Part shown: positions 1-64,000 of the stretch, one piece after another
Layout: each line of letters opens with the position of its first letter
How positions within the stretch are numbered: position 1 is the first letter of the stretch
IMG/VR virus record: IMGVR_UViG_3300039452_000187
Span: 33,555 to 97,554 of that record
Direction: 5' to 3' (one strand)
DNA length: 64,000 nt
From: a virus
Taxonomy: Duplodnaviria; Caudoviricetes
Program-made: the position numbers and the translations under genes
The notes under the pieces: generated by a model
Told to the model about the DNA's origin: nothing
What the model saw: the letters and a program-made list of their open reading frames with translations, nothing else
The model's database searches: none

Positions 1-64
1 GTTGCGACCTTTCCGGCCGTTACTCGGCACCGGGTTGACTCCCATCAGCACCCAATTCTGACAG

Positions 65-460
65 TCATTGCAGACCCGGCCGCGATAGCTCGGGATGAGC
101 CGGTCCGGCGGTTGCGGGGTGGACTGGATGAGACAGACCTGGCTCAGGTTCAGTTGGCTGGTGTCCATGCGACGTTGGTGGCTCCGGTAAAGGTTCCTGC
201 GGCTGCGCTGGGTGGTTGGTTTGCTGCTTCGTTCTCGCTGATTCGTACAGCGGACAGTCCCGGCAATACTGCACTGTGATCTCGTGGCCCGGCCCGCCGG
301 GGTGCGTGCAGCGGAAGAGGAGCAGCTGCACCGCGAGCGAGCCTCAGCCACCGCTTCGGCCGGTCCTGCTACCACAGGCCGCACTGGCAGCTCGCTTGGG
401 CTGGCCGCTCGGCAGTCGCACCGTGGGGCCGTGGTGGCGGCAGTCCTGTTTATGCTTCAT
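65..460 (-). CDS. Small Cys-rich protein interrupted by an in-frame TGA (346-344); possible readthrough/selenoprotein or pseudogene
   Basis: ATG at 460, 1 nt after the upstream stop; MKHKQDCRHHG...RSGG*GSLAVQLLLFRCTHP...YCRDCPLY continues in frame into the 65..331 ORF. Confidence 0.45.
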
Positions 461-461
461 G

Positions 462-1688
462 TCAGGCAACCTTTACTGTGCCACCAGCTTTCCGCTTGAC
501 GATGATGTCTTGCGGTCCGCCATCGGGCAGGCTAAAAGGGTTACTCATGACCACCTGGTTGTACGGATCAAGCAGCTGTCCACCCTTGTAGATCGTGCCA
601 TTGGTAAAGGTCACGGTCCCCATCGCCTGACTGCAATCCACCTGCCCCGTTGGCCCGATGATCGTGGTCGCATGGGTACTGGCGGTTCTCGTCACCGCCG
701 TGCCGCTCCAGCAGTTCATGGTCGTCCAGACGCCGGCCGCCTGGGTATAGACGCCGCCATTGACAGTGACCGTGGTCACATTGCTGTTGACCGTGACCTT
801 GCCGCCGTTGACAGTGACCGTGGTCAGCGTCGCGCCGGCGCCACAGCGGAGGAGCGTGCCGTTACCGCCATTGACCGTGATGACGGGCACGGTGGCCGTC
901 TCGCCCGAAAAGGACGCGATGGCAACGCTGCCGCTAGCGAGGTTGAAGACGTTGCTCGCGTGCGCTCCCAGGTAGAGGAAGGATTCAATGCCCGGCTCGA
1001 CGGTCGTGCCCATGCCATAGACCGTGACGGTGGCCGCATTCGTGCCGGTGTTGAGCTTGATCCGGCCACTGCCGGCACCCGAACCGGCGCCGATATTGAC
1101 CGTCGTTGCGGAAATCTTCAGGTACGTGGACCGGTCTTCCACGTAAGCGCCGCTGACGTTAATCCGGGGTAGCCCAATCGTGCCGCTGAAGGTGTAGGGG
1201 ATGGTCAGGCTGTTGAGCGTGAGCGTGTGCTGGTCGATGCCATAGAGGATCGACTGGCTCGTGTTCTCGACCCACACATCGTCGCCGCCGGCCGGCAGGA
1301 CGCCCGTGTCCCAATTAACCGCCGTGGCCCAATCGTTAGGCCCCGAGTAAGTGGTCGTCACCGAAAAGGTGCCGATCGTGCCGGCACCGCCCGAGACGCT
1401 GGAACTGAAGAGGGCTGCGGTGGGTAACCCGGCGGTCTTGCTCGTCGCCGTGATCGTGGAACTGTTGACGGTCCAGGTGACCTCCAAGAATTCAGGGATC
1501 GCACTGGCGGCGAGCAATGCTTGCAAGGCCGTGGCCGTCGTCGCCGTCGTGCCGCCGGTGCCCACGGTGCTGACCGTCTTGCCGTTGCGCGTGATCTTGT
1601 AGGTCGTGGTCGCGTCGTAGGCGGTCAGCGTCACCGTCGCCACGTCGGCCACGGCAGGAGCGCCGCCGATCCAGTTGACTCGTCCCAT
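462..1688 (-). CDS. Thr/Gly-rich beta-structured virion (tail-associated) protein
   Basis: 408 aa; GGAG RBS; TVTVNGG repeats; position in tail module. Confidence 0.7.
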   Translation of the reverse strand: MGRVNWIGGAPAVADVATVTLTAYDATTTYKITRNGKTVSTVGTGGTTATTATALQALLAASAIPEFLEVTWTVNSSTITATSKTAGLPTAALFSSSVSGGAGTIGTFSVTTTYSGPNDWATAVNWDTGVLPAGGDDVWVENTSQSILYGIDQHTLTLNSLTIPYTFSGTIGLPRINVSGAYVEDRSTYLKISATTVNIGAGSGAGSGRIKLNTGTNAATVTVYGMGTTVEPGIESFLYLGAHASNVFNLASGSVAIASFSGETATVPVITVNGGNGTLLRCGAGATLTTVTVNGGKVTVNSNVTTVTVNGGVYTQAAGVWTTMNCWSGTAVTRTASTHATTIIGPTGQVDCSQAMGTVTFTNGTIYKGGQLLDPYNQVVMSNPFSLPDGGPQDIIVKRKAGGTVKVA

Positions 1689-1711
1689 GTGTCAATCTCC
1701 CGAAAAAGAAA

Positions 1712-2221
1712 TCAGCCGCCGCAGCCGCCGCAGCCGCCGCAACCGCCGCACGGCGTTCCCACGTAGCCACCCGCATAATTCCACCGAGGCTGGTTGAGTG
1801 GACACATCTGCGTCGCACAATCTAACTTGCCCATTGGTCTGGGAGGGAGCAGTCCCGCTTCGAGGTAGCAACCACACCGCTTGCACGAGTCTGTCTCCGG
1901 GTCGCGGTCGGGACACTGGTTGCACTGTTGTCGCCGAAACGCCTTCTCCTCCGGTAGAGGTCCACGATTGCCCGCCGCCCGCCATTTTGTCTCGGCCGCG
2001 ATCGCCCGCACGAACCGCCCCACCAGTTCGGCCGCGGTCCATTGTCGCGGCGGTGGAGGCTCGCGCATGGGCGTCGTGTCCTCGTCAAAGGCCCGGCGAT
2101 ACCTTTCATCCGTGTGGTACAGGTGACAGGTCCAGCAGTGTGTTGTCACGTCAAACGGCTGTCCTTCCCCCCAGCGGTGGCAGGGTGTACCGCTCGGACC
2201 TTTGGTGCAGGGAATAGTCAT
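1712..2221 (-). CDS. Cys-rich protein with DUF6171-like zinc-binding domain and (CGG)4 C-terminal tail
   Basis: RRQQCNQCP...CKRCGCYL...KL...CPL..RW; ATGA overlap with the upstream gene at 2218-2221. Confidence 0.6.
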   Translation of the reverse strand: MTIPCTKGPSGTPCHRWGEGQPFDVTTHCWTCHLYHTDERYRRAFDEDTTPMREPPPPRQWTAAELVGRFVRAIAAETKWRAAGNRGPLPEEKAFRRQQCNQCPDRDPETDSCKRCGCYLEAGLLPPRPMGKLDCATQMCPLNQPRWNYAGGYVGTPCGGCGGCGGCGG

Positions 2222-2706
2222 GGGCTGGGAAGCAAGGTAATGGTCACGGTCGGATTGTTGGTGCCGGTCCCGAGGACGCAAGGATTATCAAAACTGCAGC
2301 CACAATCACCGGCCAGTTCTAAGACGCACTCGAAGTAGAGGAACAGCGGGTTGCAGTTCTGCCTCGAAGGAGTTTCGGCGGCCTGGTTCTGGTTGACGAA
2401 CAGATACCAGACGTTGCCGACGCAGCCCAGGCCCAGCGAGTATTTTCCCGAGTTGGGACAGGTTAGCCCAATCGGCGCATAGGTGATCCACTGCTGAAAG
2501 GTAGCATTCCAGTTGAGGGCATACTGACCCGCACAACTGCCGGTGATGGTGGCCAGCAATGTCCCTGGCAGCGTTACGCCAGGGCAGCACGCATTTGGAG
2601 GGGGCGGCGGTCCGCCCCCTCCGCAGCAACAGGGGTAGGTAATGGGACCGAGGCGACAGATCAGCGTCACCAGGAGCAGCCAGCCAAGCAGTTCCAGGAG
2701 GCTCAC
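2218..2706 (-). CDS. Cys-rich protein with hydrophobic N-terminus followed by CCC motif
   Basis: GTG start overlaps the TAG of the upstream gene; LLELLGWLLLVTLI...PCCCGGGG. Confidence 0.55.
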   Translation of the reverse strand: MSLLELLGWLLLVTLICRLGPITYPCCCGGGGPPPPPNACCPGVTLPGTLLATITGSCAGQYALNWNATFQQWITYAPIGLTCPNSGKYSLGLGCVGNVWYLFVNQNQAAETPSRQNCNPLFLYFECVLELAGDCGCSFDNPCVLGTGTNNPTVTITLLPSP

Positions 2707-5477
2707 TAGTAACTCCCCGTGGGCAGCATCCCGTCCTGACGCCGGCCGTTCTTGTAGCCACGATAGTCCCAAATGGGTTGGCACTGCTGGTTAAAGCCCT
2801 CAAGAAACTGCTCGTTGCCAGTGATGCCGCCAGCGTCCGCGATAATCGTCCAGTAACCACCCGAGTCGGGAAACCAGATATTCGGGTCGCGCCCCGGCAT
2901 GTACCAAAGCCAGACGCCACAGCCAGGGTAGAGGTAAAACGGCAGGGCGCTGGGCGTGAAAAACGAACCATAGGGCCAGAGCGGATTCACCGGGTCAGCC
3001 CAGTTTTGCAACACGAGCGCGTAATCGGTTGCCGGCTGGTCCTGTGCCTCGCCGCTGTTAATGAGGAGAATGAGCTGGGGACCACTTTCCCCCTCACTGA
3101 TGTCGTCGTCGCCAGCGTCGTTGTCCCAATCCCAATCCCAATTGGGCTGAATCGGCTGGCCGACGGGGATAAAGCCATTAATGGCAGTCAATTGAGTGGC
3201 TTTGATCCTGTAAACCGGGGTGCCGGCACCGTACTTGTTCAGATCCAGATAACCGCCATTGTTCTTGCCGGTGTTGGGGTCGATCCGCCAGCTTGCGTCG
3301 AGGTAAATCTCGGTAAAGCAGGCATAGAGCGGCCCACAAAACGCCTGTGGGTTGGTATAGACCGTGATCGGACCGCCGGGCGCGGCCGCGCCCGGCTGCG
3401 CCGTGGTGCTGATGAGCCGCCACTTGGCATTGCTGCTGCCGCTGCTACAGATGTCATTCCAGAAGGTGGCACTGTCGCCAACGGCAAGGTTCAGCAGCGG
3501 TGCGAACGCGGGCGGCAGGCTAAACATGCTGCCGCCGATCTGGAGCGGCCCCGGACCGGTGTTGATGATCGAGGTCATCTGCGGCCCCAGGGCCGACGGG
3601 TCGAGTTGATCGGGGGCGTTAAAGTTCGCCGGGGTCAAGGTCGAGAGACTGAACGGGCTGGGGGAGGGGGTCGCTGTCAGTGTGACCGGCTTGACGACAT
3701 TAAAGCCGCTGCCGCTGAGGTTGATGAGTTCGCAGCACATGAACAGGTAATCACAGATGAGGAACTGGTTGGCGAAGGCGCGCAACCGGGCTGTGCCAGC
3801 CGCCGGCCGGATCAAGTCCAGCACGAAGGTGGAACGGTCAACCTCAAACGTGGTGACATTCGGAATGGTCAGTGTCGTAGGGTAGACGTCCCGGACGGTA
3901 AGGCTGCCGCCCACGGCCGCCGCAAACTCGTACTCCTGCTTGGGGACTCCCGCATTGTCATAACCGCGCCAGAGCCAGATAATCGTGCCGCTCGAAATGC
4001 CCGTCATTAAATTGAGATCGCGTGCCGGATGAACCGTCGTCGTACCGGACCGGCCGCCGGAGCGATCAGCCGTCGCTCCGTTCCCCGTGAACTCCTGTTC
4101 GACCCAGCTGTACGCGGTGCCGCTAGCCCCGATAATTTTGGCCGGAAACGGGTTCTCCGCGTACCCCGCCGCCGTCCCGGTCAGCTGGTGCTGAAACTCC
4201 GTCACCTCGAAATTCCACGGCTTCCGTTGCACGCGGGTGTAGGCGATGGTGCCGTTGTAATACCACAGCACATCATTAGCCCCTTCGGGCACCCAGGCCC
4301 GAATCCCCGGATAGCTCTGGTCAATCCCGTTCAGTTTGCTGTCCCAGAAATCCTTGGCCAGCTGCACCGCCAGCGCATCCAGGGCCGTTTGATTGACCGG
4401 ACTGGCATCGCCCGCGTTGTTGTACAGCGCCCACGCGGTACAGTGGAACGTCTTGTGCCCGTCCACTCCCTGGTAGTTCGCCGGCCCATAGGTGAGCAAA
4501 TCGACGGGCTTGCCATAGACGTCCCCATACGAGCGCTTGTTCTTGTCCCGGATATCCCGCCCATCGACCATCGGCCCATTGATGACCACTTTGGGGAAGG
4601 TAACCGCTACGGTCGTCGGCAGGACAGCGTTGGCGGCCCGGGCGACATTGTTGGCCGTATCGTCGACCACGAACGCATCGCCGCCGGCCATGCTGAGCGG
4701 TGGATTGGGGCGGTTGCCCGTCGACGCTAAGTCGGCATCGTGGTAGGTCTGCAGCTGGTAGGTCCCATCCAGGTTCCGTACCACCACGCAGCCGATATTG
4801 GCCGCCGCCGCGTCGAGCAGGACGGCCGGGTTTTCGTAGTTGGAGTAGAACGCAGAATCTTCGCCGGGGACGCCGTAGACGCTGGGCACCGGAGAGGGGC
4901 CGGTCAGGGTAATACCCAGAACGTTTGCCAAATCATCCAGCAGGACGTCCCAGGTCATGACATCGTCAGGATGCAACTCCCCCGCGTTCTCCCACTGCCA
5001 ATAGAAGCGTTCGTCCACCAGGACGCACAAGTAGAGCTTGCCGAAGTCGCTGCCGAAGCTCGACAGCGGTTGCGGCGGCAACAGGTACAACTGTGTCTGG
5101 ATGCCACCGTTGCTGGCCGCATCGGCGCCGAAGCCGTCGCCGACGTCGCATTGCAGCGTAAACGTACCAGGTTGGGCCGATTGACCCACCGGAAACGCCG
5201 CGTCCTCCATGGCGATCTTGGCGTCCTCGTGGATGACGCCGACGAACTGACTCCAGCGCGAAGCCCCGGTGGGGTAGAAATACTGGCCCAACCGCACCTC
5301 CGGCGGCGCCGGCAGATAGGGGTAAGCGATATCCGCCAGGTTCTTGCCGGGGTAAGGCGACGCCGGCGGCAAGAGTAAGCGCAGGTCCCCCAGCGGCAGC
5401 CGGGCATCAACCCATTCGAGAAGGTCGGGGGTATCGAGCGGGAACGACTGGTCGTTGAAGCGGATGCGGAAGGCCAT
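2706..5477 (-). CDS. Large tail tip/baseplate or fibre protein (~920 aa)
   Basis: Long ORF in tail module; likely start MAFRIRF. Confidence 0.65.
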   Translation of the reverse strand: MAFRIRFNDQSFPLDTPDLLEWVDARLPLGDLRLLLPPASPYPGKNLADIAYPYLPAPPEVRLGQYFYPTGASRWSQFVGVIHEDAKIAMEDAAFPVGQSAQPGTFTLQCDVGDGFGADAASNGGIQTQLYLLPPQPLSSFGSDFGKLYLCVLVDERFYWQWENAGELHPDDVMTWDVLLDDLANVLGITLTGPSPVPSVYGVPGEDSAFYSNYENPAVLLDAAAANIGCVVVRNLDGTYQLQTYHDADLASTGNRPNPPLSMAGGDAFVVDDTANNVARAANAVLPTTVAVTFPKVVINGPMVDGRDIRDKNKRSYGDVYGKPVDLLTYGPANYQGVDGHKTFHCTAWALYNNAGDASPVNQTALDALAVQLAKDFWDSKLNGIDQSYPGIRAWVPEGANDVLWYYNGTIAYTRVQRKPWNFEVTEFQHQLTGTAAGYAENPFPAKIIGASGTAYSWVEQEFTGNGATADRSGGRSGTTTVHPARDLNLMTGISSGTIIWLWRGYDNAGVPKQEYEFAAAVGGSLTVRDVYPTTLTIPNVTTFEVDRSTFVLDLIRPAAGTARLRAFANQFLICDYLFMCCELINLSGSGFNVVKPVTLTATPSPSPFSLSTLTPANFNAPDQLDPSALGPQMTSIINTGPGPLQIGGSMFSLPPAFAPLLNLAVGDSATFWNDICSSGSSNAKWRLISTTAQPGAAAPGGPITVYTNPQAFCGPLYACFTEIYLDASWRIDPNTGKNNGGYLDLNKYGAGTPVYRIKATQLTAINGFIPVGQPIQPNWDWDWDNDAGDDDISEGESGPQLILLINSGEAQDQPATDYALVLQNWADPVNPLWPYGSFFTPSALPFYLYPGCGVWLWYMPGRDPNIWFPDSGGYWTIIADAGGITGNEQFLEGFNQQCQPIWDYRGYKNGRRQDGMLPTGSY

Positions 5478-5519
5478 GTCACACTCAGACGTAGACTCAG
5501 CCCGAATCAATCGAACCGA

Positions 5520-6038
5520 TCAGGACACCAGGTCCACGAAATACTTGCACTGCCACGTGGATGCCACGCAGCCCCAATTCGGCAGCGCCGGCCGGGGTTT
5601 CACCTGCCAGCCGCCATCACCCGGCCGCATCACGTCCGTCAGGTAATAGTTGCTGTTGCTGTCGGTCGGATCGAACAGGTAAAGCGACTTGAGCACCTTG
5701 CGCAGCGCCTCCAATGCTCCCAGAGTCGCGTCCTTGAGGTACGAATCGGCCCGTCCCGCCTGATCGAGGTAAAGCCGGTTCCACACCACCACGGCCAACT
5801 GCCCGTGGAATTCTGGGGTGTCGAGGCCGCCGCCGGTGATGAGCGGCTGGTCAGGCCGCTGCGGCCCGAGGACCACGGTGAGGTACAGGTCGGTATCCGG
5901 CGGGTTGGTCTGCTGATTTTCGTCGAGAGCGACGTAGACGTAGTTGGGGTCCACGATCTGGTCCGTGGTCCCGAGCTTGGTTCCCACCAGACTCAAGAGG
6001 GTCTCGGGTTTCACCAGCAGGTTGCGTAAGCCCGCCAT
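5520..6038 (-). CDS. Putative tail completion/terminator-like protein
   Basis: 172 aa; size and position; GAGGA RBS. Confidence 0.45.
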   Translation of the reverse strand: MAGLRNLLVKPETLLSLVGTKLGTTDQIVDPNYVYVALDENQQTNPPDTDLYLTVVLGPQRPDQPLITGGGLDTPEFHGQLAVVVWNRLYLDQAGRADSYLKDATLGALEALRKVLKSLYLFDPTDSNSNYYLTDVMRPGDGGWQVKPRPALPNWGCVASTWQCKYFVDLVS

Positions 6039-6063
6039 AATCCATCCTCAATCGCTGCGAGCG

Positions 6064-6999
6064 TTAGACGTAGGTGTAGAAGATCTCGACGCCCGCCGCG
6101 GAGCCTGTGTTGCCTTTTTCGGCGGTCGTCGAGGCAATCGAAATCGCAGTACCAAACGGCACACCTTGATTGGTCACGATCAGGTCTTTGGAGCTATTCG
6201 CCGGGACAAGCAGCTCCCAATCGGGGTTGGTGGTGCCCAGGGTGACGCTGCCCGTCGCGAGGTCAAAGATCTGAATCCAGGCCGCCGCGCCCTGGTTATT
6301 CTCGATATGCAGCGAGTAGAGCGTACCGGCGCTCGCCTTGATCGCCTGGACGCTGCCGAGGTCGCGGAGTTTCCCCTTGGACATACCCGACGCGGCCGCC
6401 CCGGTCGGCACCTGGAAACCGGCCCGCGCGGCCACGTCGAGGGTGGGCATGGTGTTGGTGCCATCCGTGACCGAGACAAAGCCCTTCCGCCCCACGGCGT
6501 CCATCGTGGGGAGCGTGTTCGTTCCATCGGTCACTTTCACAAAAGCCGCCCGGCCAACCGCATCCATCGTCGGCAGCACATTGGTCCCGTCGGTGACCTT
6601 AACGAAGCCGGCCCGACCCACGACGTCCAGGCTCGGCATTTCATTGGCGCCGTTCCAGAGGCTCACGCGTAAATTTGGATGGGCCGTACTTTCGAGTTGG
6701 ACCGGCACCAGCTGACTCCCCGCCGACGCCGCCGGGTCCAGGGCAAACAAGCCGGCCGCCACCCGGAGCGAGGTCACCGCCGTTTCCGACAGGGCCGCAT
6801 TGCAGGCCGCCACCACGATCGAATTAGTGCCGTCGGTGAGAAGCACGAAGCCCTTACGGGCTACGGCGTCCATCGTCGGCATGAAGTTGGTGCCGTCGGT
6901 CAAGCGAATCTGCGGCGCCTGGACGCCGCCGCCGATGTCGGTGGATGCGAAGGTCACCGTGACGGAATTGGCGTCCTTGGCAACGTAGTTATTAGCCAC
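6064..6999 (-). CDS. Virion protein with 21-aa tandem repeats
   Basis: TDGTNx(M/L)PTMDAVGRxGFVxV repeated about 5 times; AGGAG RBS. Confidence 0.7.
   Translation of the reverse strand: MANNYVAKDANSVTVTFASTDIGGGVQAPQIRLTDGTNFMPTMDAVARKGFVLLTDGTNSIVVAACNAALSETAVTSLRVAAGLFALDPAASAGSQLVPVQLESTAHPNLRVSLWNGANEMPSLDVVGRAGFVKVTDGTNVLPTMDAVGRAAFVKVTDGTNTLPTMDAVGRKGFVSVTDGTNTMPTLDVAARAGFQVPTGAAASGMSKGKLRDLGSVQAIKASAGTLYSLHIENNQGAAAWIQIFDLATGSVTLGTTNPDWELLVPANSSKDLIVTNQGVPFGTAISIASTTAEKGNTGSAAGVEIFYTYV
6415..6660 (-). repeat. 63-bp (21-aa) coding tandem repeat, 4 adjacent copies plus one further copy near 6845-6905
   Basis: Visible in translation. Confidence 0.8.
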
Positions 7000-7023
7000 T
7001 TATTGCATCTCCTGAAAAACCTG

Positions 7024-8460
7024 TCACGGTCGACCGGGCAGGTACATCGAATTCGCCGCCAGCGAGAAATCGAGCGCCGGCCCCGCGGCGGTTATCAGCG
7101 TGTCGGGAATCGTCGGGGACAGACTGGACGGCAGCAGCAGTTCATTCGCCATCATCGGGAACCAGCGGGCGAAGAGCGTCTGAAACGTCGCGTTGAACGC
7201 GGAGCCGCCCCGGTCATTGGTGGTCGTGATGGTAAATTGGTCGTTCAAGAGGAACGGCGTGCTACCGCTGAAGGAGGCCAGAAACGGACCGCCGTTATAC
7301 AGCTTGCTTGCCGCCCCAAACGCCAGATGATCGATGTAGAGGTTGCGGCCGTTCGACAGGGCGCCCGAGAGCCGCAGCCGGAGATTCTGCACCGCTGGTA
7401 GCAGGTTCGGAGTCCGAAAGACGCCACTGTAGTTGGTCCAGCTGCCGCTGACCTGGCTCAGGGTGACACTGAACGAGTTCTGCACCCCCTGCTGGTCCGC
7501 GATGACATTGCCGTTGCCGTCGATCAAATCGACCGTGAGTACCCCGGCGCCGGGCACCACGTCCACGGTGAGCCAGAGCGACAGCGCGTACACCGTCGCC
7601 GGCTGCAGCTTGCCGGCGGTCCCGGTGCTCGCATTATTGAACTGCTGCGTCAACGCAGTCTTGGTGCTGCCGTCGCCCACCAGGTTCAGCGAACCGATTC
7701 CGGTAAAGACCGGCGCCGTCCCTTGTTTGACTTGACTGCCGGCCGTGCCGGTGGCAATCGTCCAGTTGTTGGGAGTGTTGCTGGTCCAGGTCTCGAAATC
7801 GGAGTTGGTGAGCAGATTGCCGGTCGCATTGTTGCGGGTGGCGTCGATGGCCGCCAGCGGAGCAGCCGAGCCGGAGCCCGCCGGCCAATCCGGCGAAAAG
7901 GCGTTCGCCTGGGAAGCTGTCCCGGCGAACCGAAACGATTCGTTGCCCGCCGAGCGGTTACCGCTCTGACTATCCGCCACACAGGTCAGGATCGCACTTT
8001 CAGCGTAGAGGTTCTCCTGGCTTAAGCCGTCGCCGCGTTTGGTCGACCCGACGACGACGCCGTTGCCCGTGTTGCCGCTCGTTGCCTGCGCGGTCAGACC
8101 CACGAGGCACTGCTGCACCGTGGCCCCCTGGGCCTGCATGGCGGCAATGACCGCTTCGAGGGCCTGCACCTGATCCGTCCGGGAGGGTTGCGGCGTGGCC
8201 GCGTTGACCATCGTAAGCAGGGTGGCTTGGGCCAGCGCCTGAAGACTCGCCGCAATGGTGCCGATCGCGGTCTGGCCGCCCGCCACCGAGGTCGCGAAGT
8301 TGGCCGGCACGAGCGGGTTGGCCGTGAACTGCTGCAGGATATTGAGAACGTCGGAACGATAGTTGGCCTTCTGAAACAGGTTAACGTCGCGCAGCATCCG
8401 GCCCAGCAGCCCGAGCCGCTGAAAGAGGGATTGGTCGCCGGTGAGAGGGAGCAGACCCAT
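7024..8460 (-). CDS. Virion protein with carbohydrate-binding-like jelly-roll domain
   Basis: NLLTNSDFETW...PNNW and YIDHL motifs, typical of CBM4/9-like domains. Confidence 0.65.
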   Translation of the reverse strand: MGLLPLTGDQSLFQRLGLLGRMLRDVNLFQKANYRSDVLNILQQFTANPLVPANFATSVAGGQTAIGTIAASLQALAQATLLTMVNAATPQPSRTDQVQALEAVIAAMQAQGATVQQCLVGLTAQATSGNTGNGVVVGSTKRGDGLSQENLYAESAILTCVADSQSGNRSAGNESFRFAGTASQANAFSPDWPAGSGSAAPLAAIDATRNNATGNLLTNSDFETWTSNTPNNWTIATGTAGSQVKQGTAPVFTGIGSLNLVGDGSTKTALTQQFNNASTGTAGKLQPATVYALSLWLTVDVVPGAGVLTVDLIDGNGNVIADQQGVQNSFSVTLSQVSGSWTNYSGVFRTPNLLPAVQNLRLRLSGALSNGRNLYIDHLAFGAASKLYNGGPFLASFSGSTPFLLNDQFTITTTNDRGGSAFNATFQTLFARWFPMMANELLLPSSLSPTIPDTLITAAGPALDFSLAANSMYLPGRP

Positions 8461-8504
8461 AGGGGCGAGTATGCCGCCTCTGTGTCAGGAGAGAGAAAAT
8501 GCGA
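8461..8504 (-). promoter_or_regulatory. Putative leaderless promoter, shared motif with 20203-20246 and 40718-40754
   Basis: Minus strand: T-tract...CTGACAC...CATACT-CGCCCCT-ATG. Confidence 0.4.
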
Positions 8505-8636
8505 CGGCGCAATAATCGGCGGCACTGACTCTTGCGACGGTTCACCGGACCAGGCCGGCGCTTTTGGCTTGACCGGGAGCCGCGCGGCGCTGAGAATCAT
8601 CCTTGGAGGGGAAGGGTCCGACAAGGAGTAGGGTCC

Positions 8637-9440
8637 ATGTCCATGCCTCTGTTCCGCTTTGCCTGTCCGGCCTGTCAAAAGATCCTCAAGACCAGCCCGA
8701 CGAACGCCGGTCGCAAGTCGCACTGTCCACGGTGCGGCCAACGGCTCCAGGTCCCGGCCCCGCCGGCGCAGCGCAAACGGACGATGCTGGGGCGACTGCT
8801 GCCCGACCGGCCGGTGACCGCACAGGCCAGCGCAGCATCAACCATCACGGAGATTGATCCGGGGCATAACGTCGCTGTGGCTTTGCCCCCCGCAGCAGTC
8901 CATGACACCGAAGTGATTCAGGTCAGTGAAGACGCAGGCCGCTCGAGGATTTTGCCCCCGCTACTCATCACGGTGAGTTGTGCCAGCATGGTTGCTGTGG
9001 CTGGCTGGTGGCTGCTCTCCGACCGGCCACAGCGATCCGGTACCCGGGCCGCTCCGGCGACTCCCGCCGCTGTGAAGGCCGAAGCGTGGACTGAACTGGA
9101 AATGATGCGATATCTGCACGACCACGAAATTCCGTTTCATTTCGTGGCCCACGAGTCGGACCGCACCACGTGGGTGCTGTATCAAAGCGATTCGTATTTT
9201 GAGCGGAATATCCAGGTGGGCCATGAAATGCTGCGGACCTACGGGCCGCGCAGTGCTCCGTGGAATGATGGCGTGGTCATCATGCAGGTATGCCCATCCG
9301 CCGCCGAAGCCAAGAGGCTGCTGGCACTCATGGAGCAGAACGGCCTGAAGGGCGACAATGAATTCGCCTGGAACCGCTTTCTCTTTGTCGGCAGCCGGCC
9401 CTTCATTGCCCAGATTCGCGGCGCCCTCGTCCAGCCTTAG
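8637..9440 (+). CDS. Zinc-ribbon plus single-TM membrane protein (Planctomycete type); accessory (moron) gene
   Basis: FACPACQKILK...CPRCGQRLQVP; TM LLITVSCASMVAVAGWWLL; AAGGAG RBS; opposite strand to the operon. Confidence 0.75.
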   Translation: MSMPLFRFACPACQKILKTSPTNAGRKSHCPRCGQRLQVPAPPAQRKRTMLGRLLPDRPVTAQASAASTITEIDPGHNVAVALPPAAVHDTEVIQVSEDAGRSRILPPLLITVSCASMVAVAGWWLLSDRPQRSGTRAAPATPAAVKAEAWTELEMMRYLHDHEIPFHFVAHESDRTTWVLYQSDSYFERNIQVGHEMLRTYGPRSAPWNDGVVIMQVCPSAAEAKRLLALMEQNGLKGDNEFAWNRFLFVGSRPFIAQIRGALVQP

Positions 9441-11158
9441 TCCGGGAAATCCTCACTTAGATCCTCGCAACCGCCCGTGGTCCCAGGCAGCCCGGCATTC
9501 AAGATGCCAAACTGAAAATCCTCTGCCGCATAGCCCACGATCCCAGGGTCCAGGCTTGAGCTATCCATGGTCGGTGGCACCGCACTCACCAGTTTGGACG
9601 CCCGGTTCTGGTAGTTGTATTCGTACTTGCCGCTCACCCGGTACTTGAGCTGTGTCCCATCCCCGGTGGGCTCTATCTGATCGGTGATGATCTCCATTTT
9701 GCTCCGGACAATCGTGGGATCGCCGAGGCACGGGTGCGGCAGCTTGGGTTTGCCCCCTTCCCGTTCCGCGACCCACTCCACAAACAATTTCGAGGTCGTC
9801 TGGGCCAGCTTGATATTGACCGCGGCCACCGGCGACTGGTCATCGGCAATGGGCAGCTGGATGATATGGTCGTGGTGCCGCCAGATCATGCTGATGAGGT
9901 ACGTGGTGTACAGGCCGAGATCAAGCGGAATCACCCACAGGCTGTTGAAGTCTGTCGGCAGGACCGGCACGAGCGAGATGGACGGTGGCGTACCCCCCGG
10001 CGGCGGCGCGTCCTCGCTCAACTGACCGGTCAGCACCGTCACCAGCGGCAGCACGTCCTGGCACGGGCTGGCAAAGCCAGGCGCATATTGTTTCATCCCC
10101 GCGCTACCGCGCGTCCCCGGATCAGGAGCTATGTCCGGGACTCCCGGAATCGCCGTGTTGAACCGAACGGGGTTGAGAGGCAGGGCCTTGAGTCGGGCCG
10201 GGTCGCCGACCAGTTGCGCCTTCACCATGACTTCGATGACGTTATCCGCCAGGTGCTCCGTGACCGCCGCCCCGCGCAGGACGACATCCTTGCCGAAGAC
10301 CCCGGTAGGCCCGAGCACCTTGTTGACGCAGAGATCCACCGCTGTCGAAATCAGCGCCCCCTTGTCGCTGAGCTTCGGTCCTTCCAGGCGCACCCGGCAT
10401 TCGGCCAGGCGCACACCGCCGCCGGGCGCCACCGTGGATTCGATATATTGGCCGTCCCATTTCGTGGCCGGCGCCGGCGCTTGCAAGTAAACTTCCTGGT
10501 CGATCACCGTATATTGCAAGGCCAAGCCGTCTTCCTGGACCACCCAATCAATGCCGTCGCGGCGAAAACCGTAAGGGATGGGCGGCAGCACCAGACTTTT
10601 GCAGGAATCGGCGCTCAGGTTGTCAAACTCGGCATCCACATGCAGGCTGACCCGCCCTACCGTCGTCAGGGTGCTGTAGAAATTATGGTTGATGCGCACA
10701 TTGGTGCGCCAGCGGTGGGAAGCAATCTGCTGCAGCACATCGCCGGCATCGGGACACTCCACGAGGTTGAACTCCACCGAATAGTCGATAATAAACGTCT
10801 CGGTGCCGGCAATCTTGACGACGGAATGAACCCTGGGAAACGGCCCGTTCTTGACGTCGGGTGCTTTCACGTTAAACAAGGTATGGTTGGAATCGCTGCC
10901 GCCCACGGTGAAGGTCAAGTCCTGCCGGGGCTGAGCCAGGAGGTGGCGGATACTTTTCTCGATGGTCGATGGGCTGGTATTGTCGACGCCGCCCTGACCG
11001 GCCGGGAGCAGTTCGGAATTGATGCTGGCACGCACGTTCAGACGGAAACGGGTGTGGGAGTAATCCAGGTGCGCGAGGTCATCATAGACCGGTTCTTGCT
11101 CGATGCCATGCGTCAGAATGTGATCCAGGGTCAAGTCGCCAATGGTCAGCACAGACAT
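9437..11158 (-). CDS. Tail protein downstream of tape measure (distal tail/hub-like)
   Basis: 573 aa; position only. Confidence 0.6.
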   Translation of the reverse strand: MSVLTIGDLTLDHILTHGIEQEPVYDDLAHLDYSHTRFRLNVRASINSELLPAGQGGVDNTSPSTIEKSIRHLLAQPRQDLTFTVGGSDSNHTLFNVKAPDVKNGPFPRVHSVVKIAGTETFIIDYSVEFNLVECPDAGDVLQQIASHRWRTNVRINHNFYSTLTTVGRVSLHVDAEFDNLSADSCKSLVLPPIPYGFRRDGIDWVVQEDGLALQYTVIDQEVYLQAPAPATKWDGQYIESTVAPGGGVRLAECRVRLEGPKLSDKGALISTAVDLCVNKVLGPTGVFGKDVVLRGAAVTEHLADNVIEVMVKAQLVGDPARLKALPLNPVRFNTAIPGVPDIAPDPGTRGSAGMKQYAPGFASPCQDVLPLVTVLTGQLSEDAPPPGGTPPSISLVPVLPTDFNSLWVIPLDLGLYTTYLISMIWRHHDHIIQLPIADDQSPVAAVNIKLAQTTSKLFVEWVAEREGGKPKLPHPCLGDPTIVRSKMEIITDQIEPTGDGTQLKYRVSGKYEYNYQNRASKLVSAVPPTMDSSSLDPGIVGYAAEDFQFGILNAGLPGTTGGCEDLSEDFPD

Positions 11159-11182
11159 GGTTGCTGCTTTCTTAGGGTTGGC

Positions 11183-12562
11183 CTACCAGTTGGGCATGCG
11201 CGGGCGCTGAAAACGCCAATCATTCTGCTGCCGCTTCTGCCGCGCGTCCTGAGCCGTCTCGTTGAGCCAGGTGCCCATGTCGGTGCCGTCCTGGCGCTCG
11301 GCAATGCCAAGAATGCGGTTGACGCCGTTGGCGATGTCGCGGAGACTGCCGTGAATCTCGTTGCCGTTGCCGAAATTGCGGCTGAGCCAGTTGGCAATGG
11401 CCAAAGGCGTCAGGTTGGACAGGTCGAAATTGACAATGCCGCTGCCGATGTTGGCGAGTTTTTCACCGATCCAGTTGATGAGGGCCTGGAAGGCAATGGA
11501 GAGTTCGGCCGTGTCGTCGGCAAGCTGGTTATAGGCCCGCGACAGCTGCCGGGTGCTATCGGCCAACCGATCGCCCATCTGCATCTCACGCATGGCCCGC
11601 CGCGCATCGCTCTCGGCAAAGACCGCCGCCATGTTGCCGGAGAAGTTGGCGAGGCCACGCTGGGCTTCCAGGAGGCCGCCGGCAAAATCGCGTAGCAGCC
11701 CCGGCAAGGCGACGAACGCAACGCCGACCGCCAGGGCAGCGCTGGCCACACCCAGCAGACTCACCGTGGCCCCACCAGCCCCAGCGGCACCCGCCGCACC
11801 TGCGGCTCCCCCGCCGCCACCAGCCCCAGCGGCACCCGCCGCACCTGCGGCTCCCCCGGCCCCACCAGCCCCAGCGGCACCCGCCGCACCTGCGGCTCCC
11901 CCGGCGCCAGCGGCAAACGCCCGGCCGCCGCCAAAGAGGTTACTGACAATGTTGCCGAGCCCACCCAGGCCGCTCCGCACAATCCGGCCGCCCGTGGGGC
12001 CAAACTGGCGGCGCGCCGCCCGGCCGGCACGGGTACGAAAGCGCCGGAAGCCGCCGCGGAGTTGCTGGGAGCCGCCCGTGGCTCGCATGAAATTCCCGAT
12101 GGAACTTCCCACGGGTTGCCAGAGACCGCGCAACTGGTTCAAAAAGCGTTGGGCATCGGGCGGTAGCACCTGTTGCCAGATGCTGGGACCGTGGGCGGGC
12201 CGGGGCGGGCCGGCTGGTCCGGGTGGCGTACCTGGCGGCGGTGGCGGTGCGACTCCCGGGCCAGGCTGCACGTCCACATGGCCGGCGTGCAGCGTCAAGG
12301 TGGACAGGTTGGCGGTAAGCGCCAGCTGTAAAGGCGAGCCGAGGGACTGAAAGGCCGCCTGGACCGCAGCACCGATCTGGGACACCAGGGCACCGGCAAT
12401 GTTAGTGGCGAGAGCCGCGATATCAATGGGCGGGACGGGTGGTGGCGGCGGTGAGCCACCAGGAGGGCCACCGCCCGGTGGTGGCGGTGGGGGGGGCGGT
12501 GGAGGGGGAGGAAGGGGAGGAGGGGGTGGTGGTGGCGGGCTGCCTCCAGGAAATGCTGACAT
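11183..12562 (-). CDS. Short tape measure-like protein with poly-Pro N-terminus and Gly/Ala repeats
   Basis: Follows tail tube and frameshifting chaperones; Ala/Gly-rich, hydrophobic segment, helical C-terminus. Confidence 0.7.
   Translation of the reverse strand: MSAFPGGSPPPPPPPPLPPPPPPPPPPPPGGGPPGGSPPPPPVPPIDIAALATNIAGALVSQIGAAVQAAFQSLGSPLQLALTANLSTLTLHAGHVDVQPGPGVAPPPPPGTPPGPAGPPRPAHGPSIWQQVLPPDAQRFLNQLRGLWQPVGSSIGNFMRATGGSQQLRGGFRRFRTRAGRAARRQFGPTGGRIVRSGLGGLGNIVSNLFGGGRAFAAGAGGAAGAAGAAGAGGAGGAAGAAGAAGAGGGGGAAGAAGAAGAGGATVSLLGVASAALAVGVAFVALPGLLRDFAGGLLEAQRGLANFSGNMAAVFAESDARRAMREMQMGDRLADSTRQLSRAYNQLADDTAELSIAFQALINWIGEKLANIGSGIVNFDLSNLTPLAIANWLSRNFGNGNEIHGSLRDIANGVNRILGIAERQDGTDMGTWLNETAQDARQKRQQNDWRFQRPRMPNW
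11775..11902 (-). repeat. 45-bp-period tandem repeat x3 (GAAGAAGAAGAGGxG)
   Basis: ccagccccagcggcacccgccgcacctgcggctcccc at 11775, 11820 and 11865. Confidence 0.9.
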
Positions 12563-12580
12563 CGTTGCTCCCCTGTCTTC

Positions 12581-12912
12581 CTACCAGTCTCCGTTCGCGC
12601 TCCCAAACCGTTGCGTCCCACCACTGCCCCGCGGTTGCCGCTGTTGCGCTTCCCGCAGCGCTTCGGCCTGCGCTCGCGTCGCTGCCGCCTGCCCTTCCGA
12701 GTCCGTGACCGCCTCGTAGAAGCCCGGTGGCGGCTTGTTGCCCAGGATTAGGCTGATGGCGATGGCGAGGGGGAGGGACTGGCGGTACGTGAGCCGTTCG
12801 CGGTTGAGGATGATGCTGACGTGCTCGGCGTAGCTGAGGGGCCGGCCGAAGCTGCCGAGGCTGCCGCACTCGGCGGCGTCAACGAGTCCGCTATCCCGGC
12901 CTTTTTTTTTAA
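12581..12912 (-). CDS. Tail assembly chaperone, -1 frameshift extension (gpGT C-terminal part)
   Basis: The -1 frame is open from the slippery site to just before the tape measure. Confidence 0.75.
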
Positions 12913-13323
12913 CTCGCCCATGAACTGCGAGTAGTGCGACAGGAGCGCCAGGCACTCCGCATCCGTGAGGCCCCGGCGCCGGCTGGCCTCGTCGGTGTTG
13001 AACTCCTCCACCCCGAACGAGCGCCGGATCGTCGCCGTCAGGGACAAGAAGGCTTGCCGGGCTTGCGCCTGCGCGCCCGGGTGCTCCACCGTCAGTGTGG
13101 CCAGCTTCAGGTTGTGGTCAAACTCGGGATCCTCATAGAGCAGCACCTGGACGCGCAGAGGGTCCACTTCGCGCCAGCGGCTACCGTCGTGGAAGCGGTA
13201 GATGCAGCGCTCCGACTCGTTCCAGGGGCCGAAGTCGGGGAAGGCACCCGTGGCGGTGCGGCGGGGTGGCTTTGGGGGCTGACGGCGGGCAGCGGCTCGG
13301 GCTCTGGCAGAATGCTTGCTCAT
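12748..13323 (-). CDS. Tail assembly chaperone (gpG-like)
   Basis: Between tail tube and tape measure; ends ELKKKAG plus a Ser/Pro-rich tail. Confidence 0.75.
   Translation of the reverse strand: MSKHSARARAAARRQPPKPPRRTATGAFPDFGPWNESERCIYRFHDGSRWREVDPLRVQVLLYEDPEFDHNLKLATLTVEHPGAQAQARQAFLSLTATIRRSFGVEEFNTDEASRRRGLTDAECLALLSHYSQFMGELKKKAGIADSLTPPSAAASAASAGPSATPSTSASSSTANGSRTASPSPSPSPSA
12901..12912 (-). other. Programmed -1 ribosomal frameshift site TTA AAA AAA AAG
   Basis: A9G run containing the A AAA AAG heptamer at the canonical chaperone position, in a GC-rich genome. Confidence 0.85.
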
Positions 13324-13373
13324 GGCGTCAAGTAGACAGCCGGCGCGACGGGAAAGGCAAGAATGAGCAGAGA

Positions 13374-13892
13374 TCAGGTCGTTGTGCGATTGTAAAGCAC
13401 ATTGCTCGCGGTGGACCCCGAACTCCCGCTGTAGGGTAAGGCGAAGAAACTGAGGTTCCACACGCTTTGCCGGACGCCAATCTTGACGCGCTTGCTGCCA
13501 GTCATGCGTGCTTTCAAAAAATTCCAGGGCACCCCATCGGTCGGGGAGAGGACCAGGAGCCGGAAATACTTGCTCCCGGCGCCGAAGAGGGTGCCGGCCA
13601 CGTCCTGCAAGCCTTCGCTACCGCCCACGAACGTGGGCCGCAGCTTGGCGAGGATCGTTTCGTCATAGAACACGAGCTGCGCCCGGATGTTGGCCGTCTG
13701 GCCATAGCCCATCTCATCGAACGGAATTCGCCCCTCCGGGCCGCCGTTGGTGTCCGTGTAGATGGGCGAGACGTGGTCCTCGATCTCGATATCCACGCCA
13801 TCGACGCTGACACCCAGGATTTCCAGGGCTTGCGCGGAACCGGTGCCAGTCTTAATCTGGCTCTCGCCGCCGACGTGAATGGATTGAGACAT
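13374..13892 (-). CDS. Major tail tube protein
   Basis: 172 aa; LEILGVSVDGVDIEIE beta motif; synteny. Confidence 0.7.
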   Translation of the reverse strand: MSQSIHVGGESQIKTGTGSAQALEILGVSVDGVDIEIEDHVSPIYTDTNGGPEGRIPFDEMGYGQTANIRAQLVFYDETILAKLRPTFVGGSEGLQDVAGTLFGAGSKYFRLLVLSPTDGVPWNFLKARMTGSKRVKIGVRQSVWNLSFFALPYSGSSGSTASNVLYNRTTT

Positions 13893-13899
13893 GCTTCAC

Positions 13900-14433
13900 T
13901 CACGGCGCCAGCCGCCGCTCCTTACCGCGCACACCGAAAAACCGCCGGGCAATCGTCGTGTTCAGGTTGAGCTGGTCAATATCCGCCTGGCTCACAAACT
14001 GGTCCTTGGGCAGTCCCGCGTTGGCCTGATCCAGCAAGCCGAAGATCATCTCGCCTAAGCGCAGTCTGTGAAGTTTCTCCTGCGTGGACCGGTACAGTTC
14101 CGTGATCTTGGCCGCCGAGTCGCGCCGGGTGAGCAGAAACCACATGGCGATATCGGACACCAGCCGCTGCAGGAACACCGCCGAGACACCTGTGAGGGCC
14201 TGCAAATCGGTCGGCGTGTACTTCCCGCCCACCAGACAGGCTGCTTCGACTTCCCCCGAGGCCGCACTCAGGGCCGCCGCCAGGTTGCCGTCCGTGAGCA
14301 GGTCCGTGGGGCTGAGGCGGGTGCCCGTGTCCGAGCACAGGTCGCCGATCTGGCGCGCATCATGAAACGTGAGGCACTGGGCCGGGCTACAGTAACTGGT
14401 CGCACTGGACAGCGGCGTGGACACCAGCACCAC
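13900..14433 (-). CDS. Head-tail connector, Mu gp36/DUF1320-like
   Basis: YCSP...AALSAASGEVEAA..GGKY..L...LVSDIAMWFL..RR. Confidence 0.75.
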   Translation of the reverse strand: MVLVSTPLSSATSYCSPAQCLTFHDARQIGDLCSDTGTRLSPTDLLTDGNLAAALSAASGEVEAACLVGGKYTPTDLQALTGVSAVFLQRLVSDIAMWFLLTRRDSAAKITELYRSTQEKLHRLRLGEMIFGLLDQANAGLPKDQFVSQADIDQLNLNTTIARRFFGVRGKERRLAP

Positions 14434-14489
14434 TCCTCACGTCAGGGCCGAGACAGTGACATACTGTTGTCACCGTTTTCGAGGTCGTG

Positions 14490-15533
14490 TTAGCTGGTGC
14501 AGCTCGTAACATAATAACCAGCCGCCGGCGCCACCACGGCCGTGGCCACGTCATCGACGCACCGGCCCAGCGTGCGGCGGTTGTCGACATCTACCTTGGA
14601 TTCGACGGTCATTTCCTCGTAGCAGAACACCTGCGCCGTCGAGAACTCGGGGATACCCTCCATGCCGACCAGTCCGCCCGGCCGCGCCAGGAACACCGCC
14701 GTCTGGTTGGGCAGCACGTAACTCGTGGTCTTGCTGGTCGCGCCCTTTTTGCTGGTGACCTTCACCGCATCTTCCACAACCACCTTGATGCCGAAGAGGG
14801 TGGGCGGGAGCATCCAGCTTTCCCAATTGCCCGTCTCCTTGTCGTCGCCCCGGATAATGCCCAGAGCGTAAGGCGACTGCTTGAGCACGTCGCGCAGCTC
14901 TTCCGTCTCGCTCATGAGCCGGGCCGTGTGCGGGTTGATGACGCACACGAGATCCTTGCGCTGGACCACCCCGAGCGTGGCCTGGATGATGTTCTCCGCA
15001 ACCTGGTTAAAGGACTTGCGGATAAACTTGTCGGTCGCGCCCGAGACGTCCCAGAGGCCACCGCCGAGCGCGGTCGCGGTGCCGGTGTTGCCGGCCCAAT
15101 TCCCGGAGGTCGTGAGCTGGTTCCACACATTCTGGGTGCGGATCGTCATCATCTTGGCCGCCGAAATCCCGGCGTGGACTTGCAGGATGGGCCAGTCGGC
15201 CTGGTTGACGGCCTTTTGCCCCAGGTTGAATGGGGTCGCAAACCTCTGCGTCAAGAACTTCACGTACTGGAACGATTCCAGGTTCTGATTGCCCATCGGG
15301 GCTTCGGCGCCGTCGGCCCAGACGAAATCCTGGAGATTGGCGTTGATGACGCGCGCCGCCTCTTCGGCGGTGATTTGCAGGTAGTAGCCCGCCGACTTCG
15401 ACACCGGGACCAGCTTGATGTACTGGTTGAGCTTGAAGTCCTTGATGTTGCGGCTGAAAGCCACAATCAGGCCACCGCTGGCCTCGTGACTTGGAACGTA
15501 GGTATTACTCGACGCGGGGTAGCCGGCAGCCAT
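14490..15533 (-). CDS. Major capsid protein (HK97 fold)
   Basis: 347 aa; AGGAG RBS; LPPTLFGIKVVV and C-terminal VAPAAGYYV motifs. Confidence 0.85.
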   Translation of the reverse strand: MAAGYPASSNTYVPSHEASGGLIVAFSRNIKDFKLNQYIKLVPVSKSAGYYLQITAEEAARVINANLQDFVWADGAEAPMGNQNLESFQYVKFLTQRFATPFNLGQKAVNQADWPILQVHAGISAAKMMTIRTQNVWNQLTTSGNWAGNTGTATALGGGLWDVSGATDKFIRKSFNQVAENIIQATLGVVQRKDLVCVINPHTARLMSETEELRDVLKQSPYALGIIRGDDKETGNWESWMLPPTLFGIKVVVEDAVKVTSKKGATSKTTSYVLPNQTAVFLARPGGLVGMEGIPEFSTAQVFCYEEMTVESKVDVDNRRTLGRCVDDVATAVVAPAAGYYVTSCTS

Positions 15534-15687
15534 CGTTTATCTCCTGCACAAATCGGGCATGGATGCTGCCCGGATCAAGTCGTCTGCTCCCACTCTTCGC
15601 CGTTCCTGCGGCCAGCCCATCCGGCCGCACTGACAATGGATTGTCACTAACCGCCGTTACCATCTGCCCCCTGCTCCTGCGGCCGCG

Positions 15688-17499
15688 TTAGATCGGCACG
15701 AGGCCCACCTGGATGCAGGCGCCGGCCAGACCGGTCAGCGTGCCGCCCAGGGTGAGCGACAGCCGATCACCGGCCGCCAGCTGCAAGGTCGCCGCCGTGG
15801 CGATCAGTGTGCCACTCACCACCGTGTTGGCCGTGCCCGCCAGGGAGACCGTGCCCGTGAGCAGAGCCGTGCCGCCGCCCGGCGCAGTCGTCCCGGTATC
15901 CTTGTTGACTGTGACGGTGCCGGAGGAACTGGCCGTGCTGAAGACCGCTTTGAGGCTCTTGACCCGGTAAGCGCGGGTCGCCAGGAAGATCGTAAAGCTG
16001 CCCGCCGACGGAGCTGCCCCTTGGGTCTGAGCCCAGTTGGCCCAAGTGAGGCCATCCGAGACGCTGTTGATTTGGACTTCGCCGGCCGCCCCGGCTGTCC
16101 CGCCGGACGTGGTGCCGCCTGCACCGGGGACGAGGTTGATGTTGCCGCCTGCGCCACCGGTCCCGGCGCCGCTGGCATTGCCGCCCGCCCCGGCGGTCAA
16201 GGTGAGGGTGCCGCCGTTGCCGCCCGTGCCCGTGGCCGTGCCGCCACCGCCTGCACCGGTGAGGGCCAGCGCGCCGCCATTGCCACCCGTGCCCGCGCCG
16301 CTGGCCGCGATCCCCGCGCCGGAGACGAGGCTCGCCGCGCCGCCCGCCGCCCCGCCGCCCGTGCCCGCACCGGCGGTAATCGTGACCGCGCCACCGGTAC
16401 CGGAGGTTGCCCCGCCGGCCCCACCGGTAATCGTGACCGCGCCGCCACCGCCTGTGGCCCCGCCCGCGCCGCCAATGAGGCTCGCCGCTCCACCGGCCTG
16501 CGAACCGGACCCGGCGCCACCGGTCAAACTGGCCGCGCCACCGACAGAGTTGCCCGCCGTGCCCGCACCGCCCGTAATCGCCACGGCACCACCGGCGCCA
16601 CTCGTGGCCCCACCGGCACCACCCGTGAGCGTCAAGGCGCCACCACCCCCGGTCGCGCCACCGGCCCCGCCGATGAGGCTGGCAGCACCACCGTTGCCCG
16701 TGCCCGCCCCAGCACCACCGGTCATGCTGACCGCGCCACCGGCGTCATTGGTCGCCAGCGAGGCACCGCCCGTGATGGTGACCGCACCACCCGGACCCGT
16801 GGCCCCACCGTTGCCGCCCGCCCCGCCGGTAATAATCGTCGCGCCACCGGTCCCGGTCCCGGTTGCCGCACCGCCGATAAGGCTGGCCGCCCCGCCGTTG
16901 GAGTTGCCGGCCGTGGCCGCCCCACCGGTCATGCTGACCGCGCCACCGGCGCCGCTGCTGGAGCCGCCAGCCCCGCCTGCGATCGCGATAGCGCCGCCGT
17001 TGGCCGTGCTGTTGGCTGCGGCCTGGCCGGTGAAGGGGAAGGGAGTCGCCGCCGCTGTCAGCGAGGAGAATTGCCCCGCTGGGCCGGCGTAGCTGTTCAT
17101 GAGCACCACCTGGACCAGGCCGTACTGACCGGCCGGGGTGCTTTCGAGGGCGATGGCGCCCACATTTTGCGTCGTGCCGCCGCCGGGGGCTGTGACACCC
17201 GCGCCGTTGGCGTCGGATTTGAGGTAATCGCCGCGGGTAAAGCCGCCCGAGCCCGCGAGCAGATCGCAGATGTCGCCCAGGCCGAAGAGTTCCACCAGGT
17301 CGCCCTGCGCGGCCGCCAGCGTGGCGTTGCTGCCGGAGAGGCCGGGGGCATCGCGCGGACCCGCCTGGCTGATGCCGATGATGGCGCTGTTGGCGGTCGA
17401 CTGGATGCACATATTGTCGGCCGTCACGTCGATTTGCACGAACGTCGACACGCTGATGTTGCCGTTGGCGCGGAGTTGAGGTACTTGATTTCTGCTCAT
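15688..17499 (-). CDS. Capsid decoration/cement (DUF2190-like N-terminus) fused to Gly-rich 17-aa-repeat fibre
   Basis: AAAQGDLVELFGLG...GDYLKSDANGAGV, then about 20 GGAvxixGGAG repeats. Confidence 0.75.
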   Translation of the reverse strand: MSRNQVPQLRANGNISVSTFVQIDVTADNMCIQSTANSAIIGISQAGPRDAPGLSGSNATLAAAQGDLVELFGLGDICDLLAGSGGFTRGDYLKSDANGAGVTAPGGGTTQNVGAIALESTPAGQYGLVQVVLMNSYAGPAGQFSSLTAAATPFPFTGQAAANSTANGGAIAIAGGAGGSSSGAGGAVSMTGGAATAGNSNGGAASLIGGAATGTGTGGATIITGGAGGNGGATGPGGAVTITGGASLATNDAGGAVSMTGGAGAGTGNGGAASLIGGAGGATGGGGALTLTGGAGGATSGAGGAVAITGGAGTAGNSVGGAASLTGGAGSGSQAGGAASLIGGAGGATGGGGAVTITGGAGGATSGTGGAVTITAGAGTGGGAAGGAASLVSGAGIAASGAGTGGNGGALALTGAGGGGTATGTGGNGGTLTLTAGAGGNASGAGTGGAGGNINLVPGAGGTTSGGTAGAAGEVQINSVSDGLTWANWAQTQGAAPSAGSFTIFLATRAYRVKSLKAVFSTASSSGTVTVNKDTGTTAPGGGTALLTGTVSLAGTANTVVSGTLIATAATLQLAAGDRLSLTLGGTLTGLAGACIQVGLVPI

Positions 17500-17518
17500 C
17501 GCGGTTTACCCGTCCTGC

Positions 17519-17556
17519 AAAAGAAAAAGGGCCGTGCGGATTGATCGCACAGCCCC
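17519..17556 (-). terminator. Intrinsic terminator inside the late operon (copy 1 of duplicated element)
   Basis: GGGCTGTGCG-ATCAATC-CGCACGGCCC-TTTTTCTTTT. Confidence 0.75.
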
Positions 17557-17628
17557 CAGAACAGGCCGCGAATGGCGAGTCAGTTACTGGTGATCTAAGC
17601 CAGTTCGACTCGAAAACGTAAGCTCGCC

Positions 17629-18372
17629 TCAATCGGCGTGGCCCTTTTTGGTGGAACTAGAACCCCTCTGCCGCGCCTCCCTCATCACTTGATGCGGACA
17701 TGGGCCGAAGCGCTTAGCCCAATTACAATTCATGCACAACACCTGAAAACCGGGCGGATATCCATTCCTGTGCAGCCAGCGGCAAATGTTATAAGCTGCC
17801 CGACCGACTTCCTTGCGATGCTTAGCTCCGTCGTTGTTGGTGTGGTCGATCGTCAGAAAGACGAAAATTGTCTCGCCACAACAGGCACACTTCGCTCCCC
17901 CGTAACGCTCGAAAACTTTCCGTCGAAAATCGTCGTGTCGTCTCTTCGCACGTTCCTTACAGGCACGACACATCGCCATACCGTTTTCCGCCGGCTTATA
18001 GCAGCGAAGGCATTGCCCTGCAGCCCGCAACCGGCGAATCTTGGCTTTGATGAGTTTGAGGCATCGCTGGCAATTCTTGCGTCCCTTGGGATCGTCATTT
18101 ATGCCACCGCACGATATACACTGGCCAGCAGCGGCCCGTTGTCGCAAAACCTTCAAAGCATAGAGCCGCGCCGTTTCCTTACATTGCTGGCATTGGGCAT
18201 ATCCTTGATCGGTTGGCTTTCCGCAGTTACAAAGTCCTTTTGCCTTCCTGTCTCGGTATGCCTGTTTTGCTTTTTCGCTGCATCCTTGGCACCGGCTTTT
18301 TATTGCCGGCTCGCCACATTCAACACACAAACCTGCTTCACGCCGCCGCCGATAAAACTCCTTGTTCGTCAT
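17629..18372 (-). CDS. HNH endonuclease with N-terminal tandem CxxC zinc fingers
   Basis: CACCGE...LTIDHTNNDG...FQVLCMNCNWAK; lower GC than flanks. Confidence 0.85.
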   Translation of the reverse strand: MTNKEFYRRRREAGLCVECGEPAIKSRCQGCSEKAKQAYRDRKAKGLCNCGKPTDQGYAQCQQCKETARLYALKVLRQRAAAGQCISCGGINDDPKGRKNCQRCLKLIKAKIRRLRAAGQCLRCYKPAENGMAMCRACKERAKRRHDDFRRKVFERYGGAKCACCGETIFVFLTIDHTNNDGAKHRKEVGRAAYNICRWLHRNGYPPGFQVLCMNCNWAKRFGPCPHQVMREARQRGSSSTKKGHAD

Positions 18373-18475
18373 GACTGACTCCAGTTTCAGTGAGAAAGGA
18401 TCGTTTAAGTGATTCTCACGAATCTGTTGTCAGTTTTCTATGTCGGTTGCGTTTGTTAAGCTCCCTGCCTGCTCC

Positions 18476-18512
18476 AAAGAAAAAGGGGACCGTGCGCGGT
18501 GGCGCGGCCCCC
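18476..18512 (-). terminator. Intrinsic terminator (copy 2 of duplicated element)
   Basis: GGGGGCCGCGC-CACC-GCGCACGGTCCCC-TTTTTCTTT. Confidence 0.7.
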
Positions 18513-18651
18513 AGAACAGGCTGCGTATGGGTTATGGCCAAACTCCCCGGGAGATCAGGCCCGGTTTGGCCTGTTAGCACAGAGCCGCGCGACACGCGCC
18601 GGCCCCCGAAACACTTCCAAAGACTCCTACAAAGGCACTGTCACCAGCGGT

Positions 18652-20202
18652 CTACGATGCCGCCGTGGAGAATTTTTTCACGATCTCCGGCCACTGCTCG
18701 TCAGGATGGTCCTGAGCATATTGCAGGGCCTTCTGTTGCTGCTCGCGGCCGAATTGGGTGGGCTGCTCGCGGCCGGCTCGCTTTTCCGGCCGCTGCCGCT
18801 GCATCTGCAGCACTTCGGCGTCCGGGCGCGGGTTGCCGCCAACCATGCCGGCCAGGTCGGCGCCCACGGGTGCCCGGCTGTAGCACTGGCGGATTTCCTG
18901 CTCGCGCTCGCCGCGCTGCTCGTCGCTCATGCGGGCCATGCGCTCGACTTCCTTGCCGATATCCGGGATCCTGTACCCTTCCGCTTCGAGGGCATAACAG
19001 ACCCGCTCGGAGCGCTCGCGGTCGCGCTCGTACTTCAGCTGCACGTTCTCCTGCTGCGCCGCCGCCAGGCCCTGCTCCAGGCTCTGCAGGCGGGTTTCCA
19101 CGGTGCGCTCCTCGCGCACCTGGCGAATCTGTTGCTGCGTGCGCTGCATCCGCGCCGGCTCCTCTTTACGACCGCCCCCCAGACCGGGAACGAAGGTGTT
19201 GCCACCCGCAGCCGCACCGGCACCCGCTTGATACGGGGCACCGGAAGCCGGGGGCGTGCTCGGGGCGGCTGGAGGCGGTGTGCCGGCCCCTTCAGCGGGC
19301 GGCTCGGCGGCCTGCTCGGCGGAATATTTGGCGTGGCAGTCGTGGAGGTACTTGAGCGGGCCGTAGCTCTTGCTGGCGTGCTTCATCGAGTGCATGAAGC
19401 GGGCGTGGAACTCCGGGTCCGGTTCCGGCTCCGCTTCGGCTCCGGGCTGCTGACCAGCGGCCGGCTCCATCGGCTGTTCGTCCTGCTCGTAGCGACTCGG
19501 CTGCTGCCGGGAAGTGTGAGGCTGGTTGGCGTTGGCTTGGGTCATGGTGTCCTCATTTCCGAGGGTGAAATCATCAATCGAGTACCGCAGCCGGTCCTTG
19601 GCGCGGCTGTAGGTCGCTGGCAAGGCTGCTCCGTCGCCGCCATAGAGCCGAACCGTGCCGGGCGGCAGGTAGGCCGGGGGCGTGGCGGGATCTGTGAAAT
19701 CGTCGGTGAGCACTCCCAAATCGCGCTGCGGGGTCCGCCGCAGCAAGGCAATGGGGTCCAGGATCTTGTCGCGGAAATACAGCTCGACACTCCGGCGCGG
19801 AAAACTCATCGCGACCTTATACCGGTCGGGATAGAAGTAGAAATCCGCTAGGATTCCAAGCTTCTGCGCCGCCCCGAATCGCCCCACGTGGAAATTCCGT
19901 GCGTACCCGAGAATCTCCGGCTGCTGGTCCTCTGGTGCCCCCTGGATCGTGTGCCCCTTGGTCAGCGGGCAGACGTCGCCCGTGTCCCGCTCCCGCCGGT
20001 TGCAACTGTCGGCAATCTCTTGCAACTCTTGCGGCCCGAACCGTCGCTGCAGCCGCCCATCCTTGCCGTACTCGTCGTGCTCGTCGAACACCGGCACCGA
20101 CCGGCGAATCTTCCAGCGCGACGGCTGGTTGAGCTGGTCGATCAGGCTTTGGGTCGGGTCGGCTGATGCTACTGCCGCCGCCGCCGCCGGGGCCGTACTC
20201 AT
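18652..20202 (-). CDS. Prohead protease/scaffold (Mu gpI-like)
   Basis: GHT, FPRRSVEL and DPIALL...PQRDLG motifs; coiled-coil C-terminal half; upstream of capsid genes. Confidence 0.75.
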   Translation of the reverse strand: MSTAPAAAAAVASADPTQSLIDQLNQPSRWKIRRSVPVFDEHDEYGKDGRLQRRFGPQELQEIADSCNRRERDTGDVCPLTKGHTIQGAPEDQQPEILGYARNFHVGRFGAAQKLGILADFYFYPDRYKVAMSFPRRSVELYFRDKILDPIALLRRTPQRDLGVLTDDFTDPATPPAYLPPGTVRLYGGDGAALPATYSRAKDRLRYSIDDFTLGNEDTMTQANANQPHTSRQQPSRYEQDEQPMEPAAGQQPGAEAEPEPDPEFHARFMHSMKHASKSYGPLKYLHDCHAKYSAEQAAEPPAEGAGTPPPAAPSTPPASGAPYQAGAGAAAGGNTFVPGLGGGRKEEPARMQRTQQQIRQVREERTVETRLQSLEQGLAAAQQENVQLKYERDRERSERVCYALEAEGYRIPDIGKEVERMARMSDEQRGEREQEIRQCYSRAPVGADLAGMVGGNPRPDAEVLQMQRQRPEKRAGREQPTQFGREQQQKALQYAQDHPDEQWPEIVKKFSTAAS

Positions 20203-20246
20203 GGGGTCGAATGTGACACAGGGGGAAACAGAGATGCAAAAATCGG
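20203..20246 (-). promoter_or_regulatory. Putative leaderless promoter for the head operon
   Basis: TGTGT-CACATT-CGACCCC-ATG; no SD sequence. Confidence 0.4.
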
Positions 20247-20377
20247 CGTGTCAAGAACAAACCCGACGCCGGCAACAAGAATCCGCGCCGGGAACAGTGG
20301 GTCGCATTGACCGCACCAGCGGCGGCGTGGTCCAATCCAGGCAGACCAAAGAGAAAGGAACCAAAGGAGATCGTCGT

Positions 20378-21145
20378 ATGTCAACCGAAACTGAGGCCGC
20401 CGGCTTGCTGCCCGTCCCGTCCCTATGCGGCGTCTCGCCCACCTACGCCAGCGATGATTTCCGGGATGATGGCTGGGTCTACCGGCCCGACGGTTCCCGG
20501 CGCTGCAAATGGTTCGGCTGGCTGCCGCACACACGCCACCCCGAGCGCGGCCGCGTCCGGTTCTGGGAAGCGAAGTTGCAGTTGGAGTATTTGCCGGTGC
20601 TGGAAGCGAAGCGGTGGAAGTGGGAGCAGCGGCGCCGCAAGTACCTGGCAACCTCGTGGACCAGGGACGGTTTCGAGGAACGGTTGAAGGCGATGCTGCC
20701 GTGCGGCGGCTGGAGGGATAATGGCCGGAAGGCCCAAGGATGGGTGCTCCTGGAGTTGGCCAGAGGGAGCCAGGGGCAGGAGTGGATTAGCTGGAGCTGG
20801 CAGCCGGACCGGTTCAAGGACAAGCCGGAGCGAATCGAACAGGACATGGTGGACGAGTTTTTCCGGCGTTACCGCGCGGATATGTGGTGCAACTGGCGGG
20901 CAGCCCTGTTCCAGGCCGCCTTTTGCTACGCGATCGATACTAATTACGCAGGGCGAGAGCAGTTCCAGGGCAAGCGGGCAACGGCGACGCTGCACCTGGT
21001 CCTCAATGGCCGGGACTACTGGTTTAGGCGGGCCGAAACGCCGTCCCCGTGGTTCTTCGAGGCGCTGAGCTTGCCGGAAGATACCGTGACCGAGCGGTTC
21101 ACCGTGGAACTGCCGCCGGCGTCGGGCTGGGGCATCAGGGATTAG
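20378..21145 (+). CDS. Trp-rich hypothetical protein (accessory, opposite strand)
   Basis: AAGGAG RBS before MSTETE; 255 aa. Confidence 0.6.
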   Translation: MSTETEAAGLLPVPSLCGVSPTYASDDFRDDGWVYRPDGSRRCKWFGWLPHTRHPERGRVRFWEAKLQLEYLPVLEAKRWKWEQRRRKYLATSWTRDGFEERLKAMLPCGGWRDNGRKAQGWVLLELARGSQGQEWISWSWQPDRFKDKPERIEQDMVDEFFRRYRADMWCNWRAALFQAAFCYAIDTNYAGREQFQGKRATATLHLVLNGRDYWFRRAETPSPWFFEALSLPEDTVTERFTVELPPASGWGIRD

Positions 21146-21419
21146 CCAGCAGTAAGAGCAAGGTGGGCAGCGCTGCCGGTTCGACCAGGCGGCGAACGGT
21201 GAGCCAGGCCGTCCCGTCCATCCTGGTTGCGCTCCGGCGAACCCCGGCGGCTCAGTAAGGGTCCACGGTGCCGAGGTTGTGGCGCTGCTACTGCGAACGC
21301 CAGGGTCAGGGCTTTACATTCGGGGCGCCAGACGGATTGGATACCGCGACAGAAGCCGACCGAACTTCATCGCCCTGGAGCCCGGCTCGGATACGATCGG
21401 CGTGCGAGGCCGAACAGGC

Positions 21420-21803
21420 TCAATGGGAAACCACCTGGGTCTCGCCGGGTCGATAACTCCCGACGCCACCGGTATCCGTTGGTTCCTTGGTGTACTGATT
21501 GCGGCCGGCATGCCCGGCCGCGTTGCGATTCCCCGGCGGGGCACCGACGCGGCGCCGCGTGGTGGCTGCCCGCCGCAACCAGAAGAACTCCGTGACCCAG
21601 ACCCGGCGGCCGCGCTCGGAAATCCGCCGGTAGCCGAGGTCGTGGGCCAACCGCTCTAGCTCCCTGGTCGCGTTGCGCTGGGCGTCACCCTCCACCAGTT
21701 CCCCGAGATAGACGCACTGGCGGAAATCCTGGGGTGCCGTGCGAAAGAGGAAGGCATAGCGGCAGCGGAGGATGTAGAGCAGGCGGCTGTGGTGCTCGAA
21801 CAT
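21420..21803 (-). CDS. Hypothetical protein downstream of HTH gene
   Basis: AAGGA RBS; 127 aa. Confidence 0.45.
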   Translation of the reverse strand: MFEHHSRLLYILRCRYAFLFRTAPQDFRQCVYLGELVEGDAQRNATRELERLAHDLGYRRISERGRRVWVTEFFWLRRAATTRRRVGAPPGNRNAAGHAGRNQYTKEPTDTGGVGSYRPGETQVVSH

Positions 21804-21833
21804 GACGGCTGATCCTTCAGGGTTCCTGTCTGT

Positions 21834-22058
21834 CTATTCGTTCGGACTGCGAAAATCTTCGGTCGAAATGTCCAGGGTGTCCGCCAAGCGGCAGACCGTC
21901 TCCCAGAGCGGCTTGCCTTCGCCACGTTCCAGGGTGCTGAGGGTCTGCTTGGAAACGCCGGAGCGGCGGGCCAGCTCGTAGGCGGACAGACCCGCCTGGG
22001 TGCGCAGGGCACGGAGGCGGGCGGCGAAGGAAGCGGGGGCGGGTTTTTTCTTGGCCAT
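21834..22058 (-). CDS. XRE-family HTH regulator (Aca-like position)
   Basis: RLRALRTQAGLSAYELARRSGVSKQTLSTLERGEGKP. Confidence 0.9.
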   Translation of the reverse strand: MAKKKPAPASFAARLRALRTQAGLSAYELARRSGVSKQTLSTLERGEGKPLWETVCRLADTLDISTEDFRSPNE

Positions 22059-22087
22059 AACTCGTCACCTATCCAGTTGGCCGAACA

Positions 22088-22825
22088 TCACGATACGCGA
22101 ACACGTTCCGCCATGCTCCATCGTCCGTAGTAGTCGTTGCGATCCTCAATCCGAAACGTCCAGCGCGAGCCATCGGCATCATAGCCCAGCGCACCGTCGG
22201 GATAAACGGTAATCGCCAGCGTCTCCAGTCCCAGAATTGCGAGCAATTCCATGCCGACCAGCGTGAGACGCTGCATTCCCGCCGCGTCAATCGAAAAGCC
22301 ATCCTCTAAGGCTGTTGTGGCGCACGGCTTGTAGAGGCCACTAGAGCCGCTGATCGGCGATTCACAGGCCAGCACGTCCTCGACCTTCTTGGGCAGCGCT
22401 TTCTGTCGCTGCTTGACCAGCTTGGCGAGGGTCTGCTGACCAGCCCACACCTTGAGCGCTGGCACGCGGTCGGCCCACATGATCCGCACGCCACCGATTT
22501 CGCACCCGTGACGATTGGGAATGGCCGTCACTTCGGCCTCGCGTAACCAGTCTGCCACCCGCTGATGGTCTACTCGCCGCGCGGCCAGAAACTTTTCCCG
22601 GTCGTCCTCGTCGCCACCATCCTCCGACCAGTCATGGTCAGGCTCACTGCGGCCAATCCGGTCAAGGAGCCAGAGAAAACCGACCTGAGCAAAATACTGC
22701 GCTGGCTCGTGCCGGTCGCCCAATTCCATGTCGGGAATGCCGGCCTCGCGGTTCCGCTCGCGATCCCTGGTGCGAAAGCGGGCCACTCGCTCCAGCCGGG
22801 CGGCTTCATCGTGCATGCTGCTCAT
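22088..22825 (-). CDS. csb3: Stand-alone type I-G (I-U) Cas8/Csb3 (GSU0052-family)-like protein
   Basis: Motifs in family order: EPAQYFAQVGFL, DWS, WLREAEV, WAD..LKVWAGQQ, PISG, TALEDGFS, ELLAILGLE, WTFRIEDR. Confidence 0.7.
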   Translation of the reverse strand: MSSMHDEAARLERVARFRTRDRERNREAGIPDMELGDRHEPAQYFAQVGFLWLLDRIGRSEPDHDWSEDGGDEDDREKFLAARRVDHQRVADWLREAEVTAIPNRHGCEIGGVRIMWADRVPALKVWAGQQTLAKLVKQRQKALPKKVEDVLACESPISGSSGLYKPCATTALEDGFSIDAAGMQRLTLVGMELLAILGLETLAITVYPDGALGYDADGSRWTFRIEDRNDYYGRWSMAERVRVS

Positions 22826-22830
22826 AGGTC

Positions 22831-25800
22831 TTACTCCTTGACTGAGAGGTTGTGCTGTTCGCGGTAGGCCGCTTCGGGATCCTGGCGGTATTTTTCCAGC
22901 CAGCGCTTGGCCTCATCGCGCTGCTCATTAGTCATGTAGCCGGACACGTTGTAGTCATCATAAGGCTTCGCCTGCGCTTCGAGCGCCTTGATAGCCGCCG
23001 GGATCTTGGAGGTAATGACTTCCTCCGGCGTTGCCGGTCGGACCAGCACATGCTGCATGCGTCCTAGCCCACCAATCTCCGGGTCGCGCAACTCAAAGAC
23101 GTCGCTGCCGGCCAGGACGGTGTAATCCTTGCCGCGTACCTGGATGACCGCCCCCTTTTTCTTGGGCGGAAAGCCACCGGTTCCGCCCACCCCCAGATCC
23201 TGCTGCGCCTTGATGCGCCAGACTAGGGCATCGGCCGGAGGATTTTTCGGCAGGTCGCGCTTGGTCATGCCGAAATCCTTGGGCTTGTCGTAGAGCTTGC
23301 CAACCTTGCCCCGCGCCGCGTCGTAGACCTTTCGCGTGAACGCCGGCTTCAGCGCCTTCTCCATCACGTCGGAGAGGACGTAGGACAAACCTCGATTCGG
23401 ATCATCGGCTTTGATGCCCAGATCGCTGGCCAATCGCTCCAGTCGTGGCCGGCTCAGGCTGTAAATGCTATCTCGCCACTCTTTTTGGACGCGCTCAGGG
23501 TCATTTGTCGTGGCCGCCTGCGCCAGCAGATCCTTGGCGCGAGCAGCCCGTTCGGCGCGTCCGTGTTCGGCGGTCGCGGCCTCGTAGCGATCCTGCGCCG
23601 CCTTGAAAATATGCGTGTTGGGGTAAGTTCGATCCCGCTTCGCCGGATCGGCGCCCACGATTCGCTCTGCTTCCTCGCGCTCTTCGGCCGACAGATCGTT
23701 GAGCGTCGGCGCCATGTCAATCCAGCCCTGCACCGCCGCCGGATTGGCCACAAAGCGGCGCAAGAAGTCGAGCGCCGGTTCCCCTGGCTGCCGCTTCAGT
23801 GGGCCACCCTGTTGCGTTGCAGTCGGAGTAACTGCCGATACGGCTGGCTGGGACACGTCTGGCTGCTTGACCGACTCGGGCTTCGGTGCCGCTGCAGCCG
23901 GTGGCGCCAGGGCCGCCTTGGCATCCTCATAGCCTCGCCGCCAGCGATTGACTTTGCCGCCACTCCAGCCCCGCTCCTTCCATGATTCCTCCGTCTTGCC
24001 CGCCAGGGCATCGACGAATCCAGCTCGGAACTCGTCGGCCGGAGGCGTGCCCGCCTGAAGATTCCGTTTCGCCAGAGCTTCCGCCAACGCGACCTCGTGC
24101 CCCGCTGCCACCGTGTCAGATTGTGCCCCTGTCATTGCTGCCGTGCCGACCATCGCATTCCCCTCCGCAGGCTTCCCCGGTGTCGCGCCCGTCGCGTCAC
24201 CTGCAGAGATCATAGTCTGTTGGACCGGACTAGTCAAGTCTTCCTGACTAGAATTCGCGGAAGTTTTTTCGGGCGGGCTTGGGACCGGTGCCGGTTCGGT
24301 TTCCGGCGGCTCACTGGCCGATTGCTGGGCCGTTGCCGGTTGGTTCTCCTTCAAGCGGTACAGCGGCCCGCCGTATCGCCGTGCCACCTTCTCGACATGC
24401 CCGCTCCGTTCCAACTCTTCCAGGTGCCGTTGCAGCTCGGCGCTTGGCTTACCTGTCGCATCGGCCAGTTCATCGACCGACGCAATGCCGTGCTCGGAGA
24501 GGACCGCCAAGGTTGAGTGGTCGGCGCCGGAAATATTGGAGGGTTGTTCCACTGCCGGTGCCGGCGCCGGTGCCTGTGACTGTTTCCCTTTCAGTGCCTG
24601 TTCCACCACATCGGCGCCATTGCGGTAGTAGCCCGCCAACTCCTTATGCCCGGCCTTTTCCAGGGCGGGAATGAGCGTCTCGCGAATGCGCTGGACCACA
24701 TTCGCCAGCCCCTTCTCGCCTTGCCGCCGGTAGCCCGGATCGGCCGAGGTCATAAAGCGGTTCCAATTGGACGCTGCCGATCTCAGCCATTCGTTCGTAT
24801 GAAGTCCGAGCTGGGCATGAAGTTTGTCCAGGTGGCGTGTGTCCGCGTTGGCCAGTGCTTCCAACTTCTGGCCGATGTCGCGCGTAGGGTCGATCAAGAT
24901 AGCCCGATCGCGTGCGGAAAGGACATCAGTTTCGGCCGCAGCCTTCATCGGATCAGCGGTAGCCAGTGCGGACTGCGCGGTCTGCGGCTGGTTGGCCTGG
25001 TTGGCCTGGTTGCTCGGTGCTTGTTTCGACGACCGCTCAGCATCCGTCAACATCGCCGCAATCTCGTGCAGGCCGTTGACGCCAGCTTTTTCCATCGCGG
25101 ATTGCAGCAGCTGCCGCGCCAAGAAGCTACTCGGCAGCGCTGCAAGATGTTTCCTGGCGCCAAACGTCATCACGTCTTGTTCGGCCATATGCCTTGGGAT
25201 ACCTTTCTCCCAGGCAATGCCATCCTCTGGAACTTCCTTGCCGTTGGCGCGTTCCTCGGCCACTTCACGCTCGATCCGATCGAGATACCTCTTCTCCAAC
25301 TGCTGGGCCAAGTTTTTTAATCTGCCTTCACCGATCGCTTCGGCAAACTCCTTCCACTCTTTCATGTTGATCGTGCTCCGCTGCATCGCCTTGTAATTGG
25401 GATGCTCGCCAAACCACTTGAGTCGCCCCAGGGGACTGGCATTGATGTCATTCCACTTGACCTGCTGCTCCTGCCGCTCTTTCTCGTCCTGGATTTGTTC
25501 TGGCGTCATTGGCTCGCGCGGCTGCTTTTGCTTGGCATTTTCGCTGGGCGGCTTGCCCATCTCGCCGCCTTGCGGTTCTTTAGTCTGGGGCTTCTGGTCA
25601 GGTTTCACCGAGAGTCCGTGAATCGGCATCCACCGGCCGCCCTTGTAGAACTCACCGTTAACCGGGGACGTTTCGCCGCCAGCTTTCGCCTTCACCCAGG
25701 TTGTCCCTTTACTGTCCTTGAACTTGTTTGCATCGGCTGGAGGTTTTTCGGCTGGTTGCTCCGCGCCATCGGCGCCGCTTGTCTTCTCCGTTGCCGCGTC

Positions 25801-28800
25801 AATCTGCCCCGTGATGCCGTGCTCCTTGGCCCACTCCAGCATGTGCTTGTACGCCTTGAGTCGTTTGCCGAACTGCTCCCGCAACCCTTCCGCGTTGGGG
25901 TGCTCGGGCGGAATCCCGTCCAGGAACTTCTGATGCTCCTGGATCAGTTCTTCCAGCCGATGTACCGTGAGTTCGCCGTGGTGCGAGCGGAGCCCGGCGA
26001 AGCTGGCCTTAGCCCGGCGCAATTCCAGTTCTGACAACTCATGGCGGGTGTGTGGCTCGAGCTGCTCGTGCAACTTGGCGACGTCGATACTACCACGCGA
26101 CCGGCGCCGCTCGGTCTGCTCCTCCTTGGCCTTGTCAATCTTGGCCTTTTCGCTGGCCGGCAACTTTTCGACTTCCTTGGCCGGAATCCACTGCCCGCCT
26201 TTGTAGTGCCTGCCGTTGGCGCCAACGATGCCACCCTTCGGGGCGCGCTCCGCAGCGTATTGGTCCGCCTCCTCGCCCTGCTTAATGTCCCACTTCTTCC
26301 GTTCTTCATCCCAGGCCACGTACCAGCCCGTCCCTTCCAATTCCTCTGCCGCCGCCGCAAACTCGCTCTCGGGAATCTCCAGCCCGGCGTCGTCCAGGGC
26401 GTTCCAGCCGTCGGCATACCAGCGGGCCAGCTCCCGAGCTTGCACCGAAGAATCTGGGTCCGCTGCTTCCCGGTCATAGCGCTCCTGCGCGGGCGGCCCC
26501 ACCGCGATGCCGAAGTGGACGAACTTGCGGCCCTGGTCGTCCTGGTCGTGCCAGATTTGCTCGAAGCGCTCCACGGGGATCATGACCCGGCCGGGCGTGC
26601 GCTCCACATCTCGATCGTTGGTCACGTTGTCAATCGAACTGTCCTGGCAGAATACCTGCCCGAGCCCTACGCCAATGACCGTGAGATAGTGCCCGTAGTT
26701 AAACGAAGCCCCGGCGCTCCTTCTGTGCCCGTAATCTTGCACCGGGGTAATGACCGGCCAGCCGCGCCCGAAGTAGTCGGCCAAATCGTCCACGGCCATT
26801 CCATTCCGGGCTTCCACCTGCAAACCGAGCGAGCGCAGGTAATCAATGATGGCGTAGGGGTGCGTAGATTTGGCCAGCGTCGTGCCGAGCGCCTGCTTCC
26901 ACTCCGCCAGGCGCTCGGGGCCGACGCCGAAATACCGCCCCGTGGTCATCGAGGCACAGGCGCCGCAGCTGTAGTGATCGCGCTGGCGTATGTCCTGGAC
27001 CGGCAGCAGTTCACTGCCAGGCGCGGCCGCAGTGAGAGCGTCGGTACGGTCATAGCGGGCGGGCTGGTCGGCGCGGGCCAGGTCGATCTTCGGGTTGCTG
27101 GGATCAAAGGTGCCCGCGTTGTCCACAGCCTTGATTTGGTGAGGCTCGAAGGCAATCCAGACCCGGTGCTGCTGAACCCCTTCGATTTTTTTGCCGCGGC
27201 GAGACCCATAATGACCCACATGGGTAATCCCGTCATACCCTTGTGCGGCTAAATGCTTCTGGAGTCCCGACTTACTCAAGCCTCCTTGACGGACAACCTC
27301 TTCATAACTCGCGTGGGGTCGCTGAACCTCGTGGACATCGGGCTGAAAACTGATGTTGTAAGGCCGCAGGGCCTTGCGAAATTCCGGGTGGGATTGATAG
27401 AGGCCCCAGAGCCGTTGCGGTTCGGCCGTCATCATTTGCTTCATTTGTTGCCAGGTGAAATTCATCGACACGTTCGGTAACGATTCAAGCGCCGCGTGCA
27501 TCTGTTGCCAGTGCTGATCGGTCGGCGTGACTGCCTCATCACTGACCAGCAGAATGGGCCGTGTCTGTTTGATGCGAAACCGACTGCGCGCCGGCTCGGG
27601 AAGGTCTGCTGTAGCAATCTTGCCACGGTCAATGTCAAACGGCTTGCGGATGTTGAGGTACACGCTAAAAACGTGTCCCTTGGGCCGTTCCACCCAGCCG
27701 GCAAACTGGTTGCCGAACTCTGCATTGAGAATGTGCTCACCCTTGGCAACGGCGACACCGACGTTGCTCTCTGTTGAGTCAAGAATCATCGCTTCCAGCT
27801 GATGCAACTGGTATTGGCGAGACTCCAAATCTTCAGCCTGCCGCTGGAGCGATCGTTGAGCGACACGGTCCTGAGTCAACCTCAATTCCTTCACTGTGTA
27901 CTGCAGATCGGCCGCCACCTTCGCGGCTTTTTGCTTGAGCGCCGGCAGTAACTCGCGGCGCACTCGTTCCACCGGCACGGCGAGTTTACCGCCAGCCCTG
28001 TCGACCAGGCCACTCCCGTGCTGCTTGTAGTCCTCCGCGATCGCCGCCGCGTCCGTAAAATAGAACCCTGGTCCATAGAACAGCTTTTCGCCCTTGGCGA
28101 GTTTGCTTTTCAAGAACTCGTCAAAGCGGTCCCAAGGGGTGCCGTGGTACACCACCTTGGGCATCAGGTTCTCAACGACGACCGAATGTTCCACCGGTGC
28201 CTGCTGCTGCGGCTCACCCGTTTCCGGGTCGATGACTTTGGACGCATGGGCCGCATCGTGCTCCCAATCGCCGAACCAGGCACGAAACGCGGGAGCGCGG
28301 GTGCCAAGCTCCTGATACTCCTTGCGCAGCCGGGCTGCTTTCGCTTCCGGCGTCTCTGGCGCCGCTGCGGCCGGAGCTTGCTTGCCTTGTGCATCCTGAC
28401 CTGGTTCCGGGCGCGGCCCCGGATCGTCCTCATGCTCGCCCTCGTGCTCGTGCCCGCCCGGCATTTCGTCCCGGTACAACACTCTCCCCGTGCGGTTGCT
28501 CTTCCAGCCCTTACCGCCGCGCGGTCCCGTGTACGGCGTCCACTCCCCGCCCGCGCTGCCGCCGCCCTGCGGGTCCAGGAAATTGGTTTGCCCGGCCGCG
28601 TCCTTTTTCTTCCGCGCGTACTGGTCCGCCTCTGGCTGGTAGGTGCCGTCCCACTCCAGCACCAACTCCCGCAGCTGCTCGGGATCCTTCACCGGCTCGG
28701 CCTCGCTCAGACTGAACGGGCCGCCGCCGCGATGGTAGTACAGGTCATGCCCGGGACTATCATTCCGGTCGTCCACCACCACGACATGCTCCGCGATCTC

Positions 28801-29127
28801 TGGGGCCTCCACCTGGTCTGTCGTGCCGCCCTGCGGCAGCGTCACCAGGCAGATCCGGTGCAAAGAATCGTCATGCGGATCGGTGAGGTAGAGCCAGCCG
28901 CCGCGCGGCACCGCCCCCAGCACGTCCGCCAGGACGGCCGCGTTCTGGACGTTGACGGGATCAGGCGGCGGCAAAGGCTCGGTCAGCTCGTTTGTGTTGT
29001 CCGATTCGGCCGCGTACTTCCCGACTGAGGCTGCCGCCAAGACTTCTTCCAGTTCGGCGTCGGTCACTGCCGTAGCATCCGTCAGACCGCTGAGAAAGGA
29101 CCGAAACTCCTGCACTAGCGCTGTCAC
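22831..29127 (-). CDS. 2098-aa polyvalent head-associated protein: ADP-ribosyltransferase-like domain, C39-like peptidase, wHTH
   Basis: FRAWFGDWE..SKVID..GEP..VVYHGT..GPGFYFT..VYLNIRKP..GYDGI..IAFEPHQIK; QRDHYSCG..GHYLTVIG..QDS. Confidence 0.8.
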   Translation of the reverse strand: MTALVQEFRSFLSGLTDATAVTDAELEEVLAAASVGKYAAESDNTNELTEPLPPPDPVNVQNAAVLADVLGAVPRGGWLYLTDPHDDSLHRICLVTLPQGGTTDQVEAPEIAEHVVVVDDRNDSPGHDLYYHRGGGPFSLSEAEPVKDPEQLRELVLEWDGTYQPEADQYARKKKDAAGQTNFLDPQGGGSAGGEWTPYTGPRGGKGWKSNRTGRVLYRDEMPGGHEHEGEHEDDPGPRPEPGQDAQGKQAPAAAAPETPEAKAARLRKEYQELGTRAPAFRAWFGDWEHDAAHASKVIDPETGEPQQQAPVEHSVVVENLMPKVVYHGTPWDRFDEFLKSKLAKGEKLFYGPGFYFTDAAAIAEDYKQHGSGLVDRAGGKLAVPVERVRRELLPALKQKAAKVAADLQYTVKELRLTQDRVAQRSLQRQAEDLESRQYQLHQLEAMILDSTESNVGVAVAKGEHILNAEFGNQFAGWVERPKGHVFSVYLNIRKPFDIDRGKIATADLPEPARSRFRIKQTRPILLVSDEAVTPTDQHWQQMHAALESLPNVSMNFTWQQMKQMMTAEPQRLWGLYQSHPEFRKALRPYNISFQPDVHEVQRPHASYEEVVRQGGLSKSGLQKHLAAQGYDGITHVGHYGSRRGKKIEGVQQHRVWIAFEPHQIKAVDNAGTFDPSNPKIDLARADQPARYDRTDALTAAAPGSELLPVQDIRQRDHYSCGACASMTTGRYFGVGPERLAEWKQALGTTLAKSTHPYAIIDYLRSLGLQVEARNGMAVDDLADYFGRGWPVITPVQDYGHRRSAGASFNYGHYLTVIGVGLGQVFCQDSSIDNVTNDRDVERTPGRVMIPVERFEQIWHDQDDQGRKFVHFGIAVGPPAQERYDREAADPDSSVQARELARWYADGWNALDDAGLEIPESEFAAAAEELEGTGWYVAWDEERKKWDIKQGEEADQYAAERAPKGGIVGANGRHYKGGQWIPAKEVEKLPASEKAKIDKAKEEQTERRRSRGSIDVAKLHEQLEPHTRHELSELELRRAKASFAGLRSHHGELTVHRLEELIQEHQKFLDGIPPEHPNAEGLREQFGKRLKAYKHMLEWAKEHGITGQIDAATEKTSGADGAEQPAEKPPADANKFKDSKGTTWVKAKAGGETSPVNGEFYKGGRWMPIHGLSVKPDQKPQTKEPQGGEMGKPPSENAKQKQPREPMTPEQIQDEKERQEQQVKWNDINASPLGRLKWFGEHPNYKAMQRSTINMKEWKEFAEAIGEGRLKNLAQQLEKRYLDRIEREVAEERANGKEVPEDGIAWEKGIPRHMAEQDVMTFGARKHLAALPSSFLARQLLQSAMEKAGVNGLHEIAAMLTDAERSSKQAPSNQANQANQPQTAQSALATADPMKAAAETDVLSARDRAILIDPTRDIGQKLEALANADTRHLDKLHAQLGLHTNEWLRSAASNWNRFMTSADPGYRRQGEKGLANVVQRIRETLIPALEKAGHKELAGYYRNGADVVEQALKGKQSQAPAPAPAVEQPSNISGADHSTLAVLSEHGIASVDELADATGKPSAELQRHLEELERSGHVEKVARRYGGPLYRLKENQPATAQQSASEPPETEPAPVPSPPEKTSANSSQEDLTSPVQQTMISAGDATGATPGKPAEGNAMVGTAAMTGAQSDTVAAGHEVALAEALAKRNLQAGTPPADEFRAGFVDALAGKTEESWKERGWSGGKVNRWRRGYEDAKAALAPPAAAAPKPESVKQPDVSQPAVSAVTPTATQQGGPLKRQPGEPALDFLRRFVANPAAVQGWIDMAPTLNDLSAEEREEAERIVGADPAKRDRTYPNTHIFKAAQDRYEAATAEHGRAERAARAKDLLAQAATTNDPERVQKEWRDSIYSLSRPRLERLASDLGIKADDPNRGLSYVLSDVMEKALKPAFTRKVYDAARGKVGKLYDKPKDFGMTKRDLPKNPPADALVWRIKAQQDLGVGGTGGFPPKKKGAVIQVRGKDYTVLAGSDVFELRDPEIGGLGRMQHVLVRPATPEEVITSKIPAAIKALEAQAKPYDDYNVSGYMTNEQRDEAKRWLEKYRQDPEAAYREQHNLSVKE

Positions 29128-29138
29128 ACTCGCACCCC

Positions 29139-32100
29139 TTAACTGTGCCGTGAATAAATGGACAAGAATTTTTGAGCCAGCAACTCCATCTCCGATGCCA
29201 ACCGCTCGTACTGCTTGGCGAGTTCGCTCCGTCTGAACGGTACTTCCTCCCCTTGCTCAACCCGATGTTGCTTCCATTCGCGCCGGTCCCGCTCGGCCGC
29301 CCCAAAGCCGGTCGTCGCCGGCACACGCTTCCTTCGTTCCTCTTCCCGCTGGTGCTCCGTCAACCGGTCGAACGCCTCGCTATACGCCTCATCTTCCGAC
29401 AGCGGTTCTGGGTTGCCGCCGAGCAACAAGTCATACAGCCGGCCGGGTAAATCGTCTTCGTGCCCGTTGAATTCCTCCGGATACTTCGCCGCCACGCTCT
29501 GGGCCACGTCGTCCAGCCCGCGCACCGCGTCCGCATCAATGCCCCGGCTGGCGCGGGCCTTCAAGGTGTCCAGGCTGCCGTACCCCTGGCTCTCCGACAG
29601 CTGCCGCGCATCCTTGAGGAGCCGCGTCCGGTCCTTCTTGAACTCGCGATCGTGGGCCAAAATCTCCGCCGCCAACTGGTGTAGGTGCTCGCCCTTCAGC
29701 CCCGACTTCCTTGCTTTCTTCGCCCAGATGGCCCGTTCATAAGCCCGGCTCTGGGCCAGCTGCTGCCGGTGCGACGGCTCCGGGGACTCGGCTTCCGACT
29801 CCGGCTCATCGAACACTTTGCCGGTATGGGCTACCACCGCCGGCCCGTGCCGTGGCTGGTGGAGGTTGACGTGCCCGGATTGCTGCAATTCGTGCAATGC
29901 CTCGTGCAAGGGCGAGCCCGGCTCGTGCTTGTCGCCGGTCAGGCGCTGCAAGGTGCCCACGTCAGCCTCGCCCGTGTCCAGGTGCTGTAGCAGTTGCTTT
30001 TTCAGGTGATGGTGCTGGGACGGCTTGGACCGTGCGTCGCCCTTCTCCGACAACGCAGCGATTTTCTTCCCGGTGAACTTAGGGTGCCCCTTGGCAATCC
30101 TTCCGTCCTTGCCGATACATACAGGACTGCCGCCGCTGCGCTTGCCGCCGTGGCCCTCGTGGGCACCGATCGTGATCCAGGTACACGAACCGGAACCACT
30201 GGACTTGCTCCGCTCATAACCCTCTGGATCTTCACGCCGCCCAAACCGGTCAAACAGGCCGCGATTGGGGACCGTGTTACCGCCGAAGAAGCCCGGCGCG
30301 GATACCGGGGGCTTAGGCTTGACGGGCACAGCTTCCCCTGGGTCCGGCTGTGCCTGGTCGGTCGGTTGTCGGTCGAACCACTCGGCGAAGCTCAGGCCGT
30401 GTTTCGGACCGCCCAGCGTGCGCGACTCGTTCCATTCCTTCTGCCACGAGGCACGAGGCTTGGTCACCGTGTAGCCGTGCGGAGACTGAATGGTCACAGG
30501 ATCATGCGGACCGGTCAGGTAAGAACCGACGTTCGCCAGCGCCCGTCCGAAGGACTTCACCCGCATCTTTCCACGATTGACCGGATCAATGACGGTCAGC
30601 CCTTCATCCGGCGCCAGAGATACCTGGCCGTCCTTGCCCACCTTCAGCCGGGCCAACTCGTCGGGGTGAACCCGGGCGCCGTTGGCCAGGGTGACGTAAT
30701 GCCGAATGGGCCGGCCGGTGGCGTCACTCAAGATAAAGGCATCCGGCGTGTACTCGTGGCCGTAAATGGGGTCGCCGTGGACGGTCTGCCCTTTCTCGAC
30801 CCTGGGAACTTTCACGTCGCGGTAGCGGTCACTCACCGAGAGCTTGCCCTGGCGTTGCAGCTGCAAGGCGGCCCGGAGATCGTCGCCGCGCACTTCGGTC
30901 TTGCCGGTGAGCGGTTGGCCAGCGTCCGGCGATGGAGCCTCGTTGAAGAGAGATGGTCGCTCGGTGGCTGGGGCTGCAGCCGGGGAAGCAACCGGAGTTG
31001 ATGCCGGCGCCTGAACATGCTGTGTCTGATCGGCCGGACCCACGGACCCCAGAGCCTTCCCAGACGCCACCGGCAGCAACTCCGGGCGCGGGTGATCCTC
31101 CGGCATCCTGGGCCAACCACTGAAGCGGTAGCGCTGCACCTGGTTGGCGTGCAGCAGCACCGCCCGAAACGCCTCCGGGGTCAGGCCAGTCTGCGGTGCG
31201 ATCTCGGCATAGAGATCGGCCAGCGGGATATTCGCACCCTTGGCCTGGAAGTGCCGGACCACGGCCGCATCGATGGCAGCCAAGGACCGGTTGAGCGTGT
31301 CAGTACCGGGCAGGTGGGCCAAGTCGCCGCGCGGGTCGGGGGTGCCGGTTTCCCGACCGTGAGCGATCGCCCGCAGCAGTTCGTTGGCTTGCCGGTTATG
31401 GTCGGCCGGATCAGTAGTTGCAGCCGTTGCTGGTTCGCCGCCCGCCAGCAGTTCCTGAACCTCCGCATCCGTTTTGCCGCGTGCCTCTTCCTTGTGAGTC
31501 AAACCGGCCAGCATGCGCCGCTGGGCCGGACTCATGGCGGCCACTTCGTCCGGACGGTAGCCGTGAGTCGCCGCCTTTGCTTTTGGTGGCGCCCACACCT
31601 TGCCCCCGCGTGGTCCCGTCCGCACCAGCGTCCAATCCGGGCTCGGCGGCGTCGGCCCGTGGTACTCGGCGGCGAACCGCTCCGGGACGTTGGCAGTTGG
31701 CGTCATGGTCCGTAAGGGCTGCGACGCGATCGCCCGTGAGGCGGCCGGCCGTCGCATGTCACCCTGGTAGAGGATCCACGCCTCCGTCGCTTCCTGGCGC
31801 TGCTCCGGCGTGCGGGCAGCGCCTAAGAAGTGTTTCTCAAGGATTTGCAACTGTTGCTCAGCTTTCCCGTCGCTCATCGCCTCCGAAGGGACATCGCTAT
31901 AGAACGCATGTTCAATCATGTGGAGATCAAGACCGGCATTGCGTTTGATCTCAGGGTAGGCGTCCTCGCCGCTACGCCAAAGGGTATGCGTGGCGTCGTT
32001 GATGTCGTCTTTCAGGTAGTCCAACACCTGCGCGGCAAAGATCCGTGCCCGGTTCTTGAGGCCCTCAAACTTCTCGACAGGCTTGCCGGTCAGTTGGGCC

Positions 32101-34904
32101 AACTCTGCCGCCGCGGCGGTCGCCGCCTGGAGGCAGGCGCCCTTGAACTCCGTGCTCAAGCCGCGCCAGACCTCCCGCAGTTGCTGCTGCTTTTGCCGCG
32201 GCTTCAGGTCGGACGTCAACAGGCCAATAATCTGCTCATTGGCCGCAGCGATCTGGCCCAGCGCGGGGTGAGTTTCAGCCGCATGTTTGTGCTCGTGTAC
32301 CCACTGCAAATCTCCCGTGGGCGGTCGGTGGTAGCCCGGCTCCGGCTCGTCGGCGCCCGCATGGTCATGCTCACCTGGCATCGTGTCGCGGTACACCTTG
32401 CGACCGGTGCGACTGCTCACCCAATAGCTGGCGCCGCGCGGCCCCGTCTGTCGCGTCCACTCATTCCCGCCTTCTCCAGCTGCAAACCGTGCCGGCCGCT
32501 CCCGCCGCTGCTGCCTTCCCTTTCCATCCACCGGCGGCATCGTCTCCACCCCCGGCAGCACAAACAACCGCCCTCCATCAATGGGTTCCTGGGCAATCCC
32601 CAGCACCCCGTGCATGTCCAGCCCTTCCACCCGCCCGCGCCACTCCACCGCCATCGGCCACTTGGCCCCAATCAACCCGGGCACTTTCTGTGTGGCCTTC
32701 TCTCCGAGATAGACCGTCAGGAAATTCTCGGCCGCATCCCCGTAGCCGCCCAGGCCCCACGATTCCACCCGGTCCGACTGGCTAATCCCGATGAGCCGCA
32801 TCTTCGAGTGCCGGCCGCGCTGGGCCAATCGCCGGATGAGCAGCCCGGCTTCGTTGGGCAGTTCGGCTACCGTGTCCGGGACCTCATCCCAAATAATCGT
32901 GACCGGCTCGAAGTCCGCGTGCCCTTCTTGCAGCGCGACCCCGCGCCGCTTCATCTCCCCCAGCAAGGCCGCGAGGGCCTGCTGGATCGGCTCGTAGTCG
33001 CCATCGGGGGCCACGGTCACCGTCGGCAAGCCGCCCCAATTGCCCGGCTCCCAGAGCGGGTCGATGACAACGAGGTGGTCGTTGGAGACCGTGGCCAGCG
33101 CCTGCGCGAGGACAGTTTTCCCCGATTTGGTCGGCCCTATGATTCTCAGGTGCGGGGCGGCCGTCAGGAGCAGCTGCAACCACTGCCGGGGCTCGGTCGG
33201 CGTGCCGGCCGCGTAACGCTCGGGTGCCTCGTCGCGGGACAGCTTCGCGGAGCCATCGGCCACGGTATGCGGCATGGGTGCGACACCGTTGGAATGCGCC
33301 GCTCCGTTGGGCGATTGCCCTGGCGGCTGCGCCTTCGGTGAACCGTTGGGTTGGCCGCCGCCCAGCATCCCGAGCAGCCCACCCATACCCCCACCGCCCG
33401 GTGCCCCGCCGCCTCCCCCTGGTTGCTGGGGCTGCTGCTGAGTCTGGGGATTCCTGAGCACATCATCCCCTTGTTGCGGCTTGCTCAACCCGGCAAACCC
33501 GAGCACTTCCTCCGTCTTGACCGGTGCCCCCATGCTGTACGCCTTGCTCGCCGCCTCCAATTGGTCCTTCGCGTTCGGCTTGTCGACCTCAAAGACCCAC
33601 TTGTGCCGATACTCTTCCCCCGGCCGGTTCCAGCGCTGGAGCACCGGCACCAGGTCCGTGGTCAGCGTGTCACCGAGGTTCTGGGCGTCATATTTCGTCA
33701 GTCGGTATTTGGTATCCGCCATGAACTCCGTGTCATGGGTCCCGAGCCCCGAGCTTTCCGAGCGACTACTGCCCGTCTGCCCGACGATATACCGCTCAAT
33801 GATCCCCTCGACATGCTCCTGCAGCTTCACCAGTGTTTCGGACCCTGACATGCTCATTTCGAGCTTATCCACCCCCGCCCCTTGCTTCTCGGAGCCGATG
33901 GGGCGCGGCCACACAATAACCGTGTTGTTCGACATTTCATTCGCGGCCTTGATCGCCGCGTTCTCGCTCTGCGGATTGCCGGCCTCGTAGTAGAAAATCA
34001 GGACCCCCTGGCCGACTTTTTGAATGAAGTCGCAGACGTTGCCGAGCCATTCTTTCCGCAACCAGTCCAGCCAGTAGATGCGGTGCCGCACCCCCACCCC
34101 CTGGACGCCGCCGGCCATTTCCCCCTCGAAGTAGTCCGCGTCGTCCATCTCGTGCTGATGGATCAGAAAGCGCTCACGCCAGTACGGGTCGCGGAGAACG
34201 AGGGCGGTGCCGCGATCGGTGAGAATGGACGTGGCCTTGGGCACGCCGCGAATCCAGGCCGGGTTGACCAGGATAAGCGGGGTGCCGTCCTCGATGTACT
34301 CCTTCTCACCGGGCAGGCGGAAGCGGTATTGGATCTTGTCGCCGTTAATCGGATAAAAGCCGTTGGCCGACAGCTGCCGCCGCCCCAGCCGTTGCTGCCA
34401 CACGTAGGATAGGCCGACCGCGTAGCGCCCATACCAAATCGCGTCCAGCAAACACATGAGCAGCTTCTGAAAATGGCTGACGCGCTTGATGAGGGCCGTG
34501 AGCGCCGCCGCCGAGTCCTTCTGTCGCTGGTCTTTCGCATCCTCCGGTTCCAGGTGCCAGCCGAGCTGGGCCGTCGCCAGTCGCCGCTCTTGGAGCAGCC
34601 CCATGAGGAACGCATCACGCCGCATGCCCAGAGCGTCTTCCCGCGACGTCCGCATCGCCTCGTCCCAGCGCCAGCTGTAGACGCGCATCGCCGAGCCGAA
34701 AATGCCGGTGTAGGTGAGCACATGGGGCAGGGGGAAGACTCGTTCGCCGGGGTCCGGGTGGCGGCCCGTGCCGTTGCTGCCGTTGGCCGCACCGAGCCGG
34801 TCGTTCAAGCTAATCGGCTCGCCGTCGGGGCCATAGAGAACGGGCTGGCCGGCGCGGTCGCGGTGGAGAGGGGGCAGGTCGGGCCGGTAGGGGTTCGTCG
34901 GCAT
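29139..34904 (-). CDS. Portal protein (Mu gp29/DUF935-like) fused to an FtsK/HerA-like P-loop ATPase and further domains (~1920 aa)
   Basis: LLDAIWYGRYA, IVGQT..SGLGT..H portal motifs; GPTKSGKT, LVVIDP, EMKRR, IIWDE, RGRHSKMRLIGISQ. Confidence 0.8.
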   Translation of the reverse strand: MPTNPYRPDLPPLHRDRAGQPVLYGPDGEPISLNDRLGAANGSNGTGRHPDPGERVFPLPHVLTYTGIFGSAMRVYSWRWDEAMRTSREDALGMRRDAFLMGLLQERRLATAQLGWHLEPEDAKDQRQKDSAAALTALIKRVSHFQKLLMCLLDAIWYGRYAVGLSYVWQQRLGRRQLSANGFYPINGDKIQYRFRLPGEKEYIEDGTPLILVNPAWIRGVPKATSILTDRGTALVLRDPYWRERFLIHQHEMDDADYFEGEMAGGVQGVGVRHRIYWLDWLRKEWLGNVCDFIQKVGQGVLIFYYEAGNPQSENAAIKAANEMSNNTVIVWPRPIGSEKQGAGVDKLEMSMSGSETLVKLQEHVEGIIERYIVGQTGSSRSESSGLGTHDTEFMADTKYRLTKYDAQNLGDTLTTDLVPVLQRWNRPGEEYRHKWVFEVDKPNAKDQLEAASKAYSMGAPVKTEEVLGFAGLSKPQQGDDVLRNPQTQQQPQQPGGGGGAPGGGGMGGLLGMLGGGQPNGSPKAQPPGQSPNGAAHSNGVAPMPHTVADGSAKLSRDEAPERYAAGTPTEPRQWLQLLLTAAPHLRIIGPTKSGKTVLAQALATVSNDHLVVIDPLWEPGNWGGLPTVTVAPDGDYEPIQQALAALLGEMKRRGVALQEGHADFEPVTIIWDEVPDTVAELPNEAGLLIRRLAQRGRHSKMRLIGISQSDRVESWGLGGYGDAAENFLTVYLGEKATQKVPGLIGAKWPMAVEWRGRVEGLDMHGVLGIAQEPIDGGRLFVLPGVETMPPVDGKGRQQRRERPARFAAGEGGNEWTRQTGPRGASYWVSSRTGRKVYRDTMPGEHDHAGADEPEPGYHRPPTGDLQWVHEHKHAAETHPALGQIAAANEQIIGLLTSDLKPRQKQQQLREVWRGLSTEFKGACLQAATAAAAELAQLTGKPVEKFEGLKNRARIFAAQVLDYLKDDINDATHTLWRSGEDAYPEIKRNAGLDLHMIEHAFYSDVPSEAMSDGKAEQQLQILEKHFLGAARTPEQRQEATEAWILYQGDMRRPAASRAIASQPLRTMTPTANVPERFAAEYHGPTPPSPDWTLVRTGPRGGKVWAPPKAKAATHGYRPDEVAAMSPAQRRMLAGLTHKEEARGKTDAEVQELLAGGEPATAATTDPADHNRQANELLRAIAHGRETGTPDPRGDLAHLPGTDTLNRSLAAIDAAVVRHFQAKGANIPLADLYAEIAPQTGLTPEAFRAVLLHANQVQRYRFSGWPRMPEDHPRPELLPVASGKALGSVGPADQTQHVQAPASTPVASPAAAPATERPSLFNEAPSPDAGQPLTGKTEVRGDDLRAALQLQRQGKLSVSDRYRDVKVPRVEKGQTVHGDPIYGHEYTPDAFILSDATGRPIRHYVTLANGARVHPDELARLKVGKDGQVSLAPDEGLTVIDPVNRGKMRVKSFGRALANVGSYLTGPHDPVTIQSPHGYTVTKPRASWQKEWNESRTLGGPKHGLSFAEWFDRQPTDQAQPDPGEAVPVKPKPPVSAPGFFGGNTVPNRGLFDRFGRREDPEGYERSKSSGSGSCTWITIGAHEGHGGKRSGGSPVCIGKDGRIAKGHPKFTGKKIAALSEKGDARSKPSQHHHLKKQLLQHLDTGEADVGTLQRLTGDKHEPGSPLHEALHELQQSGHVNLHQPRHGPAVVAHTGKVFDEPESEAESPEPSHRQQLAQSRAYERAIWAKKARKSGLKGEHLHQLAAEILAHDREFKKDRTRLLKDARQLSESQGYGSLDTLKARASRGIDADAVRGLDDVAQSVAAKYPEEFNGHEDDLPGRLYDLLLGGNPEPLSEDEAYSEAFDRLTEHQREEERRKRVPATTGFGAAERDRREWKQHRVEQGEEVPFRRSELAKQYERLASEMELLAQKFLSIYSRHS

Positions 34905-35040
34905 AGCAGGCCGTTCCAATAAAGGATCAGCCGCATGCCAGACCAAGCGGGAAGAGTGCGCGGCCGTGCCGGTGATGAGCCGGCAGCCGGGAAGTCAGGA
35001 TGCTTGGATTCTATCCGAGAAAGGGAAAGGTTGCGAAAGC

Positions 35041-35076
35041 GAAAAGGGCCGGCGCCGAGGAAAGGTGGCGCCGGCC
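35041..35076 (-). terminator. Intrinsic terminator upstream of the portal gene
   Basis: GGCCGGCGCC 10-bp stem followed by CTTTTC on the minus strand. Confidence 0.6.
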
Positions 35077-35109
35077 GCGACATGAAGCGGTACATCTCAC
35101 GAGGCTATT

Positions 35110-35586
35110 CTACCCCATCGCGGTGCGGAGTGCATGAGCAATGGCCCGCGCCATCACGGCTTTTTCCAGATCCTCCGGTTCGCCGCTGTCCTGGCAATCG
35201 GCCGCAAACGCTTCGATCAGATCGAGACAGGCTTGCCGGTAGAGCGTGGCAAAGGCGAGCAACCCGTTGACGGTTTCCTTGGTCAGTTGCTCGAGCTCCG
35301 CACCATCCTTGAGCCGTTGGAGTAGGTCCGTCGCCAGGTCGCGCGACCAATCCTCCAAAATGCGGCGCGGATGGTAGCAGCGATCCGACTCACCGCCAAG
35401 CTCGCGGAGCCAGCCGTTGAGGGCCTTGACGAAGCGGAGTTGTTCGCGGCGCCACTGCTGCAGTTGGGCCAGTTCCGCTTTGGTGTCGGCCAGTTCTCGG
35501 TTCAGGGCCGTGATGGCGCAGTCCTGGTCGTTGAGTTGGTCCAATGCCCACGGCGGGGCCGGCGGTCGATCGTGTTTGCTGCTCAT
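35110..35586 (-). CDS. Coiled-coil hypothetical protein
   Basis: 158 aa in a tightly packed operon. Confidence 0.6.
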   Translation of the reverse strand: MSSKHDRPPAPPWALDQLNDQDCAITALNRELADTKAELAQLQQWRREQLRFVKALNGWLRELGGESDRCYHPRRILEDWSRDLATDLLQRLKDGAELEQLTKETVNGLLAFATLYRQACLDLIEAFAADCQDSGEPEDLEKAVMARAIAHALRTAMG

Positions 35587-35595
35587 GGTGCCAGT

Positions 35596-35952
35596 TTACC
35601 CCGGGAACGCTTTGGCGGCCGTCGTCATTTGTTCCAGGGCCAGAATGAATTCCAGGTACGCCTTGCCGATGGTTTCCAGTCGTTGGGCGGCGGCGCGGAG
35701 GCACTTCAGACAGGTGACGTGTGGCACGATGGTCGTCAGCTGCTGGTTGGTTGCGTCGGCGCCGCACAAGGCCGCATGGGTATCACCGGGCATCCAGTGC
35801 CAAACGTCCTGGGCCATTTGCTGGCGATAATGCCGGACCTCGCTGACCAAACGCAGCAAAAGTGTTCGCGCCGCCCGGTGAACGCTCAGATCGGCACGGC
35901 CGCAATAGTCGGCCTGGGCGAGTTCATCAGCAGTAAGTAAAGGTTCAGTCAT
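35596..35952 (-). CDS. Hypothetical protein with H-x-ALCG...CxxC zinc motif
   Basis: ATGA overlap with the upstream gene. Confidence 0.55.
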   Translation of the reverse strand: MTEPLLTADELAQADYCGRADLSVHRAARTLLLRLVSEVRHYRQQMAQDVWHWMPGDTHAALCGADATNQQLTTIVPHVTCLKCLRAAAQRLETIGKAYLEFILALEQMTTAAKAFPG

Positions 35953-36344
35953 TGGGTCAACTCGTGCAGGGTTCCGGGTCCGGCAAACCAGTAGATCGTC
36001 AGACAGTCCGGGCACTGACCGGCCCAAACGTGGAACAACTCGAGCCGGTGCCCGTCGAGCCGGCGCCAAAACTTGTGGCGCTCGAGCATCACGTGGGTTT
36101 CCCGCAGCACCGAGTCCAAGCCGAGAAAAACGGCCGGCGGCGGCCACAAAGATCCGCAAGGAATATCAATGCCAGGATCGCACCGGGGACAGACAACCAC
36201 GTGCCGAGCCAGGTCCGGCGCCGGCGGCTCACTGAAACTGGCCAGCCGGAGCCACGGCACTTCGTTGCGGATCTTGAAGTCCCAGCACGGTGCCAGGTGG
36301 ATGTACTGCGGCGGCGCCTGCTCGTAAGTGTCAACGGCGGCCAT
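35949..36344 (-). CDS. Hypothetical zinc-binding protein
   Basis: CPRC...CPDC. Confidence 0.55.
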   Translation of the reverse strand: MAAVDTYEQAPPQYIHLAPCWDFKIRNEVPWLRLASFSEPPAPDLARHVVVCPRCDPGIDIPCGSLWPPPAVFLGLDSVLRETHVMLERHKFWRRLDGHRLELFHVWAGQCPDCLTIYWFAGPGTLHELTQ

Positions 36345-36435
36345 GCGCGGCTCACTTGCGGCCCTTGCTGGCGTAGAACGGGTTCTCAGCGTTAACCTGT
36401 CCCATTACCTCACCCGTCCGAAAGAGAAATCTTGC

Positions 36436-37125
36436 TCACACCGCCGCGTCCGCGCCCTCGTCCTCCGCGAGGTCCTCCGGCGAGATGGCCTCTGTGGTTG
36501 GTGGCATCCCTGGCTCGGTGCTGGTCAGCGTGTCCGTTGCCGGTCCGGCTTCAGGTTGCTGCTCCGGCGCCACCGCCACCGCTGCCTTTGGCGCCGATTC
36601 CTTCTTCACCTTGGCCTTGGCCGGTGACGCCGCCGCCGGTTCCTGCTTCCCCACGATCCCCGGCTGGTCCATCGCCGGATCGTAGTACGCTCCCACTGCC
36701 TGAAAGTACACCTGATACTTCCGGCCCCCGCGCTTTCCCTGCCCCTCACTGAGCGGCGTCACAAAGACAATCTGTGTCTCCACCGGACAATCGGTATTGC
36801 TACGGCGCAGCTGCCGCACCAGGCACCGCTCCCCGAACCACAATTCCAGGTCCTCATCATCAGACCGCAACTGGTCCTGCAATTTCTCAGCGGCCACCCG
36901 GTCCTCGCATGTGACCGTCGCCGCCAGGGCCAGCGTGTACTTGGTGTACTGGTACTCGCCCCGGAAGTACCACGGCAGCAAGGTGAAGGCATGCAGCGCT
37001 ATGTTCTCGGTGAGTTCGGCGCCGTGGTAGCGGAAGCGGCGCCCAAGATCTAAAACCGGAGTCGCAGTCTTATCTGGGCTGCTATCACGCTGCTTGTCTT
37101 TCTTTGCCGCCGCTGCACTGGACAT
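36436..37125 (-). CDS. Hypothetical protein
   Basis: 229 aa; GAGG RBS. Confidence 0.6.
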   Translation of the reverse strand: MSSAAAAKKDKQRDSSPDKTATPVLDLGRRFRYHGAELTENIALHAFTLLPWYFRGEYQYTKYTLALAATVTCEDRVAAEKLQDQLRSDDEDLELWFGERCLVRQLRRSNTDCPVETQIVFVTPLSEGQGKRGGRKYQVYFQAVGAYYDPAMDQPGIVGKQEPAAASPAKAKVKKESAPKAAVAVAPEQQPEAGPATDTLTSTEPGMPPTTEAISPEDLAEDEGADAAV

Positions 37126-37189
37126 ACCCTCAACCCCTTCTTTGCTCGAAACTTGCTCGATCGCTACTCAATCCGTGCTCAATCCACGA

Positions 37190-37648
37190 TCAACCGTCCC
37201 CGAGCTTCTTGATGGCTTCCTTGGTGATGCCGCCGCCCTCCGGGTCTTCGTCTTCAATCGTCAACTCAACGCGCGGCGGCGCCAACTGTTGTTGCAGCGC
37301 CCCCTGCACCGTCCCCGCCACCTGCAGCACGCCGGCCGGCTCGAGTCCGGCATAGCGGTAGACGCAGAGGTTGGGGTCCAGAGCCGTCGGCAACCAGGCC
37401 ACGAGGCCCTTGAAGCCGGTATGGGCCAAGAGCGCGGCAATGAGGGTATCAGCGGCGAGGCCGCTGAGCGTCTGCCGCACCAGGTCGGCCACGGTACCGT
37501 CGATCAGGTCGCCGCGGGTGATTCGTTCGGCCAATTCCTCCACGAGCACCTTGGTGGGCAGCTGCCGGAAAATGTTGAGCGGAGCCGGCGCGACCGGTGC
37601 CCCATTGACCGTACCTTGCTGGTCCGTTGCTGCTGCTGTGTCGCTCAT
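37190..37648 (-). CDS. Hypothetical protein
   Basis: Start directly follows the upstream stop. Confidence 0.6.
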   Translation of the reverse strand: MSDTAAATDQQGTVNGAPVAPAPLNIFRQLPTKVLVEELAERITRGDLIDGTVADLVRQTLSGLAADTLIAALLAHTGFKGLVAWLPTALDPNLCVYRYAGLEPAGVLQVAGTVQGALQQQLAPPRVELTIEDEDPEGGGITKEAIKKLGDG

Positions 37649-37966
37649 TTAGACTTCGCCTCTTTCTTCGCTCGCCGTGGGCATGAGTTCGTTTCTCGTC
37701 AACACCAATATGGACGCAGGCGCGTCGGGGCGCGACCACTCCTGAATCTCCACCGAACAATGGCGGGCGATCAAGTCGCTCACCCGCTCCTGAGCCGCCG
37801 CCTCGGTGGGACAGCCGAAGCGCAGCATCTCGGTTTCCCCGAAAGCGCGGGTGCGGTAGCCGGTGACCACCCAGAAGCGGAGCGGCGGCCGGTTCGGCTG
37901 AACCGCCCTGTCCGCAGCTGCCGGTGCCGGTCCGAGTGGTACTGTCGGTTTGCTCTTGCGACCCAT
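37649..37966 (-). CDS. Hypothetical protein
   Basis: 105 aa in operon. Confidence 0.55.
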   Translation of the reverse strand: MGRKSKPTVPLGPAPAAADRAVQPNRPPLRFWVVTGYRTRAFGETEMLRFGCPTEAAAQERVSDLIARHCSVEIQEWSRPDAPASILVLTRNELMPTASEERGEV

Positions 37967-37977
37967 GCTCTTTCCAA

Positions 37978-38469
37978 TTAGTTTTTGCGATCCCTGCCCT
38001 GTCGTTCGCGAGCTTTGCTGTAGGCCGCCGCCGCCGCAATCTTCTTGGCGTGCTCTTCATTGTCGGGCCGCACCTGCCCAATCAGTCCGGTTTCCTTGTA
38101 GGACTGCATCATCTCCTGAATGTTTCGCTGAATCACCTGATCGCTGCTGCCTTGTTTGAGTGGCATGACCCGCCCCCAATTCACGAAGAGCCACAGTGGC
38201 ACCCGACCGTTGAGGGCACGCTGCGCCAGCCGATCCATCCGCTGCCGGAAAGACATCGCCGTGCGCTGCAGGCAACGATAGGCTCGCGGCTCATCCAGAC
38301 ACAGTTGCATCATCAACAACCTCTTGACCCGCTCGATCGTTCTGAAGTCCCGATCGGCATGCCAGGGCTTTGGTACCGGAGCTAGATCCTCAAAGCGATG
38401 AACGAGGATGTAACCCTGCGCCGGGGGCTGAGCAATCAAGGCTTCGGCATGAGGAGATTCTGTCATCAT
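37978..38469 (-). CDS. ANTAR-domain protein fused to a small phage MPLKxGSS...AYSKAR domain
   Basis: IERVKRLLMMQLCLDEPRAYRCLQRTAMSFRQRMDRLAQRAL fits the ANTAR consensus IERAKGILM...EEEAY..LR..AM..R..M..VA. Confidence 0.75.
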   Translation of the reverse strand: MMTESPHAEALIAQPPAQGYILVHRFEDLAPVPKPWHADRDFRTIERVKRLLMMQLCLDEPRAYRCLQRTAMSFRQRMDRLAQRALNGRVPLWLFVNWGRVMPLKQGSSDQVIQRNIQEMMQSYKETGLIGQVRPDNEEHAKKIAAAAAYSKARERQGRDRKN

Positions 38470-38490
38470 TGGTTCAGTTCGCTCCGTTGC

Positions 38491-39090
38491 TTAACTAGCG
38501 ACGCGCCGCTTGCGTGGTCGTCGCACCCGCGCCACCGGCGGCGCTACGGCCACGTAGGCACCGGCGCCGGCGGCGCCGCCCAAGCGCTGGTAAGCGTAGC
38601 CGCCGGCCCGCAGCACCTGCCAGACGAACCGCCCCGGAGAGGCGGTATCCAGGAAGTCCAGGAACACCTGCTCCGGCACCGCGTAATACTCGTAGTGGGA
38701 GCCGTTGCGGAAGGTCACTTCGAGCACCGAGTCGCCGCGACGGTAGCGGATCGAGTCGACGTTCGACGAGTTCAAGTGGACCCAGCGGCCAGCGAGGGTA
38801 GTATCGTCGTTGGGGCTGGACCACCATTGGGGCCCGGGGAGCGTCTCCGGTTCCGTGGGCTCTGGGGTCACGGTCAGCGGCGTCCATTCGATCACCGGCT
38901 GAGTCGGCGCGGGCGGCTGCGCTTCGACAACCGGCGCCGGCTGGACGGTTGCCGGTTGGGGCAGCCGGTCGAACCACCGCGCCAGCCAGGACCGTAGCCG
39001 CGCGGAGCCGCGCACCGGCTTGCCACCGGCCGCAGCGCTCCCGCCGCCATCGCTGCCGATCCAGTTTCGTAGCCAGTTCCGCAGCCCCAT
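38491..39090 (-). CDS. KTSC-domain protein
   Basis: SSNVDSIRY...LEVTFRNGSHYEYYAVPEQVFLDFLDTASPGRF. Confidence 0.9.
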   Translation of the reverse strand: MGLRNWLRNWIGSDGGGSAAAGGKPVRGSARLRSWLARWFDRLPQPATVQPAPVVEAQPPAPTQPVIEWTPLTVTPEPTEPETLPGPQWWSSPNDDTTLAGRWVHLNSSNVDSIRYRRGDSVLEVTFRNGSHYEYYAVPEQVFLDFLDTASPGRFVWQVLRAGGYAYQRLGGAAGAGAYVAVAPPVARVRRPRKRRVAS

Positions 39091-39098
39091 ACCACCCC

Positions 39099-39812
39099 TT
39101 ACACAGATGCCGCCGTTGCTGCCGCTGCCGCTGCCGCTGCCGCTGCACTGAGGCGTTCCCGCCGCCTTTGGGCTTCCGCCGCCACGGCCGCCCGATCGGC
39201 CAGCAACTCTTCCCCCTCCGACTCGCCCTCAGCCTGCTGCCGTTGCCGCCACCGGAGAAACTGCGCCATCTTGCCGAGCAGGTGCGACGGCAAGGCCCGG
39301 TCGTGCTCCTGGTGGAGCGGCCCTTGCGGGGTCTCCACAACCACGCCGGCGTGATAGTGAATACCCTTGCCGCCAATCTTCACCTGGTACCCGTACCGCT
39401 CTGAGTCAATCTTCACGTCGCCGGGGTGCCAGTGGCATTCGCCGCGGCCGTAACGCTGCATCATCACCGCGATCTTGTCAGGGCTACCGGGGAGCGCCCG
39501 CGTCGGCTCTGTGGGCACCCGCAGGCCGCAGCAGCTGCAACAGCCGGGCATAGGACTGCCGCCGCCGTTGAAGTCATTCGGGCAGTGGCCCGCGAGGGCC
39601 TCGGCCAGCGTGTTCTGCACTCCCACCCCGGCCCGCTGCTTGCGGCGCTTCACGGGGGTCAGAGCGAGGGCCACCACTGGTACCGTCCGGCCAGCAGCCC
39701 GCGACAGTTGCCGTTGCCAGACCACCGCCACCACGGCTGTAGCCGCCGCCCCATCGCCACCGCGAATCGCGCGGGCGGGCGCTGTCCTGGGAATCGCCGT
39801 GGCCGTTGCCAT
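39099..39812 (-). CDS. Hypothetical phage protein with PTxALPGSPDKIAVM..R..RG..WHPGD motif
   Basis: GGAG RBS; poly-Ala C-terminus. Confidence 0.55.
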   Translation of the reverse strand: MATATAIPRTAPARAIRGGDGAAATAVVAVVWQRQLSRAAGRTVPVVALALTPVKRRKQRAGVGVQNTLAEALAGHCPNDFNGGGSPMPGCCSCCGLRVPTEPTRALPGSPDKIAVMMQRYGRGECHWHPGDVKIDSERYGYQVKIGGKGIHYHAGVVVETPQGPLHQEHDRALPSHLLGKMAQFLRWRQRQQAEGESEGEELLADRAAVAAEAQRRRERLSAAAAAAAAAATAASV

Positions 39813-39834
39813 TGCTCCGCGCGCCCTCCGAAGT

Positions 39835-40623
39835 CTAACCTGGTGCCTGAATCGCGAAATCCTGCCCACAGTGCGGACAAGTCACCATCGCCAGCAGCGG
39901 CTCGGCCCCGTCGCCTTCCCCGCCCGCCGCCGTCTGTGCGTCCTCATCCTGGTCCTCTTCCGCCTCCGGCCCGTCCACCGGTTCCTCGGGGTCCTGTTCT
40001 TCATCCTGCCCAGACACAACCGGATTTGTGCTTCCTGCCACTTCTTTTGTGCGGCCCGACAGTCCCTCGGTGTTCATGGGATAGGTGCTGCCGCCGCGCT
40101 GCACCAACCGCTCCGTAGTCGCTGGTTTTTCCTCCGACGGTTCGCCCGTGGCGCCGGTGTCGCCCGCATCTATCTGGAAACCGTTACCAGATAGCTCGGC
40201 CCGAATCTCGGCCACGAGCGGGTGGCTGACGGCACAGCGCCGGGCAATTTCCCGGTCCGACCACTGGCCCCATTCCTCATCGCGGAGCAGTGTTTCCACG
40301 GCCCGCCGCTTGTCCGCGTTGGTGCGCCTGAGGCCGTGCTTGCGGTTGGCCCCGGCAGCGTAGAGGATGGCGTCGCGGCGCGTGCCCGGCTGCACTTCCA
40401 CAATCATGTGCTTGCGTGCTGCGTGCGAGTGGGCGCCGTAGCGGTGAAAGCCGTCGGCCAGCCAGTAGTCCTGGCCGTCGTAGAACACCACGGCCGGCGG
40501 CAAGTCGTCGAGCACCTCGGCCAGGTCGACGATGACGTCGCGGCTCAGCTCGGCGCGCATCTGGGTGCCGCCGTCTACCCGGATCTTTGTGAGCCTCAGA
40601 CTGGTGAGGTTCGCCTCTGCCAT
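39835..40623 (-). CDS. ParB-like N-terminal domain plus HTH protein
   Basis: TQMR..LPPAVVF..YWLADGFHR; WSDREIARRCAVSHPLV. Confidence 0.85.
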   Translation of the reverse strand: MAEANLTSLRLTKIRVDGGTQMRAELSRDVIVDLAEVLDDLPPAVVFYDGQDYWLADGFHRYGAHSHAARKHMIVEVQPGTRRDAILYAAGANRKHGLRRTNADKRRAVETLLRDEEWGQWSDREIARRCAVSHPLVAEIRAELSGNGFQIDAGDTGATGEPSEEKPATTERLVQRGGSTYPMNTEGLSGRTKEVAGSTNPVVSGQDEEQDPEEPVDGPEAEEDQDEDAQTAAGGEGDGAEPLLAMVTCPHCGQDFAIQAPG

Positions 40624-40857
40624 CGGCTGCCGCTATCGGAAGGACTGGCCAGAACCGGCCCCGGTGTGGGACCCCTACCGCACAGTGTACGGTGCGTGGG
40701 AAGGCGAAGCAACCGGAAAAGTGACACAGCAGTGTCAGTGGAAGGGAAAAAGGATCATTACAGGCGGCTCTCGGGTAGTTGGCCGGAAAAGATCTTGCAG
40801 ACACAACCTTTGAGGCTGTTGATCTGTGCTGTCGGAACGGCATACACCTTGGATCGT

Positions 40858-41211
40858 TTACCCGGCATCAAATGGTTCCTTGGTTGCGGCCGTGTCTGCA
40901 GATCTTTTTGCCGCCTCTTCTTTTGTCTCCTGCAGCCACGTCGCCATGTCCGTCCCCTCTCCCTTGTCCTTGTCCTTGTCCTTAGTCGGCTCCTTGAACC
41001 GCTTGGTCCACTGCCAAATGCGCCGCAAAGGGATGTCCAGGATTCGTGCGACCAGCAGTTCCAGCTCCGCCAGGGCGGCGAGGTTGCTGCCGTCGAGGAA
41101 GCCGGCCACGGCGGCAGCGAGAGAGATTTCGGCGTCGGTGGGCTCTGGACGCTCAGCCAGGTGCGGCCGGAGCTGGGCGTAGGTGGTGGATTCGTGGGAG
41201 AGCGGGTTCAT
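40858..41211 (-). CDS. Hypothetical protein immediately downstream of the CRISPR array
   Basis: MNPLSHES..., 117 aa. Confidence 0.5.
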   Translation of the reverse strand: MNPLSHESTTYAQLRPHLAERPEPTDAEISLAAAVAGFLDGSNLAALAELELLVARILDIPLRRIWQWTKRFKEPTKDKDKDKGEGTDMATWLQETKEEAAKRSADTAATKEPFDAG

Positions 41212-41249
41212 AAGGTAAGTACAATAAACTGATCCATTGAAAATCGTCA

Positions 41250-41720
41250 GTCTCAGTAACCAACCCACTGAGCAGGGTCTTCCAACCTGGACGGGGGCAG
41301 CTTGCCGGCGGCCGGTTCGGGGTCTCAGTAACCAACCCACTGAGCAGGGTCTTCCAACTCATCTTCCTGCTGCTGCCGCTCCTGGGCCACTTTGTCTCAG
41401 TAACCAACCCACTGAGCAGGGTCTTCCAACGCGAATACTGCCACAAGAGAAATGAGCAAATCTGGTCGTCTCAGTAACCAACCCACTGAGCAGGGTCTTC
41501 CAACTTTCCATAACAGCTGCCGCGGCCGCGGATGGGCGGTCTCAGTAACCAACCCACTGAGCAGGGTCTTCCAACGGCCCATCCATGTGGCGTTCCCGCC
41601 CGGCGGCATCGTCTCAGTAACCAACCCACTGAGCAGGGTCTTCCAACGGATGGCAGAAGCGTCGACCAAAGGGCGATAACAAAGTCTCAGTAACCAACCC
41701 ACTGAGCAGGGTCTTCCAAC
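41250..41720 (-). CRISPR. CRISPR array: 7 identical 37-bp repeats and 6 spacers of 34-37 bp
   Basis: Repeat (minus strand) GTTGGAAGACCCTGCTCAGTGGGTTGGTTACTGAGAC; plus-strand starts at 41250, 41322, 41394, 41468, 41539, 41611, 41684; orientation inferred from the cas gene and the AGAC 3' end. Confidence 0.98.
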
Positions 41721-41912
41721 GGTCAACCTCTAAAACCGTGCTACCGCAAGCCGTTGAGTTGCTGTCCGCGAGAGGTTGACCAAAACAACTCGCCAAGGTA
41801 GCGGCAGCACCAACCAGGTTGTCAAAGATCGGTTCTAAATCAAGACTTACGCCACGCGAGAGCCATCACTGCACTATTCTGGCTGCAACCGCAGGTCAGT
41901 TCATGACTTCCA
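41721..41912 (-). promoter_or_regulatory. CRISPR leader
   Basis: Non-coding, between cas12 and array; 11-bp inverted repeat abutting the first repeat; GATCTTTGACAA motif. Confidence 0.7.
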
Positions 41913-43949
41913 TTAAAGGGCCACAGAACCGGCTCTTTCACCATCGCCGCGCTCGCGATACCACCGCAGCATGTTCAGACAGGCATTGCGGTCCTGGTCC
42001 CGCACTTCCTGACTACCACTGTAGCAGTGCTCTAATTGGGCCTTGTCCATGTCCTCGTCCACAACCTCCGTGGTCGCGCATTTGGTCGTCGTCTGGCTCG
42101 CCGGTGCCTTCGGCGCTTCACCTGCATTCTCGCAACAAAGTTGCACCAGCCGGCCAACGGCCGCACAGCGCCGATAGTCGAGAGGGATATACCCCTCCAC
42201 TTGATCGACCTCGGGAGTATCCTGTAAATCGCGCCAGTTGACATCCTCGGTGATGACTGCATGATAGCGGCGGCGCAATATAGCGGCCAAGTTGCGGTAC
42301 ACGTCATCGCGCCAGCGAATGGCTCCCTTGAGAACGAATGCCTGCCAGTCATACAAATGTTTATCCTGCTTGCGCCACCATTCCAGCACCGGGAAGATGG
42401 ACTGGTCCCCGGTGAAGCGGCGGAAACGCCACTTGAGGACCAACTTGGCCAACCGATCCTCGCTACGCCAGGAGGCCAGGGTTGCTGTCTCCTCTTCCAA
42501 CCACTTCGGCACGTCCACACCACGCTTGCGGTTGGCCAGGAGCGTCTCGATGGCCGCACAGCGTTCTTCCAGATCATTCCGCCAGCGGATGGCACTCTTC
42601 TCCATCTTGGCTCGCCTGTTTTGCGACACATCCTTGAGCTTGGGCAACCTCTGGAGCTTCCATTCCTGCTCCGCTGCCGACTTCCGCAGGTGCTGAAGTT
42701 CCCTGGCTAGGTCGGCAATCGGCAAGTCCTCCGCCTTGAGCCAAGTCACGAGTGTCGCATGATAGACGTTGAACGTCCGGTCCCGAATCTGTTGCAAGTC
42801 GTCATGCTTTTCCCAGCGTTTCAAGTCCGCGTGCGGCAAGATGAGTTCCCCTTCGGCGCCATCACTGCCAATCCAGTAGGCCACGCGCAGCCCGTTGGGC
42901 CGTAGCCGCCAACCAACATCGACGGCCACATATCCAGACTCGGCCTGATCCTCTTTGGTGAATCCATCCTCGCGCGAAATCACCAGTTGCAAGGCCCATT
43001 CATCATGAGTACCGATGCGCCGTTTGAGGCCGTAGCTCCATTTGATCTGCGCATCCGGTGGCAGGTCACGATGGAGCGTCACCACGAATTCCGCCCAGAT
43101 CGGTGCGCGCCCGTCCGAGCCAATCCGCACCGACGCGAGATAGCGCCGCACCGCCGCCTTACTCGGCTTTTCGCCTTCGCCCAGCGGTTTGGGCCGCAGC
43201 CGAAAGCGCGTATCCATTCCAGCGAAGGCATCGGCCACGCTCAGACCGCCCTGGAACTGGACGGCGATCTTCCCGTCCCCGCGGAAGCGCTTGAAGCGTG
43301 GCGGTTTGCCTTCGCGAATGCCCTTAAGAGACTGTTCCACGGTCAAATAGGTGCCCCAGAACACTCTACAAGCGGCCCGCAACTCCTTGAGCTTGGCATC
43401 GTGTTCATCCTCGACCCGGTTTATTTCGTCCTGAAATTCCGGTTTTTCGGAGAGGAGTCGCCGCCGCCGTCGATACTCCTGCCGCAGCGCCGCCAGGACT
43501 AACCGTTTCTTGCCCTGCCGCTTCACTTCGGCTTTGTACCAGTCGTGCAACTCCTTGACCCTGTCGTCATTTCCCCAGCACCGCGCCTTCGCTTCCTTGA
43601 GAGTGATCGTCAACCGCTTACGCGCTGCCCGCAAAGATTTAATCCGGTCCTTGTCGGCATCCGTGGTCACGCGCTTGCGTGCTTTGGCGTTCTTGGCCTT
43701 CGTTTCCCTGATCGCAGCCTCCAAAGCCTCAGTGGCCTCGGCTAGCCGCTGCTCCAAGGTTTCGACTTCCGGGAAATAGCGGCGCAAAGCCGCCAAAGAA
43801 GCTTCCCGTCGTTCGCGTTCGGCTGCCACCAGGTTATTTCTGTAGCGATTGGCGTCATAGATCTGCTGGCGAACCGCCTCTCCATTGATAGTCGGAGCCT
43901 TGGCACCATAGGAGTAAATTCGTGATGGCTTCGCGTCGTTGCCGTGCAT
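41913..43949 (-). CDS. cas12m: Type V CRISPR effector, Cas12m (V-U1/V-M)-like, 678 aa
   Basis: FWGTY, FRGDGKIAVQ, HRDLPPDA, VAVDVGWR (RuvC-I), W....LA.L...WR, LEWWRKQDKHL, ITED (RuvC-II), DQDRNA (RuvC-III); long N-terminal coiled coil; adjacent array. Confidence 0.85.
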   Translation of the reverse strand: MHGNDAKPSRIYSYGAKAPTINGEAVRQQIYDANRYRNNLVAAERERREASLAALRRYFPEVETLEQRLAEATEALEAAIRETKAKNAKARKRVTTDADKDRIKSLRAARKRLTITLKEAKARCWGNDDRVKELHDWYKAEVKRQGKKRLVLAALRQEYRRRRRLLSEKPEFQDEINRVEDEHDAKLKELRAACRVFWGTYLTVEQSLKGIREGKPPRFKRFRGDGKIAVQFQGGLSVADAFAGMDTRFRLRPKPLGEGEKPSKAAVRRYLASVRIGSDGRAPIWAEFVVTLHRDLPPDAQIKWSYGLKRRIGTHDEWALQLVISREDGFTKEDQAESGYVAVDVGWRLRPNGLRVAYWIGSDGAEGELILPHADLKRWEKHDDLQQIRDRTFNVYHATLVTWLKAEDLPIADLARELQHLRKSAAEQEWKLQRLPKLKDVSQNRRAKMEKSAIRWRNDLEERCAAIETLLANRKRGVDVPKWLEEETATLASWRSEDRLAKLVLKWRFRRFTGDQSIFPVLEWWRKQDKHLYDWQAFVLKGAIRWRDDVYRNLAAILRRRYHAVITEDVNWRDLQDTPEVDQVEGYIPLDYRRCAAVGRLVQLCCENAGEAPKAPASQTTTKCATTEVVDEDMDKAQLEHCYSGSQEVRDQDRNACLNMLRWYRERGDGERAGSVAL

Positions 43950-44080
43950 AGAAGATTACCCGCTCTACTGACCGATTATTCCTGCTACCAATTTGACTGA
44001 CGAAAGTTGCCGCCCGCAACCCAGGAAGAACTTGCACAGACGGCCCGGCAGCAATAAAGACATAAAATTCAGCAAAACAA

Positions 44081-44239
44081 CTATTTATCCGTATCCGCGA
44101 TGCCAACCTTATCTTCCAGCCGCCGGATTCGTGCACCCTGAGACCGAACCATCGGGATCAAGACGCAGCAATAAAGGACCATGAGCCCCGCGGCAAACAG
44201 CAAGGCGGCCAGGAACCCGATTAACTCGCCCTTTATCAT
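44081..44239 (-). CDS. 52-aa single-TM membrane protein (not in the ORF track)
   Basis: MIKGELIGFLAALLFAAGLMVLYCCVLIPMVRSQGARIRRLEDKVGIADTDK; GGAG RBS. Confidence 0.55.
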   Translation of the reverse strand: MIKGELIGFLAALLFAAGLMVLYCCVLIPMVRSQGARIRRLEDKVGIADTDK

Positions 44240-44303
44240 AGCTCTTTCTCCGCATCCATCTCACGCATCCGCCGGCCGTGTCGAACCAGGCAGTCGTATT
44301 GCG

Positions 44304-45791
44304 TCATCGCTTCACCCCGAACAGTCCCCTTCTCACTACCGCCGAGCCACTCCGGCCGTCCCCGCCCTCACGGTCCCGTCGCGTCCCGCTTTCGTTCGCG
44401 CCCAGCCCCGCCGCGTGCGCCTGCTGCCGGGCCGTCAGGCCAATCTGTTCCCGTTCCGGCAGCTGCGAAGGCGCCGTAAACGGCACCCGCCCCGAACCGT
44501 CCAAATGCGCGACCATGTACCTGAGCCCATCCATGCCGTGATTGTTCTTATCAATCGGCACTTCCCCCTTTTTCCGGTTGTTCGTCAGGTCCCACACGTA
44601 CCCGTCAAACTCCTCTTCCGTACACGTGGGCAGCTTCAATTCCACCAACCCGCTATCCCGCTCCACCAGCGAATCCCGGAGCAGGAACAACCGCCCGCGT
44701 CCGTCCCCAGCCTTCCGTAACCGTGCCGCCACATGCTGCACGCCCGCTTCAATCGCCTTGACCGCTGGCACCGTCGACCGCCCCAGGTACTTTTCCAACG
44801 TGGCCCGCCCCTCGGCGTCATGGTCGCAAATGACCGCCGCCGGCGCCGGCTCGTCCTGGCTCAGTTCCCGAATTAACTTCGCGTGGTCCTCCACGAGCCG
44901 CTGCGCATGGTAAATCTCGCGGTAGCGGAATAGCCGGTCGTCCTCATCCTTGGCCCACCACTGGCACACAAACGCATTGGTGAACCCAAAGTCGATCGAC
45001 AAGTACCGCGACCAAGCTGCCGGAATGTCGAACCTATCAATCAGGTGCACCGCCCGGTCCCACTCCTCGTACACCACCCCTTCCGCCTGGACCCAGCGGC
45101 CATAGCGGAGCCGCAACTTGCGCGGCCCCGTCATGTTGTCGAGCTTTTGCAGGTACTTCTCGCCCTCTGGCGTCCACCCCTGCTTCTCGGCATCCCAGAT
45201 GGTGGGATTGTCCTCGTGCCTGGTGTCGATGAGGCGCGTCTGCCCATTGTCGCAGCGCTTCTTGAGCCAGTGCGTGGGCGTGTCGGGGTTGGTGTCAGCG
45301 ATGAGTTGCTGGTAGGGCATCCGGCCATTCCGCAAGGGCCGGGTCAGCAGTTCCCACTCGTTCTCGGTCAGCTCAATCGCTTCCTGGACATAGACGATAT
45401 CGTATTCCGTGGACAGGGTGCGCGAGGGCTTGTCGAGGCCGCCGACGACCAGCGTCGAGCCATTGGGGTAGTGGTAGGCTTGCCGTAGCCGCCGCTGCCC
45501 CCCGGACGAGAGGGCCGGGTGCCCCACCGGCAGCACCTTTTGCTCAAAGGTCACCAGGCCGGATTCAGTGAGCGAGTCGCGGGTCTTGCGGACAATCAGC
45601 CCACGCATCCCCGGGTACTTGGTGGCGCACGCATGGAGCTTTTCCAGGCACGTCCGCGACTTGCCGGTGCCGGCCGGCCCCGAGAGGAGCAGTTCGCCGT
45701 TGCGATCGCGAAGCACTTTCAGCACCGTCGGGTTCATGAGGAACGGCCGGCGGTCGGGGTGCAAATCGGCTTCGGGGACGGTGACCTGCAT
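44304..45791 (-). CDS. terL: Terminase large subunit
   Basis: GPAGTGKS Walker A, VYVQEA Walker B, DTNP, SIDFGF nuclease motif, NHGMDGLRY. Confidence 0.95.
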   Translation of the reverse strand: MQVTVPEADLHPDRRPFLMNPTVLKVLRDRNGELLLSGPAGTGKSRTCLEKLHACATKYPGMRGLIVRKTRDSLTESGLVTFEQKVLPVGHPALSSGGQRRLRQAYHYPNGSTLVVGGLDKPSRTLSTEYDIVYVQEAIELTENEWELLTRPLRNGRMPYQQLIADTNPDTPTHWLKKRCDNGQTRLIDTRHEDNPTIWDAEKQGWTPEGEKYLQKLDNMTGPRKLRLRYGRWVQAEGVVYEEWDRAVHLIDRFDIPAAWSRYLSIDFGFTNAFVCQWWAKDEDDRLFRYREIYHAQRLVEDHAKLIRELSQDEPAPAAVICDHDAEGRATLEKYLGRSTVPAVKAIEAGVQHVAARLRKAGDGRGRLFLLRDSLVERDSGLVELKLPTCTEEEFDGYVWDLTNNRKKGEVPIDKNNHGMDGLRYMVAHLDGSGRVPFTAPSQLPEREQIGLTARQQAHAAGLGANESGTRRDREGGDGRSGSAVVRRGLFGVKR

Positions 45792-45815
45792 CAGTCGCTC
45801 GCTTGAGTTGCCGGC

Positions 45816-46352
45816 TTAGACTTCGGCGGCCGGGTCGCCGCCGATATAGACCTTGACAATCTCTCCACTGTGCTCGTGCTTCTCGGTCCAGTCGCCCTTC
45901 TCCTGAGCCAACTGCTTTTGGTACTCGCGGTACTCCTTGAGCAGCCCCGTATCCACTTCATACTCTTCCACGCGTACGAAGTTGTCGCCGCCGCCCGTGC
46001 CCTTGATGGTCCGCACCTGAATACCCTGGTCGCCTCCCGGTGCCTTCTGGTGCTCGGGATCCTTGCCGCGGGCCTCAATCACCGCTTCCATCCGGGCCAG
46101 CATTCGCTTCAAAGATTCGATCCGGCGGGCGCGCCTGGCCAGCCCGCGGCTAATGATCCTCTCTTCGATTTCGGCCACCAACTCTTCCACTTTTTGGCTG
46201 AACTCAGGGACCGCCAACCATCGCCGCAGCGTCTTCTCGTCAATGTCGAGTTGCTCCGCGATCTTCCGGTTGGAAAGCTTGTCCTCCGCCAGCAGTTCAG
46301 CCGCCTGCAGCTTGATGCTATTCCATTTGAAACTATGGACATTTGTGGACAT
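45816..46352 (-). CDS. terS: Terminase small subunit (HTH)
   Basis: SNRKIAEQLDIDEKTLRRW; C-terminal EKHEHSGE; directly upstream of terL. Confidence 0.85.
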   Translation of the reverse strand: MSTNVHSFKWNSIKLQAAELLAEDKLSNRKIAEQLDIDEKTLRRWLAVPEFSQKVEELVAEIEERIISRGLARRARRIESLKRMLARMEAVIEARGKDPEHQKAPGGDQGIQVRTIKGTGGGDNFVRVEEYEVDTGLLKEYREYQKQLAQEKGDWTEKHEHSGEIVKVYIGGDPAAEV

Positions 46353-46719
46353 TTTCTGACTGTACACCCGCTCCCGCATTCGCCCCAAAAAACTGCCGAT
46401 GGGTCGGCAGCCCTTTCAGTTCCAACCATCGCGCCAGCACCCGCCCGACCCGTCGGAACAACTCACGCCCGCGACTGGCCCGCCGCTCGTAAATCGCCAG
46501 CAAGTGCGGCAACTCCACCGGCGAAGGCCGCACCACCCCGGTGCTGGTGTGAACCTCTCCCAACTGCCCCAGCACCACGCTGCACGCCGCACAGGCGGAT
46601 GACCCGCGCGGCACCGGCACCTTGCGACAAATCTTGCAAAACCGCCGCGTGTCCTTGTGACCCTGCTTGGGGCCGTCTTGTCCCGGCCGCCGCTCTTTTG
46701 TATGGTCGAAGCCAGACAT
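46333..46719 (-). CDS. Hypothetical zinc-finger protein
   Basis: CKIC...CAAC; YERRASRGRELF. Confidence 0.45.
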   Translation of the reverse strand: MSGFDHTKERRPGQDGPKQGHKDTRRFCKICRKVPVPRGSSACAACSVVLGQLGEVHTSTGVVRPSPVELPHLLAIYERRASRGRELFRRVGRVLARWLELKGLPTHRQFFGANAGAGVQSENVHKCP

Positions 46720-46840
46720 GGTCCTGTTCTCACCAACCGGACTGTGCCGAGAGCCGGACAACTGCGTTGACGCGCGGCCCGGCTCGTCTTTTGTAAGAGC
46801 AACAAGATCGCTTGTCAATCTCAGCCCACCACCCACACGG

Positions 46841-47797
46841 TCAAAACAGGTCGCGCTGTTCCACCGACTCAACCGTCTCCCCATTATCCGTTGCATCATC
46901 GTTGCTGCTGCCATAGATCGGCCCATTGACCAACAGCACCTCCGGCGCCACCTGCCCCTTGCTTCCTCTTTGGCCCTGGACCGCCAGCCCTTTCGCGCGC
47001 GAGCAGTCGAGCTTCTTCCACCCAGCCGCCGCCGGGTACAACTCGGCCAACTCCGGAGAGTCGTAGTAGCTCACCACGACGCGAGCTAACCGAAATTGCG
47101 ACAGCAGCCGCGCCAGTCGCTTGTGGTCCGCTGGGGCCAAATCGTGCGTGTAGACCGCACTGCCGCGACTGGAGGGCAGGTAGGGCGGGTCCACGTAAAT
47201 CGCCACCCCGTCCTGGTCCTCGATCTTCTCCAGCAGTAAGAACCCGTCCCGGCGCAGGATGGTGACTTTCCTGAGCCGGCGCCGCCAGGCCGGGATAGAA
47301 TCGACCGCCGACGCGAACCTGGTGCCCTGGATACCGCCGTTCAGGGTGTAGCGCACGCAGAAATTATTATTCCACTGTCTCGTCCCGATGACGCCGTTGC
47401 GGCCCACCCACGAGGCGACGAAGAAGTGGTAAGCGCGGTCCAGGTCCGGTGAGGCATCGTTCATGATGTCTGGGGCTGCCTTGAGGAAGTTGGCCGATTG
47501 CCAAAAGATGCCCTCATGGACAAGTGTCCGGCGCAAGCGCCGATAAAGGGCGGGGGCGAGCCGATCATCGCGGACCACGAGGGCCAGATTAATCAAATCC
47601 CCGTGAAGGTCGTTCACGGTTTCCTGCGAGCAAGCCGGCTTCTCCAACAAAACCGCCATAGAACCACAAAATGGCTCCCAATAACAGCGGTGCTTGCCGA
47701 GTTGCTGTACGATGGTCGGCGCCATGGTCCGTTTCCCACCGAACCAGGGAGCGATGGCGGTAATCTTCATGGCGGGCTGCGCTGCCGAAGAAGACAT
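46841..47797 (-). CDS. dam: DNA adenine methyltransferase (Dam/D12 class)
   Basis: PWFGGK, EPFCGS, VNDL, YVDPPY. Confidence 0.92.
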   Translation of the reverse strand: MSSSAAQPAMKITAIAPWFGGKRTMAPTIVQQLGKHRCYWEPFCGSMAVLLEKPACSQETVNDLHGDLINLALVVRDDRLAPALYRRLRRTLVHEGIFWQSANFLKAAPDIMNDASPDLDRAYHFFVASWVGRNGVIGTRQWNNNFCVRYTLNGGIQGTRFASAVDSIPAWRRRLRKVTILRRDGFLLLEKIEDQDGVAIYVDPPYLPSSRGSAVYTHDLAPADHKRLARLLSQFRLARVVVSYYDSPELAELYPAAAGWKKLDCSRAKGLAVQGQRGSKGQVAPEVLLVNGPIYGSSNDDATDNGETVESVEQRDLF

Positions 47798-48073
47798 CTT
47801 AAGACTCCTACGTCTGTGCCTGTATCTGTGCCTGTGCCTTGGTCTGTGCCTGTGACTCACTCGACGCTGGCAAGCCCCGGCAGCGGACGCGCCGGGCTAC
47901 CTCTCTGGCCCACTGCCAGAAATCCGCCCGGGCCTCCTCTGGCGTCTGCCGATTCTGGCCGCCGCTGGCCGTGCAGCAGAACCAACTGTACTGCCCGTCG
48001 CTCCAGCGGTGCGTCATGGCTGCGAGGATGACGTCGTAAGCTGCCGCCTTCTCGTCCCGGCTGACCGGCAGCG

Positions 48074-48988
48074 TTACCAGAGAAGGAGCTGCCTCGTGGG
48101 CCGCACCCTGGGTGGCCTCCGGTAATGCTGACTTTGCCGCAGTGTTCTCAGGCTCTCCTTGCATATTTCCGTGTTCTCCTCCCAGGTGGCCGCGTAGGCG
48201 CCGGCCCGCACCCGATCCTTCCAGCACGATTGCAGTACCGGCCCGCTCGAGTCTGTGCTGAGCGTCAACCCATGCTGGTCACACAACCAAAGCAACCCAC
48301 CAAGCACCGGCCGGAACATGACGCCAAAGATATGAACCCGACTCACGCCGGCGTCGGCAATGAGCGGCAGCACCGACCAGGCCGTGGCCCAGAACGTGGG
48401 AATCCACCGCCGGAACCAGCCGAGAATGCACCAGCCGCCCAGCCCAATCCAGTCCGCCGGAATCGCGCACTGCAACACGCCCTCAACACACTCCCGGTAC
48501 TGCTGCGCGTCCACGCCCTGGCAAGCCAGCACGAGCTTGCGCGGCTCGAGCCGGTATCGCTGCGAGGACAGGTAGGCCGCCGCGTCCACGGTGATTGCCA
48601 CGGCCCGCTCGGCGTCCTCAACTGTCCACCGCTCCTTGCGGCGGCGGCCGTTGTGCCACTTCTCGTCAATCAAACAGTCATAGCTGACGAGGGCCTCGGC
48701 CTGCCACGGGTAGCCCCAGAAGCGGTGGGCTTCGCGCTCCCAACGCAACTGCCGCTCAAGGGCTGCGGCACAATCCAACCGCGCCTCCGGCGCGTCGGAG
48801 AATGCGCCGGAGAATGCGCCGGAATCCAGGATGCCAACCACCTGTGCTGCTTCCGTTGCGGTGAACCGCGACTTGGGACCATAAGCCCCACTGAAGCAAC
48901 GTCGGCCCGTCAGGTTGAGCCGTCGGCTCTGGACGTTCTGCGCATCCGCGCCGACGTACAGCAACACTCCCTCGTCCTTGTCCGGCAT
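48074..48988 (-). CDS. TGT/DpdA-like transglycosylase (possible deazaguanine DNA modification)
   Basis: LDSGAFS, SYD, CQG, IGLGG, VHIFGV, STDSS: motif order of the TGT TIM barrel. Confidence 0.7.
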   Translation of the reverse strand: MPDKDEGVLLYVGADAQNVQSRRLNLTGRRCFSGAYGPKSRFTATEAAQVVGILDSGAFSGAFSDAPEARLDCAAALERQLRWEREAHRFWGYPWQAEALVSYDCLIDEKWHNGRRRKERWTVEDAERAVAITVDAAAYLSSQRYRLEPRKLVLACQGVDAQQYRECVEGVLQCAIPADWIGLGGWCILGWFRRWIPTFWATAWSVLPLIADAGVSRVHIFGVMFRPVLGGLLWLCDQHGLTLSTDSSGPVLQSCWKDRVRAGAYAATWEENTEICKESLRTLRQSQHYRRPPRVRPTRQLLLW

Positions 48989-49005
48989 GACCGCTCCTTT
49001 GCTGC

Positions 49006-49281
49006 CTACTCCCTGCTTCCATCCAGCCCCAGCAACTCCAGCATCTTCCCCTGTGGCTGCCGCCCATGCTCTTTATGGGACCACACCGGCTCCTGCCCAT
49101 TCCGGCGGTGCTCGATGCGACAGCCAGCCGCTCGCAACTCCTGGTCAACCACATGCCAGGGGCGGCGCTCGCGCCAGGCATGCAACGAGTCATCGGCCTC
49201 GGCGCCGTCGTGGCACTTTTTCCCTTTGCCGCCCATCAGTCCCACGCCCACTTCCTCCCGTTCAGCCCAGCCCGCCGACAC
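49006..49281 (-). CDS. Small hypothetical protein
   Basis: Fills the operon gap; start uncertain. Confidence 0.4.
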   Translation of the reverse strand: MSAGWAEREEVGVGLMGGKGKKCHDGAEADDSLHAWRERRPWHVVDQELRAAGCRIEHRRNGQEPVWSHKEHGRQPQGKMLELLGLDGSRE

Positions 49282-49296
49282 TTGCTCTGTTGCCGC

Positions 49297-50157
49297 TTAC
49301 GGCTCCCCCAGCCAGCACGGAATCCCATCCTCATCCAGGGCCTGTCCCAGCATGTCCCCGAGCTGTAATTCCGCCCGCGCCAGCCCGTTCTCCAGCTGCC
49401 CCGGCAGCGGTGTCAGCTTGAACTTCTGCACCTGGGCCTGAATGTCCACGTCAAAGCTACATTCGATCTGTAGCCGAATCTGCGGGAAGCCACTGGCGAA
49501 CACCAACACATCCAGACTCACGTACTCCGGCAGCTGCCCCGCGCCGCTCACCTTGGCAATCATCGACTTGCCGACCGATGACCCATCGTTCCGCACGGCA
49601 CTGTCGCCGCTGGCGGTGACGTTCCAGTTGATCTCCTTCACCACGTCCACGAAGCTCCGGTCCTGTCCCAGGCAGTCACGGAACACCGTCTTGAGCAGCA
49701 ACAAGAGGGGCTTGTGCTCGAGCCAGGTATCGCCTTCCAGCGCCTGCAGCTTTTTCCACTGAGCCGACAGGGTCAAAGGCAGGGTGCAGCGATCGCGACG
49801 GGTGCTATCCTCCTCGATGCACACCACACCTTTCCGTGAATACCAGCACACCGGCCCAAGCGACCGGCCCAGGATCGCCGCTGCCGCTACTGTCTCAGCC
49901 TTCCCGCCACTCCGGCGCTCCCCGGCCGGGCCGTTGCCGCTTTGCAGCCGCTTGGCCCGCTTGGCGAACTGGATCACCGTTTCCAGGCTACCGGCTGTGT
50001 GCAGCCGCATCCCTGGGGCCGCCTCCACCCGCACCGGCTTGCCGTCGCCGTCGAGTAGGTAATAGACGTAGGACGGCTCCAGGTCCGGTTTCTTGAACTG
50101 CAAGCCCTTGGCCTTGGTTGCCAACTCACCGATGGCTTTCACGAAGTCACTGAGCAT
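49297..50157 (-). CDS. Phage protein, YfdQ/DUF2303-like
   Basis: SLETVIQF...LTLSAQWKKL...LPEYVSLDVLVF; paired with the upstream small gene. Confidence 0.6.
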   Translation of the reverse strand: MLSDFVKAIGELATKAKGLQFKKPDLEPSYVYYLLDGDGKPVRVEAAPGMRLHTAGSLETVIQFAKRAKRLQSGNGPAGERRSGGKAETVAAAAILGRSLGPVCWYSRKGVVCIEEDSTRRDRCTLPLTLSAQWKKLQALEGDTWLEHKPLLLLLKTVFRDCLGQDRSFVDVVKEINWNVTASGDSAVRNDGSSVGKSMIAKVSGAGQLPEYVSLDVLVFASGFPQIRLQIECSFDVDIQAQVQKFKLTPLPGQLENGLARAELQLGDMLGQALDEDGIPCWLGEP

Positions 50158-50260
50158 CGCTCACCAACCCTTCCTGCCCCCCCCTATGAGGGCCATGTAT
50201 CAATCCACGCGCCGGTTGATAGGTTTTGATAGTTGCCTGGTCGCTGGTCGCTCCCGTTCG

Positions 50261-50629
50261 TTACTTCCCTTTACCGCTGCTGCCGCCGCTCTCATCCTCC
50301 GCGTCCATGAACGTGCCTTGGTCGGGCCGCTCCGGGTTGTTACTCTGGAAGGTCATTTGCACGCCCACTCCCGGCCGCACCCTAAAATCGCCGAACGTGG
50401 TATGCGAGGCCCGCGGCGGCAGCACCGCCTTGCAAGCCACCTTGGTTGCCACGCCGCCGCCGTCGGTGAGTTTCAGCTTCACCTTGATATCGACTTCTCG
50501 AACCTTGCCATCCTTGCCGCGATCTTCCAAATCCGTCACCGCTTCGGCAATCGCGGCGTCTACCATTGCCCGCACCAGGCCATTGTCCAGTTCGCCCATC
50601 CGGTCCAGGGTCAAGGGTACTTTTGCCAT
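50261..50629 (-). CDS. Phage protein usually paired with the YfdQ-like gene
   Basis: LDNG...DLEDR...KVREVDIKVKLK...KAVLPP. Confidence 0.6.
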   Translation of the reverse strand: MAKVPLTLDRMGELDNGLVRAMVDAAIAEAVTDLEDRGKDGKVREVDIKVKLKLTDGGGVATKVACKAVLPPRASHTTFGDFRVRPGVGVQMTFQSNNPERPDQGTFMDAEDESGGSSGKGK

Positions 50630-50736
50630 CGCTCCCACCTTTCACGCTGTTGCTCAGGGTTGTTCGTGTTGGCTGCTGTTTCTTCTTTACCTCAAGCCGG
50701 CCGCACAATACAGCCATCTACGACCGTTTTCCAATC

Positions 50737-51297
50737 TTACCCGCCTTCACCGCTCGTTACCACCGTTCCTTTTGGTGCCGCTGACACCGCGTTGACACCA
50801 GCCGCCCCAGCGCCGGCCAACGTCCCCGCGATCTGTTCCTCACGCCACCACTCGGCCAGCACCAGGATCCGCTCCAGCATCCGCCGGTACTCGTCCTCGT
50901 TCCGCACCGGCACCGCGCCGACCGGTTGCCCGCACTCCCACTTGGCTTCAATCTCCAGCCCCTGCCGCCAGATCGACGCCCACACGTCGGCGGTCAGCCG
51001 CACCGCTGGCGTGCCGCTCACCACGTCCCCGCCCGGACTGAGCCGCAGCCAACCGCCAGCGGGGTCGCCGTCATCGGCGAAGACGACGCGAAGTTCGTTG
51101 GGTAGCCCCGGCGAATCAGGGAGTCGCACCGCTCGGAGGTCTTGGGCGACGTAGATGGCCACCTGTTTTTCCCCTTCTCGGCTCACCCAGGTGCCGACGC
51201 GCCGTAGCCATTCAGTTAGTGGTGTCTTTAGGCCGCCGCGCGTCGGCACTTCGGGAACTCTCTCGCCACCTTCCCCATCTTGACACCAACCCTTCAC
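50737..51297 (-). CDS. Hypothetical protein
   Basis: Fills gap; start uncertain. Confidence 0.4.
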   Translation of the reverse strand: MKGWCQDGEGGERVPEVPTRGGLKTPLTEWLRRVGTWVSREGEKQVAIYVAQDLRAVRLPDSPGLPNELRVVFADDGDPAGGWLRLSPGGDVVSGTPAVRLTADVWASIWRQGLEIEAKWECGQPVGAVPVRNEDEYRRMLERILVLAEWWREEQIAGTLAGAGAAGVNAVSAAPKGTVVTSGEGG

Positions 51298-51504
51298 AAC
51301 TTTGAGTACGTTCTATATATCTGTATCCAGTTCTCCCAATTGTCACCTGGTGTAGATCTTCTCCGGTTCCCGCCAGCGAAGCTGCTTGACGAGTCGGTTG
51401 CAACTCTGCAAAGGTTCGATCCTCTGTCGTGTCATGGTGGGCTTGCTTGCCGGGCTTGCGTGCCGTTGGAGTCCTGCTACTGTTGTCGATCTTTCTGAGC
51501 CAGG

Positions 51505-53670
51505 CTAATTCTGCTGGTGTCGCGGCTGGCGGCAGTTTCTGAAGACATGGGCGAACCACGAGCCGACATTGCCGCCGACACTGTTCGACTGGTCGCCACT
51601 CTGTTCGTTGCTGCCGTCTTCGTATCCCTCTTCCTCGTACACACGAGCCTGGCACATCGCCGGATCGGCTTCCTGCAGCATGAGTTGCCGGTACAGTCCT
51701 CGCACCTGTCGCGCCCCCCAGGTGACAGGGTGCCGGAAATACAGGATGCGTTGGAAGTAGCCACTCGGCGCCGCACCCAGGCGACGGTTGCAGCCCACAG
51801 CCGTAGCCGGTTCAGTTGCCGTTGCTGCTGTCGCCTCTGTCGCCTCTGTTCCTTCGCCGGTTGGTTGCCCTGGTGGCCCGCTCGCTGCTGCTGGCGGATT
51901 GCGCGTCCGCAAACCCCCGCCAAATCCTCTTTCAGGATCCACCGTGACCCCATTCGCCTCGATGATCTCCTGAATCGTCCCATCCTCGAGATCTTGCGGC
52001 AGATGCTTCCCTTCCTCCCACAGGTTCGTTTGCGCCCGCCGCTCGGGTGGCAGTGCCCAGCGCTTGCCGGCCCAGACGAAAGCACCATAGCCGTGGTGGC
52101 GGTCAATCGCCTGGCACAGGATCTCCACGGCCTCGTCCGCCGTAATCTCCTTGGTGCCCTCCGGGAAGCGGTCCACCGGCAAGCCAGCGATGACGCAGCC
52201 GACCACGATCAAGCCGGCTTCGGGCAGCCGCGCGACGCGGGCAAAGTTGCCGGCGAACCAGCGCGAGCCGTTGCGTTGATACTCCCAGGTGTCGCACTCG
52301 AAGGCGAAGAACCGTCCGTGGGAGTGCTTGACGCGCGAGCGGAAATTCTCCTTCCAGCGCTCCTTGCGCATGCGGATGCAGTGGACACAGGTTTTGCAGC
52401 GGTGCTCGCAGATACGCGAATGTCGCTGGTTCTTCGCGGGCTGGAAGAACTTCTTGGGGCGCAGGCAGCGGAGGTCAACCACATCGTACTTCAGGTAGCG
52501 GAGGCGGGCTTCCAGTTCGTCCTGTTGTTGGCGGTCCGCGGCCAGTTGGCGCTGCAGGGCGGCGTCGTAGAAACGGCCTGGCCTCTCCGGTGTCATGAGG
52601 GTCGCGCCGTCTGAGCCAGGAGGCGATATCAGCTGCCCGGAACAGTCGGGGCTATCGAGCAGGGCTGCGGCGAAGGCACGCCCGGCCGCTGCCAGGTCAC
52701 TCGACCATTCCAGGTGGGACGGCAGGTTGGGAATGGCCGCACAGAGCCAGGCCCGCACGTCCTTGGCGCCAGCCGGCGGGAAGGCGACGCGCACCGGCCG
52801 GTTCAGCAGTAGGGCCAAGCGCTGGGCCGTGTGCTGGGCGCCGTCGCGGCCGGGCCAGGTGCCGTCTGGCTTCTGGTCGTTCTCCCCCAGGACGATGATC
52901 TCTCGTACCGGTGCTGGTCCGTCGTTTCCAGCCTCAACCCAGCGCTCGGCGTGGTCCTCGAGGGCAGCGTTGAGCAGTGGCGCCAGCAGGTCGACGCCGC
53001 CCGTGTTGGACGGGCGGCCGATCGCGGACAGTCCTATTGCCAGACAGCTCAGGACGTCGCTGGCCCCTTCGGGAAGCAGAATCGGGCCGGCCTGGTCCAG
53101 GTCCCATTGAGTGGCATAACATAGGCCGCGCGCGCCGTGCGAGCGCTTCGCGTTGTCCAGGTAGCGGAAGGCGTAGCCGATGACCGAGCCGGACTCGTTT
53201 TTCTCCTCGCTGACAAAGCAGCTGCGGCCGTAGGTGTCGTTGGCGAGAAAGCCGACGCGGAGCTTGAGAAACACCCATTCGGGCAGGCCCAGCATCGCGG
53301 ACAGCTTCTGCGCCGGGTCGTCGCCCACAGCCAAGGGCCGGCTTTCTTCGGCCACGTAATGGAGCAGTGAGCGCGGCAGCTCATCCAGGGTCGCCGGCCG
53401 CTTCGGCTTCTTCTTCTCTTGCTGGCTCCGCTTCGGGGCCGCCGGCTCCTCGGTGTGAAAGGGCGCCGGTCCGAGCGCGGCATCAACCAGGTACAGGCCC
53501 CAGATGTCGCCGCCTACCGGGCCGCTGGTGCGGAGGAAGTTGAAGCCGTCCACGTCCTCGCCGCGGCGGTAGTAGCAGAAGTAGAGGTCGTCGGCGTGGC
53601 GGCAGTTGCCGTTGCGGCCGCCGCAAATGGCGCAGGGATGGTACGCACTACTGTATCGGAAAGATGACAT
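51505..53670 (-). CDS. DNA primase-like replication protein (Zn finger + TOPRIM + C-terminal Cys-rich domain)
   Basis: CAICG..C..C; LPEGASD, AIGRP, LGEND, PPAGAKDVRAW. Confidence 0.85.
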   Translation of the reverse strand: MSSFRYSSAYHPCAICGGRNGNCRHADDLYFCYYRRGEDVDGFNFLRTSGPVGGDIWGLYLVDAALGPAPFHTEEPAAPKRSQQEKKKPKRPATLDELPRSLLHYVAEESRPLAVGDDPAQKLSAMLGLPEWVFLKLRVGFLANDTYGRSCFVSEEKNESGSVIGYAFRYLDNAKRSHGARGLCYATQWDLDQAGPILLPEGASDVLSCLAIGLSAIGRPSNTGGVDLLAPLLNAALEDHAERWVEAGNDGPAPVREIIVLGENDQKPDGTWPGRDGAQHTAQRLALLLNRPVRVAFPPAGAKDVRAWLCAAIPNLPSHLEWSSDLAAAGRAFAAALLDSPDCSGQLISPPGSDGATLMTPERPGRFYDAALQRQLAADRQQQDELEARLRYLKYDVVDLRCLRPKKFFQPAKNQRHSRICEHRCKTCVHCIRMRKERWKENFRSRVKHSHGRFFAFECDTWEYQRNGSRWFAGNFARVARLPEAGLIVVGCVIAGLPVDRFPEGTKEITADEAVEILCQAIDRHHGYGAFVWAGKRWALPPERRAQTNLWEEGKHLPQDLEDGTIQEIIEANGVTVDPERGFGGGLRTRNPPAAASGPPGQPTGEGTEATEATAATATEPATAVGCNRRLGAAPSGYFQRILYFRHPVTWGARQVRGLYRQLMLQEADPAMCQARVYEEEGYEDGSNEQSGDQSNSVGGNVGSWFAHVFRNCRQPRHQQN

Positions 53671-53696
53671 GGATATTCCTCATTGGGTCAACAGAT

Positions 53697-53921
53697 TTAT
53701 GATTCCACCCGTCCTTCGTTTCCTTCCAAGCCGCCAGCCGTTTTCCCTACCGCTGCCGCTACCGGAGACATTGCCCCCGCCACATACGCCACCCACATCC
53801 GGCGGGTGATGGGATCCTCGATGCGGGCCGCGCGGCCGGGGTACGTGTCCTGGTACCACGAACAGAATCGCTGCCACAGAGCCTTGATGGCCGGATCAAC
53901 CTCGGCCGGTGCTGCTGCCAT
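53697..53921 (-). CDS. Hypothetical protein
   Basis: 74 aa in operon. Confidence 0.5.
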   Translation of the reverse strand: MAAAPAEVDPAIKALWQRFCSWYQDTYPGRAARIEDPITRRMWVAYVAGAMSPVAAAVGKTAGGLEGNEGRVES

Positions 53922-53924
53922 CGC

Positions 53925-54176
53925 TCACTTCCTTTTGGTTCGTCGCTGGCGGTGTGGCGCGGCGACCACGGTGCGGCCGCGCTCGCTCAGTTCGTACAGG
54001 GCCGTCCGGTCGCGGACCACCATGTCATTAGCCATCAGCCCTTCGAGCGCCGTCCGCGTTTCCTGCAGCGTCTCGTAATCCTCCGTGCCGCCGCAGCGTG
54101 CCTGCGCCAATTTCCGCGCCGAGCACGGCTCGTGGACCGACAAGAGCACCAGCACGTCTTTGGCGACGCCGTTCAT
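53925..54176 (-). CDS. Small winged-helix protein
   Basis: SARKLA...LEGLMANDMV...YELSERGR. Confidence 0.6.
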   Translation of the reverse strand: MNGVAKDVLVLLSVHEPCSARKLAQARCGGTEDYETLQETRTALEGLMANDMVVRDRTALYELSERGRTVVAAPHRQRRTKRK

Positions 54177-54199
54177 CGTTGAACCATCTGCCTGATTAC

Positions 54200-54907
54200 C
54201 TACTCACTGAACAGTTGCCGCTGCGCGTCCCGTATCCGCACCGAGCGCGGGCACACCGCCGCCAGTCGCCGAATTTCCCGGTCCTGGCATTTGAGCAACG
54301 GTGCTGTGGCACCGGTCCACCAGGTTTCCAAACCAGCCGCGTTGCGCCGCCCCAGCAGCCACCCCGCCGCCCGGTAAATCGTGCCGCGATGCAGGCGCGT
54401 GTCACAGTAGGAGAGCACCGCGCGAATCGCGTAAGGCTCGTCGACGAACACCGGCGGATGGAGCCGGAGGTAGTCGAAACCGACGCGGGCTAGGGCCAGG
54501 CGAATGACGGTTGACGCCAGGGTGGACCGAAAGTGGCCCTGGCGGTCGACGAAGCCAGGCAAAAAGTCCGGCCGGTACAGGTCGCCGCCTGGCTGGACTG
54601 ACGAGCATAGCCACACGCGCGACAGATTCAGAACTTCCCAGCGGTCGTAGGCGGCGCGGCCGGCGGCTGCGTCCTGCCGGCTGCCGTAGGTCAAGGTGCC
54701 GTGGAAGCAGCGGGTGGATTCGGGGCGGCCGAACCAGAGGCAGCCGATGTAACCGTGCGTGGCCAGACGCACGACGTAGCACAGGGGCCGGCTGCGGCGG
54801 TCGGGCGGCTTGTGGAGGTAGTGGTGCTCAGAAACAGCGTCGCTGGCCCACCCGAGCGTGGCAGGGTCCTGAGCAACTTCCAGGAACAATTCACAACTGT
54901 TGCTCAT
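54200..54907 (-). CDS. Mom-like (GNAT-fold) DNA modification protein
   Basis: EHHYLH, GCLWFGRP, NLSRVW, LSYCD..HRGTIYRAAGW. Confidence 0.75.
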   Translation of the reverse strand: MSNSCELFLEVAQDPATLGWASDAVSEHHYLHKPPDRRSRPLCYVVRLATHGYIGCLWFGRPESTRCFHGTLTYGSRQDAAAGRAAYDRWEVLNLSRVWLCSSVQPGGDLYRPDFLPGFVDRQGHFRSTLASTVIRLALARVGFDYLRLHPPVFVDEPYAIRAVLSYCDTRLHRGTIYRAAGWLLGRRNAAGLETWWTGATAPLLKCQDREIRRLAAVCPRSVRIRDAQRQLFSE

Positions 54908-55617
54908 CTCGGTCTTCCAACTCGTTGTGCCACGGATCGGGCCGCCCGGTTCTTCCGCAACTCCTCATCCCGCCAGAACCTCTCCAACAGCCGGAACGTG
55001 GTGCGCTCGGCAAACCACCGGTCCGGGCATGGCCACCAGTGGATCTTCGGGAACCGCTCCTGCCAGGCGATGATGGAGCGGTAGACGGTGACCGGGTTGA
55101 GCTGGGAACGGATCGATGCAGGAACCAGAATGCGGTTCAGGGCTGCATACCAGTTACTCAACTCGACTCGTTTGGCTACATTCTGCTGCTGCCGTTGCCC
55201 TGCCGGTGGATATGCTTGTTCTTCCAGCCAGTCCAGCAGACGGAACAGTTCTTCTGGCCATGCGCCGAGAATCGATCTCCAGTCCCCCTCGATGACGACG
55301 GCCGCGTAATTGAGCTGGGCCAATCGCTCCAGCTCCCGTTGAAACCGCCCACGGTTCTGCCCCAGCGTGTTGAACAGGTCAGCCAGCGACTTCCTTTCCA
55401 CCGCAATGCGGCTCTCGAAACCTTGGAGGGAATAGTCGCCGCTGGGCAGACCCGCCACCACGGTGGGCACGATAAGCGGATGCCGGCCGGTGCGAGCGTC
55501 GGACACCAGCCCGCGAAAAGCGTAAGGGCACTGTTCGCGGGTGTCGATCACCACCACGCCGCCGAACGCGATCGGTGCCAGCGCTCTTGACTCGTTAGCT
55601 ATTGCCTGAGCACTCAT
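54904..55617 (-). CDS. ERCC4/XPF-domain nuclease (paralog 1)
   Basis: IDTREQ, SGDYS, VERKSLADL. Confidence 0.9.
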   Translation of the reverse strand: MSAQAIANESRALAPIAFGGVVVIDTREQCPYAFRGLVSDARTGRHPLIVPTVVAGLPSGDYSLQGFESRIAVERKSLADLFNTLGQNRGRFQRELERLAQLNYAAVVIEGDWRSILGAWPEELFRLLDWLEEQAYPPAGQRQQQNVAKRVELSNWYAALNRILVPASIRSQLNPVTVYRSIIAWQERFPKIHWWPCPDRWFAERTTFRLLERFWRDEELRKNRAARSVAQRVGRPR

Positions 55618-55631
55618 TTTGACTACCGCCT

Positions 55632-56321
55632 TCACATTCCTGGCAACAAGCAACCAGTTCGACCCGTGCAATGCTCTTCTTGGCTCCTATAATGATCTCG
55701 CCAAAACCTCTCCAGGAGTCGGAAGGTTGTTCTCTCTGCGAACCAGCGTTCCGGGCAGAACCACCAATGAACTCGTGGAAATCGCTCTTGGTAGGCAATA
55801 ATGCAACGATGAACAGTCACAGGACTCAAATACCTTGGCGGCTTCTCACCCCAGACCTTTTCAGTCTCTTTGTCCGCATTGAAAAACCCTAAGACCTGGC
55901 CAATCCTTCCTTCCAACAGCCGGTTTATCATCATCACCAGCCTTTCGTAATACTCAGGCCACAACCCAAGGATTTGGCGCCAGTCCGCTTCCACCACGAC
56001 TGCTGCAAACTTCATCGCGGACAGTCTGGAAAGTTCATTCTCAAATTGCTCCCTGCGGTGTTTCAGCGTTGAATACAAATCAGTGAGCGACTTTCTTTCA
56101 ATAGCAACGTCGTTCTCGAAACCTTCTAATGAGTAATCTCCAGTCTTTAATGATCGTGTTACTGTGTACACACCCTTGAGCCTCGACCCACGGTTGGCCC
56201 TCATTGTGAAACCATCAAACGTGAAGGGCAGTTTTTCTTGAACGTCGATAATGATCGTGGCTGAAAAACGTGTCCCTGTTTCGTTCAAAAAAATCTCTTC
56301 GAGTGTTTTCTCACCCGCCAT
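55632..56321 (-). CDS. ERCC4/XPF-domain nuclease (paralog 2, low GC)
   Basis: IDVQEK, TGDYS, IERKSLTDL. Confidence 0.88.
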   Translation of the reverse strand: MAGEKTLEEIFLNETGTRFSATIIIDVQEKLPFTFDGFTMRANRGSRLKGVYTVTRSLKTGDYSLEGFENDVAIERKSLTDLYSTLKHRREQFENELSRLSAMKFAAVVVEADWRQILGLWPEYYERLVMMINRLLEGRIGQVLGFFNADKETEKVWGEKPPRYLSPVTVHRCIIAYQERFPRVHWWFCPERWFAERTTFRLLERFWRDHYRSQEEHCTGRTGCLLPGM

Positions 56322-58710
56322 GCCTAAACCCCGTCTCATCATTCGTTGTCTTTTGCGCTGGTGTGTTTTGCGTTAGCAATTCCGTTAGGAACGTCTTCCT
56401 TATCCCCAAGCTGACCCGCCGGCACTGCCGCTCCACCGTGGCTCGCTCGCCGATGATCGTACACAGCCGCCGCGCCCGCGAAATGGCCGTGTACCACCAC
56501 TCCCGGTTGGTGACCCGGTGCGCGCTCCCCGAGTTGTCCGCCAGCACAAACACCACTCGCGCCTCGCTCCCCTGCATCTTGTGGCAGCTCACCGCGTAAG
56601 CCAGGTCAAACTTCTTCCCACTGCTGCTCGAGCGCCCCGCCCCCTCGGCCGCTTCGTCCTCGTTCTCCTCTTCGGCCGCGCTGCGTTTCTTGCCGACGGC
56701 CAACCGAATGACCCGCTCGGGCAGCGGAAACTGAATCAAGGTCTGCGTCGTGTCCACGTGGATCACCTGGCCAATCTCGCCATTGGCCACGTAGGTGTCG
56801 CCCGCCGGCTCCAGGTCGTACATGGCGTTCTTGAGGCAGATCACCTTGTCCCCGTGCCGGAACGGGTTGCCGTCCACGCGCTCGCCGTCGCCGTTCAATT
56901 CCTGCTGCAGCAGCTGGTTGAGCCGCACCCTGCATAGCTCGGACTTGGCATTGATCGGCACCACCACCTGGCAGTCCCACACCGGATCAAACTCGCCCGT
57001 GGCCCGGAACTGCCGCAACTTATCCAGCAGTGTTTCCAGGGAGTGCGCCGGGTCGCGTGTCTCGACGTGGACCAGGTTCTTGCCGTGCTCGATGTCGGGC
57101 CGGTCCGTGGCATACTGGTACCAATCGCCGCCAGATTTCATGGCCGCGCATGCCTGGACAATAGCTCCGTCATTCCGCTGAATCTCCGTCAGTTCCGCGA
57201 CCGGGATCACCCCTGAGCGGATGAGGTCCCGCAGCGGTGCCCCGTGGCCCACGGGCGGCAGCTGGTAGGGGTCGCCGATCAAGAAAATATGGCTGCCGTC
57301 GCTGCAGGCCGCGAACAGATCCGCCGCGAGGCCCACGTCGAGCATCGAGAGTTCGTCGACGAAGATGAACCGCTCGTTCAGGTGATGGTGGCGGTTGCGC
57401 TGGAAGCCCCAACCTTTGCCGTCGTGCCCATTGCGGCCCACTTCGAGCAGCCGGTGAATCGTGGTGGCGGTCTTGCGGATGCCGTACTCGTGCATCGCCG
57501 CCGTCAGCCGCACCGCCGCCTTGCCGGTCGGGCTGGCCACGGCCACGTCAGAGAGCGAGTAGGTGTCCACCACCTGCTTGATTGCCGCCGCCGCGCAGAA
57601 GCTCTTGCCGGTGCCGGGGGTCCCGGTGAGCAGGCAGATGGGCGCGGTGAGAATCGGGTAGATCTTGCCGGTTTGGTGCTCGGTCAGTGATTTACCGGTG
57701 CGGCCCAAGGTGGAGGGCAGTTCGCGCGGCCACAGACACCGGCCCAGCGCCCGGCCGCGCTGCAACAGCCGGCGCAGGTCATCCGCCAGATCCTGTTCCT
57801 TCCGCGCCTTCTCTGCTTCGGCCACCCAGACGCGCTCGCTGCCGGGCGGGTCGCGGCGGGTCGCCAGCCAGCCGCCGCGCTTGCCGAGCACCAGAGCGGC
57901 CAGCGGGTCCACCTTGGTCCCGGCAATCTGGCGGCGGATTTCCTGCTCCACCGCCCCGCGGGCGAACCAGGTGTGGCCGTTGCTGTCCTCGCGGAGGGCG
58001 TTCCAGGCACAGAGCATCTGCCGCTTGAGTCGGTCCTTGGGCTTGCCAAGATCGAGATAGAGCTTGTCGCAGCGTTTGAAGCCCGCCGAAGGAATGTCGG
58101 CGGCCAGCATGGCGTAGGGGTTGCGGCGCACCGCCTCGGCGGCGCGTGCCCCCCATTGCTCGATGCAGGCCGCCACTGCCCGGCCGTGGAAGCCCCGGCC
58201 CGAGAGCAGGCTAAAGAGGTCGATGCGGGTCTTTTCCAGGGCGGCGAGCCCGGACAGAGCTTCCGCCGCTTCCAAAGCTTGTTCGTAGGTGATAACCCCA
58301 GATTCCGCAACTCGCTCCGGTTCGGTCCGTAGAACTGCCACCGCTTCCGAGCCAAACAGCTCCCAAAGCCGTTCCGCCTTGCGCTGGCCGATGCCGTCAC
58401 AGGTTTCGATCAGGTACTTGATGATGCCGGCCCGGTGGTGCGGGGTGTCGCGGATGAAGGTGTCGAAAGCAAACTGGTCCCCGTGGCGGGCGTGCGTCTC
58501 CCACCGTCCCAAAAAGCGGTAGACCACCGACATTTCCAGCGGCTCGTCTTCGATCGGCCCCTTGACGATCTCGCCGGATTGCAGCCGGGCAATGGCGTAG
58601 TCCTGCTGGTCGCTGCTCCACACGATCGACTGCACCTTGCCGGTCAGTTCGCGGGCGGTGCGGTCGGAGGGGCCGCGATTCTGGCTCAGGAAATCGGCCA
58701 AGGAACTCAT
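56311..58710 (-). CDS. recD2: RecD2-like SF1B helicase
   Basis: GTPGTGKS, SPTGKAA, TIHRLL, VDELSM, GDPYQLPPVG, AYAVSCHKMQGSE, YTAISRAR. Confidence 0.93.
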   Translation of the reverse strand: MSSLADFLSQNRGPSDRTARELTGKVQSIVWSSDQQDYAIARLQSGEIVKGPIEDEPLEMSVVYRFLGRWETHARHGDQFAFDTFIRDTPHHRAGIIKYLIETCDGIGQRKAERLWELFGSEAVAVLRTEPERVAESGVITYEQALEAAEALSGLAALEKTRIDLFSLLSGRGFHGRAVAACIEQWGARAAEAVRRNPYAMLAADIPSAGFKRCDKLYLDLGKPKDRLKRQMLCAWNALREDSNGHTWFARGAVEQEIRRQIAGTKVDPLAALVLGKRGGWLATRRDPPGSERVWVAEAEKARKEQDLADDLRRLLQRGRALGRCLWPRELPSTLGRTGKSLTEHQTGKIYPILTAPICLLTGTPGTGKSFCAAAAIKQVVDTYSLSDVAVASPTGKAAVRLTAAMHEYGIRKTATTIHRLLEVGRNGHDGKGWGFQRNRHHHLNERFIFVDELSMLDVGLAADLFAACSDGSHIFLIGDPYQLPPVGHGAPLRDLIRSGVIPVAELTEIQRNDGAIVQACAAMKSGGDWYQYATDRPDIEHGKNLVHVETRDPAHSLETLLDKLRQFRATGEFDPVWDCQVVVPINAKSELCRVRLNQLLQQELNGDGERVDGNPFRHGDKVICLKNAMYDLEPAGDTYVANGEIGQVIHVDTTQTLIQFPLPERVIRLAVGKKRSAAEEENEDEAAEGAGRSSSSGKKFDLAYAVSCHKMQGSEARVVFVLADNSGSAHRVTNREWWYTAISRARRLCTIIGERATVERQCRRVSLGIRKTFLTELLTQNTPAQKTTNDETGFRHGG

Positions 58711-58729
58711 GGGAGCAACGGGGTTCGGG

Positions 58730-60328
58730 TTAGAAGTCGGGGAATAGGGTCGTCATCGGGTCCAGTTCAGGCGGCGGCTCTGGATTCGCCGCGACCGGCA
58801 GAGGTTCCGCGAGGTCTGTGCCGAACAGTTCCATGCCGGCTTTCAGGGCGTCCTGGATGCGCCGGGCTGCGATGACGCAATACTCGGCTTCGCGCTCGAT
58901 GCCGATGAAGGGCCAGCCGCCTTGCACGCAGGCCACGGCGGTACTGCCGGAGCCAGCGAAGCAATCGAGTACCTTTCCGCCCACTGGTACGATCAGCTCT
59001 AACATCCAGCGCATCAGCTTCGTACTTTTCACGGTGGGGTGCGTGTTCCCTTCGCCCCGGTCACTCTTGGGAGCCTTGGAGCAGTAGTAGAAGCGCGACA
59101 CCTGACCGCTGCTGCGGCCGATGCCCTGCGGGTTCTCCTGGCCGTTGAAGGCACCATAACAGTTCTTGGTCTTTCGACTCTTGTGACGAGGCGGCGTCCC
59201 GCCTCTTGTCTGCGGTCCAGCCTGGTCGTTGAGTTGGCCGATGGGGCACTCCGGGTGACAGTCGTAGGCGTCCACCGTCTCCGCGTGCACGGACCGTTCC
59301 ACCAGCCCCTCTTGCCCTTGCTGTCCATTGCTACCAATCCCGCCGGGGCCGCGCCGCGCCGGAAAGTGACCGTTGCCGTTCACGGTTTGCCGACCCAATA
59401 GCTGGCACTCCGGGTGGTGCGTCAGGGCAACGTTCGGCGGGAACCGGCCCTTGTCGGTCACCGACTTCTGGTTAACGGTGCTTTTCGTTTCCATCCACGG
59501 CCGCACCCAGCCAACGTGCTTATTCGCCCCGACTTTGGAGCGCTCGGGCGAGGCTGCCATCGCCGCCACACCTTGGCGGGTGGCGGCCAGATCGGCGGCG
59601 GAAGCGTAGGCGATGCGGGTCGCGTCGATGTTGAGAGCGCCCGTGCCCCAGCGGCGGACGTTGGCTGCCACGGTGCGCTCACCGAGCGGCTTGCGGGCGA
59701 GGATCCAGTGCTCGCAGGCCGGCTTGAGGGAAGTGCCGTAGCCGCGTTCGGTTTCCTGTTCACCTTCTTGTTGAAGGTCTTCATCCAGGTTGCGACTCTT
59801 CGGCATGCCCTGCCCGAACAGGTGGTGAACAATGTCTCGAATCTCAAACCCGGCATCTTCGATGGCCGTGGCCGTCCAGTGGCTGGTGCGCGGGATGGCC
59901 CAGACGAGTGCCCAAGCCCCGGGCTTGAGCACACGGAGGCACTGGCGCATGACCGCCGTCAAAAAGGTAATGAAGGCTTGCCGGCGCCAGGGCGACAGAC
60001 CGGCGCCGCCCTGGAACGCATATCCAGGGCGGCGCCGGTCTGTCGCCCGATAAGCGTCTCGGTCGGACTGGCCATTGCCGTTGCGTTCCGCGCGTCCTTG
60101 CTTGAACTCGTCCCACTCCATCCCCATGAATCCCGTCCCGGAGGGAGGATCGCAGCACAAAGCGTCGACGCTGTTCTCCGGCAACAAGGGCAGCACATCC
60201 AGGCAATCAGCCTGGTAGAGCGTCACTCCCTCGTTTTGCAGGTACGGCGTCATGGGTGAACAAATTGGTCCAGTTGCTGTGGTTGAATTGGGGTGCGGCT
60301 CCGACCTTACAGTCTCGGCCGCACCCAT
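58730..60328 (-). CDS. Site-specific DNA methyltransferase (N4/N6, beta class)
   Basis: DPPS catalytic-like motif, HPTVK, VLDCFAGSGST; start may be MTPYL at 60253. Confidence 0.9.
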   Translation of the reverse strand: MGAAETVRSEPHPNSTTATGPICSPMTPYLQNEGVTLYQADCLDVLPLLPENSVDALCCDPPSGTGFMGMEWDEFKQGRAERNGNGQSDRDAYRATDRRRPGYAFQGGAGLSPWRRQAFITFLTAVMRQCLRVLKPGAWALVWAIPRTSHWTATAIEDAGFEIRDIVHHLFGQGMPKSRNLDEDLQQEGEQETERGYGTSLKPACEHWILARKPLGERTVAANVRRWGTGALNIDATRIAYASAADLAATRQGVAAMAASPERSKVGANKHVGWVRPWMETKSTVNQKSVTDKGRFPPNVALTHHPECQLLGRQTVNGNGHFPARRGPGGIGSNGQQGQEGLVERSVHAETVDAYDCHPECPIGQLNDQAGPQTRGGTPPRHKSRKTKNCYGAFNGQENPQGIGRSSGQVSRFYYCSKAPKSDRGEGNTHPTVKSTKLMRWMLELIVPVGGKVLDCFAGSGSTAVACVQGGWPFIGIEREAEYCVIAARRIQDALKAGMELFGTDLAEPLPVAANPEPPPELDPMTTLFPDF

Positions 60329-60358
60329 CCCCCGTGCGAAGGGAGAACACGTTGACTG

Positions 60359-61036
60359 CTACAAGGCCGCTTCCAAGTCGCGGCGGCGACCGGAGGGACG
60401 ATTGCCGCCGTTGCTACCGCGCGGCGCCGTCAAGCTGGCCCCATCGCCTCCCGTGGTTCCGGCCGTGGCACCGCCATTCCCACCATTGCTGCTACCGTTG
60501 CCGGCTTTCTTCGGATCGGTTTCCGGTCCAGTCATGACTGCCGCTTTCAGGTCGGCCGGGAAGTCGCGCGGCAGCTTGTACTTGGGATAGTCCAACGGGA
60601 ACACCCCGTTAAAGTAATCCACCCCGGAGAAGGTCTGGCCGCTCGCCTTGCCGGTCAGCTTGTCCTTGCCTTCCCGACTCGTCACCCGGACTACGTACTC
60701 GTTGCCCACGGCCGCCACCGGATCCTTCATCACTTCATCCTGGCCCTCATCGGCGCTGCCGAGCAGACCGAGTCGCTTGAAGTAGCGCTGCACTCGCAGT
60801 TCCTTGTTCTCCTGCTCGGTCGCGTCTTTGGCGTTGGCCGGGTCGTCGAGCCGATCGAACAGCACCTTGCCCTCGCAGACCCCGGACAGGATGACGTACT
60901 TGAACACCTGCTGGCCATGCTTGGCATGGTCCTCGTAGGTGTCATCCAGGCGGACGTGGTAGTAGCCATCGGGCGGCTGGTTACCGCGCTCGACGTCCTC
61001 AAGCGTCTTGCCACTCATGTTGATGCGAAATTCCAC
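60359..61036 (-). CDS. Single-stranded DNA-binding-like protein (DUF669-like)
   Basis: PPDGYYHVRL motif, Gly-rich tail, follows the Sak4-like ATPase; AGGAG RBS before GTG. Confidence 0.6.
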   Translation of the reverse strand: MEFRINMSGKTLEDVERGNQPPDGYYHVRLDDTYEDHAKHGQQVFKYVILSGVCEGKVLFDRLDDPANAKDATEQENKELRVQRYFKRLGLLGSADEGQDEVMKDPVAAVGNEYVVRVTSREGKDKLTGKASGQTFSGVDYFNGVFPLDYPKYKLPRDFPADLKAAVMTGPETDPKKAGNGSSNGGNGGATAGTTGGDGASLTAPRGSNGGNRPSGRRRDLEAAL

Positions 61037-61323
61037 CGTCAGTTCTCCTTTGTTAGGTCTATCCCTGGCTCGGCAGGGCGCGGAGCAGTTCCTGAATCTC
61101 CTTGCCGGACGCAAGCCAGGTTGGCGGGAAGCCAAACAGCTTGAGGCTCGTTTGCCACACCGCATCTACTCCGCGAGCCTCCACAATTTTTCGGAGCGGC
61201 GCGGGCCACATGGATAAATCGGGCGAAGCGTTGGGCGACGGTCGGGGCGACGTTGCGACTGCGGGCGAAGCGGGCGACTCTTGCCGGGCTGTTGCGCTGG
61301 GTGTCGGGGTCGCTGCCTGGTCG

Positions 61324-62727
61324 TCAGCTTTTACTGCCGGCCGTGGCGGGGGTTCCTCCTTTCGTCGTGTCCTGTTGCCAGGTCATCAGTTCGCTCTGGT
61401 GCGTCACCTGGCGGATAAACTCTTCCGCCTGGGCCACCGTCAGACCCTTGGCCGTGGTCAGGCTTTTGCCGCTGGCATCCTTGTACGGCGCGAGCAGTTT
61501 GAGCCACTCCTTCTTGATGAGGTCCTCAATTTCGTTGTCCGAGCGGTTGAGGTCCTCATCGCGGAGCTGGTTGAAGGAGCGATCGGCCCATTCCTTGTAG
61601 GCTTCTTTGAGTTGCTCTATCTGCGCGTCGGTGAGGCGTTGGCCGGCGAGTGCGGGCGGCACCGTGGCCCCGGCGGGCACCGGTTCGCTCGGTCCGGCCG
61701 GCGGCGTGGCAGATGCTGCTGGTTTGCCGTTGGGCACGGGCGCGGCGTGCCCGTTTGTTTCGGCTGCAGGAGCCGGTACGGCTGCGGCTGCCGGTGCCGG
61801 ATTAGCATTGCCGCTCTGGCTCCGCTTCCCCTTGGCCTTGGCTTGGGCGTCGAGCCACTTGAGCAGGTCTCCAGCCTGGTCCTGATCCAGCTTGGCCAGT
61901 TCCGTGACGCCATAGCGCTTGGGGAAATCGCGACTGATCCTGTCCACCGTCCAGCCCAGCAGTCCCAAGAGTTCCGCCACCCGTTCTAGTTGCACGTCAC
62001 TGATGCGCGGCGACACCGCCGTGGGCGCCACCTGGACGCCAGTCTCCAGCCAGCTGAGGACCGGCTGCAAAAACTCTTTACCGGGCTTCAAGCAGCTCTT
62101 CCCTTCGATGGCCAGACAACGGCTGCCGTAGACGGTGCCGATATGGTTCTGGTCCATGTCCATGAGCACGTCGAACTCGTAAGGCGTGCTCTCGCGCTGG
62201 ATGGGCTCCATGCCGATGCGGCGGATGACGTTCTTGCCGCCCTCGCTCTCGACCACGTGCGAGATCTTGCTGCGGCAGGTGGCGATGAGATGGGCCGGCG
62301 ATTTGCGGATAACCTGGAACAGCTGGTCGTGGAGCGGCGTCGCCACCTTCCAGCCGAAGAACTGGCCGTGCTGGTCGGCGATCTGCAAGCAACCGTCCTT
62401 GCCGTTCCACTCGTGGGAGAGCGAGTCGATCACGATGACTTCGGCGCCCTGGCGACCGGCTTCCTGGATGGCCTCGATATAGCTTTCCGGGGAGAAGCTG
62501 TCGAGCTTGCAGATATCCCAATCCCACTTGACCCCATCCCACTCTTCACCGTGGTAGAGGTCAGTCGCGTCGTTCTCGCCCGCCTCGATAACGAAGACCT
62601 TGTGGTTGGGGGCCAGTGCGAACGCAAAGCGTAGCGCAGTCTTGGACTTGCCCGACTTCGGTGGCCCGGAAATCATCATCCGCAGCCGCACCTGGCGTCG
62701 GGAGCCTTTCTTGAACACAACGGCCAT
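61324..62727 (-). CDS. Sak4-like AAA_24 ATPase/recombinase
   Basis: GPPKSGKS, VIDSLSHEW, HLIATCRSK, YEFD. Confidence 0.88.
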   Translation of the reverse strand: MAVVFKKGSRRQVRLRMMISGPPKSGKSKTALRFAFALAPNHKVFVIEAGENDATDLYHGEEWDGVKWDWDICKLDSFSPESYIEAIQEAGRQGAEVIVIDSLSHEWNGKDGCLQIADQHGQFFGWKVATPLHDQLFQVIRKSPAHLIATCRSKISHVVESEGGKNVIRRIGMEPIQRESTPYEFDVLMDMDQNHIGTVYGSRCLAIEGKSCLKPGKEFLQPVLSWLETGVQVAPTAVSPRISDVQLERVAELLGLLGWTVDRISRDFPKRYGVTELAKLDQDQAGDLLKWLDAQAKAKGKRSQSGNANPAPAAAAVPAPAAETNGHAAPVPNGKPAASATPPAGPSEPVPAGATVPPALAGQRLTDAQIEQLKEAYKEWADRSFNQLRDEDLNRSDNEIEDLIKKEWLKLLAPYKDASGKSLTTAKGLTVAQAEEFIRQVTHQSELMTWQQDTTKGGTPATAGSKS

Positions 62728-62771
62728 GAGAACCTCCACAGAAACACAGGGGCGACACACGGGGGAAAGTA

Positions 62772-62800
62772 AGCAGGGTTAGCAGGGTTAGCAGGGTTAG
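62772..62800. repeat. 9-bp tandem repeat (AGCAGGGTT)x3
   Basis: Seen directly, intergenic. Confidence 0.85.
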
Positions 62801-63156
62801 AGGGATAGGACAGCGCCGCACTCAGCAGCCATTGCGTCCCATTGATCCAGGGGCGCCGCGCACAGGTCCTCGTCACGGCCTGGGCCGGGAATGCCGTCCG
62901 ACTCCAGCAGAGCTTCCACCGGCAACTCAAACTCGAAAGGTTGCACGTCCAGCCCAGCGTCGAAATCGCGGACCGCCTGCGTGGCGGCGGGCGGCAAGTC
63001 GATGGCCGAGAGCAGGTCGTAGGCCAGGAGCGCCGCCCGTTGCTCCACCCACCACTTGCGGCCGGTCGCGGCTTCCAGGGCACGCGCCAGCATGCAGTCC
63101 TCGGCGTCCTGACAGGTGCCTTCGCGGATATGCTGCTCGGTTACCGTAATACGCAC
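62797..63156 (-). CDS. Hypothetical phage protein
   Basis: VRITVTEQHIREG...DCMLARAL; AGGAG RBS. Confidence 0.6.
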   Translation of the reverse strand: MRITVTEQHIREGTCQDAEDCMLARALEAATGRKWWVEQRAALLAYDLLSAIDLPPAATQAVRDFDAGLDVQPFEFELPVEALLESDGIPGPGRDEDLCAAPLDQWDAMAAECGAVLSL

Positions 63157-63198
63157 GTCTACTCCTTTGGCTGAATCCTGTCGGTGTCGCACTCGCAC

Positions 63199-63261
63199 TG
63201 GAGCCGCCGGGAATCGAACCCGGCACGCGGGAGGTATCAGACCGCGCTCCCAGAAAGCCCC
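63199..63261 (-). ncRNA. Minimal tRNA-like RNA resembling the tmRNA/tRNA-Ala tRNA-like domain; no D-arm
   Basis: 5' GGGGCT pairs with 3' GGCTCC-A (G3:U70); T-arm CCGGG-TTCGATT-CCCGG; central stem GCGCGG/CCGCGT. Confidence 0.65.
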
Positions 63262-63268
63262 CGGGGTT

Positions 63269-63295
63269 GGTCAGTGTCGGTCAGTGTCGGTCAGT
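63269..63295. repeat. 10-bp tandem repeat GGTCAGTGTC, about 2.7 copies
   Basis: Seen directly, just upstream of the tRNA-like RNA. Confidence 0.75.
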
Positions 63296-63521
63296 AGCTG
63301 TATTGCTCCCACGGGTGGAAGCGGCCGGAGTCCAGGTCGGCCATGAGCCGGTCGCGGCGGACTTCGCAGGGGCCGCAGTACCAGTGTCCGGACGAATCGC
63401 GGCGCCAGCCGTCCTGTTGGGCCTCGATCAAGCGGATCGTGGCCGGGCAGCCGTGGCACTGGATGGTTGCCGTGACGGCGGCAGTTTCTGTGGCCTTTGT
63501 GGTTGCCGTGGTGTCATTCAT
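63291..63521 (-). CDS. Small zinc-finger protein
   Basis: CHGC...GW...WYCGPC. Confidence 0.6.
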   Translation of the reverse strand: MNDTTATTKATETAAVTATIQCHGCPATIRLIEAQQDGWRRDSSGHWYCGPCEVRRDRLMADLDSGRFHPWEQYSY

Positions 63522-63649
63522 CGTCGCTGCTCCACTCGGAAAGAGAGAGTCTGGCCGGGTGTTTCAATGGGCCTCATCAACCGGTACCCGTCGGCGGTTC
63601 TCCCGCCGCACCATGCCCGGCCAGTCTCCCGTGGCCGCAGCCGCAGGGG

Positions 63650-63919
63650 TCATTTGCGGCTGCTTGCTTTGGCCTTGTGGTTGCCATTACCGTTCGTTGC
63701 CGCAACAGGCGGTCCTGTCGGCTCGTCGTCCAAAAGGGCCGAGTCCTGTTCGGCAGTGAATCCACGGACTGTGACCGCTACCACTGGAGTCTCGCTGTGA
63801 CCGCTGTAGCCCAGCGAGGCTCGCGCTGTCTCGTTCGTCTCGGCGGCGGTGTCGGCCAGGCCGTTGATAGCCTCGGCCAGGCGGTCCACGGCACGCCACA
63901 ACTTGCGGAATGGGTTCAC
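63650..63919 (-). CDS. Hypothetical protein
   Basis: AAGGAG RBS before GTG. Confidence 0.55.
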   Translation of the reverse strand: MNPFRKLWRAVDRLAEAINGLADTAAETNETARASLGYSGHSETPVVAVTVRGFTAEQDSALLDDEPTGPPVAATNGNGNHKAKASSRK

Positions 63920-64000
63920 GAGAAAACTCCTTTTCTAGGGTCTGAGTCAGTCAGCATGGGCAACCGCTGCCTTAACTGCTGACTCCTGAGTCCACGTTGA

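What the first reader, a model, noticed from the sequence alone, without database searches (positions are those of the whole stretch)
21834..22825. Solo type I-G Cas8 (Csb3)-like gene plus HTH: candidate decoy anti-CRISPR or Cascade-hijacking subunit
Seen: a 245-aa ORF 5 nt downstream of the head polyprotein, followed by an XRE HTH. No cas5, cas7, cas3 or type I array was recognised in the window. Recalled family motifs of GSU0052/Csb3 (NPGQ.FAC.G.LE, FDWS, L.EAEV, W.D...K.WAG, P..G.F.FDPR..W.A.D.GFS, E.LAA.GL, F.F.L..R) all have counterparts in order, but FDPR is replaced by LYKP. Known: viral Cas5-, Cas11- and Cas3-derived proteins can act as Acrs. Inference: a dominant-negative large subunit that poisons host I-G Cascade (PAM reading, Cas3 recruitment) or changes its PAM specificity. 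The phage would then carry both its own type V weapon and a shield against host type I-G.
Basis: partly seen in the sequence, partly recalled or inferred. Interest (0 to 1): 0.88.

Follow-up and report, generated by a model that had tools for sequence, protein, structure and literature searches.

The report
Solo Cas8g2-like gene on phage
A temperate phage carries a lone, strongly diverged copy of the large subunit (Cas8g2/Csb3) of type I-G CRISPR systems; it belongs to a big clade found so far only on phages and plasmids, and is most likely a Cas-derived anti-CRISPR, though that function is untested.

Summary
ORF 22088-22825 (-), 245 aa, starts 5 nt after the stop of a 2098-aa polyvalent virion protein. 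A 74-aa XRE HTH gene follows at 21834-22058 (-).

The Cas8g2/Csb3 resemblance is real homology over the full length. Taken alone the protein scores only 21 bits against TIGR04106 (cut-off 125). A profile of 27 close homologues matches a profile of 36 canonical Cas8g2 proteins at 99.5% probability (E 1.7e-22, 200 columns). The AF2 model (pLDDT 90) has the solved type I-G Cas8g as its best structural match, followed by Cas8a, Cas8b and Cas8c. A canonical Cas8g2 model gives the same ranking.

The gene stands alone. The complete 97.5-kb phage has no Csb1, Csb2 or Cas3. It does carry its own Cas12f-like effector with a 7-repeat array.

About 80 sequence clusters of such non-canonical proteins separate from canonical Cas8g2. 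Every sampled context is a phage or plasmid without cas genes, including a Planctopirus limnophila phage-plasmid. These proteins keep the fold core but lack residues invariant in canonical Cas8g2. No neighbouring gene is conserved, and the HTH is not a conserved partner, although one natural HTH fusion exists.

Best reading (about 0.5): a defective-subunit anti-CRISPR against type I-G, like AcrIB3 and AcrIB4. Host and activity are unknown.

The parts
22088..22825 (-). 245-aa solo Cas8g2/Csb3-like protein: Cas8 N-terminal-domain fold, diverged, with an extra N-terminal helix and an acidic loop at residues 58-80
   Evidence: Sequence: ORF; TIGR04106 E 1.7e-4 and PADLOC Cas8g 4.5e-5; hhalign against canonical Cas8g2 99.5%, E 1.7e-22. 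Structure: AF2 pLDDT 90, pTM 0.86; VIA-align top hit 8b2x_M (type I-G Cas8g), Z 7.5, 172 aligned residues. Charge: net -7 in residues 58-80.
22834..22839 (-). AAGGAG ribosome-binding site, 8 nt before the ATG and overlapping the last codons of the upstream 2098-aa gene. This implies co-transcription and translational coupling with that gene.
   Evidence: Sequence read directly. No sigma-70-like promoter was found in 20100-23300.
21834..22058 (-). 74-aa XRE-family helix-turn-helix protein, starting 29 nt after the Cas8g2-like stop. A possible Aca-like regulator, but not a conserved partner.
   Evidence: HTH_31 1e-15, HTH_3 7e-14; RstR/HipB-like hits. The downstream genes of close homologues are not HTHs. 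Its HTH is 43% identical over 40 aa to the N-terminal HTH of the natural fusion protein P0039.
21420..21803 (-). 127-aa ORF starting 30 nt after the HTH stop on the same strand. Possibly a third gene of the cassette; whether it is a real gene is uncertain.
   Evidence: ORF list and sequence. No Pfam or PHROG family. The Atlas model is poor (pLDDT 0.40).
22831..29127 (-). Context: 2098-aa polyvalent virion protein (ART-PolyVal domain, weak C39 peptidase, winged HTH), immediately upstream and in the same transcription direction
   Evidence: PF18760 1.3e-16. The upstream 1935-aa ORF carries Portal_Mu at 1.4e-38.

Best explanation
The 245-aa gene encodes a full-length but strongly diverged homologue of Cas8g2 (Csb3/Csx14). 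Cas8g2 is the small 'large subunit' of the cas3-cas8g2-csb1-csb2 variant of type I-G CRISPR-Cas.

Shown:
- Homology and a shared Cas8 N-terminal-domain fold.
- The gene is the only type I-G component in a complete temperate phage genome.
- It belongs to a large clade distinct from canonical Cas8g2. All sampled contexts of that clade are phages or plasmids, and no partner gene is conserved.
- The clade keeps the structural core (WAGQQT, G-x-S-G-L-D, D-x-GFS, ELLA-x-GL, the C-terminal R-x-x-Y-Y).
- It has uniformly lost residues invariant in canonical Cas8g2: N16, the Cys-Cys pair of NPGQFFACCG, W157, and the roughly 20-residue insertion carrying W209.

Inferred mechanism: the protein is a Cas-derived anti-CRISPR that works by subunit mimicry. 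It would take the place of the host Cas8g2 on the Csb1 (Cas7)/crRNA backbone of type I-G Cascade. The resulting complexes would fail in PAM reading, DNA opening or Cas3 recruitment. This would protect the phage or prophage, much as AcrIB3 (a Cas5 homologue) does for type I-B; AcrIB4 (a Cas8b C-terminal-domain homologue) also inhibits type I-B, by a mechanism that is still unclear.

The adjacent XRE HTH may regulate the cassette in this phage, but it is not part of a conserved module.
For: Homology:
- TIGR04106 is hit by the protein (E 1.7e-4), by 20 of 27 close homologues and by 65 of 76 distant representatives (best 5e-50).
- hhalign gives 99.5% probability, E 1.7e-22, over query 42-250 and template 14-256.
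- phmmer links the protein directly to P0107 (E 1.4e-4), which lies in a Cas3 / P0107 / Cas_GSU0053 / Cas_GSU0054 operon.
- A full canonical locus is seen in L013.

Fold:
- VIA-align ranks 8b2x_M (Z 7.5), 7r2k_Y (4.9), 8fcj_I (3.5) and 8g9u_H (2.4).
- A canonical Cas8g2 model gives the same chains in the same order (11.3, 8.9, 4.1, 2.5).

Solo status:
- The complete direct-terminal-repeat phage has no Csb1, Csb2 or Cas3 C-terminal domain.
- Three other viral records carrying a homologue have no Csb1.

Clade and context:
- In the tree, canonical proteins form one side of a branch (SH-aLRT 96) and 79 non-canonical proteins the other.
- Against a canonical HMM the non-canonical proteins score mostly 25-70 bits, versus 352 for P0107.
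- Ten sampled contexts are phage or mobile-element DNA without cas genes.
- One of these is Plim_4299 on the Planctopirus limnophila phage-plasmid CP001745.1.
- Pattern scans of viral contigs with the canonical profile confirmed no canonical Cas8g2.
- No neighbouring gene is conserved within 3.5 kb on either side across 12 loci.
- IS elements flank the gene in two relatives.

Residue pattern: the conservation table is.

Other:
- The phage is temperate: it has a tyrosine integrase.
- A natural XRE-HTH fusion to a Cas8g2-like domain exists (P0039).
- Precedent: AcrIB3, AcrIB4 and 358 orphan viral cas genes, two of them listed as 'cas8u1 CAS-I-U' (bioRxiv 10.1101/2023.06.24.545427). See also PMC13131331.
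Against: - No functional, binding or expression data exist.
- The host is unknown, so it is not shown that it has a Cas8g2-type I-G system.
- The gene is translationally coupled to a late virion gene, and no promoter or operator-like inverted repeat lies upstream. This is unlike typical early acr operons.
- The HTH neighbour is not conserved.
- The protein is larger (245 aa) than most Acrs and only mildly acidic (pI 5.4).
- Loss of canonical invariant residues is equally compatible with a new function unrelated to CRISPR.
- The canonical sample used for the tree and the residue table is narrow: all 36 proteins are relatives of P0107.
Confidence: 0.5

Rival explanations
1. Exapted protein with a role unrelated to CRISPR. 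The Cas8 N-terminal-domain fold would have been recruited by phages as a nucleic-acid- or protein-binding module. Possible roles are a regulator, a replication or partition accessory, or a virion-associated or injected protein expressed with the polyvalent head protein.
For: - Placement between the polyvalent protein and the scaffold-like genes, and translational coupling to a virion gene.
- An HTH fusion in P0039 suggests a DNA-related role.
- Residues invariant in canonical Cas8g2 are lost throughout the clade.
- In the P. limnophila phage-plasmid the gene lies just after parB.
Against: - The position in the genome varies between relatives: an accessory region, a run of small early-type ORFs, next to IS elements. 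This argues against a fixed structural or replication role.
- The motifs retained are those shared with Cascade-resident Cas8g2.
- Published tested cases of orphan viral Cas homologues acted on CRISPR.
Confidence: 0.25
2. Cascade re-programming rather than inhibition. The phage protein would assemble into host type I-G Cascade as an alternative large subunit. It would change PAM specificity or uncouple Cas3, turning host Cascade into a tool for the (pro)phage. Examples are silencing, superinfection exclusion, or tolerance of self-targeting spacers.
For: - The protein is a full-length homologue with the core interface-like motifs retained.
- The phage is temperate and a relative is a phage-plasmid, both with long residence in the host.
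- The clade is large and diverse, as expected for a host-specific partner.
Against: - No type I-like array or mini-array lies on the phage. The only array has Cas12f-type repeats beside cas12f.
- There is no precedent for this mechanism, and nothing here distinguishes it from simple poisoning.
Confidence: 0.1
3. Non-functional remnant of a type I-G locus once carried by a phage, now a decaying passenger gene.
For: - One relative (P0024/L003) is split by a frameshift into 175-aa and 60-aa pieces.
- The gene is often next to IS elements.
Against: - Twenty-six intact homologues at 51-85% identity share 15 invariant and about 40 nearly invariant columns.
- About 80 clusters at 50% identity have a conserved core.
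- AF2 confidence is high.
- No other cas remnants are present in a complete genome.
Confidence: 0.05
4. Accessory subunit of the phage's own type V-F-like (Cas12f/Cas12u1) system.
For: Both are present in the same genome.
Against: - The two are about 19 kb apart.
- Three other viral records with the Cas8g2-like gene, one 98% complete and one a whole plasmid, have no Cas12f-like gene.
- No Cas12 was called in any sampled neighbourhood.
Confidence: 0.03

Closest known systems
Cas8g2 / Csb3 / Csx14 (NCBIfam TIGR04106, GSU0052 family), large subunit of the compact type I-G variant
   Same: - Homologous over essentially the whole length (hhalign 99.5%).
- Similar size (245 aa versus about 255-280 aa).
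- Same Cas8 N-terminal-domain fold, with the same ranking of structural neighbours.
- Shared motifs: LK-x-WAGQQT, G-x-x-G-x-D, D-x-GFS, ELLA-x-GL and the C-terminal Arg.
   Different: - Scores 21 bits against a 125-bit cut-off.
- Lacks N16, the Cys-Cys pair, W157, and the roughly 20-aa insertion with W209 and L213.
- Has an extra N-terminal helix (residues 2-27) and an acidic loop where the canonical protein has a beta-hairpin.
- Never found beside cas3, csb1 or csb2 in the sampled loci.
- Falls on the other side of the tree from canonical proteins.
[quoted passage not shown]
   Same: - Homologues of Cascade subunits encoded on mobile elements, outside CRISPR loci.
- They form their own clades apart from the bona fide Cas proteins.
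- The proposed mechanism is the same: a faulty subunit assembling into Cascade.
   Different: - Those derive from type I-B Cas5 and from the last 90 residues of Cas8b, at 38% identity to the cognate protein. Here the homologue is a whole type I-G large subunit and far more diverged.
- The activity of those proteins is experimentally shown. Here it is only inferred.
- In this paper library no anti-CRISPR against type I-G turned up.
Orphan viral 'cas8u1 (CAS-I-U)' hits in Table S3 of Katz et al.
   Same: A catalogue entry of solo type I-U/I-G large-subunit-like genes on IMG/VR viral contigs.
   Different: - Only two contigs, found by tblastn at 29-32% identity over about 320-345 aa, and untested.
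- Whether they belong to this clade was not checked.
- By that paper's stated filters, this phage would probably have been dropped, because it has a CRISPR array within 20 kb of the gene.
Cas8g1 / Csx17 N-terminal domain (PDB 8b2x chain M, Thioalkalivibrio sulfidiphilus type I-G effector)
   Same: Best structural match: Z 7.5, 172 aligned residues, chain residues 9-383. This is the domain that contacts Cas7.1, Cas7.2 and the crRNA (PMC9638904).
   Different: The match is at the fold level only (12% identity in the structural alignment). Csx17 also has a C-terminal Cas11-like helical bundle, which is absent here.

Membership tests
Cas8g2/Csb3 equivalog (TIGR04106) | Score at or above the curated cut-off (125 bits) | tested here: not met
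   21.3 bits, E 1.7e-4, covering only residues 120-201. The six-frame genome search gave 12 bits.
Cas8g2/Csb3 superfamily (homology) | Significant full-length profile-profile match to canonical Cas8g2 | tested here: met
   hhalign 99.5%, E 1.7e-22, 200 columns. A home-built canonical HMM scores the protein at 54 bits.
Cas8g2/Csb3 superfamily (homology) | Cas8 N-terminal-domain fold | tested here: met
   Top VIA-align hit 8b2x_M, Z 7.5, rmsd 4.4, 172 aligned residues. Next come Cas8a, Cas8b and Cas8c chains. The canonical control gives the same order, with Z 11.3 and 8.9 for the first two. Z 7.5 alone is middling; the concordant ranking is what gives it weight.
Cas8g2/Csb3 equivalog (TIGR04106) | Canonical invariant residues: the N and the Cys-Cys pair of NPGQFFACCG, W157, and the insertion with W209/L213 | tested here: not met
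   These positions are E40, Q47 and V48, T170, and a deletion in the window protein. They match the canonical residue in 0-26% of 96 non-canonical proteins.
Cas8g2/Csb3 equivalog (TIGR04106) | Encoded within a type I-G cas operon (cas3-cas8g2-csb1-csb2) | tested here: not met
   No PF09617, PF09609 or PF22590 match anywhere in the complete 97,554-bp genome.
Cas-derived anti-CRISPR (AcrIB3/AcrIB4 type) | Cas homologue on a mobile element, outside any CRISPR-Cas locus of its own type | tested here: met
   and the contexts.
Cas-derived anti-CRISPR (AcrIB3/AcrIB4 type) | Forms a clade separate from the bona fide Cas proteins | tested here: met
   Quick maximum-likelihood tree: 23 canonical proteins lie on one side of a branch (SH-aLRT 96) and 79 non-canonical proteins on the other. 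Caveats: the canonical sample is narrow, the tree is the quick version, and it is rooted at the midpoint only.
Cas-derived anti-CRISPR (AcrIB3/AcrIB4 type) | Inhibits the cognate CRISPR-Cas system | not testable with these tools
   This needs an interference assay.
Cas-derived anti-CRISPR (AcrIB3/AcrIB4 type) | The host carries the cognate (Cas8g2-type I-G) system | not testable with these tools
   The host is unknown. Genome-collection scans found nothing. The genome of P. limnophila DSM 3776 is not held.
acr-aca operon | HTH (Aca) gene adjacent, and the association conserved across homologues | tested here: inconclusive
   Adjacent in the window. In relatives an HTH is fused in P0039, two genes upstream in L002, and three genes downstream of P0059. 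It is absent next to the gene in L003, L004, L005, L009 and L021.
acr-aca operon | Own promoter with an inverted-repeat operator upstream of the acr gene | tested here: not met
   No sigma-70-like promoter in 20100-23300. No inverted repeat was found upstream of the start codon; the three found all lie inside the two genes. The gene start is coupled to the upstream ORF. The promoter scan assumes an E. coli-type consensus.

The most novel reading that the evidence does not exclude
The phage- and plasmid-borne Cas8g2-like clade may not be made of inhibitors. Its members could be alternative large subunits that assemble into host type I-G Cascade and re-programme it, for example by changing the PAM or uncoupling Cas3. 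The mobile element would then use the host's crRNA-guided complex for its own ends, such as tolerance of self-targeting, silencing, or exclusion of competitors. In some lineages the protein is fused to, or paired with, an XRE HTH.
Probability: 0.1. Interest if true: 0.85.

Novelty: new member of a known kind. Interest (0 to 1): 0.6.

Why it matters
I found no anti-CRISPR against type I-G in the paper library searched. Type I-G is the least understood type I effector, and how its large subunit reads the PAM and recruits Cas3 is an open question (PMC9638904).

If this clade inhibits I-G Cascade by subunit replacement, three things follow:
- It would extend the 'viral cas gene to Acr' route from type I-B to I-G.
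- It would provide an off-switch for type I-G genome-editing tools.
- It would give a natural set of about 100 separation-of-function variants. These show which Cas8g2 residues are needed for assembly (retained) and which for activity (lost: N16, the Cys-Cys pair, W157 and the W209 insertion).

The case also shows a phage that carries its own CRISPR system (Cas12f-like) together with a likely counter-CRISPR gene.

Tried and rejected
Searches on the 245-aa protein that found nothing:
- Pfam and PHROGs.
- PDB sequence profile search: only chance ribosomal S5 hits at E above 0.5.
- Foldseek against PDB and against BFVD viral models: nothing at E 0.001 or better. Only the exhaustive VIA-align search found the Cas8 chains.
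- tblastn against 50,697 GenBank phage records: no match.
- Pattern scan of GTDB species genomes with the non-canonical profile: 10 pattern hits, none confirmed. This is one pattern, so it is weak evidence of absence. An isolate's plasmid does carry a member.
- Metagenome scan: only three short loci.
- Viral scan with the canonical profile: none.

Host inference failed:
- The phage's CRISPR repeat has no exact match in the genome collection.
- TerL is only about 50% identical to Thermobifida and Streptomyces phage terminases, which does not identify a host.
- 'relatives' is not available for virus records.
- The genomes of P. limnophila and of locus L013 are not held.

Regulatory and RNA scans of 20-23 kb:
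- No sigma-70 promoter or terminator, no Rfam family, no tRNA.
- Only short inverted repeats inside the coding sequences.

Other checks:
- Conserved-neighbour search: nothing apart from the closely related pair L003/L004.
- Array spacers match nothing fetched.
- The 127-aa and 255-aa neighbouring ORFs have no family.
- Earlier findings of this scan: none.
- hmmalign to the canonical HMM dropped the N-terminal half of most non-canonical proteins. It was replaced by a MAFFT alignment.
Full report
**What is there**

On the minus strand of the window three ORFs follow one another. The first is a 2098-aa ORF (22831-29127). The second is a 245-aa ORF (22088-22825), whose ATG lies 5 nt after the first ORF's TAA. 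The third is a 74-aa ORF (21834-22058), which starts 29 nt further on. An AAGGAG ribosome-binding site at 22839-22834 overlaps the last codons of the big gene.

The 2098-aa protein is a polyvalent protein with an ART-PolyVal domain (1.3e-16), a weak C39 peptidase match and a winged HTH. The 1935-aa ORF before it contains a Mu-type portal. The 74-aa protein is an XRE-family HTH (HTH_31 1e-15).

The window is bases 33555-97554 of a 97,554-bp IMG/VR virus record. That record has direct terminal repeats and is rated 100% complete. It encodes a large terminase, two DNA methyltransferases and a RecD2-like helicase, and a tyrosine integrase. It is therefore a temperate tailed phage.

**Is the Cas8/Csb3 resemblance real?**

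Taken alone the protein has no Pfam or PHROG family. It gives only a sub-threshold hit to NCBIfam TIGR04106, 'type I-G CRISPR-associated protein Cas8g2': E 1.7e-4 and 21 bits against a cut-off of 125, covering residues 120-201. PADLOC Cas8g gives 4.5e-5. Three independent lines turn this into firm homology.

1. Independent hits by relatives. Twenty of 27 close homologues (51-85% identity) hit TIGR04106 on their own. So do 65 of 76 more distant representatives, with a best E of 5e-50.

2. Profile against profile. The profile of the 27 homologues matches a profile of 36 canonical Cas8g2 proteins with 99.5% probability and E 1.7e-22 over 200 columns. This covers query 42-250 and template 14-256, essentially both proteins end to end. 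One direct phmmer hit, P0107 (E 1.4e-4), is encoded between a Cas3 gene and the Cas_GSU0053 (Csb1/Cas7) and Cas_GSU0054 (Csb2/Cas5-6) genes. A second canonical locus, L013, shows the complete Cas3 / Cas8g2 / Csb1 / Csb2 / Cas2 / Cas4-Cas1 arrangement.

3. Structure. The AF2 model built on the alignment is confident (pLDDT 90, pTM 0.86). Foldseek found nothing in the PDB. The exhaustive VIA-align search put chain M of 8b2x first. That chain is the Cas8g large subunit of the solved type I-G effector: Z 7.5, rmsd 4.4, 172 aligned residues, chain residues 9-383. Next came the large subunits of type I-A (7r2k_Y, Z 4.9), I-B CAST (8fcj_I, 3.5) and I-C (8g9u_H, 2.4). Z 7.5 alone is middling, so I ran a control. 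A model of canonical Cas8g2 (pLDDT 92) retrieves the same chains in the same order, with Z 11.3, 8.9, 4.1 and 2.5.

The phage protein thus has the Cas8 N-terminal-domain fold, more diverged than the canonical protein. In the type I-G structure this domain contacts Cas7.1, Cas7.2 and the crRNA (PMC9638904).

**It is solo**

Six-frame searches of the whole phage genome find no Csb1 (PF09617), no Csb2 (PF09609) and no Cas3 C-terminal domain (PF22590), even at E up to 1. The only TIGR04106 match is this gene.

The phage does have a CRISPR system of another type. A 678-aa Cas12f/Cas12u1-like protein lies at 41913-43949 (-), with PADLOC E 4.5e-77. Beside it is an array of seven 37-nt repeats and six spacers at 41250-41720. 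The two are about 19 kb apart. Three other viral records that carry a Cas8g2-like gene have no Cas12f-like gene. I therefore reject a functional link between the two.

**A clade on mobile elements**

The exhaustive representative search returned 84 clusters at 50% identity. Against a canonical HMM only three of them look canonical: P0107 at 352 bits, P0100 at 121 and P0108 at 93. Apart from a few spurious hits to long, unrelated proteins, the rest score about 14-70 bits, mostly 25-70, like the window protein at 54.

In a quick maximum-likelihood tree the 23 canonical proteins sit on one side of a branch (SH-aLRT 96). The 79 non-canonical proteins sit on the other side, in three sub-clades. The canonical sample is narrow and the root is arbitrary.

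Every neighbourhood I could retrieve for non-canonical members is phage or mobile-element DNA without cas genes:
- L002/P0010: CsrA and an HTH upstream, IS1595 downstream.
- P0001: two contigs, with ISL3 downstream.
- L005/P0005: near a Mu F gene.
- L003/P0024: a frameshifted copy in a 96-kb contig.
- P0059: methyltransferase, integrase, ParB.
- L007/P0066.
- P0229: a long run of small ORFs in a 150-kb contig.
- L018.
- Plim_4299 (P0042), on the 37-kb plasmid CP001745.1 of Planctopirus limnophila DSM 3776.

That P. limnophila plasmid encodes an integrase, ParB, Mu Gam, terminase, portal, ClpP protease and capsid. It is a phage-plasmid, and IMG/VR also lists it as a virus.

Pattern scans with the canonical profile found no canonical Cas8g2 in viral contigs. 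A pattern scan for non-canonical members found none in the species-genome collection; this is weak evidence because it rests on one pattern. GenBank phages have no match.

An all-against-all comparison of ORFs within 3.5 kb of the gene in 12 loci found no conserved neighbour, apart from the closely related pair L003/L004. The gene therefore behaves as a self-sufficient, mobile accessory gene.

**What changed relative to canonical Cas8g2**

I aligned 36 canonical, 26 close and 70 distant non-canonical proteins together.

Positions kept in the non-canonical clade (canonical numbering):
- A22 and G25.
- W110 of LK-x-WAGQQT (retained in 100%).
- G147, G150 and D152.
- G163, F164 and S165 of D-x-GFS.
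- E180 and G186 of ELLA-x-GL.
- R241.

Positions replaced or deleted throughout the non-canonical clade:
- N16, G18, Q19 and F20.
- The Cys-Cys pair C23/C24 of NPGQFFACCG.
- W97, W157 and A184.
- The roughly 20-residue insertion that carries W209 and L213.

The models add further differences. The phage protein has an extra N-terminal helix (residues 2-27). It also has an acidic loop (residues 58-80, net charge -7) followed by a long helix, where the canonical protein has a beta-hairpin.

The pattern is a retained core with uniformly lost family-invariant residues. That is what a subunit mimic which still assembles but no longer works would look like. It would also fit a new, unrelated function.

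**The HTH**

The XRE HTH is adjacent here, but the pairing is not conserved:
- Downstream of the closest homologues lies a small Cys-rich protein (L003, L004) or an unrelated 74-aa protein (L005).
- There is no HTH next to the gene in the P. limnophila element or in the 150-kb contig.
- An HTH gene lies two genes upstream in L002 and three genes downstream of P0059.
- One representative, P0039, is a natural fusion of an N-terminal XRE HTH (HTH_3 3.9e-14) to a complete Cas8g2-like domain. Its HTH is 43% identical over 40 residues to the window's HTH.

This is reminiscent of HTH-Acr fusions, but it is a single case. XRE HTHs are also very common in phages.

No sigma-70-type promoter, terminator or operator-like inverted repeat precedes the gene. 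A classical acr-aca operon is therefore not established. A 127-aa ORF (21420-21803) follows the HTH on the same strand and has no family.

**Most likely function**

Published work shows that phage- and plasmid-borne homologues of Cascade subunits act as anti-CRISPRs. AcrIB3, a Cas5 homologue, does so by assembling into a defective complex. AcrIB4, a homologue of the Cas8b C-terminal domain, also inhibits type I-B, by a mechanism that is still unclear. These proteins form clades separate from the true Cas proteins. Hundreds of orphan viral cas genes exist, and two hits are labelled 'cas8u1 CAS-I-U' in that paper's Table S3 (bioRxiv 10.1101/2023.06.24.545427; PMC13131331).

The present gene meets the criteria that can be tested computationally. 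It is a Cas homologue, it is on a mobile element, it is outside a cognate locus, it falls in its own clade, and it has no conserved partner. It sits in a temperate phage, where a slow 'poison the newly assembled complex' mechanism makes sense.

I therefore put about 0.5 on a Cas8g2-derived anti-CRISPR that replaces the host large subunit on the Csb1/crRNA backbone.

Against this:
- The host and its CRISPR content are unknown.
- The gene is coupled to a late virion gene.
- Nothing has been measured.

Rivals:
- A CRISPR-unrelated exaptation (0.25).
- Re-programming rather than inhibition of host Cascade (0.1).
- A decaying remnant (0.05).
- An accessory of the phage's type V system (0.03).

**Novelty and verdict**

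The family is not annotated anywhere I could search. In this paper library no anti-CRISPR against type I-G turned up. The kind of thing, a viral Cas homologue as candidate Acr, is known, and orphan I-U cas8 hits have been catalogued. I file it as a new member of a known kind.

It is of good but not exceptional interest (0.6). The clade is large and diverse, and it targets the least understood type I effector. It is directly testable with existing E. coli type I-G reconstitutions.

Noticed in passing
window 41250-43949: The phage carries its own CRISPR-Cas system. A 678-aa Cas12f/Cas12u1-like effector lies at 41913-43949 (-), PADLOC E 4.5e-77. Downstream is an array of seven identical 37-nt repeats (GTCTCAGTAACCAACCCACTGAGCAGGGTCTTCCAAC on the + strand) with six 34-37-nt spacers at 41250-41720.
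   Followed up: partly
window 22831-34946: Two giant virion genes lie in a row. One is a 1935-aa ORF with a Mu-type portal domain at residues 108-481. The other is a 2098-aa polyvalent protein with an ART-PolyVal ADP-ribosyltransferase domain, a weak C39 peptidase match and a winged HTH. A different ART, AcrIF11, is known to ADP-ribosylate Cas8f. No link to that was tested here.
   Followed up: no
P0039 (267-aa metagenomic protein): A natural fusion of an N-terminal XRE HTH (residues 7-67) to a complete Cas8g2-like domain. Its HTH is 43% identical over 40 aa to the window's 74-aa HTH. Its genomic context was not retrieved.
   Followed up: partly
L019/L021 (Planctopirus limnophila DSM 3776 plasmid CP001745.1, 37,010 bp): The plasmid is a phage-plasmid: integrase, CsrA, ParB, Mu Gam, TerS/TerL, portal, ClpP, capsid. 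It carries a solo Cas8g2-like gene (Plim_4299, 203 aa) shortly after parB. This is a cultured, tractable system for testing the family. Whether the chromosome has type I-G could not be checked.
   Followed up: partly
L007 3507-4232: On the phage-like contig carrying P0066 (another solo Cas8g2-like protein), a 241-aa gene 1.9 kb upstream has a weak precomputed Pfam hit to Csf3, the type IV Cas5. This may be a second orphan Cas-like gene in the same element. It was not verified.
   Followed up: no
L003 10001-10722; L004 3292-4590; L002 7606-8569: One relative (P0024) is split by a frameshift into 175-aa and 60-aa pieces. In two relatives an IS transposase (ISL3, IS1595) sits directly downstream of the gene. 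This suggests the gene lies in a recombination-prone accessory spot.
   Followed up: partly
window 20203-22830: The Cas8g2-like gene, the HTH, a 127-aa ORF (21420-21803, -) and an opposite-strand 255-aa ORF (20378-21145, +) form a roughly 2.6-kb insert. It lies between the polyvalent protein gene and the next large minus-strand ORF (18652-20202, 516 aa, no family). None of the extra ORFs has a recognisable family or a homologue next to other Cas8g2-like genes.
   Followed up: partly
genome G000:C1:4779-5309 (-), outside the window: A tyrosine recombinase/integrase domain (PF00589, 33 bits) lies in a 418-aa open frame. No ParB was found. The phage is probably temperate and integrating.
   Followed up: partly
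window 11768-11909 and 16359-16741: Tandem repeats lie inside large minus-strand ORFs. One has a 45-nt unit in 3.2 copies. The other has a 198-nt unit in 1.9 copies, G+C-rich with CCACC/GGC-rich units. They are probably repetitive tail-fibre or collagen-like segments.
   Followed up: no

Follow-up and report, generated by a model that had tools for sequence, protein, structure and literature searches.

We analyzed a 64,000-nucleotide stretch (the window) of a tailed-phage genome that spans 97.5 kb, carries direct terminal repeats (DTR) and is rated 100% complete. An uninterrupted open reading frame in the window, P0001, encodes a Mu-type portal, a linker, an FtsK/SpoIIIE-type ATPase and a long cargo region within a single polypeptide (Table 1). 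The likely start is the first ATG, at 34904 (residue 15 of the translation from TTG), which gives 1,921 aa; a public record of the protein likewise begins there, and the earlier note had ended the gene at the same position. GC content at third codon positions exceeds that at the other positions in every 100-codon block (GC3 0.67–0.87) and therefore indicates a single frame that is coding across the whole ORF. The full-length 210-kDa product contains no hydrophobic 19-mer (maximum KD 1.19).

The next gene, P0002, encodes a polyvalent protein with a weak C39-like peptidase match at aa 692–884 that falls below the Pfam cut-off (18.1 versus 24 bits) and is the sole peptidase candidate found. Among ten neighboring structural-region ORFs, the large terminase (TerL), 52% identical to the terminase of Thermobifida phage P1312, was the only family recognized with PHROGs and Pfam, with no MCP, scaffold or protease among them. 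Searches of the genome for the prohead protease families S78, S49, ClpP, Mu-like_Pro and Prp, and for the MuF domain, found none.

Table 1. Coordinates of P0001, its modules and neighboring features in the window
Feature	Position	Strand	Residues	Basis or remark
P0001, whole ORF	29139..34946	-	1,935 aa from TTG 34946	Uninterrupted, no stop; portal, linker, ATPase and cargo
Hairpin and T-run	~35020-35075			Upstream of P0001; read from sequence
Mu-type portal domain	33504..34625	-	108-481	Pfam PF06074 (Portal_Mu)
Gly/Gln/Pro-rich flexible linker	33192..33458	-	497-585	Sequence; pLDDT ~57 at modeled end
Junction tag 1, PERYAAG	33204..33224	-	575-581	Directly before ATPase
FtsK/SpoIIIE-type motor ATPase module	32532..33191	-	586-805	RecA-like beta-domain only, 220 aa
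Walker A, GPTKSGKT	33114..33137	-	604-611	Sequence; G604, S608, G609 and K610 invariant in 18 fused-clade sequences
Walker B, TIIWDE	32883..32900	-	683-688	D687 and E688 invariant
Junction tag 2, PARFAAGEG	32469..32495	-	818-826	Disordered stretch after ATPase; pLDDT <50 at aa 817-827
WW-like-pattern module, three beta strands, then His-rich stretch	32379..32462	-	829-856	Model strands at aa 830-852
Cargo module 2	31686..32378	-	857-1087	No family match
Junction tag 3, PERFAAEYH	31659..31685	-	1088-1096	Sequence
Cargo modules 3-4	30195..31658	-	1097-1584	No family match; second partial WW-like motif at aa 1104-1118
C-terminal conserved unit	29142..30194	-	1585-1935	Small beta element (WITIG...), wHTH-like stretch, helical domain
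P0002, polyvalent protein	22831..29127	-	2,098 aa	Next gene; ART-PolyVal aa 322-442, wHTH aa 1531-1582
Conventional large terminase (TerL)	44304..45791	-		phrog_2, E 7.8e-34

Portal, ATPase and cargo modules of P0001

The N-terminal part of P0001 matches Portal_Mu across model positions 7–330 of 336 (E = 1.4e-38; 133.5 bits against a cut-off of 23.9), in agreement with the Mu gp29-like portal described in the earlier note. PF06074 matched once in the complete genome, and no second portal was found with PF06074, PF04860 or PF05133; as the sole portal found among the families tested, in a genome with a terminase, P0001 qualifies as the portal of this phage. In phage JBD30, which has a PF06074-type portal, the crown and wing remain within the capsid (PMC11445458), and the C terminus of P0001 would thus face inward.

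Beyond the portal and a linker first described as Gln/Gly-rich, the module previously read as a complete P-loop ATPase has all catalytic motifs intact, including the Walker A, Walker B, arginine and glutamine positions. Residues R668, R712 and Q723 and the Walker positions are invariant across 18 fused-clade sequences. A fold search placed the motor closest to the FtsK/TcpA/EccC type, and the module carries the FtsK-type EMxRR helix and LAQxGR motifs; we assign it to a DNA-pump family. P0001 gave no match to PF01580 (FtsK_SpoIIIE) at E ≤ 0.1 and stays under the Pfam gathering threshold, the fused relative P0013 reaches 23.5 bits against the threshold of 24, and the stand-alone relatives P0042, P0090 and P0139 pass it with 26.8, 27.4 and 25.4 bits. 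Compared by sequence with PDB chains, the ATPase gave no match below E 0.13. The FtsK alpha and gamma domains are missing from the module, and both ring formation and loading onto DNA are therefore assumed in the models considered below. P0001 has neither an N-terminal membrane anchor nor a C-terminal DNA-recognition wHTH on the motor, and tag 2 follows ~13 residues after it. Because a conventional TerL is encoded by a separate gene in the same genome, as had been noted, the P0001 ATPase is not the packaging ATPase.

Behind the ATPase, the cargo region measures 1,115 aa (estimated earlier at ~1,100 aa) and is mostly without family match; a search with it found one further relative among shorter proteins. 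Its WW-like module recurs in the neighboring P0002 (53% identity to aa 190–247); it has no Pfam WW match and is therefore described by pattern and predicted strands only. The helical domain at aa 1726–1874 is common to two other portal fusions and is confident in an AlphaFold model of aa 1585–1935, which had no PDB match at E ≤ 0.001; for the C-terminal part, ESM Atlas scores stayed below 0.8.

Recurrence of the ATPase behind phage portals

An exhaustive phmmer search with the P0001 ATPase module recovered 1,143 relatives, the best of which share 50–59% identity and lie in proteins of 744–2,833 aa, in which the ATPase sits around residue 425–800. At least 16 long proteins or clusters from independent assemblies, P0001 included, place the ATPase 420–600 residues from the N terminus. 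Upstream of it, Portal_Mu scores above the Pfam cut-off in six scanned fusions and below it in a seventh, and one fused relative sits on an independent 32-kb contig. The ATPase is therefore not separate in all relatives, an outcome that the earlier note had considered fatal to the fusion. The portal–ATPase fusion is real. It is hardly credible that misassembly or a frameshift created the long ORF, or that the fusion is decaying and its ATPase dead. The record does come from one metagenomic assembly, and one relative encodes portal and ATPase as split, adjacent ORFs in different frames, but different samples and assemblers yielded the same architecture in 16 long proteins, codon-position bias is unbroken along the ORF, the fused clade shows no variation at the catalytic residues, and the genome, with its direct terminal repeats, is rated complete.

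The fused ATPases form a single clade (SH-aLRT 96), and their portals belong to at least three lineages that could be linked by neither phmmer nor jackhmmer. Across three portal lineages, the ATPase is the module nearest the portal in 16/16 fusions. Fused relatives add ART-PolyVal, 2H, Zeta-toxin or kinase modules behind the ATPase, and in the closest relatives of the portal, ART, NUDIX or InPase modules take its place. In one relative, on a short 4.3-kb contig, the ATPase heads an InPase protein with no portal adjoining. The constant position could mean that the ATPase works while tethered to the portal; descent from one fusion event would account for it as well.

The relatives that stand alone are small FtsK-like proteins anchored in the membrane, 97 of 112 with an N-terminal hydrophobic anchor, and in the fusion the portal stands in for that anchor. 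They were found in integrative elements with an integrase or recombinase and, on one phage contig, among short unannotated genes, and they occur in Chloroflexaceae genomes. This occurrence, together with a TerL similar to terminases of actinophages, suggests filamentous bacteria as possible hosts; in such bacteria these pumps transfer DNA between cells. None of the sequenced phage isolates in the collection searched has the ATPase module, and an IMG/VR pattern scan with the ATPase returned no close relative.

Junction tags and the fate of the motor

Three copies of PxR[YF]AA occur in P0001 against 0.3 expected from shuffling, and in the predicted model the low-pLDDT linkers flanking the ATPase on both sides hold the tags. 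The P-x-R-[YF]-A-A form of P0001 is replaced by PLQF[AS] or KFA in relatives, and in 9 of 16 fusions the 100 aa that precede the ATPase contain [QRK][FY][AS], versus 2.0 in shuffles (0/2,000 shuffles reach nine). The tags mark module junctions. The F|A cleavage site of 80alpha Prp (PMC5744158) looks like the [YF]-A of the tag, and we keep this as an analogy only because the genome has no Prp gene and the P2/P3 context differs. A tag could instead be a docking or recognition motif; we also considered, and did not adopt, a role as ligand of the WW-like module in place of a cut site.

The earlier note proposed either portal-loaded cargo that is cleaved off or a translocase that assists DNA ejection. 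These readings are not mutually exclusive, and both are partly supported: the modules of relatives, the ART-PolyVal neighbor and the shared tag give cargo the better comparative support, and a translocase fits the FtsK fold and invariant residues. Our preferred explanation, to which we assign a probability of roughly 45%, combines them, with capsid-internal cargo carried on the portal crown, cut free and ejected, and a motor that acts on incoming DNA. We infer packaging, cleavage, ejection, ring formation, the DNA substrate, and the direction and purpose of pumping. The polyvalent cargo would be joined to the C-terminal crown of the portal, the end inside the head, such that 12 portal subunits each bring one FtsK-type motor and ~1,100 aa of modules into the procapsid; cargo fused to the in-head end of the portal would need no separate targeting signal. 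Disordered linkers, each with a short tag, lie between the modules; the cargo is probably cut free at or near these linkers and would exit through the tail along with the DNA. Supplied with ATP after entry into a new host, the motor would form a ring on double-stranded DNA and translocate it, and twelve copies would suffice for two hexamers. The most likely purpose would be to help pull in the 97.5-kb genome, or to clear or protect it. Several observations argue against this explanation: the C39-like match is below the Pfam cut-off and no recognized prohead protease was found, EccC-type relatives transport proteins and not DNA, P0001 falls under the FtsK_SpoIIIE threshold, and the ATPase is invariably the module nearest the portal. 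It is possible, if doubtful, that a phage lineage captured an FtsK-type motor and tethers 12 copies to the inner face of its portal as a pre-made motor for genome import or handling, either released into the host to haul in the genome's second part or serving as an internal booster or valve at the portal.

The invariant position also bears on whether the motor leaves the portal at all. Twelve ATPases could stay covalently on the crown by ~85-residue linkers, as one or more rings coaxial with the channel, and act inside the head in the producer cell, where they would pull, ratchet, retain or organize DNA pushed in by TerL. Such an arrangement would mirror the channel–linker–motor layout of FtsK/SpoIIIE and agrees with a portal that stands where most stand-alone relatives have their anchor, with the ATPase as first module in every fusion, with portal and ATPase ORFs that are still adjacent in the split relative, and with a long, flexible linker. 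We nevertheless consider it unlikely, since the tag before the ATPase also precedes other cargo modules, so the ATPase appears to be handled like cargo; the relative with an ATPase-headed InPase protein has no adjoining portal, a normal TerL is present, and the scheme depends on enough ATP inside a filling head. Quite improbable is an ATPase that acts on proteins before or during procapsid assembly, as EccC/EssC do, and unfolds, chaperones or loads cargo or nucleates portal-centered assembly. In its favor, two ~2,000-aa proteins must fit in the head, and neither scaffold nor protease was recognized; but the nearest sequence relatives are mobile-element FtsK/Tra-like proteins, the EMxRR and LAQxGR motifs are of FtsK type, and close portal relatives manage equally large cargo without the ATPase.

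The layout is shared by many uncultured phages and probably serves to send in a ready-made DNA motor along with the genome. The end stage of genome entry is known for few phages: T7 and N4 use transcription, phi29 an early protein, and T5 enters in two steps. A virion-borne ring translocase, if true, would be a new and directly testable solution to genome entry. The fusion unites in one polypeptide the portal–terminase system and FtsK/HerA pumps, usually hallmarks of separate virus realms, and the ATPase clade and junction tags offer sequence markers for head-carried cargo in metagenomic phages.

Comparison with known systems

Portal–effector fusions were already described as "polyvalent proteins" by Iyer, Burroughs, Anand, de Souza and Aravind in 2017 (PMC5512222; also PMC9503650) and read as packaged and injected, with Burkholderia phage BcepF1 gp124 as a portal–InPase example (PMC5512222). 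The architecture is thus not wholly undescribed, as the earlier note had supposed; what we did not find in these two papers or the literature searched is an FtsK-type motor as conserved first module, and the FtsK wHTH (gamma) is the only FtsK part listed among polyvalent-protein domains (PMC5512222, PMC9503650). P0001 fits the definition of Iyer et al. 2017, with a portal, an ATPase and at least three unassigned modules in a virion-gene context. Like other portal-anchored polyvalent fusions, it begins with a portal followed by unrelated modules, belongs to a terminase–portal phage, adjoins a polyvalent protein and has relatives with ART-PolyVal, InPase, NUDIX and 2H modules; unlike them, its first module is an FtsK-type motor ATPase and its remaining cargo is without family match. 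In phi24B virions, a large polyvalent protein was detected by proteomics.

The closest motors are FtsK/SpoIIIE, the small FtsK-like Tra proteins of integrative and conjugative elements, TcpA of pCW3 (PDB 6o1x) and the FtsK motor (PDB 6t8b). Unlike FtsK, SpoIIIE and TcpA, the P0001 motor has no membrane anchor, no alpha domain and no gamma wHTH directly behind it, lies below the PF01580 threshold and forms part of the product of a virion structural gene.

T4 internal proteins and Alt carry a capsid-targeting sequence that is cut by the prohead protease gp21, and N4 virion RNA polymerase (vRNAP) and T7 RNA polymerase illustrate how genome uptake can be driven by an enzyme that is injected or made early. 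The proposed cargo resembles the T4 proteins, P1 DarA/DarB and N4 vRNAP, which travel in the head and are delivered with the DNA, with a short peptide that marks them and is then removed. It differs from them in that no known prohead protease was found, targeting would occur by covalent fusion to the portal, and the enzyme would be a ring translocase and not a polymerase. Effectors fused to MuF proteins (SPP1 gp7 and Mu gpF) likewise involve a head protein with variable C-terminal enzymes; in this genome, which has no MuF domain, the carrier is the portal itself.

The portal–ATPase gene

The P0001 gene lies in a 97,554-bp IMG/VR record that has direct terminal repeats and is rated 100% complete; the window covers its bases 33555–97554. 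Its open reading frame contains no internal stop, and its first ATG is at 34904, the position that the earlier note had given as its end coordinate and at which a public record of the same protein starts. GC3 exceeds the other codon positions in all 100-codon blocks (0.67–0.87), and P0001 is therefore coding in one frame throughout. Profile searches recovered both the Mu gp29-like portal and the normal TerL proposed from sequence in the earlier note (Table), and the TerL is 52% identical to the Thermobifida phage P1312 terminase. Of the portal families PF06074, PF04860 and PF05133, only PF06074 matched the genome in these searches, with no match for the other two, and no major capsid protein, scaffold or protease was identified in this phage by profile. 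Between the upstream gene and the portal gene there is, by eye, an inverted repeat rich in GC and after it a T-rich run (35020–35075, minus strand), which together look like an intrinsic terminator; because this hairpin and T-run precede the P0001 start, the portal gene is probably the first of a transcription unit. About 9 kb of ORFs (35600–44300, minus strand) lie between TerL and the portal gene, including a 678-aa ORF (41913–43949, minus strand) with no Pfam or PHROG family.

Table. Features of P0001, the neighboring protein P0002 and TerL (nucleotide positions in the window; aa, protein residues)
Feature	Position	Strand	Remarks
P0001 ORF	29139–34946	minus	1,935 codons
Portal_Mu domain	P0001 aa 108–481	minus	Pfam, E 1.4e-38
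Gly/Gln/Pro linker	P0001 aa 497–585	minus	precedes ATPase
Compact P-loop ATPase module	P0001 aa 586–805	minus	follows linker
Three-stranded beta module, WW-like pattern, and His-rich stretch	P0001 aa 824–881	minus	model, sequence
Second, partial WW-like copy	P0001 aa 1104–1118	minus	
C-terminal unit	P0001 aa 1585–1935	minus	
P0002, 2,098 aa	22831–29127	minus	polyvalent protein; starts 11 nt downstream of P0001, other frame; no assignment outside the three domains below
ART-PolyVal	P0002 aa 322–442	minus	profile match
Papain-like C39_2 peptidase, weak candidate	P0002 aa 692–884	minus	E 0.0043, below Pfam cut-off
MarR-type wHTH	P0002 aa 1531–1582	minus	profile match
Conventional TerL	44304–45791	minus	phrog_2 E 7.8e-34; 9 kb upstream of portal gene

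The ATPase module contains the catalytic motifs that the earlier note had listed. AlphaFold2 modeling with a 97-sequence alignment gave a core pLDDT of 96–98, and the top Foldseek match of the model is the FtsK motor 6t8g (E 5.9e-8). By comparison with the E. coli FtsK sequence, the module also carries the FtsK EMxRR helix (aa 664–668), LAQxGR (aa 707–712) and SQS (aa 722–724) motifs, and residues R668, R712, Q723 and S724 are invariant across the fused ATPase clade. P0001 does not reach the Pfam FtsK_SpoIIIE threshold, whereas stand-alone relatives of the ATPase do pass it. Only the beta (RecA-like) domain is present, lacking the alpha domain and with no wHTH directly after it.

Recurrence and origin of the fusion

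With the ATPase module as query, phmmer was run exhaustively against 1.84 billion representatives and found 1,143 relatives, the best of which (50–59% identity) are long proteins of 744–2,833 aa. The ATPase starts 420–600 residues from the N-terminus in 16 long proteins, P0001 included, and so is not separate in all relatives, an outcome for which the earlier note had allowed. Portal_Mu lies upstream of the ATPase above the Pfam cut-off in P0009, P0010, P0013, P0015, P0016 and P0022, the last on a 32-kb contig that is independent and comes from another run, and scores below the cut-off in P0020; phmmer ties seven more proteins to the same portal group (P0011, P0014, P0020, P0021, P0027, P0030 and P0038). 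At least two further groups of ATPase-bearing portals had no link to the P0001 portal by phmmer or jackhmmer, and similarity to that portal was detectable only in P0004–P0008 and P0158, all lacking the ATPase. By these comparisons, the portals are highly diverged. The ATPases of the fusions, in contrast, group in one clade (SH-aLRT 96) that is nested among stand-alone proteins and in which Walker A, Walker B and the positions of the conserved Arg and Gln residues are invariant. An artefact is one of the less likely explanations, and an assembly artefact is very unlikely, because a single ATPase clade with invariant catalytic residues is joined to diverged portals; the same pattern shows that selection maintains the module as an enzyme. 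In one relative (L012, 1–2759), the portal ORF ends in the Pro/Gly/Gln linker and overlaps by 64 nt with an ATPase ORF in a different frame; this could be a natural split into adjacent ORFs, a sequencing error or a programmed frameshift.

Stand-alone relatives are 350–450 aa long, carry a strongly hydrophobic 19-mer within the 40–200 residues before the ATPase in 97 of 112 cases and, in several cases as judged by eye from the alignment, have an HTH-like tail. One belongs to a small element and is flanked there by Xre-type regulators and a tyrosine integrase, one adjoins a large serine recombinase, and one sits on a phage contig among short unannotated genes. These proteins resemble DNA translocases of mobile elements, of the mini-FtsK or Tra type, and in the fusion the portal takes the position of their membrane anchor. 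Cellular copies with 37–38% identity occur in Chloroflexaceae genomes (L009, L010 and L011; Oscillochloris and two MAGs), and together with the actinophage-like TerL hint at a filamentous host. Phage isolates in a GenBank-derived collection yielded no close relative of the ATPase and one weak match; the FtsK-type first module is thus widespread in uncultured phages and absent from isolates in the collection searched.

Cargo modules, junction tags and a proposed route

The 1,115-aa cargo after the ATPase matches no Pfam or PHROG family and has almost no relatives. Its WW-like and His-rich piece is repeated in P0002 at 53% identity, and a helical domain of its C-terminal unit (aa 1726–1874, pLDDT about 90), with no PDB match, is shared with two other portal fusions, P0005 and P0158 (52–54% identity). 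Close relatives of the P0001 portal carry ART, NUDIX and InPase modules, and ATPase-bearing relatives also carry ART-PolyVal, 2H, Zeta-toxin or kinase-like modules. In the portal relative P0007, a ~145-residue insertion (aa 382–527) divides the portal match in two; it starts with Cys, ends in TGN followed by Thr and looks intein-like by eye, and it matched no Pfam intein family at E ≤ 0.001.

A P-x-R-[YF]-A-A tag is enriched in P0001 and sited at module junctions, occurring three times (aa 575, 818 and 1088) against 0.3 expected by shuffling, and elsewhere in the genome in only two genes, one of them P0002. Two of the three tags flank the ATPase, where pLDDT is about 57 before and below 50 after the module, and P0002 has related [RQ]-Y-[AD] sites (PARYD and QERYD) on either side of its C39-like module. 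Relatives have PLQF[AS], PLRFA or KFA at the tag position, and some relatives have a longer HPR..G.F form; in 9 of 16 fusions, [QRK][FY][AS] lies in the 100 aa upstream of the ATPase, versus 2.0 in shuffles (0 of 2,000 shuffles reach 9). In one sub-group (P0027, P0034, P0035 and P0038), the linkers before the ATPase repeat a different short motif, LPFDL/LPFEA, with acidic residues and prolines after it. We treat the ATPase as cargo and not as part of the portal mainly because the same kind of tag precedes it and the other modules. This shared tag tells against the main rival explanation, in which the motor never leaves and, while the head is being packaged, acts at the portal's inner mouth on the DNA, as does P0031, a protein on a short contig in which the ATPase heads an InPase protein with no portal adjoining; a tethered motor would in turn fit the invariable position of the ATPase next to the portal and a portal that stands in for a membrane anchor. 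An EccC-like role for the motor, as a protein translocase, is less likely. That a phage with a terminase should also have an FtsK-type pump tethered to its portal would surprise specialists, and the idea is testable.

For the ATPase as motor and cargo, the most likely reading, we infer every functional step. The crown, the C-terminal end of PF06074-type portals, remains within the capsid, as in the structure of JBD30 (PMC11445458); anything fused to the portal C-terminus should therefore be enclosed in the head, and P0001 cargo would be enclosed at 12 copies per virion without a targeting signal, by arithmetic about 1.8 MDa or roughly 3% of the DNA mass. To exit through the tail, the cargo would have to be detached, probably by cleavage in the tagged linkers. 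Profile searches of the genome found no known prohead protease family, which leaves the C39-like domain of P0002 as the only, weak protease candidate. Once ejected, the motor would encounter ATP, assemble into rings and work on double-stranded DNA.

Relation to known systems

Portal fusions to PBECR, 2H and InPase domains have been read as packaged and injected (Iyer et al. 2017, PMC5512222), later work from the same group mentions fusions to Nudix, ART and 2H (PMC9503650), and the modules of P0001 relatives match the effector-module theme of these polyvalent proteins, among whose domains the only FtsK part listed is the wHTH (PMC5512222). The earlier note had not recognised the fusion as a described architecture: portals with effector modules attached are known (PMC5512222), and a conserved FtsK-type motor as the first module is new to the literature searched, in which we found no portal–FtsK fusion. 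The fusion has the same layout as FtsK/SpoIIIE, with a channel, a flexible linker and a motor. The most attractive role for the motor would be drawing in the phage genome, for which the enzyme-driven genome entry of T7, N4 and phi29 provides precedents.

Follow-up and report, generated by a model that had tools for sequence, protein, structure and literature searches.

Does a phage that carries a Cas12m-like effector and a CRISPR array of its own, with what looks like an intact RuvC triad, cut the DNA to which it is guided, or does it act by binding? The locus that raises this question lies in a window of 64,000 nucleotides, the whole stretch of DNA analysed, covering positions 33,555 to 97,554 of the virus record IMGVR_UViG_3300039452_000187. 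The record is a complete IMG/VR virus genome of 97,554 bp (CheckV completeness 100%) with 147-bp direct terminal repeats at its ends. It has a GC content of 63% and a tyrosine integrase-like gene, and the phage is probably temperate. The nearest relatives of its terL are actinophages; no tRNA genes, which were sought in the phage for host inference, were found. The features of the locus, in window coordinates, are as follows.

45816-46388, terS, upstream of the cas12m locus, beyond terL
44304..45791, minus strand, terL, directly upstream of cas12m (phrog_2, E 7.8e-34; Pfam Terminase_3 and Terminase_6N)
44081..44239, minus strand, small ORF for a hydrophobic 52-aa protein between terL and cas12m, with no PHROG match
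43950..44080, minus strand, AT-rich intergenic stretch that precedes cas12m (GC 47%; genome 63%)
41913..43949, minus strand, cas12m, type V-M effector of the D-E-D kind, 678 aa (by profile, PDB relative and fold)
41721..41912, minus strand, leader, 192 nt from the cas12m stop codon to the first repeat (53% GC)
41250..41720, minus strand, CRISPR array of seven identical 37-nt repeats (repeat identity 100%) and six spacers of 34-37 nt
40858..41211, minus strand, 117-aa ORF directly downstream of the array and on the same strand

The initial annotation had described an effector, a leader and a six-spacer array beside terL, lacking cas1, cas2 and cas4, and both the coordinates and the Pfam searches agree with this: the Cas1, Cas2 and Cas4 models have no matches in the complete phage genome. 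The AT-rich region contains a candidate sigma-70-like site at 44003-43975 (consensus match only). The neighbouring terL, terS, Dam and ParB-like genes are absent from every related Cas12m locus compared.

The effector belongs to Cas12m and carries the D-E-D triad. Its 2,037-nt ORF is uninterrupted, and the family motifs other than the zinc ligands are all intact. The protein (P0001) is a member of type V-M (Cas12m, formerly V-U1) by its match to the PADLOC Cas12u1 profile (E 4.5e-77). A phmmer search identifies the PDB entry 23vw_A 'Cas12m' (E 1.3e-53), the closest solved relative, which is D-E-D itself and was deposited as a 'CRISPR-associated DNA-binding protein Cas12m'. The AF2 model (pLDDT 88.8, pTM 0.78), in which the TNB region is also modelled with high confidence, has the predicted fold of a Cas12m, with a WED domain, a sickle-like REC1/REC2 coiled coil and a RuvC domain with an inserted TNB. 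Foldseek matches this model to 8hhl (E 1.1e-27) and 8pm4 (E 6.9e-26), and VIA-align gives Z 22.0 over 539 residues for GoCas12m and Z 21.4 over 531 for Cas12m2.

Among 5.8 billion proteins it stands as a singleton without a close relative, a single-protein query finds no close viral relatives either, and its nearest relatives are only 36-40% identical. The Cas12m family profile retrieves 3,314 representatives at E<=1e-30. In the family tree, which is midpoint-rooted and without a TnpB outgroup, the protein is placed 15 nodes deep on a tip branch of median length, nested among Cas12m. The next family by fold is indeed TnpB (Z 15.4 over 334 residues), and IS200/IS605 TnpB has the WED-REC-RuvC-TNB core in common with the phage protein. 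However, TnpB is about 400 aa long, lacks a CRISPR array and uses an omega RNA encoded at the end of its transposon, whereas the effector here has a REC2 coiled coil and Cas12m family membership and stands beside a true array. At 678 aa, with its array and its long coiled coil in REC, it is not an IS-associated TnpB. It had been proposed that the locus represents a phage lineage that is either nuclease-competent or intermediate between TnpB and Cas12m. A phage-borne Cas12m without adaptation genes or a tracrRNA is what was found, but it does not look like an intermediate, because it lies deep inside the family in this midpoint-rooted tree without a TnpB outgroup and its fold scores far higher against Cas12m than against TnpB.

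The nuclease part of the proposal depends on the RuvC site. The sites of interest within the effector are as follows.

43467..43607, minus strand, aa 115-161, extension of the Arg/Lys-rich REC coiled coil (low-occupancy columns; helical in the model)
42918..42920, minus strand, GAT codon of RuvC-I Asp344, in VAVDVGWR (residue number checked)
42522..42725, minus strand, aa 409-476, insertion between the motifs RuvC-I and RuvC-II, modelled as an antiparallel hairpin of two helices (columns <30% occupied)
42246..42248, minus strand, GAG codon of RuvC-II Glu568, in ITEDV (residue number checked)
42009..42089, minus strand, aa 621-647, TNB or zinc-finger region with ligands lost (ligand columns compared with homologues)
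41991..41993, minus strand, GAC codon of RuvC-III Asp653, in DQDRNA (residue number checked)

D344, E568 and D653 are all canonical, as had been noticed at the outset, and the numbering and motifs were verified. The accompanying premise, that the characterised Cas12m proteins are all non-canonical at RuvC, was out of date, since the D-E-D clades 3 and 4 had already been defined by 2023 (PMC10442227). D-E-D is the majority state, present in 171 of the 214 sampled family members and also in most of the 55 IMG/VR viral relatives. Its retention in approximately 80% of the family suggests selection for something done by the triad. Four D-E-D Cas12m variants have been assayed and bound DNA with no dsDNA cleavage, and purified MsCas12m, with its predicted RuvC catalytic residue D274, left target and collateral substrates uncut (PMC11013384). 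Cas12m2 did not regain cleavage when its HDD was converted to DED, and in Cas12m the triad binds a Mg2+ by which the non-target strand is held (PMC10442227). Cas12m proteins with D-E-D, H-D-D and N-D-D triads bind dsDNA without cleavage and give protection against plasmids and phage, and their processing of pre-crRNA is RuvC-independent (PMC11013384). As far as its sequence goes, the phage protein offers no positive reason to expect nuclease activity. What role is under selection, when about four-fifths of the sampled members keep D-E-D though the tested D-E-D proteins did not cut, is a question for specialists.

The C-terminal zinc finger had been described as eroded, and three of the four canonical ligand positions are gone. 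In 28 homologues the CxxC...CxxC columns show conservation of 90% or more. At the corresponding positions 624, 627, 643 and 646, the phage protein keeps C624 and has T627, Y643 and S646 in place of the other ligands; a Cys stands one position away, at 642. Among the 214 family members and 55 viral relatives, no full-length sequence besides this one lacks so many ligands. The TNB domain itself is present and confidently modelled, although it is of neither the CCCC nor the HCCC zinc-coordinating type, and from its residues the canonical Zn site should be unable to form. The loss is derived within Cas12m and is no ground for excluding the protein from the family. The TNB domain of active Cas12 enzymes loads the substrate strand, and the loss of zinc ligands speaks, if anything, against cleavage. 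The protein is a natural test of whether Cas12m function needs the TNB zinc finger.

Helical insertions, first placed at approximately aa 125-170 and 408-480, were found at aa 115-161 and 409-476, where the alignment columns are filled in <30% of the 214 family members. The hairpin consists of helices 411-437 and 443-476 in the model and resembles an SMC coiled-coil segment (Z 10.6, rmsd 1.9, 69 aa). Arg and Lys make up 32% of aa 86-195. The insertions are not unique to this protein, since the sister proteins P0092 and P0107, whose CxxC...CxxC motifs are intact, share that at 409-476.

In the minus-strand reading the repeat of the array is GTTGGAAGACCCTGCTCAGTGGGTTGGTTACTGAGAC. The repeats start at plus-strand positions 41250, 41322, 41394, 41468, 41539, 41611 and 41684, and the terminal repeat is identical to the other six. 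The array and cas12m are most likely transcribed in one direction; promoter prediction gave no confident call for the leader. In structure the repeat is Cas12m-like, with the 3' stem of that type and a CCC/GGG pseudoknot stem, and with covariation over 19 arrays. Its sequence, too, is shared with the 18 Cas12m-linked arrays compared with it; over the 19 together, stem II is 92% paired and has compensatory changes in 6 of its 6 pairs. For the repeat pairing as a whole, 84.6% of cells are paired in the 19 arrays against 62.7% when shuffled, with none of 500 shuffles as high. The array is therefore of the V-M type, adjacent to its effector, with a Cas12m-type repeat of about 36 nt and crRNA only, without a tracrRNA. 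That there is no anti-repeat, as had been reported, agrees with a search of the whole phage, in which no stretch beyond the array matches the repeat over more than 11 nt. Elsewhere in the phage there are likewise no lone repeat units or handles, and the sole other periodic signal from a search for a second array is a 45-nt coding repeat at 11768-11909. The gene-then-array order is common to approximately 38 IMG/VR loci.

No protospacer was accepted for any of the six spacers. The phage's own genome has no spacer match longer than 18 nt, and there are no matches between the whole array and GenBank phages. The only match in the PLSDB plasmids is repeat-to-repeat, with a Cas12m-like array on a Methylomonas koyamae plasmid. 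Seeds of the six spacers revealed no target in IMG/VR, where three 17-mer matches to spacer 3 extend to just 19-22 of 34 nt. A search of 185,579 species genomes took in spacers 4 and 6 and found no target for spacer 4, and the JGI metagenomes have none for spacers 1 and 4. There was also no cross-targeting, either of the phage by 335 spacers from other viral Cas12m arrays or of those loci by the phage spacers.

Taken together, the analysis suggests that the locus probably encodes a silencer that binds DNA under RNA guidance and serves in conflicts between mobile elements. D-E-D is the commonest state in the family and the tested D-E-D members do not cut, so silencing of rival DNA by binding is the most likely activity. 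Transcription of the array would start in the leader or continue through from cas12m, and the pre-crRNA would be trimmed by Cas12m itself, a step that is RuvC-independent in studied relatives. The crRNA-Cas12m complex would then recognise a PAM-flanked DNA target and form a stable R-loop, which would keep the target from being transcribed or replicated while leaving it uncut. Rival phages or plasmids that share its host would be the likeliest targets, and superinfection exclusion or competition between mobile elements the outcome. The acidic triad would most likely serve in metal-mediated binding of the displaced strand, not hydrolysis, and the zinc-less TNB and extra coiled coils may be lineage-specific changes to the DNA-binding scaffold. 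The locus looks intact, given its unbroken ORF, its seven identical repeats and the AT-rich, promoter-like region upstream. Type V-M is enriched on plasmids, is found in prophages and has been linked to competition between elements (PMC11656645). The integrase-like gene, the lack of cas1, cas2 and cas4 and the lack of a self-matching spacer count for this reading. Counting against it are the absence of protospacers and of a confident leader promoter, the retention of D-E-D, which may reflect an undetected catalytic role, and the loss of zinc ligands, which could mean a destabilised, non-functional protein.

It is possible that a DNA-binding silencer of this kind has guides against host chromosomal genes instead, for example those of defence systems, and reprogrammes the host in infection or lysogeny. 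Four of the spacers are GC-rich and readable as high-GC3 coding sequence, and the 24 PAM-proximal nt of spacer 6 are an exact match to a DUF1553 gene in a Fimbriiglobus MAG, where the mature Cas12m guide is reported to be about 17 nt. However, this match ends abruptly, with 3 of the next 11 nt identical, and is probably due to chance, having an E of 5.4e-6 for one genome and about 0.5 over the whole collection. Further matches in the Fimbriiglobus genome are unrelated PAAGKL-coding stretches, and the other 266 genomes searched in its order (267 in total) have no match to spacer 6. The nearest terL relatives, being actinophages, are a further point against this reading, and host-directed guides appear distinctly unlikely. 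Even less likely is that the locus is a decaying remnant, with an effector that is being lost and an inert array. A singleton protein with a loss of zinc ligands unique in the sampled family, no adaptation genes and no targets found would fit such decay, but not an unbroken ORF with its other motifs intact, repeats that are perfectly identical up to the terminal one, a tip branch that is not accelerated and a protein modelled with high confidence throughout, including its TNB.

That the D-E-D site is competent and the phage Cas12m cuts or nicks its DNA targets was the original idea, and it now seems rather unlikely. The three catalytic residues stand within conserved motifs, the prevalence of D-E-D suggests selection on the site, and possible hydrolysis by clades 3 and 4 has been raised by Omura et al. 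Against this stand the lack of cleavage by the D-E-D proteins assayed, the failure of the HDD-to-DED change to restore activity and the deposition of 23vw as a DNA-binding protein; the altered TNB points the same way, if its link to cleavage, which is inferred here, holds. There is a slim chance that P0001, P0092 and P0107 form a functionally distinct, phage-adapted subclade of Cas12m, in which the retained D-E-D performs a real RuvC reaction (such as a nick, a single-strand cut or some processing of the displaced strand) or the coiled coil recruits or blocks a host factor. If true, the subclade would be a V-M effector of a naturally different sort, not one more silencer.

Among known systems, those most like the proposed silencer are the D-E-D clades 3 and 4 of type V-M (MsCas12m PMC11013384; PDB 23vw), which are alike in family, triad, gene-then-array order and the lack of a tracrRNA and adaptation genes, and have repeats of the same type, ending GAC. 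The phage protein differs from these in being approximately 100 aa longer, through its 68-aa coiled-coil hairpin and REC extension, in lacking three of the four zinc-ligand positions, in its low identity to its nearest relatives and in being phage-encoded beside terL. The zinc-less TNB is its sole unusual trait within the known Cas12m kind. TtCas12m2 and MmCas12m (8hhl, 8hio) and GoCas12m (8pm4), of the H-D-D clade 2, share the bilobed fold (Z 21-22 over about 535 residues), a coiled coil in REC that is rich in Arg, and guidance by a single crRNA. They are distant in sequence (E 7e-9 and 5e-6) and have an H-D-D triad, an intact HCCC zinc finger and an origin on bacterial chromosomes or plasmids. 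Cas12j (CasPhi) and Cas12l (Cas-lambda) are also phage-borne, compact at about 700 aa, tracr-less and without adaptation genes, but they appear to be different families, and both cut DNA and use the RuvC site for crRNA processing. The model scores Z 10-13 with rmsd 6-9 A against these, far under the Cas12m scores, and neither has a sequence match in the PDB search. The locus had also been put forward as a compact, tracr-independent tool candidate. Its tracr-independence holds, but typical Cas12m proteins are 550-600 aa, and since this one is larger than the Cas12m already characterised it has no obvious advantage as a tool.

Cas12m on mobile elements is already known from plasmids, prophages and one myxophage. 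The last of these, MvCas12m of myxophage MV-1, is likewise phage-encoded and D-E-D, with an adjacent array and no cas1, cas2, cas4, tracrRNA or identified targets (bioRxiv 10.64898/2026.09.14.751636). The likeness is by description only; MvCas12m, of 610 aa and with 8 spacers, belongs to another phage lineage. It was called the first phage Cas12m in that preprint, but phage Cas12m is wider than MV-1, because Cas12m relatives are found at 56 IMG/VR viral loci and a 2024 review names prophage V-M (PMC11656645). The locus described here is a complete, well-bounded example of a phage with its own Cas12m beside the packaging genes and, with these 56 loci, shows that virus-encoded V-M is common rather than a single curiosity.

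The IMG/VR record of the phage is 97,554 bp long with 63% GC, has direct terminal repeats of 147 bp, and has a CheckV completeness of 100%. The window takes in bases 33555-97554 of that record. Most genes are coded on the minus strand. An effector, a leader, and a 6-spacer array near terL, without cas1, cas2, cas4, or an anti-repeat, had been described in the initial annotation, and this arrangement is confirmed in the complete genome. Across that genome there are no matches to Cas1, Cas2, or Cas4 models, no second CRISPR array, and no anti-repeat or solitary repeat, the longest repeat match outside the array being 11 nt.

Features at the cas12m locus (window coordinates)
45816-46388, minus: terS, first in transcription order at the locus
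44304-45791, minus: terL (phrog_2, E 7.8e-34)
44081-44239, minus: 52-aa hydrophobic ORF between terL and cas12m
131 nt, 47% GC: AT-rich gap upstream of cas12m, containing a sigma-70-like site (consensus match)
41913-43949, minus: cas12m ORF, 678 aa
192 nt: leader between cas12m and the array
41250-41720, minus: CRISPR array, 7 perfectly identical 37-nt repeats and 6 spacers of 34-37 nt
40858-41211, minus: 117-aa ORF, past the array in transcription order
39835-40623: ParB-like gene (PHROG match; the Pfam ParB_N model has no match in the genome)

This is a true type V-M system carried by a phage, with a full-length effector. Of the two genes flanking the cas12m-array unit neither is a helicase, the upstream one being terL. 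Pfam and NCBIfam return nothing useful for the effector (P0001), which is matched by the PADLOC Cas12u1 model (E 4.5e-77) and by the solved structure 23vw_A (577 aa, deposited as 'CRISPR-associated DNA-binding protein Cas12m'; E 1.3e-53), and weakly in sequence by TtCas12m2 (E 7e-9) and GoCas12m (E 5e-6). An AlphaFold2 model made with 28 homologues as input is confident (pLDDT 88.8, pTM 0.78), and its top structural matches in Foldseek are Cas12m2 (E 1e-27) and GoCas12m (E 7e-26). By VIA-align these superpose with Z 21.4 over 531 residues and Z 22.0 over 539 residues, respectively, at 3.5-3.7 A, whereas TnpB, the next family, reaches Z 15.4 over 334 residues and the phage nucleases CasPhi and Cas-lambda only Z 10-13. 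The exact protein is isolated in sequence space: a search of 5.8 billion clustered proteins gave a top match of 36% identity, and the metagenomic sister P0092 shares 40% identity.

When folded, the array's repeat has a hairpin on its 3' side, with AC after it. It also has a CCC/GGG pairing, to which the pseudoknot stem described for the PmCas12m crRNA corresponds. Its nearest database match is an array on the Methylomonas koyamae plasmid pLM6, adjoining a gene for a 589-aa N-D-D Cas12m-like protein; a compensatory pair in the stem separates the two repeats. When the phage repeat was aligned with 18 others (17 beside viral Cas12m genes and the one plasmid array), pairing in a six-pair stem was 92%, and every one of the six pairs showed compensatory changes. 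For the structure as a whole, pairing was 84.6%, compared with 62.7% for shuffles (none of 500 reached the observed value) and no more than 48% with the partners slid. The RNA component, too, is therefore of Cas12m type. The array has the same direction as those of about 38 related loci in viruses, which lie directly downstream of their genes and have repeats ending in GAC. On pLM6 (NZ_CP023670.1, locus L002:1273-5320), the Cas12m-like gene is annotated just as 'zinc ribbon domain-containing protein' and is directly behind a 'helicase-related protein' gene; a 5-repeat array follows, with PRTRC system genes nearby.

The RuvC residues D344, E568, and D653 are all at the positions originally claimed. 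The lineage had been thought nuclease-competent, or intermediate between TnpB and Cas12m, because characterised Cas12m proteins were believed to have non-canonical RuvC sites. This premise is out of date, D-E-D members having been described and assayed (PMC10442227, PMC11013384), and the inference built upon it is not supported. In the account given by Omura et al., Wu et al. recognised four Cas12m clades, with clades 3 and 4 being D-E-D or near-D-E-D (PMC10442227). Of the proteins that Bigelyte et al. assayed, four were D-E-D, two H-D-D, and two N-D-D; dsDNA was cut by none of them and bound in a PAM-dependent manner by all (PMC11013384). Purified MsCas12m, with predicted RuvC catalytic residue D274, had neither target nor collateral cleavage, and its D274A mutant retained pre-crRNA processing (PMC11013384). 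In Cas12m2, an HDD-to-DED change failed to bring back cleavage (PMC10442227). At E<=1e-30 the family profile matches 3,314 representatives of protein clusters. D-E-D is present in 171 of 214 sampled family sequences and in most of 55 viral relatives. The intact triad is the majority state in the 214-sequence sample and is not predictive of cleavage.

The eroded zinc finger and two helical insertions reported initially are also present. The four zinc-ligand columns, whose conservation across 28 homologues is 90% or more, read C624, T627, Y643, and S646 in P0001, with a Cys displaced one position to 642. No other full-length sequence, whether in the 214-member family sample or among the 55 viral relatives, shows ligand loss as great as this, and an apparently zinc-less TNB domain is the one distinctive trait of P0001. 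Cas12 enzymes with nuclease activity use the TNB domain to load the substrate strand, so loss of the zinc site would make cleavage less rather than more probable. The insertions span residues 115-161 and 409-476; in the model the latter forms an antiparallel helical hairpin, which can be superposed on a segment of an SMC coiled coil (Z 10.6).

P0001 is in a small subclade with this extra coiled-coil insertion. In a midpoint-rooted tree of the 214 family sequences (FastTree LG, without a TnpB outgroup), it is 15 nodes deep, with a tip branch of median length (0.67 versus 0.64). Its sister group (support 0.95) consists of a 666-aa and a 708-aa metagenomic protein, both having the 409-476 insertion and intact CxxC...CxxC motifs. 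P0001 thus looks like a derived branch within a D-E-D subclade and does not look like a bridge to TnpB. The 708-aa sister, P0107, has a Lys/Pro/Ala-rich tandem repeat at its N-terminus and is encoded at L072:8001-10127, on a 71.7-kb JGI metagenome contig, among many small unannotated genes on the same strand. A search of 5 kb about the gene (L072:7000-12000) turned up no CRISPR array, and P0107 may therefore be an orphan Cas12m.

The best-supported reading, and a reasonably probable one, is a non-cutting Cas12m silencer of competing phages or plasmids. The phage would express Cas12m and the array, the crRNAs would be matured by Cas12m, and the complex would bind stably to PAM-flanked targets, likely of rival phages or plasmids, which would stop these from being transcribed or replicated but would not cut them. 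The parts are identified from the locus; each functional step is drawn from characterised relatives. A tyrosine integrase-like ORF of 418 aa outside the window (G000:C1:4779-5309 of the whole record; Pfam Phage_integrase, 33 bits, above cut-off) suggests that the phage is probably temperate, and a non-cutting silencer fits a temperate element. A RuvC-active nuclease would have the intact triad in its favour, but given the assayed D-E-D relatives and the altered TNB domain it is unlikely. Host genes could be targeted through the same binding mechanism, which is a little more doubtful still, and a decaying remnant, with an eroded zinc finger beside perfectly identical repeats, is the least probable of these.

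No protospacers for the spacers were found in the phage itself, GenBank phages, PLSDB plasmids, or IMG/VR, and a two-spacer sample gave nothing convincing in species-genome and metagenome collections. The single target match, between 24 PAM-proximal nt of spacer 6 and a DUF1553 gene in a Fimbriiglobus MAG, was rejected since it stops at 24 nt with E ~0.5 collection-wide; there was also no better counterpart among 267 genomes of that order. Spacer 4 (41431-41467), likewise without a protospacer in these searches, is 46% GC, well under the 63% of the phage, and on the plus strand resembles a gene start (…AGAGAAATGAGCAAATCTGG…). For an effector that blocks transcription, a target near the 5' end of a gene would be fitting. 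Phages of Thermobifida and Streptomyces have the nearest terL sequences (42-52% identity), a weak hint of an actinobacterial host.

Type V-M has been reviewed as strongly plasmid-enriched and as being encoded in some prophages too (2024; PMC11656645), and a September 2026 preprint termed the D-E-D MvCas12m of a myxophage, with its 8-spacer array, the first phage Cas12m (bioRxiv 10.64898/2026.09.14.751636). Scanning IMG/VR with a 10-sequence alignment identified 56 distinct viral loci with Cas12m relatives of 510-783 aa, about 38 with an array directly downstream. D-E-D is the usual triad among them, and N, H, K, and G variants occur in some. Of 50 viral records checked, 19 have CheckV completeness of at least 90% and 14 encode a terL that falls in the PHROG family of this phage's own terL. 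Many of the contigs are 100-245 kb, several with terminal repeats and 100% CheckV completeness. Among 50,697 GenBank phage records, the sole effector homologue is in Virus Rctr197k (KX853510.1:112507-114177; 30% identity), annotated as 'similar to transposase'.

Elsewhere in the window, a 45-nt periodic repeat (3.2 copies, 11768-11909) was rejected as a CRISPR array; it would encode a Pro/Ala-rich peptide repeat. Two neighbouring giant ORFs of 2,098 and 1,935 aa (22831-34946, minus strand), with typical coding GC3, may be tail or virion-associated proteins. Two DNA methyltransferases, one Dam-like of the D12 class and the other 532 aa, and a RecD/Dda-like helicase-exonuclease V homologue are also encoded on the minus strand (46841-47860, 58730-60328, and 56311-58710); the methyltransferases may have anti-restriction functions.
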